From contig NC_087245.1 in assembly GCF_037042905.1 (NCBI RefSeq), positions 15,192,001 to 15,256,000 of the forward strand: a stretch of DNA of 64,000 bases. The letters are read 5' to 3'. The notes beneath the pieces are model-generated. The model was not told the origin of the DNA, did no database searches, and saw only the letters and a program-made list of their open reading frames with translations. The translations under genes and the position numbers were made by a program. The DNA is from Lytechinus pictus. Taxonomy: Eukaryota. Shown here in pieces: positions 1 through 64,000 of the stretch (the first letter of the stretch is position 1; the number at the start of each line of letters is the position of its first letter).

Positions 1-1894
1 ATACATACATTCTCACAATCTAATTGAAATATATTTATACCTGAAAATATTATTTTTTTAAATTATTAAAACAAATAGCAGAAACATATATAAATATATA
101 TCATATAAATCATTTTGAAATGTGGGAGACCCCCATCTTAAGCTTAGAGCTAGAAATTGATAAAGGCCTCGAAAGGAAAGGGGAAAGAAAACCAGGCAAA
201 CAGTGCAATACTTGTAGCAATATCTACTATTGAAAATAGATATTGCATCAGAGCTCATTCCTGATTGGTTATTTGAACAGATGAAATGGTCGATCGAATA
301 GTTCCATTCTCTCCTAAAATTGCACGTGGGCGCTGCATGATTTTGCCAGAGGATACGAAATAAAGTTGTTAGATATCTTGCATTTGCTAAATGCCCTCTA
401 CGTCAATATACCGATCAAGCTATTGACTGTAAATTACCCCCCCCCCCCCCCATAGATAAAGATGAAGTGGACTGCTCTCCTTTTATGATAAAAAGGAGGA
501 GAACGTCAAATTTAGATGAATAAATGAGTGCTTATGCATTTTCACCCTGACCTATTTGCCCAGATAGAAGAGTTCTATCAATTAAGGGGACTGCGCCGGG
601 TAAAAGGAACACCCCTCCCCATAAAAACAGAAGAAAGGGGGGATTTCTTCTTTTAAGAATGGCGCTCCGTATCTTACTTTCTTGAGGAAGACGATGCAAT
701 GCGCGGTGCTCTGACAGATCAATCAAGATATATTTGGTTCACCAAAATTATCGAGGATGAATTTCTATAAACTGCGATTCGAGAACCTCACTAGAAACAT
801 TTTTTTTTAATCTGTCAGGAGCACTTTGACAGACTGCATAATACTGTTGTTAACCCGAGATAAACCACTCTTTTCACCAAATCACTTAACATAATGTCTT
901 CATCACAGGAAGGAAAGTCAGGCAATCATTCAAAAAATATAACTAGTGGAACGGATAGAATCTAGAAAAGAAAAATAAACTTGGAGTCTTATTTACTATT
1001 TTATTCTTCCTCAAATGTCAACCACGCACCCCATCTGATTTGAGCAAATTTGCCTTTCAAACCCACCAGACTAACCAAATGTCAAAAACAAGTAGTCTAG
1101 TGCGTGGTAGATACTCAAAGTAAAGTGGGACCTTATACCAATCATTGTACCATGTAAAGCATGTTAACCCCTAATAACCAGTATATAGGTTTCTATTATG
1201 TTTACTTGGGCATACTCTCCATTTTTGTGGTAGTTGATGGGAAATAAAAGAAATGCATTGCACCACTGTCAGAAGCTGGTCGCCACTGGTGTCAGTACAT
1301 GACAGTATTTTCCATCAAGAAATTGCTTGATTAGAATATCACTTATATTTGCTCTAGCAGTAGGTTACGATAACAACTTTAAAGTTTTTAAAGATCTTCG
1401 CTACAGCCATGTTCCTCCTAACAAATATTACGGTTACAATATTTGTTACCACAATCTCAATACCATCACCATTAACCGGCAATATGTAACGCCTCTCTCA
1501 AACTGCGTTGTCTTAGTAATAACGACGAGACAAGTTGGGTCACCTCACTGTCTTTATTTTATTAAAAAAAAATATTTACAGATTATTGTAAGTGTATTGT
1601 ATTGTCTTTTTTTTTGTTTATAATCGGAAAAGGGAATTTTTTTAATAAACAAAACTGGAAACAACTCACTGTTGTGGCGTTTCTCCAATCATGGATTTTT
1701 CTGGTGAGTGACAAATCCGTTAAAGGAAAACACCTTTGTCTGAGATTGTGCAGATTCTTTGGTGAAACGTCGCAAAACACGATTGTTAATTTCAATTTGT
1801 TTTATTGAAAATATCTTTTTGTGTTAAACAAGGGTAGATGGATGGGAAGAGTTTATTTTTTGGCTATCAACAATTAAAAAAACACAACAAACCT

Positions 1895-2328
1895 CACCAA
1901 CACCACCACCATCACCATTATCATCAACACCAGTATCATCACCATCACTATTAACATTATATCACTATCACCGTTTCTTCATAGACGACCATCATCACTG
2001 CCAAAGTAAATCTTAATCATCATAAAATCATTATCATTATCAAAATACAATATAACCATGACAACCATCACTCAATGACAAAAAATCCCAATCAGATCAT
2101 CTTCACTACCACGATACAATCCAACCATCCACTAACATAATTGTATGATCACGATCGTCATTAACATCATGGCGTCTTTATCATCATCTTTATTATCATC
2201 ATCATCTTCGTCAACATCATCATCGTCGTCGCGTCGTGACAACCCACCACCACAATCATCACCTTCATCATCATGTTCTTCATAATTGCCATCATCATCG
2301 ACACCATCTTCTCTATCGTAATCATCAT
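1895..2328. repeat. Degenerate (CAT/CAC)n low-complexity tract
   Basis: Runs of catcat and caccac. Confidence 0.85.
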
Positions 2329-2621
2329 CAGGGTCCTGGGGACATTTTTTTACAGGGGATGCTAATGTCAATATGACAAGCAAAAAAGAAAAAAATTGGG
2401 GTTTCACTGTAAAATGAAGGTCATTTTTGGCCCCGAGAAATATGTCAGGCAAAAAAACCCCAAACAAACAAACAAAAAAGGTTTCCTATAACATGTAGGT
2501 CTTGTTTATTTATTTTTTATTTTGCTCCACTTTGCCACACCTACAAGAATTCCGGGGGGTGCTGCCTATATAGAGAGTAACACACGCAGCACCACCAGTA
2601 CTCCCGCTTCCCAGGGCCATG
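2329..2621. mobile_element. hAT-like MITE
   Basis: Ends cagggtcctggg ... cccagggccatg; flanks atcatcat and atcatgat match at 7 of 8 positions. Confidence 0.5.
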
Positions 2622-3419
2622 ATCATGATCATCACCAGTAGCAGCAGGATCAACATTAATTCCATCACTATCTTCAGAAGAAACATATCTTTCTGTTTTT
2701 TTATGTGTTTGGTTGTTATATTTGTCATCAATTTTTTTTCACCAACTGCATCTCAGTGCGCCCCTGAATAGAAAGGACTTACGGAGGTACGAAGAGACAT
2801 TAAAAACTTCACTACACACGTCATACATGCCAATTTTGACAGATGGGGTCTGTCGACTGTGCGTGTAAAACAAAGGATATGTAAATACCAATCGCGTGTT
2901 GTCACTGATGATAGCTCCTTTGTTTTAAGGTGTGTAAGGAGATGTCAAGATCCATCATAATTCAGAAGTGTTAATTTGTGTCACGATATCAAACAAATGT
3001 CTGAGTGATATTTGCATATATCACAGGTGTGTGATTGGGAAATGATGTTGCAATAGTTTTACCAACTTTATATCCTAAAAAAACATTCTAGAAAGAGGGC
3101 AATATAGTCATGGAATGAAGAATGTCAAGATTCGATTCATTTTGAAGATGCCTCATAAAGCCTCTTTCTCATGACCACAGCTTGATAATGAATATTAATT
3201 TTATTTTCAAAGGGTTCTTGCATTGATCGAGAAAACTTTATGATTTCCTTAGAAATAAAACCATGCCGAGGTTAATCTTTAAAACGACGCATGACTTTGC
3301 ATACACACGCCCCTATATAAACAGGCAAACTATATCCTATCTTTCCTCTGTACTATCACATTTATACCTACTTTTTTTTCTCTCATTTCATGCCAATTAC
3401 TTCTCCTTTTAGACCCTAA

Positions 3420-4280
3420 GCACACACCCACATCAGCAGGACACATCACACACCTACCCACTCATGCGATGTCTCTATTACACCTTCATTTCCAATCTCC
3501 CACACACTCTCGCCATCAATCAAATTTCCCCTCTCACCTCTCACTCTTTCACCCTCAACTCCACTCTCACAATCCCGCACACTCTCATAATTATCCATAC
3601 ACCCACACTCTCCCCAATCACTCTATTGCGCACTTTACTCCACCCCCGCATAAAATGGCCCTCACCACACATCCACCATCCACCTTTTCAACAAGTTTTT
3701 ATCCAGAATTAATTATATTCTTACACCCTCAACTCCACTCTCCCACACACACACATACACACTCAACACCATCGATACGCCAACACTACCCTCTTATATC
3801 TCTCTCTCCCTCCTTCTAATCCATAAACTCACACCCCATTCACATCTTTCATTATCGCACCCTCTTCCACACACACTCACCATCACCCTCACGGTCTCCC
3901 ACACACAAACCAGATCAAACATCCAAACGCACTATCCCTCTTATCTCTCTTCCCGGGCTCTCTTCTCCACCGATACCCCTTCATTCTCCCACCTCTCTCT
4001 CCCACACACGCAAGCACCCACCCATTAGACCCTACCTTTTCTCCCACGCTCTTTTATCCCTATCACACACACACACACACTCACACTGCACTCTCCTTTC
4101 AACACACGCAACTTCACTCAATCATACCTCTCTCCCACCAGCGAGTAACTCCCTGCTCTTATCAAAACTCTTTGGTACACATAATTATATTCTCCCTCTC
4201 TCTCACACACACACACACGCGCCCCCTCACCCACACGTCTTAACCCAAACACTAACGGTATACACACTCTTTCACTCCCC
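3420..4280. repeat. G-poor (CA/CT) low-complexity tract
   Basis: Degenerate cacaca and ctctc repeats. Confidence 0.8.
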
Positions 4281-5902
4281 ACAATGATAGCCGTATTTGT
4301 ATATGGAGACGAAATTCACTTTTTTAGATCCTAAATATTTTTCTTAATTTCCATCCTTCACACATTTTAGTGCTTAAGGCAGACCTAAGAATGGAGAATA
4401 AGGAACCAGATCACACTCCTAGCGGATGACAGCAGACCTCTTGTGTGTAATTCCGGGGTGTAGTATCTGATGAAAGTAGCCCTCTTTAAAAGAAACTAAA
4501 TCATTTCGCAAGATATATACCTTTCAATTTGATTATGCAACTGGCAAACCTGGGAAAGTTTTGTCTTTAAAGTTGATCGTACAGGTATGGATGAATCAAC
4601 TAAAAGCTGGAATGTATTTGAATGTATTTCAATTTTCTTCTCATATTCCTTAAAAAAGTGTTTTAATTCTTCAATTCTATGACTTTCTCTCGTCGGATTA
4701 CTGCCTCGACAAAAACTTAATGTTTTTTTTGGCAGTATTCCTCAATTCCATCCGTTAGTTGAAATCTCTGTATCACTTTATGTAATATAAGAATGTTTAC
4801 ATATGTATATCTTTATAATGTCTCTTTTTTGTATTGATAATCTGTTATTATGCTCACATGCATTTCTCTGTACATTTTTTAAATCGGAATTGAAAATGAT
4901 TGAATTCAATTCAATTAAATGAAAAAACTGAATTGTTCGTTAAAAGGAAAAGCAATATATGAATATATATACCACTGTGGTTTTAAAACTACAAATATAA
5001 TTCGACATGGTATAAGTCAATTTTTAACTTTAGTTACAACTTTATGAAACAAACGCAAGTTTACACCTTTTGTGTCACACGCATTCATATTTTGTTTTTA
5101 ACAGAAAATGAACAAAATGAGATGTGATGGATTTTTCTAATTAAACAAATTGTGCCAAATAAATTATAAACATCCTCCTCCAACTCTTCATCATCTTTGC
5201 CCTTCATGGTGGTATGAAGCACATAATTTCACTTTCGAGATGTCAAAATGATACATGCCTAATTCAACAAAACCTTTCGTGTTCAGCTATGTCACTGTTC
5301 CTCAAAATCCCTTTGTTCTTAATCGTTTTGCATATTCTCGCCAAAACCACCGTTGCCACCTACAACTATTCCTGAGCTATTTAATTTAAAATCAAACGAT
5401 ATAGCAATGAAGTAAAAAGCAATAAGTATCACGAAGTTTACTATGTTTCTACCATCGTCTTATGCATGGAAATTAATTGACACTCACTCGAAATTTTCAA
5501 ATATCAATACCCGATCAATGTAAATTAATTTCAATAGGAGTCAAAATGCTAAAGCCCCCCCCTACCAAAAAATTAAGGGACAGATTAACAGTTTTTTAAG
5601 AATGAAACCGGAATTATAGACTTCAATTCTTAATCCGATCCTTCTTTATTTAACAAACCAATTGTAAATACAACCAGTAGAGCCGTGTAATCTTTTCTCA
5701 GCTCCTGTTGTGCTAATAGACAAATTCACATAATTACTTAGTTACCGATAACTGGCATATCATAGTCACAGGCATAACCTTAACCACTACATTTTCGCAC
5801 TAGATGATGTTTTTTGCATTACCTCTTCTTCTCTTTGCCTACCACTTGGCTTAAGTAAACTGTTTGGGAGCTTTATCTAGGGGTGTTATGCACACCCTTC
5901 TA

Positions 5903-5945
5903 CCAATCAACCAGCTTCCAATTACCCCTAAAACGGGGTATAAAA
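5903..5945 (+). promoter_or_regulatory. Putative core promoter: two CCAAT boxes and a TATA box
   Basis: CCAAT at 5903 and 5918; TATAAAA at 5939-5945, about 220 bp upstream of the signal-peptide ATG. Confidence 0.6.
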
Positions 5946-6162
5946 GGACCAGATCAAGCTTTTACCGGCGAGTTGCTCTTCTGCTAGCCCGATTCTTAGA
6001 GGGTTTGGACTCCGAACACGTTGTTCAACATTATTGTGAGAACTTGACAGGGAGCCCAAAATCCATTCTGGAAGCCAAACTTGTTTAAAACTTTAAACAA
6101 AGTTTCTCTTTTCTTGTGGCTTGGCCGCCCAAGTCAGCCAGCCTGAAAGAGTTAACGCAACC

Positions 6163-6242
6163 ATGGGTCGTGCAATATACGTATCTCTTCTTCTTTTGAT
6201 GGTGCTTGGTGTCATCGAGGCTCACGTCACCTACAAAAGGCG
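6163..6242 (+). CDS. Mucin exon 1: signal peptide
   Basis: Kozak-like [33 protein letters not shown]; donor CG|gtatgt, phase 2. Confidence 0.85.
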
Positions 6243-9200
6243 GTATGTCCAACTATTTAGATGTAATATATTTGTTGGTGACGATAGTGTCTTTTCTTGA
6301 TGATACATTTTGTTCAAGTGAAAATAAAATGCATGTCAACTGAAATTTCTATTTCATATACAGATGTTTCTAAGAAATGATTTACATTTATCAAATCTTC
6401 AGAATAAATATGTCTGACTTATATACTTTGTTTCCAAATTTAGTTGCAAATGTATTCATAACGACATGTAGTCTAAAACATTGAAATGTAACGATTAAAA
6501 GATGATTGATCATTTTCATTTCAGAATTTGTACCTGTCGTATATTATATATGTTATAAATGAAAACCAAGCAAAAATGCGAAATTAATCAATAGAATAAT
6601 TGAAAAATCCACACTTCATTCAATTAGACTATGCATCGTTTATCAATCTACAATTCTTGCCCAATTTTCACACGAGAAAAAAATAAAAAAGCGACATATC
6701 GAAGCCCAGAACACAATATTTTCCTTATCGTATCTAGTATTATTATACAATCATCATCGTTATCATCGTTATCATTTACTAATGATGGGTTTTAAAAAGT
6801 TATTAATAACTTAAATTCACTACTGGGCGCCTTTGGAAAGCAGTTTTGCATAACTGAACATACCTACACTGCGGTATAAAATAAAGAAAACAGACAAACA
6901 AACACATAAATGAATAATTCATCTAGGTTTTATAAACTATTTGTTTTTTAGTATTTGGAAAATCTCTTTTTTGTGTGTGTGTGAATATTTGACACTCGAA
7001 AAAAGAATGAGTGTGCTGAATTTATAAGTAGAATTTATATCTAAGGTATATACATTATCATAATATCATCATTATTCATTACTATGTATTTGAAGGTAGT
7101 GTGATATGGAGTTTCAATGTAACACACACTGATTTGACACTGTGTTAATATAATGTATTTGAAAAAATTAATAAGTAGAAAGTTAAATGGAAAAATGATA
7201 TATGATATTAATGCTTCCAAAAAGATAGATCAGAAAATGTACGATGTTAAGTATATGAGTTGTTAATGTATCTACTAATTTGTAAAGAGATGATATTCAC
7301 CCATTCGTTCGTATGAACGATAGAACATATGAATCTGTGTATTTTTAGCAAAAACACCCTCGTATCAGCGAAAACCCTTCCGTTTCGGCATATCGTACAC
7401 TTCAACGTGAAATCCAATCCCATTGGATTTTCTTTTCCATCTAAATATCCTAATAATATCTAATTGTACATGTACCTATAAAGCCCACCCCCACAGTACA
7501 GGAAAGTCACCCCGTCAAACTAGATACAATTCTGAATAAACCATGATAAGTAGCGACAACAAAATCATGAACGTGACAACATGACCCCCATACCAAAATA
7601 TATTGGAAATCAATTTCTTCATGATGAACCGAAAAGTCAAGATTTGAGCATTTTATTGTCAGAAAAAAATATATTTGCAAAAGTGAAAAAAGTTGTCTGA
7701 TAATAAAAAGAAGTGATTTTGCAATTAATTTGTTTTTATAATATTATTTTCCCATTCTTGAAAACGATGTAGAAGATTAGCAGTAAAATCTGTACTTTTA
7801 AATATTTTCCCAAATTTTTTTCCAATAGTAGATTTTAGTCATTTTGTTTTGTTTTAATTTTCAAGGCGTTTTTGTTAGAAACAGCCCCATAAACCGAAGA
7901 AATTCAAGTCATTTTTTAGTATATGTTATGCCATAAAGAATGTTAAACTGTGCCTGATTATTTTTCCCGCAATAAGAGACATTCTAAATTTCTTTTTCTG
8001 ACGTAAATATTCTGTATCAATTTTGAATCATAAAGGTAAAATATTGGTAAAATAATTACCATTGATCCTATAGAAATTCATATCTAAAAGTAAATGAAAT
8101 TGAAACTCTTTATATAAATTCTCTTTGTTATGAAATTGAAGAAAAATAAATATAGACTCCAAATCTGCTTAAAACAGCATATCGTGCTCTAAACATTCAA
8201 AAGCTAAATTCATTGCTTGAATTTTAAGTTCATGTGTGTTTTATGAGCTCCAATACAACTGCACTCAATGTGGCATTTTGTCACTTAACATTTTAGAGTT
8301 GAACAAGCTAATAATCTGAAACGGGAAAACTATATCATGAAATTCGTCGTTAATATCTTTTACTCCAAAGTAATATTTTAAACGGCAATTCATTTCCAAT
8401 GAAACCATATCGACTTTATAGTTTACACTCAATTTTCGTAATGTTTCGACTGTGCATCAGATATGAAATATTATTATTTTATCACGATGTATCGAAGCAG
8501 TATCTTCTGTATGAGATGATAACAAATGGCTAGTTCAAGGGAATTCGCATACCTAACTCGTTTTTAATCAAGTGTGTTTCGGTAACTTTGCTTGATTCTC
8601 TTTCAGAAAGAAATGATTTTATTTTACAATTGCAATTACCATTTTTAACGTTTAAACCCTTCATTCATTTTTTTCGAAGACTTTGGTCAATGGAAGACAA
8701 ATATGTATATACATGTATACGATTTTAAGAGAATCTGCAAACTTTAAATACCGTAGTAGCATTCCGAACAGTTTATGTAAACTTGTCTGACCTATAGCGG
8801 GTATGAATAAGTCTCCCTCAATACACTCTAAAAAGACATTGGGTAAAAGTTCTCCATGAGGGTAATTATGACTTGTGTCCAACTAACATTGGGAATTTCT
8901 TTTGAACATTTTTATTTATCCAGTGTGATGAAAATTTTGCCCATTCTATAGTAATTGCTGCTTATTTTTTTTAACCTTACTGGGGCTTCCTGCATTGGGT
9001 AAAATACTGTCCAAAATTGGTTGGATTCATAATTACCCTCGTGGTAGTAAAAATTTTACCCAATATTAAATCCAGTAACATTTAACATCATCGAATGGGT
9101 AGACCTAGTCCATGAGGTTTTTGGTTAATATTCATAGCCATCTCATTCGACAAGATAAAATCTGGAAATGCTATATTGTTGAAACACCATTTAGGTGCAC

Positions 9201-12200
9201 TTGAACGTATATTCCCCCGCAAATCATCTTGGGCATTCATTGCTTACCCAATCACTCAAGATTTTCGACGGTAGTTTGAATCTGTTTTAGTGGTTCCCAA
9301 TTGTAAAGCAAGAGAATGTCAAGAGTATTTGCTTTACCTCGGAAAAGAGTTTTATTGCTGAATGTTACTTCTCAACAAACACTTATAATTATATCGCAAA
9401 GATTTTCAACGAACTTTCAAAGAACACTTGAGGAATCAAATTGTTATATTTTCGAATTTCGATTCGACTATAATGCTGGAAAGGGCATTGAAATCTAGGT
9501 TCAGTTGTTATTTTGCATATCTATTATCAGGGATAATTTGTTGGATATAAATACAGCGTTATCTGAAAATGTGTGATAAAAATTATGTAAACCATCTAGA
9601 ATTCAACATTTGGGTAGTTTTCAATTTGACTTTCTTTTATGTTTTTTTTACTGACCAATTGACTCTCCGTCAATCATAATTATGCGAGGATTTCAGAACG
9701 CTTCCTAAAAGAGAAACCCATTCTATACAAGGGAAACACAAAAACACCCCAAAACCATCTATATATATTATTTTCATATAAAATGACACTTTAATATATG
9801 AAATATGGATGTTGTCGATACAAACTGACAGTTTATCAAACTGAACTAGTGAATAAATGTAATTACACTCTATCAACACTGAGTAAAATTTTACCCAATA
9901 TTGGGTAAAAAGGGAGCATGCATGTTTGCTTGGTATTTTTTACCCCATATTGGGCAAAATGTATGTTTTAAGGGTAAATTTCAACGCAATATTGCGTAAA
10001 ATTTACAAAATATGTGGTATCTTTTTACCCAACCAACATGCATGTTCTCATTTTGCCCAATATTGGGTAAACTTGTTTTTTTTAGAGTTTACATGTATTG
10101 TAAATGTCTAGCATTTTTTTTATCTTCATGAAACCCAAATCAATTATCCATTTGTAAAATTTACCAATCGTGTGTGTATTGAAATTACATAATCAATTGT
10201 GATTGGTGGTTTGTGAAAAGATTAAATTATTCGCAATCAATAGCATTGAAATTGTTATATTCAAATGTGACCAACCACCCCCCCCCCCCAAAAACAAAAA
10301 ATAAGTCGCCAGGGAAGGTTCTCTGTAAATAGCAATTTCAGTAATTTGGTCTTCAAAAAGCAAACATAATAAATTACCTTTTCTGAAGGAAAAATTCTTT
10401 TTCTTTCTACTGTCAAAATTGAAAGCTGAAAAATTGACTAAAACAGGACACAAAGAGTTTCTTTGACACAAAGTTTATTCGAATTGCTTGGAATTTGCAC
10501 TGAGATTGCATAGTGCGCACATCTGAGTGAATTCCGTTTTTTAAACGTTGTCTTCTCCTTATTTTTGAAGCTCTCGCTTCGATTCTTCCATATTCAATCA
10601 AGTACAAGTGGGTCATTGGTAATCGATTTTGTCAATTTATTTTTCAGTTGAAAGCTTAGACTTTGCTATTTCAAACTCAATAAAAATCTAAAAAATAATT
10701 TTGGGTGACGTTGGTTTTGGGGTGGTTGGTCACGCATAATAATTTTCTTTATGACAGTCCATATAACTATTTCCATTTATTTCATTTTCCAGACCAACAT
10801 ACTCGTTCTACACTAAAGATGGAAACCATAATGCGATAGTCAACCATCGTAAGTACTTATACTAGTCTAACTTTTGATGATTCGAATCAGAAAAGTGGCT
10901 AATTCGATCCCAATGATTAAAAATTTATGAAGCTAATTAATTATTTTGAAGCTGAGATTCCATTATCATTCTATTGAGTGCACCATTGAAGACTTAAATC
11001 ATTATCTGATCGTGTTATGGGAATGAAATAAAAACTCACTATAGACGTAACTTTGAAATGTTTTACCTGGAGAAATGCAGATGGACACATTTTCTTCCCA
11101 CAAGTATTTCCAAATAGGCCTATCCTCTTCATAAAAGTAGTTATATGTTAAGTATTATGTTTTATTCTTTAAAAGAGAGACTGGATTGTACAAACTAAGC
11201 ATTTAGAATTAACTCAAGGTTTTATTTGATTTCCCGTTTCATTATGATAGTCTACGGCAAGCTAGGCATTCTTTGCGACACCTTTTAGGCTAATATTATG
11301 GACGTTGTTTCCCAGTATGACTGGTTCCCCCTCTTAATTGCCTCTCATTTATTTGACATGATTGTACTCATTTAAAGGACAGATTAATATTATTATCGTT
11401 TCGATGAACACAATTGTTTCGGTTGCATTGTCAACAATTAATTTCATGGTTATGATTACGTATAATTAATGTACATTTCGCGTTTGTTGAAATTTTACGC
11501 ATAATGAATTACTACTTTATGAATGAAGATTCCCTTTTTATTACACCTATATTTTGATAATTTGTTAAACGCAAACTATGAGAAGAATCCTTTCGTACGT
11601 CCTATATCATCAGTACACCTTCCTAAAAGGCCTACATATCCATGACAGAAACAAACAAAACAATATATCAACATTCTTAGTGCTCCTCGTATTACGTCAA
11701 AGCAGTTAGGAAACTAATACTAGAAATAGTTAGAATGATTATTCTAAGAAGTACGTCACAGTAATTCTGCTTTAACGCAGACTGAAGCAAATTAGCCTTG
11801 GTGTTGATAACGGTTTAATTTTGTCAAACAGCAATTAACATGTAAAACACACTGGTGATCTATTTGTTGTCGCTTTGGCGATAAAGACACCGTGTTGGGA
11901 GACCGGACCTTGGTCGGTTGTTATGTTTAATATGCAGAATGGGGGAAATGGACAAGAATCTCATTCAAGCCATTTTTTTTTTAGAATGAGGCATTTCCAT
12001 ACAAGGAGATCGAAAATACAACTACGAGGAAAGACAATGATATAAAGAAGATGGGTTGGGGATGCCGAACGGCAAATTGTGTGTGTGTGTGGGGGGGGGG
12101 CGAGAATGTTTGCACCCAGATTCTAGAAACCTACTCTTTTAGTTACTACAATTTATTTTGGAAGAAATCCCACCAAATTAATTTCCAGTACCTTCCGCTA

Positions 12201-15200
12201 TATTAGCTTTTTTTACTGACATTTGATCGCTATTATTCAAAGTAACGTTTAATTGTTCCTCACATAGGCGCATACAGGACCTAGATAAAAAGGTTAAAAA
12301 TATAGGGCGATGAGAGCGGGCCTGGATGAGAGATGTGTGGGACTTTAAAAACGTCTGAATGCCCTTATAAAGAAGGATAGGTTTAAAACAAACATTACAC
12401 AACAACATAAAGTTATCTTGAAAGGTATGTGACGGTTGTGACTTCCCTAAGTTCACCGCAGTGAATATATAGATAAATATTAAGGACCTTCTTTTTTTTT
12501 CATAGCCAAAATATTGATCTACGTGCACCTTATATTATGCGCTTTATTCTTCGGGATGATATTTGATAAGGCTCTTTCTTGCGTTCAATAAAATAATATA
12601 GGATTTGGATAGCGCACGGATCCACCTTGCTACTAGCCTCTTGTCGAGGCCCTGTCGGCTGCTTTCCGAGCAAACATGGCTAAGCAAGGGAGAGAGTTCG
12701 CACCAGGCCTAATTCGCTTTGCGAATTAGGAAATCCCTCGCTTCGCTCGGGAAGCAGCAGCCAGGGCCTCGACAAGAGGCTACCTTGCTACGTGCTCAAG
12801 GCGCACCTATATCTATAAAGTTCTATCAAAATGTTTTTTGATAATTTTGAAAACATTGTCATTTTTTTAATGTAAACGTTTAAAGTAAGGTTTCATTACA
12901 GTTTAACCTGTTTTGCTTTGTCTGTTTCCCTTTTTTCAACATCATGCCAAGTAAGTAATGAAATCACAAAAGGCCTTTTCTATCCTAAATACATGTATAA
13001 TACCTATATGTAAATGAATATCCTATGAAATAAGCCTATTACCAATACGTACGTAAATGAATTGTTGTGTATATCTACACACAGTGCTAAAGATATATTA
13101 AATAGGACACAGTACTGAGAGAATATAACAATATTCTTATCATTCTCTCTCGCTACAGCTGCTCACAGACGAGCTGCCAGAGCCGCCATGCCAATCCCAA
13201 GACGCCCTACTGCCGCCCAACCAGAGACGACCATTCCACCTGCTACTCAGGTCCCGTGTAAGTATTACAAAAAACTCCATACTATGTAGTACAATCGAGT
13301 TGATCCACAATAAGAAATACTTAAAGCCACTACACCCCACCCCCTTGCCGATGATGGGCTGGTCAACCATGAGTTACTGCATGATGTGGGTTGCAGGAAT
13401 TTTAGTCAGTTTGAATTATTTCCAGGTGACGACAATCATGAGAACGTAAACAAAATACCTATTTCTGCTCGTGAAAATGAACTTAAATGTGAAATTGAAC
13501 TCGTGAGAACAAAGTTTTCTTTATTCATTTGAAAATCAAAGTCTTTAAAATTTCAGATGTTAAATTTTGCTAGTGACCAAAATGGGTGGAGACCCCTTTC
13601 CTCAATTCGAAATAACTCTACATGATAGTGTATACTTTGAGAGACCAATCAAACAGAAAAATACCACGGCCGTTGAGCGGTCTCGAATCCCTGAGGAAAT
13701 AGCATCTCAATAAAAAACAACAACAAAACAACAAGACAACATAAATATCACTTAAAGTCCATTGATCGCTAAATGACTTTTCAGTTGTCTTTCTTGATAT
13801 GTAGGGCTTTTCTGAAACACTTTTTTCACTGCCATTCACTATATATATTTTTTATAATAATCTTGTGATCACCTCTGAATGATTTCATCGTAAGGAATAT
13901 GCAAGTTCTTTAAATACTATCAATGAGTAATATGTGTCCAGCACGGAAAGACTATTCAAAAAGACTAAAAGAAGACCATTGAAAGACTGTTTTTTTAACT
14001 TATCAATCAAAATATCTTGGAGACAATGGATAGGCCATAATATAGATCTAGGCCTACTCCTGAAAATACTCGGTAAGCGTGAAAGACCTCAGAAATCAGA
14101 AAAAGTCATCGAAATATTGTTCAGAGATTTGAGAAGTTAATTGTTTTCAGTGGTGATTTCCGATTTATTTCAGGAAAATTTTGTTAATCCTTTATTTTAT
14201 CTATTCATTCACCACAAACGGGCCATCTCAAACCAAAGTGGTTCTGTTGCTCTTCCAAGGGGTACAAAAATAATCAGAATCTTTATTAAAAGCCTGCAGT
14301 TGGGATCAATTACCAAAATTAATGCTATAAAATATTCCCGATACATCACACCTACTTACCCAAGCTTTTAATTTCTATCCTATCATATTAATAGCCATTG
14401 ACGAGTTTGGGTACTGCCAGGCTTGGTCACAGGGGCACTACCGAACATTCGATGGTGCACTCTTCAACTTTCATGGGGCTTGTACCTATACCCTTGTGAC
14501 AGACTGTCTGGACTTTTCCTTCCATATCTATGTGGAAAATGATCTCGACTGCCAATCAGAGAGGAACAACAACACCTGTTACAGGTAGGTTTTAACCATA
14601 GAGAAACTAGTATTATATCTTTTATGGTTTTAACCCTTTCATTACCTTTGCAGAATGACAATAAATCCAATGATTTTCAAGTACTAGTGATAAACACGAA
14701 AGAGAATATAGGGGGAAAGTATAGAGATTGAGAGACAAACAAACGACTCCCCCCAAAAAAGAGTTTTAGGTCTATTTAAAAGACAATTGGGTCAAGAGAG
14801 TACCGACCTAAATGAATTAGTTATTATTTGTTACAAAAAATCATGAAACCCCAGTAAACTTCAAAACACAATTTCCTTATTATTAACAGTGGTGTAATAA
14901 GCCCAAAAGTTTGAGGGGGTTCAACATGGTGTATTGCATAATTTTCTCTTTAAAGTTGAGAGAGAGTGAATCGAGCGGGCAAAACTTTTGACATTTTTAT
15001 TACAAAAATCAAAGTTTGTGATAGATTTTGAATTAATAATCAGAAAATAATATCATATTTCACACTAATCCCTTTAATTTTCTCTTTTTTTCTTGGTCGT
15101 TATTTTTTTTCTTGGGGAGGGGGGGGGGGGGGGCAAGAGCCCCCAAGCCCCCCATCTGTACGCCAGTGTGGGAAAATTATACATAGTCATAGAATATGAA

Positions 15201-18200
15201 AGTGGGATATTGGCTCAGCTAGATAATAGGCCCAATTTGGTGCATTAAAGATGGGTTTTGATCACTTGAATTTGGGCATAATAATGCGAGTTAATCCATG
15301 AAAATTAAATCAGAATAGCAATAGCTTTCAAAGCGAGCTAGTCTGCTTCTAGGTTTTCGTTTAGCTGTAGGCCTATATCACTCCAACTCGTCCATCCGTT
15401 TCCATTTCCCTTTTCCTCTCAGCATCAGCCGCGCCCTCCAGCAATATGCCACGCCCATAGAGTGAACTCTGTGGCCACGCCCATTCCTCCGGGTTTGTTT
15501 TGGTACACGTGCACGTGGGCTACCGGCTCACGCTGGCGGGAAGTGCAGTGGGAATTGAAAATATGTGCCCTTACGTACCGTATGTGCAGGCGCGAGTCAA
15601 CAGAGTTACTGAGTATGATGGGGTGTCCAAACTTCGCGCACTTTTCAAAAATATTCATCAGGCTTAAATTTTGTCACAAAATATTCATAATTTATACAAA
15701 ACCAATTCAAGAAATAGTTACCACATTGACAGCAAGATCGTAAACTATAAAATCATTGACAAAAATGTGAAGAAGGTCAAGGGGTTTCGACGGTGTCGCG
15801 ATCTCAAAATTCTATTCCGATCGACGGATGCGCGCTGTGCTGGAAAACCGTTCTGAAAAAGTGTGACCTAACTTCGCGGACAAAAGTTTTTGAGGAGATT
15901 GTAACACAAACTCAAGCTCAAAAGGTGAGATATTTATATCAAATTGACGACAAAATGCCATAGAATTAGTCAGTACCACAATGAACTCACATTTTTGATG
16001 ATATCTGCTTGCAAAAGGATGATATCGTGATGCTTGTTGAGAATATAAAAATTCTTCGGAACGAGCGCTAACGCTGACAAATTTGCCGATCTTTTGACAA
16101 TATTTTCATGAATACTGAACTCATCCTGAAGAAAGTTATCCCAAAGGGTAATTTTACGTCGCTTTTCACGTTGATGATGTCAGATTTTAAGGTTATTGGC
16201 TAGTTTTTGAGATAATGACCGTCCGCGAAGTATGGACACACGCGAAGTTTGGACTCACTGCCATACGAGTATGGTTGGAACTACCCCTTATCGACCACCT
16301 AATCTTCTAAGCATCGTATCTGCGAAAATATTCATCAATTTTACCCAGTTTTCGTCTCATTTGTGCAGAAAATTGAGCAGATCAGATTCCCATGTTTCGC
16401 TTGGCGACTCCGATTCAATCCGCGTATATATCGACGAAAAACGAATACGACGATTTTACATTTGCTCATTTGCACCCGTCTTTTGAAACCGACCACCCGC
16501 GATACACTAAGTTTACGGCCGATTCTTGTCGCGGTGGCGAAATATTTTTACTCTTCCAAATCATTTCTATGATGTCAACATGCTAAATGATCGTTTCACT
16601 ACTTCCAGTGCGAGCTCCGGCACATGATTCGACGATTGACGACGGGTATTTGTTCTAAAGCCGTTTTCTATCGGATTTCTTGGTTTTTCAGCGGGGTTTG
16701 GGTTTGGTCAATACAATTTTGATTAATTCTACTAAATTTTTACTTTTTGTTGCTTCTTTTTTTCTCGTAAAATCGATTCATACCGTTTCTATGGACACTG
16801 CGCCTACTCTCCGCGCGTATCGTTTGTAATACGCAATAATTTTAACGCGCGCAAGGTGGTCGGTTTCAAAAGAGGTGGTCGATATGTGGTAGTCTCACCA
16901 TACGACTTTATTTTGGAAATGGGCTGTGGCCCAAAGCGATGTGCCTCATCGTTTAACTGTTATATTAATGCTACAATTTACCCTAACTTCTTATTTTTCG
17001 CCAGGTCCATCTTGATTGACAATGGCAACCCAACAGACCTGATATACATCCGCCCGGGTGGTGTCGTCTCTTACAAGAACGAGGAGCTCGCTCTCCCCAC
17101 CAAGGCCGGGGGAATGGTTCTTGAGCGCATCGCTCACTACATCCTCGCAACAAGTGGACTGGGTTTCAGCATCCTTTACGATGGGAAAGAAGCCATTACG
17201 GTTTTCGCCAATTCAGATTCACTGAGGGGCAACACATGTGGTCTCTGTGGTGTCTATGACCATGATCCAAGTAACGACATGAAAACGCCGAGCGGAACAA
17301 TCGCTGATGATGCCTACACCTTCGGTCTGTCATGGAAGGGCATGGATGAAAGAGGTAAGGTTCAGGGCCAAGGAATAATACTGAGTCAGTGTTCCTCCAT
17401 GTGGTGTAACAGGGCACAGCAGGCATTTGGAGGTAGGTATTGGTTAGCAAGGATTGAGTGAATTATTAACATAATAGCGGCAATGATAATTTTAATGATA
17501 ATGATTAGTAATAGTAAAATTCTTGGCTAACCTCTCTTGCTATTTGCATTGCCATAAATAAAATACAAATAATCTAAATATTTATTGAGATTATTGTATT
17601 TGTATGAGTATTTTACGGGCATTTCCCTTTTATGGACAAATGATAATTCAGTTGAGCTCAATGATGAAAAATAAAATACAGATGGTTTTGTTTAAATTCA
17701 TGAACATGCATTGCTCAATTATTTATCAAGACTTTGATATGACAGCTACATGTAGGTATCGTTTTGTTTCATCATGTTGAATGTCATTTGACCACTGACC
17801 GTCAAGTGACATCTTTTCAGATATTTAAAAATCTTTGCTCACCTTGCAATGCCCTTACACCTTTCAATATTTCTTCATGTAGATCCTGCATATTGTCCGG
17901 ATGTTCCCACGGTTCCCCTCCGATGCACACAATACAGCAGCTTTGAGTCGCCGGAAGCAGAAGAGAAGGCTCAATTTGTTGAGTCAGAATGTGCTCAACT
18001 ACGTCATGGAACCTTCATGGCATGTCACCAGGTCAGTTATCCCTCTCACAATTGATGATGATTGGAAATCATTTATTCAAAGTTTCCACAATTAATATCT
18101 GTTCACAAGTAGTCGACCAATCAACAGTTGGTGTCTGAAAATTGGAATTTCTGATTATCTAATAAGAAAAGGTTTTACTCCCAAAATATCCATAATATAT

Positions 18201-19412
18201 AAAATCAAGAAATCATGCCATACAAAGCTGAAGGTAAAATTGTTCCTTTCTTGAAGGGGGGGGGGGGGGGGGGGGTCAAAACATACAGAGACATTGTTAT
18301 GGATCTTAAGATATATATACATGTATTTTGTTCCTCTGTTCTAAATAAAGGTTGTAGATCCAGAGCCATATATCATTGCTTGTGAGCAAGACGTGTGTGC
18401 ATGTGAGATGCAACCTCAAGAAAATGGGGAATTGGGAAACGACTGCAAGTGTGCTGCTTTCACAGCTTATACCCAGGAGTGTTCCAGGCGAGGCTTCCAG
18501 GTCTCATGGAGATCTCTTGACTTCTGCCGTAAGTATTCCTCAGTACTTCCTGGATGGCAATATAGCTGTTTCACAAACTAATGTTGCATTTCATGAGAAA
18601 AAAAGGCCAGAATGCAATTTCTGGGTGGACCACTTACATTGATTCTTGAATTCAAAATCCAAATCCAATTTATCAAAACAAGGATTAACAAGCAAGAGAC
18701 CAATTAATGCGTTGGGTTCAAAGGTGGCAGTAGTTCAGACGTAAGATCTTGGCTTTATACAGTCAAAATACATTGATTTTCTATTAAATTTTACAATTTA
18801 GTTAATGCTGGTTGTAAGAAGTCTACCCTTCAGGATTACGTAACTTGGGAAGAAAAAGAAAACATTTATTTATCTTCAACCACAAGAAGTTGTACTCTAG
18901 GATAAAACCTTAGCTTGTATACCATTTAAAAACATTTGATTCATTTCTATTTACACCTCGTGCAGCTTTTGATTGCTCAGTGGACAAAGTCTATGACCAG
19001 TGCGGATCAGCATGCACCCAGAGGGGTTGCAGCACTGCTATCGCTGATTGTGAAACAGATGAAACTGTTGGGTGCATTGAGGGATGTCACTGCCCCACAG
19101 GAACCTACCGATCGTCTTCTGGCGAGTGTGTCAGTGCCAACCAGTGTTTCTGCTCTTGGCAAGGGACGGAGTATGAGCCTGGAAAGCAGATCTCAGATGG
19201 CTGTAATGAATGGTATGTACTTTACTACCAAGGGTTATTTTTGAGGCATCACAGATAGGATCTCTTTCATTGCGTTTGATCAATTCTTATTTCTTGGGCA
19301 CATCATATCTGTATAGAAGTGAGTGCCTGTGCTAGAAGTATGCTGCCAAAACTAAATAATGTACCGTACGTAACGGACTATAAACCGCACCCGTGGATTA
19401 ACCGCACCCCCA

Positions 19413-19444
<32 letters not shown>

Positions 19445-22400
19445 AAAAACCTCACATTTATATTTGAGGTACGAAGAAACAAAAACTAAGTTAAAGATTT
19501 CAAAGTATCCAAAGAGATTACCGGTATGCGGAAATCTGCTGTTCTTGATCAATTCATCTACAAATGTTAGCAAGAAAGAAAGGTCTCGACAATATTGGCC
19601 ACTTACACACTCACAGTCACAGTGCACACACACACAGCACTGCCGTTCTTGTACATTGCAAACTACGATACGGTACCACTACCAGTACATCTTATCAAAT
19701 AATGATCTGTGTCTTTCCCGGCGTAGGAGGAAGAAACATTCACATTTCTTGCATCACAAACTCACAATCACTTTCAGAATTTGTCTAGCATTCGATGTCT
19801 TAGCATGAATTTTGGAAACGGGATTACAGGAAGGTTCAAGAAACAAAGAAATTGGCATTTTTTACAGTTGTTTTTAAGGCTTCGTGCCGTCTCTCTCTTG
19901 CGGGGTGTTCATGGTATCTTATGAAAAGCAAACGGGAAAGAAAAAATAAGCTGGCGCGAAACGGGACTTTCGAGGGGATCGAGGGTTAAAATGAATAGCG
20001 CCAGCTTAAGTCGCACTATAACCACAATACAACGCAAGCTAGCTAGCTCAGCTCACTCAACTCTCGCGCTCGCTCAGCTGCGACAAAATATTACCGAGTA
20101 TGCTTGGCGTCTCTTTGAAAGGGAACTTCGCTGCTTTGAACCGAGAATAAAGTCGAAATTAGTGTCATGAAGGTGGGTGCGTTTGTTATAGACAATATTT
20201 GATTGATAAGATCGTAATAATTGCTTCTCATTACCCGCGGCTCATAGTCATACCCCTCTAAACGACATTGCCCTGGGCGGCTACGCCCGGCCACTCGATG
20301 TGTTGTGGCAGACGTCTTACATGTTCGGGAGGGGTTACGAGAGGCTGGCTCAGACCCGTCACCGTGGATAAACCGCACCCCCGACTTTTGCTTCTATCCC
20401 GCCGAGAAAAAGGTGCGGTTAATAGACCGTTACTTACGGTACACTTTTTAGGGCAGAAGTCACTTGTGTGTATTGAACCCATAAGTAGCTTGTATACAAA
20501 GTGGACATATGTACAAGTTTGAAGATCGCAACAATGCTTTATAGTGGATCCCCTCATTTCCAGATAAGATTTTGTTGAAAATATTTCACAAATGTTTTGG
20601 AATTTGTAATTGATTTGTAATCATTATTATATTTCATTTGTATTTGTTTATATTCATGATGTATGTTTGATTTGTATTTGTTTAAAATGTTAATAATGGA
20701 AATGAAAATAAAACTTGAACTTGAACTTGAACAATATCCAGAATTATATGAATGAGAAAGAGCTCCAGCATGGTAAATCATCAATGAAACCCAGAAAATC
20801 TAAATCTAGAAATTTGCACGTGAAAATGAGCACTGATATCTTCTTTGCATCACCTACACACTGCACATTGTACATATACTGAATACCACCCCTCCCTTTG
20901 CCAACAAAGCAACGTGCATCCTACCCAATATTATTGTTAATTTTGTTTACTTGCAGTGAATGTGTTGACGGGAAGTGGCAGTGCACACAGAATGATTGCG
21001 GAGGTATTTTTCATTATAGATATTTTAGATTGTATGAACATGAGTAAGATCAAACCTTGATTTGTAAATATTAGCATGCACAGTGTAAGCTCTTACTTGA
21101 TTTATTCTGAGAAGATAATTTATAGTATTTTGAAAATTCACAAGGATACTAAATGCATAAAAGGAAAAAAAGAAGTGAAATGTAAAATGTAAAATTGATA
21201 TGGGATGTTTATCAAAGTGTTAGAAAATAGAGACAAGATTTATGAGAATTATTAATATTTGCATAGCTCTGTAATGTTAATGCCAAGTAAAGCCTAAGAC
21301 TGAAGAAATGAGATTAGATAATGATAACTTATTTTATTTCAAAAGTAACACTGGTAGAGCAGTATCATGACCAGGTCTCAAACAACCAAGAATTGCATTT
21401 GATCTGATCAGTCTCAACCATGGAAAGCGAGCAAAATTATCATCTAAAATGCATTAGTTCTTTCAAATCGTTCTGTAGATGTGATTAATTGTTGTTCATA
21501 CCCCTTTTTCTTGATCAGTCTTTGTTTGTGCTCATGGTTACTTTCAAATGGCCAGTGCATCTGCCTCCTAGATTAGGAATTACAACATTTATATATTTCC
21601 TTATTTAAGATAAATTGGAATAATTGCAATTCTGTTTAAGATGGGGCCCGAGAAGTTGCTACCCTCAGTAAATGAACAATTTTAATATTGTTATCATTAG
21701 GTTTGTGCCAAGTCAGCGGACATGGCCACTACCATACCTTTGACAGCTACACATATGATTTTGCCGGTACCTGTACCTACACTCTTGTTAAAGACTGTTG
21801 GAGTGTGGGCAGTCTGTACATGGTCAACATCGAAAATACTCCATGTGGGATGGAAGGCGCCTCCTGCGTTAAGGCAGTTGTCTTAGAAGATGGAATGAAT
21901 GTTGTACGTCTTCGAAGAGGACATCAAGTTTTGATCAATGGACAAGAAGTGACAGAGTTCCCCAAGACAGTTGGCAACATCTATGTGAACCAACCAACCA
22001 AACATCAAACAGCTGTGAGTTACCTTTACTTCAAATTTTGGAAATTTCAAAAAATCGTTCCCCAGAAGTTTATTTACCTTATGCTTGAACTATATTTGTT
22101 CAGTTGGGGATATGATTATTAAACTTAGATGAAGCCAAATCTGAATTAGAAAGTTGCAAGAAAGCATCAGAAACTAAGGTCTCTATGTGAAGTCCGATTC
22201 AGATATGTACACATTTAAATTCATTTATTCTTATCAGTTTATTCATGCTCTGTTTAGTTTCAGAATCCTAAATTGAAAAATCCTAAAATGACAAAACACC
22301 ATAAAAAAAATGAATGATCCAGTTTACAAAGCTAAATGTAAAATTATCAACAGATATCACCTTGCCTTTCTTGCAGTTGTACTCATTATTCCTTTATCCG

Positions 22401-25400
22401 AACATTCAAATGCTCTGTTAAATGTTGGCAATTTACTGGCCCAATCTATGCAGGCTGTTATGGACAATGGGTTGACAATTCTCTTTGATGGCAACAACCA
22501 TGTTGTAGTGATGGCTGATGAAAGACATCTTAATGCAACCTGCGGTCTATGTGGTATATACAACAACAATCAGCGTGATGATTTCTACACTGAAGCTGGT
22601 AAGAAATTGATTACCAAAAACAACCAAAAAACAATTGAATGTTTGTAATGTATAAAAATGTTGAAGGCCAGCTGTAAAGCTATTAATTTCAAAAGTTAAA
22701 GTTCACCCATTGACTATGCTCATTTCACTACTTGTTGTAAAGGGACCTTTTGGTTCCAGTTTAACAGGTTAAGGATCCCCCACCATCTGTGTGCCTTCAT
22801 TAGTTTGTATTCTTTGTGGCTTTGCACACTTAGCTGATTCTTCATGCAAAAGACGTAAAACCAGACTGGCCTATGTAGTCTGCATGAAGATTACTATTTA
22901 ACATCCTGTCTTAACTATAAGGTGTGATAGATCTATGTATACCATGATTCTATTTTCATGTGGCTACAAGCTTATATGCTATATATCCCAAAGGCTACAC
23001 TTTTTGTAAAAATGATTTTATGTATCCTTGCCTGTAGTATTTACTGCATGAAATTTGTTAAATCATCTTTGAGACAGTACTGATAATCTTGTGTGATGTT
23101 AGTCGCATTCAAATATGAAATGTGAAGTTTGATTGCTTTGAGTATGATACTGAATCTGCTTAACCTGTTATTTCTCTGATGATATTCTCTTGTGAAGGTG
23201 ACATTGAATCCAACCCAGCTTCATTTGCCAATAAGTGGAAGCTTGGTTCATCATGCCCTGATGCCGAGGATGATGCAACCGATCCTTGTGATCTCTACTC
23301 TCAGAAGGCACTCACTGCAGAATTAGAATGCAACAGACTCTATACCGATGATGCCTTTGCAGGTAAGCATCCCACCGCTGCCATTAAAATGACAAGATGT
23401 CAATCCTAGAACACACTTAACCATCTTACAAATGTAATTGCAGCTAGTAGGGGAACTACTTTGTACAATGCCACCAACAACATTATTTAATTTGATAAGC
23501 CAATGCGACTACAGATGGCAATCTAACTCGGACAATATAACATATATGTAATGGGGCAAGGCATCAACTAAGAAAAAGGCTGTTTTATTAGATATTCACA
23601 TTGAAGGTAAATAGTCCATTTGATTTTCCTAGGTTGACAGCTATTCTCATTGTTGAAATTTTAATTAAATCTCTATTTCACAGCTGTGACAAACTTCTTA
23701 ATTCTGTTGACCAGATCAAGAATGCCATTGAATCCCATCTGTTTTGCCAAGCGGACAATGGATTGCATGGACTAAGCTGATCATTCTGAGGGGTTGAATT
23801 ATTGTTTTAGTGGTCCAAACATGGAGTAATTTGTGTGCAGTGCTTTGTAACCGAAAGGAAGAGGCGCTATATCAAATGTCTATTTGATTGGATTGTACTT
23901 TACATTATTGTTCCACTTTTTCTCATCTGTGTTTAGTCTGTCGGCGTTATGTTGACCCTGAGGTGTTCTTTGAAGCATGTAGACGCGACATATGCAACTG
24001 TGAGACAGGTGATAGCTGCAAATGTGAGGTCTTTGCTATGTTTGCAACCCAGTGTGAGCAGAAAGGTGTGGTTGTTGACTGGCGGACAGACACACCAGGA
24101 TGCGGTGAGTTAAATTTTTATTTTTCAAGTCATTTTTTAACAATAGCTGAACTTTATTCATAAGTCAATAAAACCTTGCAACTTCTATCGTAGGATTTGT
24201 TCCATTATTTGTGTGATGACGGCTAATATTTTCAACAGAAATAGATAAATTTCCAACATTCCTGCTTTGTACAGTTTTTAATTTAATCATGCATTATCAA
24301 ATCTATAGTAAGATTGATACATGTATTAAATAAAGAAAGGGGAAAAAGTTTACAAACTATATTTCCTAGATATTGTTTGTAATGTTGGTATATATGAATT
24401 TATCAAACACTGAATTGTGTGTAGTTTGTTTGAAAGCACTGTATTACGAGATGCCTGTGCTGTCCAGTTTGATGACTTCTGCTCAAGGTGTGGATGTGAG
24501 TTTGTGAGTTTATTTTCTAACGTTAACATGAACATCAGGTAGCCAGAGCCAAGCATTTTTTTATTGCCATGAAATCAAATTCTGACATACCAACATCTAA
24601 AGCTCATCTTGTTCATTCCCATTCCAGGGATCAGCTGTGAGGGAGGGCTTGTATACAGCCGTTGCCACCCCATGTGTGAAACAACTTGCAATGCCCTGTC
24701 ATCCAATTCGGTTTGCGATGAGACCTGCGTCGAAGGATGTGCATGCCCCGATGGTTCTGTCATGAGTCCCAGTGGCGCATGCGTGGCCCCAGAGAATTGC
24801 GGCTGTGTAGACCCTGATTCTGGGGAGACATACGCCCCTGGAGAGAGAATAGAGAAAGGATGTGGTTTCTGGTGAGTCTCAAGAAATGTTATAATAAGCT
24901 TCACATGGATGAAAAAAAAAGAATGAGTTTAGATATTTTGTCATTTAAGGATTTTAATCATTGAAACTTTCTTTTTAGCTTTCTCATTGAAAAGTAGAAT
25001 GGCCATGTTTTTATCTGAATTTAAATGAAAACAGTTTGAAATTTAAGAACCTATACATTGAAAAAAAAACTGTCTTCTATTTTAAATTCATTTCCATTAT
25101 GTAAATATATTTTGATAAATAAGTTTATTGGTATTTTGTGATATTGAACCTTTGATGGAAATGAGGTTTTGTTCCAAATTTACCCAATTATGGGATGTTT
25201 TACAATCAAGGTGTAGCATTGAATAAAATGATTTTTGTGTGGCATAAAAACAATCATGTGTAATTTAATTTATTTTTATTTATCTAGTGAGTGCTTTGCT
25301 GGAACATGGGCATGTGAAGAATTGGACTGCCCCGCAGATGCATGCCTTCAGAACCAAGTGTACGTCCCCTGCGTCAGCCCGTGTGTCAAGAGCTGTACCA

Positions 25401-28400
25401 ACATGCATGAGTTTGAAGACTGCTCGGCTGCAACATGCTTCGGTGGTTGTGAGTGCGCTGAAGAGTTTGTCTGGGATGGAACAGCCTGTGTACTGCCAAC
25501 CAGCTGCCCCTGTCATCATGGAGGATACAGCTATTCTGAAGGCTTTGTCCTCCAAACTGATGAATGCCACTCCTGGTAACTATCATCAGCATTTCCTTCT
25601 TGAATTACATTTACAGATTCAAGCATGTCAAATAATTTTATTTGCTCTCATTTGAGATTTTTCATATCCTCTCCAGTGTACTTCTTCAGGCGATGTGTTC
25701 TCACGCAGCAACTCCCTTTTCACTCTGCAAGGAATATGGCAAAATCAGAGTATCTTTCAGCTGTCCCTATTCTAAAGCTTGAGCTAAGTTGTCTCACAGA
25801 CCAACCCCTCTGGTCAGAGATTATATATATTGCACCTTATCTCCCTCCTTAGATTGCCATGCCAATTGCTGATAAAGATTGGTTTATTTCTTTCTCTGCT
25901 GGTACTCTTTGTATTGTTTATGCTACTGATATCATTGTTTATGCTACTGATATTCATTGATAATGAATCTCAGATGAGATTTGATTAAAACAACAACACA
26001 TGTGAAATCAATATGCACCAATTATAGTACTCATGGATGAATTCAAAATCCTCACGAGGGTCTCTTACATATCAATAATTATTGTAAAGATGGTGATAAT
26101 GATGATAATAATTATATCTATAGCGCAAATGCATTCTCTTAGCCATTAAAGTTTTTTACACACATTTACACACTGGCAGTTTAAACTCAATTATTGGATT
26201 AATTACCCACTGCCCCACTTGTACATGCCTTTAATTCAATGTATTTTGCATTTTGATGATTTACGAGTCTGGAATTCCACTTACGGGTTAAAATAATGAC
26301 CTGCATGTGAAGTCATGAATGTTATTTATTTTCTATTGTTTTTGTCAACTTACAGTACCTGTACAAACAGCAAATGGGAATGCCATGAGAAAAACTGTAA
26401 CGGTAGGCACTCATTATCATTTTAATTATTTTGTATGATACCAAGTGAAGATTGATTCATACTTGTTTGTTCCTTTATACGTTTAAATTTTGATGTAATT
26501 CATATCTTTATCTTTATGTCCATTCATAATATCAGATTCATATTAACTATAACTATAGAAAGCCAATTATATGCTATGATGTTTTGTATAACCTGAAATA
26601 GTATACACATTTGCCCCATAATTATGCCTCTTTTTATTAACAAAAGGACAAATTAATGTGAATGCCTTTTCGAAGAAAGAGTATAGTGTTACTGTCTGCA
26701 TGCGATTCTTGGCTCCTTGTTTTAAAAATATGAGCAGTTGATCATGGGGATGAGTTTTTATGATTGATCATTATTTTTAATCTATCACAATAGTACAGTT
26801 TGTCAAGAAGCTTGCGTTGTGGGGACGAGATTGAATTTGAATCAATTGAATCTTCATTTACTTGAAGCAACACTTTCACTGGAAGAAGAAGAAGGGTTTA
26901 AAAGACATCAATGTTGGTTTTAATATAAATGATATCTAAATCTAAATCTAAATTTCATTGATCAATTAGTCATGTGACATACTTTCATATTGTGAAAAGA
27001 TTCTTGAAGGCACTGAAGAAATTGAACTTACAGATCACGTTCATTACTATATATCACATTCCTATAAAACAGTCACCAATCGAAAACACAAGGCATATTT
27101 AATTTCACTGAATTCATGAAAGCGTTGGGGAAACACTAGGTAGTTCAGCACAAGTGAACAAGCTTTCCATGGGTTTTTGTCAACCTAATGTATTTTCAGG
27201 TGTGTGTACGGCATGGGGAGATCCTCATTACAAGACGTTCGATGGCAGATTGTTTGACTTCCAAGGTGATTGTGACTACGTTCTGGTCACTGATAGTGTC
27301 AGCCAAGCTTCAGGAGTCCCTTTCTTCCATATCGTAGTTTCAAATATTCCTTGTGGAACATCTGCTGTTACTTGTACCAAGTCAATCACATTTAGCTTAG
27401 GTAAGCAACTTCTTTCTTTTTTTCTGGGGAGATGGGAAAAGAAAAGAAAAAAGGCTTCACAATTTATGTGCCATTTTAAGAGGGAGATGATGATTGTGAT
27501 AATTATGCACCTTCATCTTCAGCAGCATTAGCATTGTTTGAAATGTTTTGTTACCTCTGAAAAAAAAAATTGAATAAGTTTTGTTTCAATAAAACATTTT
27601 CATTATAAAATAGAATTATTCATGAATATTATACTAAGATTATTATGATGGTTATTGCTTATATTGATAAATTAAAATGTTTTAGTGATGTTTAATATGA
27701 ATTACTGTTGTATAGAAATAAAACCAAATATTTGGCATTAGCAAAATTCACATCACCAACATTGACTCATTCATATGTTCATCCTTTCAATTCATTGACT
27801 GGCCAATTGGCTTGCTTGGTTTTCATGTGGTTTTGACTTTGACATGGAATGATCTCTCTGAATTTAAATCTATAAAATACCAGATAGTCATGATGTAGAG
27901 GACTTCTACAAACCACGATTTCAGTGTTACATTGCTAGTATTAATGCTGTGAACATATTCTATCATGACACAATTCAGTTAGATTAAATTTTTAGTATGA
28001 TAAGTTGGCTAGCAAGCAATGCAAACATAATGTAGTAAATAGACTATTAAATTGATAATTCAGCCAATGCATTATCAACACTGTAGAAACCAAGCCATCT
28101 GGCTCCAGGTAAACCAAAAACCCAAGCAGAATATATACTCTGTGTCTTAAGGAAGATAAATAGGCAATATTAACAATATTCAAATGAACGATTGTTTTCT
28201 TCATCGATTATCTCATCTATTAGCATTTTTCCAGCTACATTTCAAATAAGTAAACAAATTATTTTCCAATAAAAATGGCAGTATCTTCAATAGGCAGATG
28301 ATAAGATGAATTTCTTCTCTAATTCCTTTCTCAACATACCCTGTTCAGGCGTCGGCAGCAATCAGGAAAAGCTACACCTCATCCGCGGCAAAAGTATTCC

Positions 28401-31400
28401 AGACTCCGCTGGTTCGTTCACTGTGACTGAAGTGGGAAGATATGTTTACGTTCACACTAACCAAAGGATAACACTGATATGGGATCAAGGTACTTGGATC
28501 CAGGTCAAACTGGATCCCATGTACAAAGACAGGGTATGGCTATTACTATTTATTGTACAATATAACAACATGTGATTACCCAGCACCAAACCCACTTAGT
28601 CTCAAGGCACATTTCTTTAAAAAATATACATAAATAAGTCACTTGGGATTCAAAAGATTCAAAATACTAGAAATATTGCTTGCCTCCAAGAGTAAATCTT
28701 CCTCTATCTTTTGTCCTATGTTAAGTAAACCAAAAATAAGACGCAGGAATTTATATTATTTTGACTTCCTGATTGTTTTAAGGGATCTTGCATGTTATGA
28801 ATATCTCATCTTTGAATGTTCTTCAATCTCATTAGCAACTGGTTTAGCAAACTGCACAATCTAAAACATAATCTTTTGTTGGTTTTAAGCTGGGTGTTCC
28901 GATATTCTGATATCATCCACACTTATCTACTGCATCTTTCTCCAAAGTACATGTAATACAGAATAAATGATAGAATCAATGTCAAAATGTAGCATATAGT
29001 GTTTTTTTTCCAAATCCTATTTACTAGTCCCTTTCTTGTTCTAGAATGTTTCTTGATGAGCCACTACTTATGCTACCCGTATTTCTGAATAAGAAATGGG
29101 AAATATAAGAAACGTGACAAAAAACTCTTGTTTGATACCCAACTGCCTTAACACAGGATTTTACATAATTCAGATGGGGTACCCTGACCCCCCTTTTCAA
29201 ATCCATTTTAAAAATCTCATTAATACCATTGCATCTTCACACCAGAGGTGGTGGTTTTGAATCATTACTGTGCTATGCATTAGCATGAACAAACTCTTAC
29301 TGGGAGAGAAAGGAAGTAGGAATTTACGTATATCCTACTCTTTTAACAATATTGTCATGTTCCCTCATCAATTATTAGTTAGATGAAGACCCAAGTTAAA
29401 CTTTTAACAAAGCAAAATGACCTAGAAATATAACAAAATGTTTATTTTACTCCAAAATCTGTCCCCACTTTCTTTTATCCACTCATTGCTTACCACCCTG
29501 TCAAGGTCACTTCTTAAGCAAAGGAAGGGGGTGGATTAAACTGCTTGGTTACATTGTGTACTGGCATGACTAGGTCAGGTGTCTTGAAGTAGTGAAAGTC
29601 AAATGGGGGTTTCAGTTTTAAACAAGGGGTTTTGTCACAAGATATTGCACCTGCAGCTGAACATCATTAAACAGAAAAATATGTGTTTTACCTGACTGTA
29701 GGTTGGAGGACTTTGCGGTAACTTCAATGACCTGATCAGTGATGACTTCTTGTCTCCAGCAGGGGGCCTTCCAGAAACTTCCTCTATTGATTTTGGAAAC
29801 AGTTGGAAAGTAAGTTAACATAAAGGGAAAATGAATATGATAATCATGAGTAATTTGTTATTCAAGTAATGAAAGTTAAGTAGGAGTAGGGTAAAGTAAT
29901 CTAAGGTAAGTTGTGGTAAGGTAAGATATGGTAATTTACGGTAAGGTAAGGTTAGGTAATTTAAGGTAAGGTAAGGAAATTCAAGGGAAGATAATGAAAA
30001 TTGAGGTAAAGTAATATTACATTATATAAGGTCAGATGAGGTAATGGGAGGTAAAGTAGGGTAAGGTTATTTAAGGTAAGTTGAGGTTTTTTAGGAAAGG
30101 TGAGTTAAGGTAAGATAAGGTTGTTTAATTAAGGTACTGTAATGTGAGGTAGGGTAAGGTGAGTTTTTTTAAAGGTAAATTGAGGTAAGGTAAGGTTATT
30201 TCAAGTAAGTTGTGGTAAGGCAAGGTAAGGTAAGTTTATTTTGATAAGGTAAGTCTAGGTAATGTAAGGTAAGGTTAGTTGAGTGAAAGTAAGTTAAGAT
30301 GATGTAAGAGAATATCAGATTGTATAGGATGAAAGAAAAAATGAAACATGGTAAAGTGAATATGAAGGTAATGTACATCATGTAGATTTTGAAATATGAT
30401 TATTGAATTGGATTAAACTGAATTGAATTCTTTTATAGATGTATACCAACAGTGTATACTAACTCAGTGACAAAGACAAAGTAAGCTTGTATTGCATTCA
30501 AACAGCTACTCTATTATTAGTATATAAGTCAAATTTAGGTAGTTAAATACAAAATACACACTAAAATAGGTGTAGGTTTAAACAGAATTTACACTTACAT
30601 GTACATGAGAAATGGAAGGGACTATGTATGCTGTTTGGTGGTGTACTTGTCTATTCTCAATAGTAGTACAGGTCCCTATCTAATCAAAGATGACGGTGGA
30701 ACATCACCAATTCGTACATCTTGAATGCAAATGTGCATGAGGAAGATAAAACTAGCAGTCTGTATACATGTATACACGAAGATGGGTGGATTAATTTTTT
30801 GATTGGAGAGTTAAACCTGGGTTTAATCACGAAAATATCGCTTTTCTTGAAGGGCTATATGATTAATACTATTAATATTTCTGTCTGTAGGTCCATGACT
30901 ACTGCCCCCGCCCTCAGCATGTCATCCACCCGTGTCTCTTTAACCCATACCGTCGGGCCTGGGCCATGCGCCAATGTAGCGTGCTGAAATCAGACACCTT
31001 TGCGGCGTGCCACAGTGAAGTTAGCTTCAGACCCTACTATGTTCGCTGCATCTTTGACACTTGTGGATGCGACACCGGTGGTGATTGTGAGTGCCTGTGT
31101 ACCGCCATCGCGGCTTACGCACAGGATTGTAATGCCCATGGCGTACATATCCATTGGAGATCCAATGAATTCTGTCGTAAGTATATCATTTTCATTTTCC
31201 TTTTATGTATAGAAGCAAATCCCTTCTCAGATCTGTCATACATGCATGTACACACATATCTATAAAAAAATCCAATGTCATACATTTACACTCTCTTAAG
31301 GGGGGGGGGGGGGGCGGCAGGGGGATGTCTGTTATGAAGCCACATCCAGAAAAAACAATAAAAAAAGGGTCCAACATGTGGCATGTCAGCACTTGCCAAT

Positions 31401-34400
31401 AACGGTAGTCTTTTCTCACATTTCCTGTCAAATGTTGTATGAAATCTCTTCCCAAATCTGTTTTCATATGACTCTCAGGTATTGTGTACTATTGTATTAC
31501 AAGTTTTCAGTGAGAAAGTCTGCACCTTAGTCGGGTACAAAATTAGTGTTTGGGTTCAAAGAAATTTTGTTTTATTTTTCCAAGTTTTTAGTGCCATTTC
31601 CATTTGATATTCCTCTGTTGCCCTTATAAAAAAAATTGAATGGTATACCATTGAAATACCATACACCATACACCATTGAAACACCATTGATATACCATTG
31701 GAATACCATTCGCACAGCACCCATCATACACCAATGGTATACCATTCAAGCCCCAATGGTATACCATTCGAACTAATTTAAATAATTGGGACGTTACTAT
31801 TACCATATTCATGAGCACCATTTACCATTCATATACCATTGATCAAACACCATTCACCATTGATCTACCATGGCCACTATATATAGACAGGTTTACCATT
31901 GACCACCATTCAGCCGCCATTCACTGGCCTACCATTTACCATTCAGCCACCGTTCACTGGACACCATTGGTCTACCATTCACCTTACACCATTCACCATA
32001 CACCATTCACCTACCATTCACCATACACCGTTGACCCATTCACCGTACACCATTCGCGTACCATTCACCGTACACCATTCACCATACACCATTCGCCTAC
32101 CATTCACCATACACCGTACACCTACCATTCACCGTACACCATTCGCGTACCATTCACCATAAACCATTCGCCTACCATTCACCATACACCGTACACCTAC
32201 CATTCACCGTACACCATTCGCGTACCATTCACCGTACACCATTCACCATACACCGTTCACCATTGCCCTACCATTCACCATACACCATTGACCTACCATA
32301 CATTGTACACCATTGGCCTACCATACACCGCACACCATTGACCTACCATTTACAGTTCACCATTGGCCTACCATACACCATACACCATTGACCTACCAAT
32401 CACCGTACACCATTGGCTTACCATACACCGTTGACCTACCATTTACCGTACACCATTGGCCTACCGTTCACTGTACACCATTGTCATACCATACACTCTA
32501 TACCATTGGTCAACCATTCAATTTACACCATTGGCCATACATTATAGACCACAAGTGTACTGTGAATGGTAGACCAATGGTTTACACTGAATGATAGACA
32601 GTAGACCAAAGGTGTACAATGTATAGTAGGCCAATAAAGTACAGTGAATGGTAGACCAATGGTGAACAGCATATATAGCTCGGGTTAATGGTAGGTTTGA
32701 TAATGGATTAAGTATGCACAAGAAAAAAATGATGAAAACAGTTATTTCAAGAACGTCAAATGTTTTTACTATAAGAAGTTTAAGTACAGCATAAATGGAA
32801 CACAGTATTCACAAGTATAGACTTTATAATTAAAGCACATAAGTTATAAATATATATGACTTTGCTCCTCGTTGACATCTATACTCTGTCAATCTTGGTA
32901 TCTAAAATAAACATGTATCAAGACAGAGTTTAATTGAAAAACACAACAAATTAATAAAATTTCCAAGAATAAACATGTTCTCTCTGATGGCTTTTTACGT
33001 GGATTGAGTACTTGGCAAAACCACTGTTCTGCAAACAAACCCGATACTTGATACCTGATACTGATACAAGGTTAATACAATAACCTTGATTTTAAATCTG
33101 TTGTGTGTAATTGCTTTCACACAGCTACTTCAATGACATTAATAAAATATTTTTTTTTACTAATAAGTTCAAGTACAAAAGAGTGGAACCCAGTATTGAC
33201 AAGTACATGTATGGCATAAAAGCACCAGCATTATGAATACATGTGACTGCACGACTCTACAAGAGGTCAATGATTGCACTCCACATAGATATTATGTTAA
33301 TCTTCCTATAAACAAATCTAAATGTAAGACAGAATTTGGACAACAAACTGATGAACACCAAATTTCGAAGATTAAACTCAAAATGTGTGATAGGCTTCAC
33401 ATGGCCAAATGATTAAAGGTAAAGAGTACCAAACTTAGAGGAAATAAATATCCCCAAAAGGGGGGAAAATAGTACCCCCATAAAAATAGAACCTCCTAAT
33501 ATTTCTCTATTTTCTTTTCACCTAAAAGATATATCAAACGGCGTGTTTCTACATAGAATCGTTAAAAGGTATAACCCGCGTAAGTATCCAGAATCCCGGA
33601 AAACTTTCCTGTAGAATTTTGTAGAAACAGACGCGATGCGGTTTATTGATAAACTGCTTCAAGCAAAATATGGTTTCTCATAACCATCTCTGAGAGGTGG
33701 TTATTGCCATGTTAATCCGTTTAACTTTTCTGTAAAAACACACGGCAAAATAGCGTATCGTGTCTGGCGGAAGTGCTTAATCCCGGAAGTGCAATTTCGC
33801 AGTACATAAATTTGCACATTCTGGCCTTTTCGATCTCGCCAGCTGATCGTGCAACACGTATACCTGCTACATTGAGTGAGATCTACCACAAATTTTGAAA
33901 ATTTTCCTAAGAAGATGCAATTTTGGACATATGTACAATGCAACGTGAGGTTATAGGTTGATTTTTCCGATTTCCGCCGTATTTGCAACGCGAAAAGCGA
34001 GTTAATCAGATTATTCGGTTTGTAGAAGCAGGTTGGTTTAAAAGCGATAAGGTTTTTCGAGTCCGGAAAAGATAAATCGTTTTTAATGATTTTCTGTAGA
34101 AACATGCCAAAAGTTTATCATAAATACATTAAAGATACATAAAGAAATAAATAATATCTATATCAAAAATAGAATATATAGAATAATAGAATGATAAAGA
34201 ATATATCATGAAAATAGAAAAAAAACAAGAAAAATAGCGACATCTTTTTTAAATATTTTGCAAATCATATAGAAAATAATTCTTAGTAGCACATCTATTT
34301 TTTAACTATTTCCCATAGTTCAAATATACAAGATTCCCACTTATTTCTTTGTTGTCTATTTTTGTTGTGTTGAATCAGATGAATAACTCAACTATGTGTG

Positions 34401-37400
34401 AGAAATAATATAATTTTTGTCTTACACAGTATATCAGTAGTCAATCGTAATTTTTTACAACCTACATTGTAGCTTGGACAAAATTTGAATTCATATAATA
34501 CAAAAAAATATATAAATTGGGATCTTGTATATTCATGAGGACTTGCAGAGAACAGTTTTACCAAAAAATAACAACTTTAATTCGTCATAATTTCGTTAAT
34601 CCTCATTCAATTTTGATGAAATTTTCAGTGTTTTTTTTTGTCGGATGTACTCTTTGAATTTAAATCACATAACTTTCAGTCTAGAGTACCTAGCCCTTCA
34701 ATCAAATGGGTTGGACGACCGGTTACATTTTACATATAACATAGTTATAAGGAGAATGAAGGGGACCATAGAAAGAAAGCATGAGGAAAGGGGAGATTTA
34801 GGTAGGAAGAGAATTAATCAGAAAAGCATAATGTTGACAATTTCGTTAAAATCTGATAACAAAGTCTTTGATTTGAAGGTTTAGCAACATTTTGGGAAAA
34901 ATTACTGGAATGTGCACATGATCGTCAGGAATATGTGTTAGGCTTATGTTATAAAATGAAATCATAATAATTTCATATTTTCGTACACATGTGTATGATA
35001 TGTCCCACGTAGCATAAAATGATTTCAAGCAATGCATGTGTTTACATTAAATAAATCTTCACTCCACTTTTTAGTTCTTGGAGGTCAAAATGTGAATAAA
35101 CATGACTTCTTGTTATAAAATACAAAAGAACAAGTGGGGGTATGACATCAGCTTGTTAACTGTGGGTGCGTCGTAGTCTAGTGGTTCTGACTCTCACCTT
35201 TCAACAGAGTGTCGTGGGTTTGAATCCTAGCAATGGTGTTTTCCTTCAGCAACACATTTATCCACTGTGCTGCACTCGACCAAGGTGAAGTGAATGCGTA
35301 CCCGGCAAGATTAATTTCTTGCAGCTGTAATAAGGAATATGGGATGAAAACAATGCAAAGGACAGTATGTCAGCTACGGGTTCAAAACATCAATGCTTGT
35401 CGTGCGTGCAAGCTTTCTTGAGAAATTGATATATTTTTCTAAAATATCGAGAAATTTGCATAATACACTACCCTTCAATTGAATAGTACCAATTAACAAA
35501 TATCAACAAAACATTTTGTACAATATGATAAAGAAATTCATGTTTAACCATAGATTAGCAGAAAATAACCTGTTATATTTATGGGAGGTTGCCCAAATGA
35601 TGACAAATACCATACCACATGCATACCTGGGGCCAAAGTGTCCAACCCCCCCCCCCCGCCAGCATATTGATTTTTTTCCAGGGGGGGGGGTGTTAGAAAG
35701 GACGTGTAATCCTATAAACGGGGATGACATTTGGTCTTTTTCAGTATTTTTACCATTCCTCACAAGTTTTTTTTTCAGCTATGCCACTGCAGGAGTACAA
35801 TCTGTTTTATTTAATGAAGCTTTGCAATTTTTTCCACTGAAGTGAATTCTTACACAATTACCTTTCACAAACTCCAGTTGTTTTCTTGTAAACGGTTTTC
35901 TGTGTTCAACACCTGTAGTTTCCTTCCCAGATAATCCTGGACCATCTACATTATCATCCAGTGTATCCGTCGTCCAATCTTAAATGAAATAAATTTCAAT
36001 TTGAGTGTTGGAAAATATGCATGTGCAGATAAAACAAAAATATAATACTAATATAGTAAAACTTTCTTTAAGCTCCAAAATGCAATGATTCACTCATATA
36101 CAGCATCATGATAATTTTTATTTTAACATATGCAGCAAATTCACTTGAAAATATGTTTGAAATTGATGTCACAGAAATAAAATTCCCCCACCAAAGATTT
36201 TCTGTGTGTGCATGCTGGAAATATATAGATCAATATAACACAGTTACTCTGCTGCGTAACATGTTTTGATCAGCAATCATGTAGGTATGCAAGAGAAAAT
36301 TATCTAATAGAAAAAGAATGATCTGAAGTCATATTTCCAGAGCAGCAGTTTTCAAAAGGTAGGCCTAATCAATTAATTGATAACATTCAATATGATTTTC
36401 TTTTCTTGGTATTGACAATCACAGTAAAGGATCCAGATGGGCACAATTGACCTGTGCCCCCCCCCCCCTTGAGTAATAGTCATTCAATGGCCCGAATTCA
36501 AAAAGGTGGTTTTGAAAACCCCGGTTGAGTCCATGTTTTATGGAGATTTCCTGTATAAATTACGCTTATTTACAGCGTATATCAAAATATGTCCAATGCT
36601 GATGCGCGCTTTTGTCACAGTGCGCCAAATTGACGCCTGTTGCCGTGGTTATCCACGCTATTTCAATCACGAGTCCACTGTTTTGAATTAATGAGTCCAC
36701 TCTTCAAACAGTGGACTCATGAATAAAATAGCGTATCTAACCATGGTAACAGGCGTCAATTTGGCGCACTGCGACAAAAGCGCGCATCAGAATTGGACAT
36801 TTTTCATACACGCGCCAGATACGTGCTAAATTAAGCGTAATTTATACAGGAAATCTGCATACACCATGGACTCAACCGTGGGTTTTCAAAACCACCTTTG
36901 TGAATTCGGGCCAATGTGTTTAATGTAAATATGGCGTCTTTACACAAGTGTTTCCCTCCTTTTGAAAGTTACAGCAAATATTTCTAACGGAAATATATAC
37001 CGTGTTTACACTTAATCGGCTTTTTCATAGCGTGTAAAACACGATTAACTTGCATCGGCTCGCGGTTCAGAATCAGGAACTTGCACCACCAAAGTAGTAG
37101 GTTCAGAACTGCGAGCCGATGCAGAATCGGCTTTTTTACTACGTGTAAACAGAAAGCCGATTCTGCATCGGCAATTGGTGCGCATTTCATTTACTTTACC
37201 ATTGTGACATAATTGTAAACGCACGGATCCAGCGTTGTCTGTATTATGACGTATATTATTGGTGAGCGTATCAATTGAGGTTTTTGACACGCGAGCCGAT
37301 TCTGCACCGCAAGCTGTAACAGCGTGTAAATGCAGTGCAAGATAAACCAAAAGCCGATTCTGCATCGGCTTTTGGTTCTGAACCAAAAGCCGATCAAGTG

Positions 37401-40400
37401 TAAACACGGTAATTGTCTCATACACAAGTAAAGATCTCTTTTTTTGTGCTTGTTCAAGTTTCCTGGGAAAATGTGCCCCCCCCCCTTGAGAAATCCAGGA
37501 TCCGTCCCTGGACAATCATATGCCAGTGGGTGAATTCTAGACATTATTTTGGGCAAGTTTTTGATCAGTAAATAAATAAACACAGATAAAAAGTGATCAC
37601 AGGACAAACTTAATTTAAAAAAATATAATTAACAAAATTTTCCACCAGAAATTGTCTACACACATTTTGAGGTCAATACACAGTATGCCCATTTTTCCAA
37701 ACATCACGATCGGGAACGGCGGTATTTTGGCTCCATTCCCGATGTTATCGTAATGGTGGGAGCCATGCCGGGGTGGAATTCAGAGACCAGTGAGTTGGGG
37801 GGAATTTCCCCAGGCCAAGCCAGTCCGGGTTGAGAGCCAAAACAGCGAAGATCAGAAGCTGTTATGTCTCCGAAAAATACAAAATAAACACCAAGATAAT
37901 GTGACCATTTACCACTATTCATGAACCAAGCTCATCTATTTTCTCGAATAATCTAACTTAATTTATCCTTTACATGAATTTCAGCCACTTTGAGCAGTGG
38001 AAACAGCATTAATTTAGCTTTGATCTCGACGTTTTAGTTAAAATTCTTAGTCAGATTTTGCCAAACGAACGCAGAGGGCAGCAACACTGTTGACTTCGTG
38101 TTTGCGCGTTGTAATCGCAAACTTCAGCAAATATCCAAATAAATATACGGTGGAGTGAGACCCTAAATCTGATAACTCGAATGATGAAATCATGGTGGAA
38201 GCCGGAATAAAGATGTTCCTGATGCTCAGTGAATTGATTCGGACAAATATTTGGGTTAAATTAGTTCGCTAACATCGCAGGGTACGAAAGTGCATTAGGG
38301 ATTAGCGGGCCCAGGTTTTTCTTAGGGCTGCAGCAGCGGTGTTGAGCGGTGGCTCCGAGTTCCGGGCCGATCCAGGACCCAGAATTTTTTTTGCTAAATC
38401 TTCCGGTCCGGGCTCAAGCCAGGTTATCTTTGCGGGCCCCAACATTAAACATAACGTTATCGTTCAAATTCTCAGTCAGACATCACTTTGCTTGGCTCTG
38501 CCATTATTTATAAGAACTGAAGTTAGCGACCAAAAGATTTGCCTGCGGCAGTTTGCATGATTTGGTTACGAACTTCAGTCCATATAAAAATTACGGCAAA
38601 GCAACGCATGAGGATTCACACAATGACGTAGAGATCGAAGCCGATATACAGCTGTTCCCGATATTCGGAAAAGCGGTGGGCATATGGACATTCAAATGCA
38701 ATTCAGACTTGATATGACATTTGAGAACAACATTTGGTGGTGAATTTTGCTCAAAGTTGGTCGGTGAGAAATTAGTGCCCAATCCCACGGAAAAATCCCA
38801 AGGAAAAAATTCAGAAATTGTGATTTTAGTCAGCTGGCATGGCTGAGTTCAGATTAGTATAGGCCCTTTTTTTTGGGGGGGGGTATACATTTACATATAC
38901 ATGTAAACTACGAATTTTGTTTACAAACGTCAAAAACTATGCCAATTTTTATATTTGAACAAATTATATCGTATTCATATGTAATAAATATTCTAAAAAA
39001 CCTTAGGCCTAACCAAGAAGAAAATATCACATAACTCACTAATACCAAAATCCCGCCATGTTTTCAGAACACTTCTTGATTTATCATGGAATATTTCTCT
39101 GCCTCAATTTCTAAAATATGTTAATTCCAAACAGTTGTAGGTTTTCTCTGAATAATTATTGCAGTCTCTCTAGAGAAATTGAATAGGAATCGTTTGTCAC
39201 TCTCTCCAGTCACAGTTCCGCACACAAAGTGCACATTTTACCATTGAAATTGCATGTGCAATAAGTGGTGCGTAGCTTTTTAGGGCCTGCGTAGCCTTTA
39301 AGGCTTTACTTTATGTTTTAAAATTTAGGACACCTTACCATGTTTCACCTGAATACTACCATGTCCATGTCATCTTAATTTACCAACATTATCTACCAAC
39401 AACAACAAATTATAGGCCTCATTCCAGAGCAATAAGGTTTCCATTTCAGTGAAACAATGTCAATGTTGTGCAGTAACCAATGGCCTAATTGACACTTTGA
39501 CAGTCAATGTCATGACAGTACTGCACTGTACAGCATTAATTTAACAAGTCATTCATTCATAAATTCATACCGGTATTCAGAGATGGTTTTGTAAAACATT
39601 GACAATAGATATCAGGCCATACGAGCGAATTACTACTCAATGACAATGCTCGGCTCAGCTCACCTCAGCCAATACAATTACAAAGCATATTAACGCACCC
39701 CATAATCCATTTCGCCAGAGACAGGCGTGTCCCGGCCCGCGCCAACGGGGCAGTGGCGGTACGGTGGCAGTGAAACCCCGTGGCAGTACAACGACATCTA
39801 ACAGTAACACTAACAGTAACATTCTAGAAAATCAGGCCGAGCCACTAACTACGAAAACAATATCAAAGAAAATTGTTATCTAACTTACTGTTTAGCGTAT
39901 TCTGCGAATGAATTTGAAGTCGTTGTCCGAATCTGACCTGTGTTCCTTTAGTTTATGATGAATTATAGACGGACTTCTGAACAGCAAGACAGTGGTTGAT
40001 CGGGTTCTTTTTTCAAATATTGCAATTGGCGGTTACATGCGTACGTGCGCGCGCGCGCGCGTGCGAGAACAACACTTACATACCGTACATAGAGCGAGCT
40101 AGCTAGCAGCGCAGCCAACACATCCCGATATTGGGGGGGGGGGGGTAAATCAAGACCAAATCAGGGGGAGGGGGCTTCTTAGCCAAGATACATCCCGATA
40201 TGGGGGAGGAGTGAATTGCATGTAAGACCAAATCAGGGGTGTCTTTTTCTTGATTGGTTCTGGGTTGGCAATTAACCATGCAGTCGATTTTTGCCACTGC
40301 TTATCCTTTGAAAGGATATGAAAAAAATCATTTTGCTCAATTTTTTTCTGTTCTATAATTCCATGTCTTTCTTTTTTTCTTTCCATTGTCTTTTTTTCTT

Positions 40401-43400
40401 TTTCCTTTTTTTTTCTGTTCAGTCTTTCTTCTTTTCTTTGTCTTAGTCTTTTTCTTTTCTTTTTTTAAATTTATTTTTCTGTTTTTCGATATATATATTT
40501 TTTACTTATTTCTTTTTTCCTTTTCTCTCTTTGTTTAATTTCGCTTTTGTTTTTATTGCAATTGAGAATTTCGTTCATAGATTTTTTTCTGTTACATATT
40601 GTACTAGCCTGGCGGCAGGGAATTTTGATACTGGGGGGGGGGGGGCAAGACAATAACAGACAAATCATTTCAATTAAGCAAGTAATGACCGGCCTAGAAT
40701 AGCTCTCCTCTTTATAAACACCATCCATGAGTGAGAAAAAATAATTAAAACACAATTTGTAAAGAAAAAAAAAGAGGAACGTTTTATGATCAAAAGCAGT
40801 AGTAGCGATATATAAATTGGCCGGGAGGGGGCTTTGGTCGTTGCAGACCAAAATCAGGGTTTGCCGATGGGAATTTCAATAGGGGTTGGGGGAGGAAGAC
40901 AACCAACAGTGAATTCATTTTAAGCAAAATAATGACCTATGGGACATTGCAAGAAACTTGCAATTGAACGCAAGTCAATTTCAAACTCCAAAATCAATTG
41001 AAAGTCTTACTTTTCATTGCAAACTTGCAACTGATTTATTGTTTCTTCCATCAATAAATCTATAAATTGGTTTACTTTAGATGAAATTAGTCTATCACTT
41101 GTAAATTTGCAACCGAATTTTGGGATTGACTGCAAATATTTTCTTGCAACACCCCATAGCTCTCTTTATAAAAAGTGGCCATAATTAAATAAGAAAATTA
41201 ATTTAAAAATAGAACAAAACTTTCAAGAAGGGGGGGGGGGCGTTACATAAAAAAACTGTATACCGTACAGATAGGAGAGGTGGTGTGCCGTTCAAATTAT
41301 ACCAAGAAACAAAAAGAGAAAAGAAAGGATGGTGAAATGTATAATTTTCTATTTAGTACGATACACATCTTGTTCATGCTCTTTAAAACTTGCATGTTTT
41401 AATTTCAAGATTTTTACGGTAAATGATGATTATATTCTTCCCTTTCGGTCCGTTGATATTAAGGTACAATAAAAACCCTTTTTATCAAATAAGATTTCAT
41501 TGACTCCTTTTATGTTTGCACTCAATGCATCAGATATAAATTTAGAAGGTAATATGTACAATTGTAAAATATAACAAATTAATGATATTGTATTTTAAGC
41601 ACTGGTTCAATAATATTTAAACACATATAGGCCTTTTACTTAATAAAGACAAATACAATTTAAAAGAATGCAACAGACCATGTTTGCCATCATGAGCGAA
41701 TGGGCCTGATTTGGGGAAGCTGCTCGCATAAAAGTCACAACTCAAAATTTTTAATAATTCTAATTTTTAATCTTTGATCTTTTTTTTCTTTAAATCTTCA
41801 GAATTATGTTATTGGGTAATGCAATTGGGCATACCATTCACCATTAACATAAATATCATTCATTAGGCACACACCACTAAGCCACAACTGCGTTACAATT
41901 ATCCAACAACTATCCATTAATTATACCACTATATAGGCACATACTACTGAGACACCATATTGGGCATATGGTATACCATTGATACAAATCATACCATTAC
42001 ACATATACCACTGAGACTATTGGATATCACTGAGACACCATTGGGTATATGGTATACCATTCACCATACCAATCATATCATTATAGAGGCACATACTACT
42101 GAGACACCATTGAATACCACTGCACTGAGACACCATTGGTATATGGTATACCATTCATCATACCAATCATACCATTAGAGCCACATATACTACTGAGAGT
42201 CTGAGACACCATTGTATACCACTGAGACACCATTGGGTATGGTATACCATTCATCATACCAATCATACCATTAGAGGCACATACTACTGAGACACCATTG
42301 TATACCACTGAGACACCATTGGTATATGGTATACCATTCACCATACAAATCATACCATTAGAGGCACATACTACTGATACACCATTGAATACCACTGAGA
42401 CACCGTTGGGTGTATGGTATACCATTCATCATACCAATCATACCATTAGAGGCACATACTACTGAGACACCATTGTATACCACTGAGACACCATTGGGTA
42501 TGGTATACCATTCATCATACCAATCATACCATTAGACACATACCACTGAGACACCATTGGGTATATGGTATACCATTTACCATTAAATAAACTACCACTT
42601 ACCATTAAGAACTTACCATTGAAACACCACTTAAATACCATTCGCGTACCATTTACCATTCAGATCACCATTCAACTACCATAAACTACCACTTACCATT
42701 AAAAACTTACCATTGAAACACCACTTAAATACCATTCGCGTACCATTTACCATTCAGATCACCATTCAACTACCATTCGCCACCATTCAAATACCATTGG
42801 CGATTTTTATAAGGGTGGATAGGCTAAAAAACTGAGGACCATCCAGTTTTCACCCTGTTTTGTCATATGTCCATGGATGTTTGGTGTAATCTAGTATATA
42901 TACATGTACAACCTTATCTTGAGAGACATTGTACTCTCACCCTTATCCACATTACATAGCTCCCACCACCACCACATACATAAACACACACACAGTCTTG
43001 TAATTTGTCAATTGGGGACTCACTTATCATTGATTGCCAAAGTGGGGACACGTGTTGGCGGTCTCATGCACTAAACAATTTGAATTTTATCCACTGACAA
43101 GCTCATTTTCGGACATACGTTTGCTCTTACCTTTTCAAAATAATTGTTTTTTTGTACATGATCATTTATTTGAAAAAAATGTCGTGGTGGATTTGTCATG
43201 GTTTTTTTAAATAGTTTTGTTTGAGGGACTCAAATGAAAATTTAATTGTGTTTATTGTCTTTTATTATGGTATATGAATATAGAAATAAAAAAAGATCAA
43301 GGTGATATCTTTTTTCTCAGCATACATGTGTAACTCTTGTCTTACTGTTTGTATTCAGTGAAAGAACTTTGTCTTCGCAGAATGAATGGTAATGATAATA

Positions 43401-46400
43401 ATTCATTTAATTGTCACGTATTCTTCTTTTTTTTTCTCCATCTGTAGCAATGCAATGTGATGGCTGTGCCGAGTATGATCCTTGTATCCCAGTCTGCTCC
43501 ATCTGTGGGCACGAGGGGAGATGGGATGAGAATGGAGAATGCCCTGACACATGTGTTGAGGGGTGCAAATGCCCCGATGGACAGTACTACCATGACGGGG
43601 AATGCGTGGACGCCTGCCCTACCACTACGCCGCCCGTCACCACCCCTTATATCACCACGACACCACCATGGGTATCTACCACAGGACCCCCCACCACAGG
43701 ACCCCCCACCTCTGGTCCCCCCACCACTGGTCCCCACACTCATACCCATACCCACACCTCAACCCAAATCACCACCGTAGAAACAACCTCGGAGACTACC
43801 ACTTCAACCACAACTGTACCATCAACCACCAAACCTTCATTTACTTTTCCACCATACACTCCGCCGTACAACACATGTAAGTGTCCTTCACGTATGGAGG
43901 GAAGTACTTAACACTTTCTCCCAATCTTCTAATGACTGTTCTAAGCAATGGCATGATGAGCATAAAGTTTTGAGGGGGTTGGGCATGGTATCCCAGGTGT
44001 TTTGATAATTGAATGGTGTGAAATAGCTTAGCAACAGTTTGTTTACAACATTCAATGGATTATAGGATGATAATTAGGCAGAAGACTGTTTCCTGCATGA
44101 ATGAAAATAGCTCAAAAAGATAAAATTCTGTCTGAGCTAGCAAATTGCCAATGTAAAAAGCGATGCCATTGCGTAACTCACATTTTGACTTATGATATTA
44201 TAAGCTTTGTCAATGTAATTAATTTGTCGTTGCAACTTTAATAACTTGAGAGTTGGAGTGTGTAGTGTTTATTATTACCCGTATCAGACATCTGAGCTGG
44301 TCATTTACAAAACCGTATTGCCCTAGATTTTCTGAATATCGGGGATGGGATAGGTATATTGTTTGTATTTTGCTCGGTCTCTATGCGCTTATTGACTTTG
44401 AATGAAGATACGATGCAAAATATAACTTTGTATTTTCCCTGGTCTCACATTCGGGCATTTGAGGATGCACGGAAAGAGATATGCTTCATAATGATGCGCA
44501 CAGCAACAATATAAGTCATAATAAAGACAACACTGGATTTGGGCGCTGGATGTGCATCCGACGTCCCTAGTGACGCGGTTTATAATTACAAGTACATCAT
44601 AATGGTAAAGTGCAGAGCCTGGCCCCTGACATAAACATGACACAGTAGAACCATATTATTGAAAGAATATCTAAATTTTTATGATTTTTGCTCTTGATGT
44701 CTGATTTGGATGATAATTGAAATATTGACTGGCTCTTCTTTTGGGGAACATCAAATATATAATATATTGTCCTTAGAAGAACCATATTGCCCTCATCCAA
44801 AGACTCGGGCCAATATGATCCTTTTGTGGGCAATATTTTTTTTCTCTTTTCCTCTTCCTTGAGGATTTATTGTTTCAAAATATTTATATCTTAAGAGTCT
44901 AATGATATCATATTTATAACAGGAATTACAATATATCAATAATTTTCTTGACCTCTAATACACAAAATTGTTTAGATCCGTAATGATTTAAATAAAACTT
45001 CAAATATGAAACAAATTCCGTGATCAATCTCTTATTGCTATGATTTAGATTTTGAAGGTTGCATTTTACATAATGATTATAAACTACAAACTGTGCAACA
45101 TCGATCATCAAATTAATAAGATCAAATTTTGTGGGCAATATACATTATTTGCTTTTCCCCTCAAGGCCACTCAATATTATATAATTAATAATTTATTTTA
45201 ATTTCATTTTGTTTTATCTCCATATCCAACACAATATAACTTAAGGTACACAGTAGCACTGTATAATGTAAAAATCGAAACATAATGAATGACAGTACTG
45301 TAAATAATCAATGTAAAGTGTAAACAGGATATTTTTAGAAACAGGTTGGGTGTAGTGTAGAAGGGACTGCCGAAAAGCAGTATCTTGGCTAGATCTTCCA
45401 CTACATGTAGGTAGTGATATAGTCATAACTGCTCTCATTTGCCCCACTCACCCACCCAGTTGTAAACGTGTACTGGATATGATTAAGCATGTTGAGTACT
45501 AGTTACATAGGTAAATTGCATCTCAGCAATGACTGGGCTAATGTCTAAGCATCTTATTCGTCATGAGGTGATGGATGCAAGTAGCCATTGTTATTATCAC
45601 CATTTACTATTGCATGGTAGGCCTACTTTAAATCAATCCGATATTCTTGAGTTTTAGTAGAAAGGGTTAGTACCTATGTACAGTATGATCTCAAAGTGCG
45701 GTCTAAGGTATTGTCTTGAGTGAACATAATGTGAAGGGAACACCGGGTTTGACATGGTTTAGTGTATTATTATTGAGAGCAATTATGGTAAAGAGATCCT
45801 ATGAATGACACAGCTTCAATCAAGGGGTTTATACTTAATGGACAGAATGCTTTCATTTATAACATATGTTTCTGCTTGAATTCTCTTGAAGGTTATTGCC
45901 ATGGTTACGGTGATCCTCACTACTCAGACTTTAATGGGAACGAATTTGACCATCAAGGTAACTGTACGTACATACTGAGTCAAGACACCTCTCACTCCCC
46001 CCCACTATACACCGTGCTTATCCACAATGTAGAGTGCAAGCGATTCCCTGGGACAACTTGCCCAAAAGAACTTACGGTCATCTATGGCAACTTCATCATT
46101 AAACTCCTGTCTGCATTTTACTACGATGGGGTAAGTTTTTTTTACATCCATTGAAGAAAGAGAAAAAAATGGCATAGTGACTAAATGATAGAAGAATACT
46201 AACAATGAATTAATGAAAAATAACTTTTCTTGCATCAATAAACTTTCTAAAAATCAATAAAACAAAACGTAGCAATCTACCATTTTATAATTTAAAATGA
46301 AATGAGATTTCTTGCTATTACAATTATAAAATGGATTCTGAATCAATTATTTTTTTCAGTCCCATATGGTATCCGTTAACGATGTGAACTATATACCACC

Positions 46401-49400
46401 TTTGAACTTCAGTGGAATCGAAATAACCTCTGTTGGATTTTACCTCATCTTGAAAATTCCTCTCATTGGCCTTGAAGTCCGATTTATACCTCTAGACAAC
46501 AATTATTTCAGCGTGGAGGTTCCTAGGGAACGCTTCTTTAACCTCACTGATGGTCTTTGTGGTGAGTTATTGGTCTATAATCTGAATTCCACTTTAAAGT
46601 AGTTACATGTAGGTATCACTTTTATTCTGATACAAGAAAGTGGTATGAAAATGAACTATTGAATGAACTATTTGAAGAAAAAAGGAAGTCTCATATCCAA
46701 GGGTAGCATCTCCAAATAGTTAAAAAATTCAAGCAGATTACCTTGCTCCACATTAACTTCTTACTCACATAATGGCTTTTAAAAATTTCTTTGTAAGAAT
46801 AAAAAAAAATGATTCTGTTGCTTTCAATGGTGTAGACATAAGAATCATAAATTTATTAAATGACCTGTCTGAGTGTCTCAAATTGTATTATTCTTAGGTA
46901 GAAAGTATTTACAAGTAGTAAATAAAACAAACCTAATTATATTAATGATCAATTCTTCCAACAGCGGTTTTGAATTTTGTCTTCAGAATGTATTCACATA
47001 AAGATGGCTAACTTCTTTAGGATTACATAGCAAGCCATGATACATTGTGCAGTGTACTTTTTATGGAAAATGAATTGTCAAGAAAAGAATCCTGTCATGC
47101 ACTGACCTTTATTTTATGTTTTTTTTTTACTACAGGTAATTGTGGTCATAATGAGACAACATGCGAAGAGGATAGTGATTGCTGCGACTTGATACCCCCT
47201 GAGTATAGTAAAGATTGTGGATGTGATGAAATAATTACTCCATGCCCTCCTACCGATGACAGTCGTAAGTGGTGTAATCATCTCTATGATCCTGTCTTTG
47301 AAGAGTGCCATGCTGTCGTTGACCCTGACCCGTTCTTTCATGACTGCGTATATGACGATTGCTTTGCTAATGACACAACATGCTTTGCTTTTGAAGCCTA
47401 CGCCACTGTGTGCGCTAATCATGGCATTTGCCTAGAATGGAGGAGTGACGACTTGTGTCGTAAGTTTTGATAACCTTTTGATTATCTCTTTCAGACTTTG
47501 CTCTACATGTAAATTTTGCATCCTTGTATATCACATTGCTCCCTTTTTTAGTCTAGTTTGGTGGTCAAACCCCCTGTATTACCCCTTGTTTTTACCTTAT
47601 TAGTTTTGTTATGGCTTGGAAGTACAGCTGCAACACATTCCTTTACAATATATTTGTTTCAATATCCTAGACATAGTTCAGTTTGCTATTAGATTTTTAT
47701 ACATCCTTTGAAATGTCATTAGACCACCTATAACACTGTTATGAATTTTAGTGATATGGCTCACTGTCACAGGGAGCTGAAATCCAGAATATATTTATTG
47801 CATTCACATGCTAATGTTGTTGCTGAATTTTATGGTACATATACCATTATCATTTTTTATTTCACTCAGCAGTTTTCCCTCTTACAAAGGGTTATCGACT
47901 CTTGTGCCATGATGATACTCCCTTGTTTCATATCTCTATGTCTTGAGCATCCTCGTTCAGACCCAACCTTACTACTGTCCCCCTTCTCTGTATTTTCCAA
48001 GTAATATTTGGTTTTCTTTTCCTTGTATGCTCTCTATACTTGCAGATCCCATGCTCTTTTCACAAGTTTGTCATCGTTCCTCCTTAGGACATTGCCCATC
48101 TATTTCAAACAACTTCTCTTCAACCCCCTCCTAAACAGTTTCCTCCATGCCCAAGCTTTCTGTGAGCTCATTTGTGTTCTTTCTATTATAAAGAATACAA
48201 CTTGTGTCTAAAGTGCCCAACAAATCTTGAGTATCATGGTCATGTAATATTTTCCAGTGCTGCATGTCAGATCATTAGCATAAATGACTGCTTTGATAGT
48301 TTTACACAAAGGAACATTACATGTGTCAAATTTTTCTTCATTTGATGTGTGATCAAGTTATTCACATAAGAATTAATTGAAACCAATGCTGATGTTTCTC
48401 CCATTATAATTTTGTCTGTCCAAATTACAGCCATGGACTGTGTCGAACCTTTTGAGTATCGCCAGTGTGTGTGTCCTGATGATGAACATCCTTCCTGCGA
48501 GTTATTTGATCCTGGAGAAATGATGTGTGGAACTGAGCCTGTTAGTGGCTGCTTCTGTCCTGAAGGCACCATGCCTGTTTCAAACGATACCTGTGTGCCG
48601 TGTCGTAAGTATTCTCAATGTTTTATTATTATCAAGGATTCGGTCATTTACTTGGCAGTAAAGTTAGAAAATATCAAATACAATAAGAAGGAAAATGGTA
48701 TACATCCACAGTTAGAGCAAAAGGGATAGAAATCAATTCTCTGAAGCTATGGAATTGATCGTAGTTGTTGGTGAATCGTCCTGTAGTTTAGGCATGTACC
48801 CAGAATGGAGAAATGAATGTAGAAAAATACTTTCAAGGATGTAAAATGGAGTTCAAAGAATTTGAAATAAGGCAGACGTTTCAGCAATCTTCCTACCTGA
48901 TCATGTGCATTCTTCCCAATTTTTTTTACCAGCCTCCAAATTTTACAGTACCCATTGATGAACTTTGGCATGGACTGAAAATATGGGGTCATTATTATTT
49001 TTTTAGAAAGTAGAATCATATACTAAAACCCTTTTTAATTGGATTTTTATATTTCTTTAGCTTCAACTACTCCGATCTATACAACATCTGAGTATTTCTC
49101 CACAACCCAAAAGCAAACAACATTTTTTACAACCACTTCAGAAACTACTTTTGAGACAACCTCACAAACAACATCAACAAGCCCAACTACAACCATCCCA
49201 ACAACAACTATAGGAGTAACGACAGAAAGTATTACTACAACAAATCCTACAACAACTATAGCGTCAACTACTCCTACTTTAACAACGACAGAAGGTTTAA
49301 CTACATTACCTGAAACAACAAAATCAGCCACAACTACTGAAACAACAACAGAAAATGTAAGCACAACAAATCCTACAACAACTATGAAATTAACTACTCC

Positions 49401-52400
49401 TACTTTAACAACTACAGAAGGTTTAACTACATTACCTGAAACAACAAAATCAGCCACAACTACTGAAGCAACAACAGAAAATGTAAGCACAACAAATCCT
49501 ACAACAACTATAGCGTCAACTACTCCTACTTTAACAACGACAGAAGGTTTAACTACATTACCTGAAACAACAAAATCAGCCACAACTACTGAAGCAACAA
49601 CAGAAAATGTAAGCACAACAAATCCTACAACAACTATAGCGTCAACTACTCCTACTTTAACAACGACAGAAGGTTTAACTACATTACCTGAAACAACAAA
49701 ATCAGCCACAACTACTGAAGCAACAACAGAAAATGTTAGCACAACAAATCCAATGACAACTATGGAATCAACTACTCATACTTTAGCAACTACGGAAGGT
49801 TTGACTACATTACCTGAAACAACAAAATCAGCCACAACTACTGAGACAACAACAGAAAATGTTAGCACAACAAATCCTACTACAACTACCACATTAACTA
49901 CTCCTACTTTTACAACTACAGAAAGTTTAACTACATTACCTGAAACAACAAAATCAGCCACAACTACTGAAGCAACAACAGAAAATGTAAGCACAACAAA
50001 TCCTACGACAACTATGGAATTAACTACTCCTACTTTAACAACTACAGAAGGTTTAACTACATTACCTGAAACAACAAAATCAGCCACAACTACTGAAACA
50101 ACAACAGAAAATGTTAGCACAACAAATCCTACGACAACTATGGAATTAACTACTCCTACTTTAACAACTACAGAAGGTTTAACTACATTACCTGAAACAA
50201 CAAAATCAGCCACAACTACTGAAGCAACAACAGAAAATGTAAGCACAACAAATCCTACGACAACTATGGAATTAACTACTCCTACTTTAACAACTACAGA
50301 AGGTTTGACTACTTTACCCGAAACAACAAAATCAGCTACAACTAATGAGGCAACTACATTTGCTTCTACAAAACCTACAACTATGTTTGAAACAACAGCT
50401 GAAGAATCAACATCTGCCACAACTGAATCACTTGAAACAACCACTGAATTCTCCACAACACCTACCACATCACTTCCTACCACAATTCCTCAAGAAACTA
50501 CTTTTTATGAAACCACCACTGAAATTACATCAGAAACCACAGAAACAACTGAGGAAAGGACAACATTGTCTGAAACTACCACCAGGGAAACTGCAACTGG
50601 TGAAGAAACAACTGAGTCTGGAATTGCCACATCACTTTCTACAACATCTTCACATTCCTCTTCTCCCCTTACAACAACAACAACAACACCATTACAGACA
50701 AAAGAAATGTCCACACATTTGCCATTCGAAACAACACCAATGGAAACAACAAAGGAGGGGTTAACAACACAAATGGTAACAAAATCACAGACAACATCTC
50801 AGACCACTCGGGAAGAGACCACAGCAGAAGAAACGACAGAATCAGCAACTACCTCAGAAACTGTATCAACAGTAGGAACAACTGCTTGGGAGGCAACAAC
50901 TGCATCGGAGTCTGGAACCACAACACCCCTGTCGACAACAAAAGTGGGCTCTACTGGTGTTACTACTGATCAAACAATGGAAACTACATCGGTATCATAT
51001 ACTAGTGAAGAAACAACCGCAGCAGCAACAACAATGGCTACTACTTCACAAACAACCATCATGACTAGTTCAGGTACCATCATCAGTCACAAGAGGCCGC
51101 TATCACACATCATACCATCAATCATTCCGATATCATCTCAATCATAAGCAGATACGACTGAAGCAGGCATCTTATGATGCTTGGCATGTTTAGGGACCTG
51201 TATCATTTAACAAAGTGATATATGATGGGGCTGATTTTATGATTGGTCATGCATGATAATGAATGTGATCAATCATAGATATTAGCCCTACATGTATGAT
51301 CAATTGCCAAGCTTTACGTTACAGGCCCTGGGACCCGTTTGCATAAAAAATACTATTGCGGTAACCTTGCCATCCAATAGTGACTACCATGGTAACGCTG
51401 ATCAACAGCCAATCAAAAACAAGGATTCCATGCAAGATACCATTGGATGGCAAAGTTACCATAATGCAATGGGGCCCAGGTCTCCATATACATCCTCAGA
51501 CCTAGTGTTACCAACAATCTCTTGTTATGATGAACTCTACTGAAGTGTAGAATAGAGATATTTTCTCATTCAAGAGATAACTGTTGTGTTAATCACTGAG
51601 AGCAGTTTTTCGATTCAAATTCTCCATTAAAGTAAACCAAAACTTTATGGTTCTATAAATTGTTGCATTCATTTCTTAAAAAAAAGGTGCAAAATGTCAG
51701 GCCTACATGCATTATATCCATTGCAAATTTTGATACAGTATGTTTTCATCATGGTTTTATCTGTACATGGAGGTGTTGGGGCATCCATTTGACATCAATA
51801 TTTTGTTGGCATTGCAATTCATTGTAAAGCCCTCACCAGTCACATTCCCACCACTGTGTCAGTCGACACATGGTATTTCATCTTGAATCAGCCATCTGAC
51901 TTGGATGAGTATTTGTACCGAACACAAATTGAATACCATTATCCCAAGGTGCGAGTGAAGCAACGACCGATGTAAACCAACCAAGCAGATACACTTTTCA
52001 CACCAGCGAACAGACTCAAGCAACCGATGTCATTACAGGTAGCGCGTCTAGTACGGATACGTTCACGGATGCAGTTACCCGACCTGACTGTTGCGATGGG
52101 GAGTGCACAGAAGGTGAATGATCACCATCTTCATCATCCGGATGCAACAATGTAATCAACATCAGCATCATGTTCATCATCATCATCGTAATCAAGTTTG
52201 CATTTTTTCCCCTTCAGTATCCCCGTACCTCCTGTTCAACATTGAAGCATAATCATGTCGACAACTTTCGTACTGAATAACATCAATCAATTCTCACAAT
52301 GCCTAATCGCAACACATCATGGCCACACAACATATTTTCTTTTCTTTGTGCAAAGAAACATATCCCTCATTGATGAGAAGTGTAATTTGTAGGAATTCTT

Positions 52401-52803
52401 CACAACCTGCCTCCTACCATTCTCCAAACATATCGTGTGTAACGTACTAAGATTCAACATTGTCACAGCATAGCATTTCTCATTTTCTCACTCATATAAC
52501 TGTTGGGTTTTTTTTACGTATCGTGATTAGCATCACTCAAGTATTACATGTTCACAAATACTTTCATCCCTCAAAAACGAAACGTAATGTGATTCTTTGT
52601 TCTTTATATCTCGCTTATTTGATTATTTTAATTGAGTTATTTGAGAATCAAAACTGCATTGCCCTAGCATAAGAAATAGCATATAAATGGATGTAACATC
52701 TCATTATTAGTATCTCTAACTGTAAATATGTTAATGGTATTAATTGCTGGTAAAGTGAAATTTTTTTATCACAGCTATGTAATAGTTAATGACATATTTT
52801 TCC

Positions 52804-52864
<61 letters not shown>

Positions 52865-55800
52865 TGATTACATATTGTACTCTTAGTATGTATGTATGTA
52901 TTTTCTTCTTCTTCTTCTTCTCCTTCTTCTTCTTCTTATTATTATTATTATCATCATTATTAATATTATTATTATCATTGTTATTATCATTGTTATTATT
53001 GTGATTATTATCATCATTAATATCATTTTTATAATGGTAATATGTACAATATTTTATTTTGTATAATAAATTGATTGAGCCTGTCAAAGTTTCATTTGTC
53101 AATTTGTCTATTATTACAGCTACTCCAACTGTACCCACTACACCCGTTATTACTACACCTCCTGAGACTACAACTGGTAAGTTGTCCTTGCATTGTTACC
53201 TTGGCAACGTAACCCTAAACCATTGTCTACTGAATCCTGTCATTCCCATAGGTTTTGTATAAATGAATCACCCATTTTTATGAGGCAATGGTGTGGTGTC
53301 TTTGCTGCCTACTTCATTAATTATATTGGATGTGTTGATACAAGTTTAATGTGTTTGAATGCATGTTACTATTTCATTGAACATCAAGATCTGTTGATTA
53401 AAGTGTTGGACAAATCTGTATGATGTTGTTAGTTTGTCTATGCAATATTTTCAAGACTTTATTTTCCTCACTTGTTATTAGAAGTTTGACGTCCATAGAC
53501 ATCTGTGTCAGCATTTCATGCATTTATCATTGCTACATGTACATATATTGCATATGACACGTGTGTTTGTGTCATACACATAATAAATATTCCAAATCAT
53601 TCTGTTGTCCATTATATATGTGATGAATGTGTTTGAATAATACCTGATAATCTTGTATAATGAATGATGTTTATTTTTTTGTAGCCCTTTCATATGGTTC
53701 TCTTTTCTATCTTGATGAATCTGTTGAATCAAATTATAATGTATTATGATTTACATAAAACTCACCAATTTGATTTAAATAACACTACTAATCCATTATC
53801 TTTGCTTACCATTCTCATGATATTGCCAGAAAGCATTAAAAAAAAATGATTGAAGTTTGAGAAGCCCTTATAACTCTATTATATATGTACCATATGGGTC
53901 TTATGGGTGAACGATGTAATGGTGTATCTGCAATCGTTCCTCTACCCTTGTGCGCGTACGTACGAGTATCGTCGTAACCAATCAGCCAAGTCGGATGATA
54001 CAATACATTTGCCATACTCATTGTTCATACATGGTGTTTCATCTCACGACCATGATGTCATAGTCTTCAACCAATGACGTCTCTTTATATCATATCAGGT
54101 AACATTATTTCATGTTCATTTTCAATTTTGCATTTCGTTATGTATTCAGATATTACATGTTGGTCACAGTCTATCATTGTTGTGAAGAGTTTACTCCATA
54201 TCAGCATGCATTTCCTCATATGCCCTCCTGAAAATATGAATATATTTTGTTTCAAATTTAGCTTGAATGTACACATATTTATCCTTGTGAAGTATATCTG
54301 GTATATTTTGTAGTTATTTGAATATAGATCTAGATTTATGATATCATGAATCCCTCCAAACTGATTTTCAAATAAATAATAAATGTTTGGAAATTAAAAT
54401 TGAATTATTTTTTAGTAAATTTGCATTTGTTATATAACATTGCATTAAGGTTCATAAGTTAGTATTCATTGTCCAAATAAATAATTAGAGTAAAGCAGAC
54501 TTAAGCAGACCAAATTAGACTAAAGCAATTGAAATAGATATATGAATTTTTACTTCCCCCGCTTTTATGGGAGGATTATATTGGATTGTTGTCCATGATA
54601 TTACATATTATCAGTGTGTAATATTTTGTTTTCAGTTGTGATATAGAGTCAAAATGATAATGCTTCAAACATTATCCACAGGAATTGCTTGTAAAGACCA
54701 TGTAGGCCCAGAGACCCATTTAAGAATAAAGTATGTATCTAGTACATATCTTTTACATTGTATTTTAATTTCCTTTTTTATCTCAAACTCTTCTCCTGTC
54801 CTATTTGGATGAAATTTCATGATGCCAGGTAGTGCTCTGGATTTATTGTGCATTAGTGACTTTGGCATGTTAGTTCATTATAATCATAGTTCCAAACCTC
54901 TTGGCCAACAGGCGAGTGTGACACAGTTGAAGTATGCGAGTGGACATCATGGTGCGATGATGAGGCTCAAACTGGGGACAAAATAACGGGTGGAGACGGT
55001 GGTGAATACGAGCTTATTGAGACCTGCCGAGAACTCAACCATGATGTCTGCAAAGCTCCAATTGATATCGAGTGTGAGACTGCCTTTCCTCCTTATTATA
55101 GCGCCCAAGAGCTGGGTCAATCACTGACCTGCGATAAGGATACTGGTCTGGAGTGTTTATTTTCTGAGGAGCAACCTCTGTGTTTTGATTACAGAATAAG
55201 GTCAGTCTCTATCCCATAACCAAATGGAAGGCTTTATTTTTCTCATGAATTAAACCCATTTGCATATTTTTTTTTCAGTAAATAAAATAGTACAATGTTC
55301 ATTCAATATTGTTTCATCACTCTCTTTGATCTGATCAGTAAATAAAAAAATAGTACAATGTGTGTATTCGATATTGCTTCATCACTATCTTTGATCTGAT
55401 AGGAATTATTCATCAATGACAATAAAACTATACTGATACCTTTTCATCCATCTCTTATGGATCCTTGTGATTCTTAGATTTCTCTGTTGCCACAATGTTG
55501 TCAGTGATCCCAACTGCCTTACGACATCTTCAACAGCTCCACCTACCACACATGAAACAACTACCACATCTACCAAGCCAACTGAAACTGTACCTACAAC
55601 ATCCACCACCAAGACAATCAGGACTACAAATTCAGGTAACGTCTTGATTATCAAGTTTGTTCATTCATCCAGCAATAAAATTGGACATGTTATCCACAAG
55701 GTCTGTTTTAAAACTAGAAGAGAAACATATTACATCAACTGCAAAGTGTTGATGACAGCAAAAAATTGTCAAATAGGTTTAATCCAACAAATCCTATTGG

Positions 55801-57717
55801 TTAACTACAATTTCAATGCTTTGCAGCTTTGTTGCGTAATTTTGGCAATCTTGTGAATAATTTGCCATGAGAACCGAAATGAATGCTTGGTTCTCAAGAG
55901 GCAACAGCATCTGGTTCCTTGCATGTGTTTAGATTTAAGAGGTCAAGTAGATGAATTACCACATCTTTTATTCATTTATTTATTTGAACAATATTTCAAT
56001 AGGGTGCCCTTTCAGCAAAAGCTGGTATCAAAAGGGGCCCTAAAAGCATAAAAACAAAACAAGTATATACAAATGATGAAAATATACAAAGTAAATATGT
56101 TATATATATATATATACTTTAATATTAGAATTTAAAAAAAGGCATAAAAAGTTGGAATCATTAAAAAAAGTTGGGACCCAAGAACCATTAATAGTTTAAC
56201 ATTTGCCGGACATAATATATGATTTGAGTTTTTTTTTTAACTAGAGAGGGTGGTTAAGGTTATCAAATGAAGGGGTAAGGAATTAAACATTGATATTGAG
56301 GAGATATCATGTTTATAACACTTGTACCTAGTCTTACAAAATAGTGTATATTCAATCAGAATAACTACTGTAAGGGGGTGGGGGTGGCTATCACAAACAT
56401 TTAAATGTGACTGTAATTGCCATTAAAATCATATTCATGTATTACTGAGAGTACACAGTGGGTGTGCGGTATTGCATAGTCTTAACTCCGGTTTGCCATT
56501 TTGTGTGTTTTGGCATTTAAGCATGACTTTAAGTCAGACTTAACTCTTTTGTGAAACAGGTCCCAAGTTTTAAGTTTGGTTTTCATCTGTCTCTTATCCT
56601 CTCTTACAGGTGTGAAAAACCCAACACTGCCGGCAGTCACATACCCTACCCATAGCTCGTGCGGGACGGTACAGGGGAAAGCACCTGCCATCATATCATA
56701 TAATAACTGTACTTCTCCAGACCCTATCTATCTCAATGAATGTCAAGGAAAGTGCTCTTCATCCCATTCGTTTACTCAGGTTAGTGCAATCATTTTTCAT
56801 TATAGACTTTGCAAAATGATGTGTTGTTCAAGGCTCTGTACTAAGAGTTGCACTTGATCCGATCAACCACAACTATGAGCAGCCAGCAACTTCAACGTCT
56901 AAAGTGCAAGTTTGTTAAAAATATTTTCTAGCTAAGATGTATATTGAATTTCATACATTCATTGTTCTCTTGAAAATTCATTTTGGTTCTCTTTGTTTAC
57001 TATTAAGGACATTGTGCAAATACCCTGTAGAAATTATTATGGTACATGGGTAGATTTCCATACATTTGAGATCGTTTGGATCAGTTGTAACTATTTGTAA
57101 GAGAGGGCCCAGGTATTGGACATTCTTGTCCTATCAGTAGAGTTTTTGTTATTTTTATTTGGGTTTGACAATTTTGCAGAAACAAGTTGAATATGGTATT
57201 TTGCAAGGTGATATGGCTACGTAACATAGTAAAGATCATTCCAATGTTACTGGAAATTTTAGCTTTTCTCAGGCAATTTTGTTTTCTTTCCTTTTGCAAT
57301 ATTCTATTATTGTTTATCAAAGTGCCTATCATAATCATTGATTCAGATATTATCAGAATAATCATTACAATTCCTTTTAACCATCCATATTTTAATTTTT
57401 TTTAATTTGGATATATTGAGATATGATGAAAAGCTTCCTCAGTAATTTACCTGACTGAAAAATTTGCTTATTGTAAGTGACTTAACGTAAGATAATGCCT
57501 TTGATGTCTGTACATGCTTCACACAATATCTCAATTTGCTGTCTATAATTGTTTTCAGATCATAGATGGCCAGATGATAATGGATCAGTACTGTTCATGC
57601 TGTAGACCGGAGAGTATTATTGAAGATGTCGTTGAGCTTGAATGCCCTGATGGAACAACAACATTGATCAATGTTCCCTTTATTCAATCTTGCATATGTA
57701 ATGAAGTAGAATGCTAG
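6163..57717 (+). CDS. Gel-forming mucin-like gene (MUC2/MUC5/VWF family), 32 predicted coding exons, about 2640 aa
   Basis: Hand-spliced GT-AG exons join in frame (summed length 7926 nt including stop). Four VWD domains with C8 and TIL units, PTS repeats, a WxxW CysD and an 11-Cys cystine knot. Confidence 0.92.
9885..10090. repeat. Palindromic MITE-like segment
   Basis: ttacccaatattgggtaaaa and gcatgcatg mirrored at both ends. Confidence 0.65.
10793..10848 (+). CDS. Mucin exon 2
   Basis: ttcattttccag acceptor, gtaagt donor; (R)[18 protein letters not shown]; phase 2 to 1 fits both neighbours. Confidence 0.75.
12634..12782. mobile_element. 149-bp MITE with TAG...CTA termini and 9-bp TSD
   Basis: 21-bp perfect TIR tagcctcttgtcgaggccctg; TSD ccttgctac on both sides. 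Confidence 0.9.
13159..13257 (+). CDS. Mucin exon 3: N-terminal linker with RRAAR
   Basis: ctacag acceptor, gtaagt donor; [33 protein letters not shown]. Confidence 0.75.
14395..14584 (+). CDS. Mucin exon 4: VWD1 start
   Basis: [33 protein letters not shown], a typical VWD N-terminus; absent from the ORF track. Confidence 0.92.
14887..15168. mobile_element. hAT-like MITE remnant
   Basis: Ends cagtggtgta ... tacgccagtg with an internal poly-G tract; no intact TSD. Confidence 0.45.
17005..17354 (+). CDS. Mucin exon 5: VWD1 C-terminal half
   Basis: [18 protein letters not shown]...FGLSWK; ccag acceptor, gtaagg donor. Confidence 0.92.
17883..18031 (+). CDS. Mucin exon 6: D1 linker and C8 start
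   Basis: DPAYCPDV...[15 protein letters not shown]; gtcagt donor. Confidence 0.88.
18351..18528 (+). CDS. Mucin exon 7: C8-1
   Basis: [18 protein letters not shown]...[17 protein letters not shown]...WRSLDFC. Confidence 0.92.
18966..19212 (+). CDS. Mucin exon 8: TIL1 and E1
   Basis: [19 protein letters not shown]...[10 protein letters not shown]...[13 protein letters not shown]. Confidence 0.92.
19364..20439. mobile_element. Non-autonomous Tc1/mariner (pogo/Tc2-like) element
   Basis: TIR ccgtacgtaacggactataaaccgcacc versus ggtgcggttaatagaccgttacttacgg; TA on both sides. Confidence 0.85.
20957..21003 (+). CDS. Mucin exon 9: end of E1 module
   Basis: 47-nt exon (C)[15 protein letters not shown]; ttgcag acceptor, gt donor; phase 2 to 1. 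Confidence 0.88.
21701..22014 (+). CDS. Mucin exon 10: VWD2
   Basis: [33 protein letters not shown]; gtgagt donor. Confidence 0.92.
22454..22598 (+). CDS. Mucin exon 11: VWD2
   Basis: NGLTILFDG...[18 protein letters not shown]. Confidence 0.92.
23198..23362 (+). CDS. Mucin exon 12: end of VWD2 and C8-2 start
   Basis: [13 protein letters not shown]...DPCDLY...ECNRL. Confidence 0.9.
23937..24104 (+). CDS. Mucin exon 13: C8-2
   Basis: [21 protein letters not shown]...[23 protein letters not shown]. Confidence 0.92.
24628..24871 (+). CDS. Mucin exon 14: TIL2 and E2
   Basis: [22 protein letters not shown]...[10 protein letters not shown]. Confidence 0.92.
25288..25575 (+). CDS. Mucin exon 15: D' (TIL' and E')
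   Basis: [20 protein letters not shown]...CFGGCEC...CPCHHGG. Confidence 0.92.
26356..26402 (+). CDS. Mucin exon 16: end of E'
   Basis: 47-nt exon (C)[15 protein letters not shown]; same size and phase as exon 9. Confidence 0.88.
27200..27400 (+). CDS. Mucin exon 17: VWD3 start with GDPH
   Basis: [30 protein letters not shown]...[14 protein letters not shown]. Confidence 0.93.
28349..28533 (+). CDS. Mucin exon 18: VWD3 middle
   Basis: [22 protein letters not shown]. Confidence 0.9.
29702..29809 (+). CDS. Mucin exon 19: VWD3 end
   Basis: [22 protein letters not shown]...DFGNSWK; phase 0 at both ends. Confidence 0.92.
29880..30300 (+). repeat. Degenerate (GGTAA)n microsatellite in intron 19
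   Basis: Many ggtaa and aggtaag units. Confidence 0.9.
30891..31176 (+). CDS. Mucin exon 20: C8-3
   Basis: [17 protein letters not shown]...[26 protein letters not shown]...WRSNEFC, the characteristic D3 motif. Confidence 0.95.
31640..32690. repeat. Left subterminal ACCATT/ACACC minisatellite
   Basis: Degenerate caccattcaccatac units that switch to the AATGGT orientation near 32560. Confidence 0.9.
33540..34108. mobile_element. TIR element nested in the large insertion
   Basis: ggcgtgtttctacatagaatcgttaaaa is an imperfect inverted repeat of ttttaatgattttctgtagaaacatgcc. Confidence 0.6.
35163..35312 (+). mobile_element. tRNA-derived SINE
   Basis: A-box-like gtagtctagtgg and B-box-like ggtttgaatcc, followed by non-tRNA body sequence. 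Confidence 0.7.
36489..36912. mobile_element. Foldback PIF/Harbinger-like MITE
   Basis: ggcccgaattca...tgaattcgggcc, with nearly the whole element self-complementary; 3-bp TSD aat. Confidence 0.9.
36998..37411. mobile_element. Harbinger-like MITE
   Basis: TIR taccgtgtttacacttaatcggcttt versus aaagccgatcaagtgtaaacacggta; internal gccgattctgcatcggc repeats. Confidence 0.8.
40941..41155. mobile_element. MITE
   Basis: gggacattgcaagaaa versus tttcttgcaacacccc. Confidence 0.65.
41830..42800. repeat. Right subterminal tandem repeats (about 87-95 bp units, plus a roughly 94-bp duplication)
   Basis: actgagacaccattg...tggtataccattca...gaggcacatact repeated about 7 times. Confidence 0.9.
43448..43876 (+). 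CDS. Mucin exon 21: TIL3 plus short PTS
   Basis: [13 protein letters not shown]...[10 protein letters not shown]...[11 protein letters not shown]...; phase 1 at both ends. Confidence 0.92.
45892..46130 (+). CDS. Mucin exon 22: VWD4 start with GDPH
   Basis: [32 protein letters not shown]. Confidence 0.92.
46360..46561 (+). CDS. Mucin exon 23: VWD4
   Basis: SHMVSVND...[18 protein letters not shown]. Confidence 0.9.
47136..47459 (+). CDS. Mucin exon 24: C8-4
   Basis: [22 protein letters not shown]...[26 protein letters not shown]. Confidence 0.92.
48431..48604 (+). CDS. Mucin exon 25: TIL4
   Basis: [12 protein letters not shown]...[10 protein letters not shown]...CVPC. Confidence 0.9.
49061..51073 (+). 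CDS. Mucin exon 26: large Thr/Ser/Glu-rich PTS exon
   Basis: tttctttag acceptor; 2013-nt open frame. The donor CAG|gtacca is weak, so the 3' boundary is uncertain. Confidence 0.88.
49237..50360 (+). repeat. Coding tandem repeat, 126 bp (42 aa), about 9 copies
   Basis: Unit TTNPTTT(IAS/MEL)[25 protein letters not shown](A/T)TTENVS; aatcctacaaca recurs every 126 bp. Confidence 0.95.
51327..51480. mobile_element. Palindromic MITE
   Basis: cctgggacccgtttgcat versus atgcaatggggcccagg; internal ggtaaccttgccatccaat versus attggatggcaaagttacc. Confidence 0.7.
51949..52113 (+). CDS. Candidate mucin exon 27 (Thr-rich, ends [11 protein letters not shown])
   Basis: 165-nt open exon with phase 1 at both ends, cccaag acceptor, gtgaat donor; more GC-rich than its flanks. 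Confidence 0.6.
52808..53025. repeat. Compound microsatellite (TA)n, (CTT)n, (ATT/ATC)n
   Basis: Directly visible in the sequence. Confidence 0.95.
53120..53176 (+). CDS. Mucin exon 28: mini PTS
   Basis: [18 protein letters not shown]; ttacag acceptor, gtaagt donor. Confidence 0.8.
54912..55200 (+). CDS. Mucin exon 29: CysD (WxxW) domain
   Basis: CEWTSWCDD...[10 protein letters not shown]...[11 protein letters not shown]...[15 protein letters not shown]...CFDYRIR; absent from the ORF track. Confidence 0.92.
55478..55635 (+). CDS. Mucin exon 30: CysD end (RFLCC) plus PTS
   Basis: Completes the CysD YxIRxxCC motif; donor TCAG|gtaac, phase 1. Confidence 0.9.
56610..56779 (+). CDS. Mucin exon 31: cystine knot N-terminal half
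   Basis: SCGTV...[20 protein letters not shown]. Confidence 0.9.
57559..57717 (+). CDS. Mucin exon 32: cystine knot C-terminal half and stop
   Basis: YCSCCRP...LECPDG...[11 protein letters not shown] followed by TAG. Confidence 0.92.
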   Translation: MIDGQMIMDQYCSCCRPESIIEDVVELECPDGTTTLINVPFIQSCICNEVEC

Positions 57718-58325
57718 AGCTACATACATGTAGTGTAGCCTCCTCTACAGTAGGCACAAATGGATTGTAAAGACTCAAACAATAAGTACATGGATAGTTG
57801 AATGTCGTGTTGCCTGACCTATTGCCATGTTTGGATTCTTCCATTGAGGTCAAAAGGTCAAGATTTTGTTCTAACTGCTCTCATTCTTTTATTTCTGAAT
57901 CAATTATGTTCATACTTGGTACATAATATGATCCTTGGGTTATACCACATGTGTGTTTATGAGGATGATGGGGCTACAGGTCATCTAGGGGCCATAAGGT
58001 CAAATGATATGAGTTTATGTTCATCCTGTTTCATTTTTTTGTTCAACTTGCTCTCATTTAAATTGTGTTTATGCTTGGTACAAATAATCTTTGGGTAATA
58101 CCACTCGAGGACAATAAGGTCAGAGGTCATCTAGGCGTCAAAAGATCATATTGCATATGTTATTAATTGCGAAATCAGGTGAAACTCGTGGTTCGTGATT
58201 TACCTTGTCTATCAGAGCAGCTGTTATGCCTGCACTGCATTGCATAAAGAAAAATTTTCTTACATTGTAAGATTTGTTTCTGGAAATACCCTTTGTAATC
58301 CCTCTTAGATTCAAATGCAAATGAA

Positions 58326-58365
<40 letters not shown>

Positions 58366-58699
58366 AATAGTGGTAGTAAAATGCAAACTGCGATTGGCTA
58401 AATTGGTACCATGTGACCTCCCTTCAAAAAGTAAAGTTATATTGTACATATATCTTTTGATTTTTGGAGGGTAAAGCCCGTGTTAAATGAATGGGGGGAA
58501 TAATGGCAATGCGCATTTAGCCAAGAAGCCCTGCTCGTCAGCATTTACTAAACGCGTACAATGTGTTGAATCTTAATTTTTATAGTGACGTCACCTTTTC
58601 CTGACCCGTGCTATGGTGGTATGTGTGCAACGGTACAAATAATTGACGTTCAGCCTCCCATTTGCTCACGTAGAAGGTGTTGTACAATTTACTTTGATA

Positions 58700-58888
58700 A
58701 ATAGTGAATGCTCTATTATACAATACATGTATTACTGGACAATATGAACTCCAAATATAAAATTATACCTCGTGCAGGTCTATTTCACCTCGGCCTTCGG
58801 CCTCTGTGAAATAGGCCTGCACTCTGAATAATTGTATATTTGTTGTACATATAATCCAGTATATTGTACAATAGATTGTACACTATTT
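58700..58888. repeat. Long imperfect palindrome in the putative 3' UTR
   Basis: Arms tgcaggtctatttcac and gtgaaataggcctgca surround cggccttcggcc; outer arms also pair. Confidence 0.7.
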
Positions 58889-58890
58889 TG

Positions 58891-58926
<36 letters not shown>

Positions 58927-59028
58927 TATATTATATCAATAGGGCTATGATTATTTGTGTGTAGATGACTGATGTTTTTTTTAATACTTTCACTCTGAAT
59001 TTTTCATTTTCCTTCACAAGAGACAGTA

Positions 59029-59034
59029 AATAAA
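59029..59034 (+). terminator. Candidate polyadenylation signal
   Basis: AATAAA followed by a T/GT-rich tract, about 1.3 kb after the stop codon. Confidence 0.35.
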
Positions 59035-60137
59035 ATCTTATTTTCTTATCTTGTGTTGTATTTTAGTCTTATCTTCAAGAAGGTCTTTAAAATAATCCCA
59101 AAATTCATTGCAGTGATCATAGTTCTTGAATCAAAATATGCATCACAGTTCATGGTCATGAAAATCTGAACTAGTCAATAATTTTGTTTTTGGTTCCTTC
59201 AAAGCACAGGACAAGTGTATTGGAAGACCTTTGGAAAGTCCAGACTATAAAGCTGACAAAATGTCAGTAGCTTTAATCATTGGTATAATTTGTTTAAATT
59301 ATTTGACTGATCATTACCATGGTAACTAATTATACATTTATACAGTAAGAATTACATGTAGGTCCTACATGGACATACCATACATGTCCATATGTTTGTG
59401 TGTTTTTGTTGTTGCTTGTTTTAGTAAAAATTGGACTGGATTTAATCAACATACAATTTATAAATCATAAAATTATCAAAGTAACATAAATTTTATCTAC
59501 ATTGATACAAATGTCTAAAAGCCTATGTGTTCTTGAACGTTTATAAAATATGCCACCTGCCAGCAGGTATGGTCAGTGGTTAATATGTTTAAACATGCTG
59601 GGAAAACAAATTGACGCTGGTGAAAATAGATGATTCTTTAGAACAACTTTTCAGTGAAAATAGATATCTGTTATTTAAAATGTATTGAAATATATCGCAA
59701 TGATTTTTTTTGTAATTACATGTTTATTCATCCATTTATGGCATGATGATTTTGTGTTCTTGTAAATTTTTTGTTCAGAGAGAAGAATGTAAACCACTTT
59801 CATATTACACTATGGTAATAGTATTTTACATGTCAATTAAAATGAAATGTATCCCAAAGTTTTTAGAATGTTGTTTGATTCAGAATTGTACCGTGTGATT
59901 TATTCATGAATCAATTGCAATATGATCCAAAGTGATACAATGTATAATACTGAGAACAAGATAAAAAAAAAAAGGAGAAGGGGTGTGTGTGAATATGTGT
60001 GTGGAGAGAGAGAGAAGAAGAGAGAAAGCTGATACATAAGCTGATAAATAGGCATAAGCTGATATATTTTGTTAAGGTGAAACCTAGCTTTTTAAAACAT
60101 GATAATACTCTAATGCAAAACTCGTTTCATCCTGCAG

Positions 60138-60485
60138 AGTGTGTTGAAAAAGACACTTGGCATTGTACCTGGACAATATGGTTTAATATTCATTCAACGC
60201 AAATGCAATCTGAGAGTGCTCCAGCGGAGGAAGTTGAACTTCTTGCAGACGCCCGGCACAACCCTGACTTCCCCGAAGATTGCTCAGAGCCGCAGGATAT
60301 TCAGTGCAGGACTGTAGACACACATGAGTTGTGGAATGAAACTGCTGATGCTGCTACCGTTGACGTTAGTACAGGTCTTCGCTGTATTAATATACCTGGT
60401 ACGCCACATTGTCTCGACTATGAATGTTCCTATTTGTGCTGCATTCGGGAAGTTGTCACTTGCTCAACACCCTCGACCACAAAAG
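60138..60485 (+). CDS. Downstream CysD exon, copy A
   Basis: cctgcag acceptor, gtaggc donor, phase 1 at both ends; CTWTIWFN...CSEPQDIQCRT...GLRC...CLDYECSYLCC. Confidence 0.88.
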
Positions 60486-61325
60486 GTAGGCACATCAAAT
60501 ATTTTCACTAATTCCTGGCCGTGTGACCACTATCACTGTACATATGCATTTTAAATGTGTTGTTAGTAAAAAAAAGACGGCAATGTTCATCTTATTCTTG
60601 AAGCTTATGTGTTGTTGTGACATGGAAGTTAGGAATAAAGATACAATTTAAAGCTCTCTTTAAGACAAATTTGATATCTGTTTTTTTGAAAATATTTTTT
60701 GAAAAGAAGGATTCTAAGAAAATGTTGCTCTTGTTGTCAATATCCATGTCAGATACATGTATAGTCCTCAAGGTTATTCAGTTTTGTTTGAATTTCATTC
60801 TCAAACAAGTTAATTGGAGAACCTGTACACAATTTCATTGAATTTACCTGTTGTAATGGAATATTTCATTAATATTATGAGTGGTGAAAATGGAATAAAA
60901 AACAAATGAAATGTCTTTTCTAAAGGAGAAATGTCAGAGGAGCATGTCTGAAAGATGGACAGGATGGGACAAACAGGATAGTTTTGAATTGTAAAGAAAA
61001 GACTGTAATCCCATACAGAGATTTCAGTTTTGTCTCACACATGTAGGTACTGTCATGGTAAGGACTTGCTCAATTAAATAAAAAATAATTTGTCAGATTT
61101 CTTTTTAAGTAAACTTTAAATTTTTCTCTTTTTTATTGGATGATTACAAACATACTATTCTGTTACCATGGTTGATTTCCTTTTAATCAGAACATCTTAA
61201 CAAAAACAAAACAAAGGATAGCCCTAATTAAGATGCAACTTATTTTCAAGCAGAATTTTGTCATGTTTTATCCATTATAATAATGTACATGTACACCTTG
61301 TTATTCTTTATATGTATGAATCTAG

Positions 61326-61798
61326 GAACAACACCTGGAACAACTCTTGAAACAACAGGAACAACAACTGGAACCACTCCAGGAACAACAACAGGCACCA
61401 CAACAGGAACAACAACTGGACCCAGCCCTTCAGAATCAACAACAGGAACAACAACTGGAACCACTCCAGGAACAACAACAGGCACCACAACAGGAACAAC
61501 AACTGGACCCGGCCCTTCAGAATCAACAACAGGCACCACAACAGGAACAACAACTGGAACCACTCCAGGAACAACAACAGGCACCACAACAGGAACAACA
61601 ACTGGACCCGGCCCTTCAGAACCAACAACAGGTACCACAACAGGAACAACAACTGGAACAACTCCAGAAACAACAACAGGTACTACAACAGGAACAACAA
61701 CAGGAACAACAACTGGAACCACTCCAGAAACAACTCCAGGCACCACAACAGGTACAACACAGGAAACAATATCTGACACCACTCCAGAATATGGATGA
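61326..61798 (+). CDS. Downstream Gly/Thr-rich PTS exon (GTTT repeats); 3' end uncertain
   Basis: tctag acceptor, phase 1. Weak ACAG|gtac donors near 61631, 61679 and 61751, or read-through to TGA at 61798. Confidence 0.75.
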
Positions 61799-63030
61799 TA
61801 TATAAATTGCAGCAGACACAGTTAGGTCAAGGTTGTGGGAAAAGGACCAACTCTTTTAAATGCTTGGTTTTTCTTTTAGGGTACAAGGGAAGGGTAAAGT
61901 GTCAGAGATGAGACCCTATCTCTCAAAATCATGGGGATGTGGTCACCCTTCCTGCCCTTCCTTTTGTGTCACCGATTTCATATCACCAGCCAGAAAGGAG
62001 ATGGACAGATGATCATCTTTGAAAAGTCAGTTCGTTGTTCCATTCTCTGCAGGATCAGAATAAGGTCATTTGAACTCAAATGGCATGGTGATTTAATATT
62101 CAATTAGATAAGCGCCAACTTTGATGCCTTGATCATTCTATTCTTTTGAATCAGACTTTCATTAGATCCACCAGAAGCAACAATGAGTCCATGAGCGATT
62201 GGTATTTAAAAGTTGGCCAAGTACATTTGAATAGCAACATGCTAATGCATTGAAAGTAGAATTGCAACAAATACCTTTATCAAGTGTCTATTGATATGTT
62301 ATTCTACTCAAAAGGTCTATTTAATTTCTGCTTGCTGTGTCAGAAATATTTCGATATTATAATCTTGCTTTGAAATTTTGTCCTTATGAAAGAAAGGAAA
62401 GGCCAATTGTATAAACTTGCCCATGAGGTTAAAAGGAACTTGTCTATTGCAGAAATGATAATTTCTAGTTTGGTAGTGAATGTTGATTCACTAATTGATA
62501 GTTTTGATTATATGGGTTGGTGTAGTAAATGGTTACCCGAGGGGAAGAAATTCCTCAAATGCTTAGGGCCTAGGCAGCCCAGCTAAAAGTGAGGTAATGA
62601 TACCATCATCATGTTTAGCAGGGCCAACTGGGAGAACATTTTTGGCAACTGAAGAGGCCACCCCTGGTCGATTTGTTGTTGATATTATTGTTATCATCAA
62701 TTATCAATATTGTGTGTTCTCATGAAGGCAGCTGAATTTCTGTAAGTATTTATTTCATTTATATACATAGATGGACTTTAGTTTTATTTACATGTATATT
62801 ACCTTTCTAGGAAATTTCTTATGTTGTTGTTGTTGTTGTTATTCTAATTGGTGTAAAATGAATTGCTTCACCAACGGTCTCTGAAAATTAACGACAATTG
62901 TCAAACTTCTACAACTACTTCTAAAACTTGCTTTTACTACTCCATTTTATTTCACTATTACCACTTAAAGTGACTTTAGTCAATTTTTTTTTCAAAATGT
63001 AATGCTAATCCATGCCCATTTGTTCTGCAG

Positions 63031-63396
63031 AATGTGTTGAAAAAGACACTTGGCATTGTACCTGGACAATATGGTTTAATATTCATTCTACGCAAATGCA
63101 ATCTGAGAGTGCTCCAGCGGAGGAAGTTGAACTTCTTGCAGACGCCCGACACAACCCTGACTTCCCCGAAGATTGCTCAGAGCCGCAGGATATTCAATGC
63201 AGGACTGTAGACACACATGTGTTGTGGAATGAAACTGCTGATGCTGCTACCGTTGACGTTAGTACAGGTCTTCGCTGTATTAACATACCTGGAACGCCAC
63301 ATTGTCTCGACTATGAATGTTCCTATTTATGCTGCATTCGGGAAGTTGTCACTTGCTCAACACCGTCAACCACTACGGGAGAAACCACCACAGAAG
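63031..63396 (+). CDS. Downstream CysD exon, copy B
   Basis: Near-identical to copy A apart from one E-to-V change in the domain and a slightly longer Thr tail; same splice sites. Confidence 0.88.
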
Positions 63397-64000
63397 GTAG
63401 GCACATCAATCAAATATTTTCACTAATTCCTGGCTGTGTGACCTCTATCACTGTATACATGCATTTTAACCGTGTTGTTAGTAGAAAAACAGGTGTGTTG
63501 TTGTGACATGGAGATTAGGGATAAAGGTAAAATTTAAAGTTCTCTATAAGACAAATTCGATCTCTGTTTTTATTTTTAATATTTTTGGAAAAAAAGGATT
63601 CTAAGAAAGTGTTGCTCTTGTTGTCAATATCCATGTCAGATATAGTCCTTAAGGTTATTGAGTTTTGTTTAAATTTCATTCTCAAACAAGTTAATTGGAG
63701 AACCTGTACACTATTTCAGTGAACTGTTATTATGGAATATTTCATTAATATTATGAGTAGTGAGAATGGAATGAAACACAAATAAAATGTCATTTCAAAA
63801 GGAGTATTGTCAGAGGAGCGTGTCTGTGAAAGATTTACAGGATGGGAAAAATAGTAAGATAGTTTTAGATTGTAAAGAAAAGACTGTAATCCCATACAGA
63901 GATTGCAGTTTTGTCTCATACATGTAGGTAATGTCATTGAGATACATGGTAAGGACTTGCTCAATTAAATAAAAATAATTTGACAGATTTCTTTTAAACT

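Follow-up and report, generated by a model that had tools for sequence, protein, structure and literature searches.

The window analysed here, a stretch of 64,000 nucleotides of Lytechinus pictus DNA, contains one complete gel-forming mucin gene on the forward strand, which extends from a signal-peptide exon at 6163 to a stop codon at 57717. Further mucin exons follow on the same strand from 60138 onwards. The question raised by this locus is whether these exons belong to the gene upstream, as an alternative 3' end, or to something else.

The mucin gene and its knot-ended tail

The exons of the gene are 85–100% identical, exon by exon, to those of the L. variegatus mucin-2-like protein (XP_041476428.1, XP_041476436.1 and XP_041476443.1). 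The first coding exon (6163–6242), which carries the signal peptide and ends in phase 2, matches the N-terminus of XP_041476436.1 with 92% identity. The exons at 14397–48604 encode the VWD1-3 assemblies, a TIL domain, a short Pro/Thr/Ser (PTS) region and a VWD4-C8-TIL unit; they gave ordered tblastn matches (77–100%) to L. variegatus isoform X1, and Pfam recognised VWD and C8 in the fourth unit. In a model with two tails, this part would be the 5' half common to both. It is followed by a PTS cassette exon of 671 codons (49061–51073) with a 126-nt repeat in 8.9 copies, a second cassette exon (51949–52113) and a 57-nt mini PTS exon (53120–53176), whose donor at 53176 has the top score among the 30 donors of the gene. 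The short tail starts with a type A CysD domain encoded by two exons (54912–55200 and 55478–55635; Pfam, E = 6.9e-15) and ends with two cystine-knot exons (56610–56779 and 57559–57717; Pfam Cys_knot, E = 4.9e-6 on the second). The knot contains 11 Cys, four in the first exon and seven in the second, as many as that of the L. variegatus orthologue, and is closed by TAG at 57715–57717; the complete knot and stop reported in the sequence-only reading of this DNA were thus confirmed at the same coordinates.

The gene encodes a signal peptide with N-terminal VWD-C8-TIL units, a large Pro/Thr/Ser repeat and an 11-Cys C-terminal knot, and by this predicted domain content its product is a member of the gel-forming mucin family. 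The N-terminal part of the assignment is based on the match of the exon chain to L. variegatus isoform X1, whose cluster representative has VWD, C8 and TIL domains. Three L. variegatus isoforms (1911, 2454 and 2506 aa) differ in the inclusion of the two cassette exons: 49061–51073 is skipped in isoform X3 and 51949–52113 is present only in isoform X1. Since both internal cassettes are variable in that species, the length of the short-form mucin is already tuned by splicing.

The introns contain several repeated elements. Within the 12-kb intron, two foldback elements (36485–36916 and 36998–37411; about 430 and 410 bases long) lie side by side and are likely MITE-type insertions, and degenerate satellite tracts are found in introns at 31644–32667, 41914–42776 and 29904–30284, the first two flanking the 12-kb intron.

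The exons downstream of the stop codon

The CysD, PTS and CysD exons that had been noted at 60138, 61326 and 63031 are at those positions, and both CysD exons are intact, with open frames and AG/GT ends. The first CysD exon (60138–60485; Pfam, E = 1.4e-12; MUC5B CysD chain in the PDB, E = 5e-5) is the first and diverged unit of an array, and the exon at 63031–63396 is the second unit, also recognised by Pfam. Both match Mucin2_WxxW at about 1e-12, above the Pfam cut-off, and contain the WxxW motif and 10 Cys, one of which is shifted with respect to the family pattern. The only PDB matches were the CysD chains of MUC5B and MUC2. A predicted model (pLDDT 67) gave mucin chains in the top eight rows of a Foldseek search, none of them at E ≤ 0.001, and the Atlas search returned the CysD label only. 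We refer to this domain as type B; it is only 32% identical to type A. Between the two units lies a PTS exon of the array (61326–61751, 74% Pro/Thr/Ser) with a weak probable donor at 61751; without splicing at this donor the frame is open until a TGA at 61796–61798, and this read-through end is similar to the end of L. variegatus XP_041485715.1.

The cysteine pattern of type B is peculiar. The family Cys before the D-V-x-T-G-L motif is missing and an extra Cys is present just after the DYE motif, so that 10 Cys are kept. The same shift is seen in L. variegatus XP_041485715.1, P0009 and P0107, which suggests, at the level of the sequence, a lineage-specific disulfide swap.

The two B units derive from a duplication that included the intron following each of them. 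Their exons differ in 9 of 113 codons, with 8 synonymous changes and 1 replacement (binomial P = 3e-5 against neutrality), whereas an alignment of the two following introns over 582 bases shows 53 differences (9%). This comparison argues that purifying selection acts on the exons, or did so until recent times; on this reading of the codons, they must be, or must recently have been, translated. The sequence 5' of the first unit differs from that 5' of the second, which is what one would expect where an array begins. That the downstream exons are what remains of a displaced array, now in decay, is extremely improbable. Spliced use of either CysD-B exon was not seen in four sequencing runs, as relics would predict, but the excess of synonymous changes, the intact splice sites and the 10 conserved Cys all speak against decay.

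The position of the array in homologous mucins

A profile-free search of 1.84 billion representative proteins gave as top match the Diadema setosum protein XP_072175733.1 (6382 residues), which has the same 5' half followed by 16 type-B CysD/PTS units, a type A CysD and a knot. The D. antillarum protein XP_071493566.1 has the same plan with 39 type-B units. These two were the full-length homologues found with CysD-B, and both show the order VWD1-4, mini PTS, array, CysD-A and knot; a fragment from S. purpuratus also has type B immediately before type A. The long Diadema mucins resemble the window in the family of their signal peptide, in VWD1-4, in the mini PTS, in the presence of both A and B CysD domains and in the 11-Cys knot. 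Moreover, the residues just before the first B unit in both proteins resemble those of the mini-exon 53120–53176. The arrangement is nevertheless different: in Diadema the array is internal and capped by CysD-A and knot, whereas in the window CysD-A and knot stand between the mini-exon and the array. From the Diadema order, the ancestral join would correspond to 53176 with 60138, which is in frame, and not to 55635 with 60138. Judging from these homologues, the normal place of the array would be inside the protein, with the mini-exon leading into it and a CysD-A and knot of its own closing it.

The L. variegatus mucin-2-like protein is an orthologue of the gene and shares with it the short knot-ended tail and the spliced internal PTS cassettes. 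All three of its isoforms are short and have the same knot end, and no listed isoform contains CysD-B. In this species a CysD-B array is found in a separate model, XP_041485715.1, with a CysD 64% identical to that of the window; this array may differ from the one described here. Among 120 listed of 1514 matches (30–3509 aa), those from L. variegatus were only the orthologue and one distant paralogue, a partial model without the fourth VWD, and no second 5' half was found there. Long relatives of the L. variegatus array were not found between 1191 and 3400 aa, which is weak evidence, and metagenome scans gave no matches. In Diadema there are three paralogues of tandem type, and every one of them possesses a 5' half. 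In the third of these (P0243 and P0113; both models without the C-terminus) the CysD array is replaced by as many as six copies of the VWD4-C8-TIL unit.

The relationships among the tails were analysed with trees. Lytechinus CysD-A is 55–58% identical to the CysD-A that caps the array in S. purpuratus, and the latter is 69% identical to that of Diadema. A tree forcing the Lytechinus and S. purpuratus CysD-A together was rejected (AU p = 0.031, 111 columns), for a hypothesis drawn from an earlier tree and therefore formed after the first comparison. P0099, whose tail ends like that of the window, was neither shown nor rejected to group with Lytechinus CysD-A (p = 0.35). These comparisons suggest the existence of two paralogous tails and would predict a second CysD-A and knot beyond 64000, although fast evolution in Lytechinus could mimic this signal. 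In the VWD4 tree, which is unresolved, the best topology places the gene of Lytechinus together with the long one of D. setosum, at an unstarred support of 73/88. A separate tree of the N-terminal half came from a quick search, and its topology may be shaped by concerted evolution among the Diadema copies.

RNA evidence

We compared 4 of the 21 listed runs over positions 53040–64000, and one of the four (X2) expresses the gene. X2 is guessed to be RNA and is clearly spliced, while the kind of material in run X1 is not on record. The assembled contigs show presence and not absence: of the 49 joints, 15 were displayed, records can be lost to a filter, and holes prove nothing.

In X2, a single contig with a depth of 240 contains the GT-AG joints 53176 to 54912, 55200 to 55478, 55635 to 56610 and 56779 to 57559. 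The shared upstream exon is thus joined in RNA to the proximal terminal exons, and the short, knot-capped mRNA is real. The depth in the bin of the mini-exon is wholly explained by this contig (38.7 = 239.8 × 59/366). No joint into 60138 was present among the 15 of 49 joints displayed for 4 of the 21 runs, and the depth over 59994–60359, the bin with most of the exon at 60138, was 0 in both X1 and X2. The raw RNA runs X19 and X21, of which about 6% was read, gave zero depth over the exons of this gene and for this reason carry no information. The downstream exons are a real feature in an odd arrangement, and the one informative RNA sample shows the short form only.

Run X1 contained unspliced pieces at 59122–59954 (depth 2.4) and over most of 61480–64000 (depth 10–17), with almost no depth in the mini-exon bin (0.34). 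Such pieces fit multi-copy array DNA, nuclear RNA or internal oligo-dT priming. At a loose end at 61698, an array-like PTS runs straight into another CysD variant; neither this variant nor the junction motif is present in the 64-kb window. Together with P0001 and P0107, the sequence of this junction points to several type-B variants in Lytechinus-like urchins. Short high-copy repeats, with depths of hundreds to thousands, are located at 56839–57020 in the knot intron and at 57850–58170 in the 3' UTR.

The region between 57717 and 60138

The 3' UTR of the short form starts at 57718 and reaches at least 59698, as deduced from the X2 contigs 57555–58311, 58377–58874 and 58937–59698 together with bin arithmetic. 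These unspliced contigs have a constant depth of about 157 up to 59698, past an AATAAA at 59029, although contigs cannot show the end of an RNA. The AATAAA at 59029 was considered as the main 3' end in X2 and rejected, because the depth is unchanged to 59698.

In the sequence-only reading, no signal-peptide exon was found between 57717 and 60138. This needs to be qualified, since a hydrophobic open frame of 20 codons, signal-peptide-like, starts with the ATG at 59261 and leads to a phase-1 donor at 59321; it is the sole frame in the gap that runs from an ATG to a phase-1 donor with a hydrophobic core and a good donor. In matched sequences, such a frame arose by chance at a rate of 1–8% for six of the seven thresholds applied and of 23% for the least strict one; the thresholds were picked after the candidate had been seen. 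Its G+C content (26%) is to be compared with 30% in the surrounding UTR and 38–48% in the coding exons of the gene, and its synonymous-codon score (-0.32) falls below the 5th percentile of coding samples (-0.09). A comparison of this frame with the promoter and first exon of the gene showed no similarity, 64 of 100 shuffles scoring as high. On visual inspection, neither a charged n-region nor a clear cleavage site can be made out in it, and X2 crosses it unspliced at a depth of 157. On its composition and codon use, the frame at 59261–59321 is probably a chance frame inside the UTR.

As to the continuity of the DNA, the window contains no N, and records with no or few differences span 57555–59954 except for two short (AT)n gaps. 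An assembly join, if there is one, must therefore lie in the roughly 180 bases that precede 60138. Positions 59963–60026 are taken up by a poly-A run and a GT/GA microsatellite, and no records bridging 59955–61479 were displayed. No breakpoint repeat common to the gap and the upstream introns was found except (AT)n.

A proposed 5' half with two 3' arms and its alternatives

A 5' half common to two 3' arms is the single most likely reading of the locus, and we assign it a probability of about 0.5; this and the other odds expressed here are a judgement and were not computed. The array exons show coding selection, exons under selection require a start codon and a signal peptide, and no VWD half fits in the 2.4-kb gap, so that a shared 5' half requires no new part. 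Against a switch stand the X2 sample with its short form only, the zero depth over 59994–60359 in X1 and X2, and the three L. variegatus isoforms, all of them short. The VWD-bearing half would be spliced to the short CysD and knot tail and, in other cells or stages, also to a second tail starting from 60138. In the short arm, 53176 would be joined to 54912 and then to the knot and the long UTR, with polyadenylation near 59.7–60.0 kb. In the long arm, the donor at 53176, or another upstream phase-1 donor, would skip the four exons at 54912–57717 and the poly(A) region and enter the array at 60138. The likely branch point is 53176, because the Diadema counterpart of the mini-exon leads straight into the array. 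A splice from 53176 to 60138 would rebuild a Diadema-type long mucin across an intron of 7.0 kb, in a gene that already contains one of 12.3 kb; given the order of the homologues and the selection on the exons, we consider the chances of this splice evenly balanced. Following the Diadema plan, the array is predicted to finish past 64000 with a CysD of its own and a second knot, and by this analogy the long form would likely carry its own knot. The fuller proposal, with two mutually exclusive knot-capped arms governed by one splice or poly(A) choice at 53176, and with tails that are old, so that other sea urchins may keep the switch, we hold somewhat more tentatively, at slightly under even odds. 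Both forms would dimerise via the knot and polymerise via the common N-terminus. The short form would have about 1,900–2,600 residues and one CysD cross-linking site, the long form several thousand residues and many such sites, with a consequent change of the gel mesh.

The alternative 3' end suggested by the sequence-only reading is thus retained, but its switch point is moved from 55635 to 53176, and its long form would likely gain a knot. In the version first suggested, the donor at 55635 would skip the two knot exons only and join 60138, with CysD-A preceding the array. The phase-1 donor and the reading frame of this join were correctly identified. Phase fit is however weak evidence, since among 11 exons checked from 48431 to 63396, seven proved to be symmetric modules of phase 1-1, and phase compatibility was rejected as evidence for a switch because any such module fits any other. 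In addition, the X2 contig passes from 55635 into 56610 unbroken, and in the homologues examined type A comes after the array and never before it. We regard this join as highly improbable.

Two other explanations carry more weight, although both are unlikely. The array may come from an adjacent paralogue that has no VWD half here, either because of an assembly join or because this haplotype recently underwent a deletion, in which case the two halves of the locus would belong to separate transcripts. The tandem-type paralogues of Diadema, each with its own 5' half, agree with this explanation, as do the lack of a displayed record across 59955–61479 and the poly-A and microsatellite tract located there; furthermore, the selection on the exons could predate a deletion. 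A join, however, would have to fall within the 180 bases left by the near-identical records, in a window without N and without a repeat, other than (AT)n, common to the gap and the upstream introns, and the second 5' half expected of a paralogue was not found for L. variegatus among the 120 matches listed, of up to 3509 aa. Slightly less probable still is that the array forms a secreted gene by itself, devoid of VWD domains, with its own promoter in or near the upstream 3' UTR and a leader at 59261–59321 or elsewhere. The rarity of the leader frame in matched sequences agrees with such a gene, and the unspliced X1 contig begins at 59122, 139 bases before the ATG. If X1 is RNA, its unspliced pieces over the array and its PTS-to-CysD junction, with almost no depth over the mini-exon, would fit better with a separate unit. 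On the other hand, that contig ends at a genomic A11 run and may thus reflect oligo-dT priming or plain DNA, while the candidate leader has the G+C content of the UTR, non-coding codon use and no likeness to the first exon of the gene; in X2 it is crossed without splicing, and its thresholds were set post hoc.

Comparison with known mucins and significance

MUC2, MUC5AC and MUC5B are described as sharing VWD-C8-TIL units, PTS regions, CysD domains and a C-terminal knot (PMC4948705, PMC3549977). CysD is reported to form non-covalent cross-links in MUC2 and so to set the pore size (PMC3195396). The gene in the window differs from these vertebrate gel-forming mucins in having a fourth VWD unit before the main PTS/CysD region and the knot directly after CysD-A. 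The properties of mucus are usually varied by different mucin genes or by repeat-length polymorphism. In mouse, Smgc has only the first exon in common with Muc19 and is not known to contain VWD domains or a knot. The mouse Muc19/Smgc locus gives two products, and Smgc is called a splice variant of Muc19 (PMC7815129). The two-arm model is different, since here the entire VWD half would be common and both forms would be knot-capped. In chicken, the splicing reported for MUC2 takes out part of the central PTS and does not exchange the tail (PMC3549977). An ectodermal 'mucin-2' has been localised in situ in L. pictus; in the relevant part of that work it is given by accession only and is not tied to this gene (PMC12516323). 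At the level of listings, neither an account of this locus nor a case of two knot-capped arms in one mucin appeared in the open-access literature.

Should no switch exist, the locus would still exemplify either an array that was displaced but stayed under selection, or a repetitive gene that traps annotation or assembly. If the switch is true, a swapped 3' arm that includes the knot would allow one gene to produce two polymer-competent mucins with an identical N-terminus, one with a single CysD and the other with many. This would provide a natural test of how the number of CysD domains affects the gel mesh, in an animal suited to embryo experiments.
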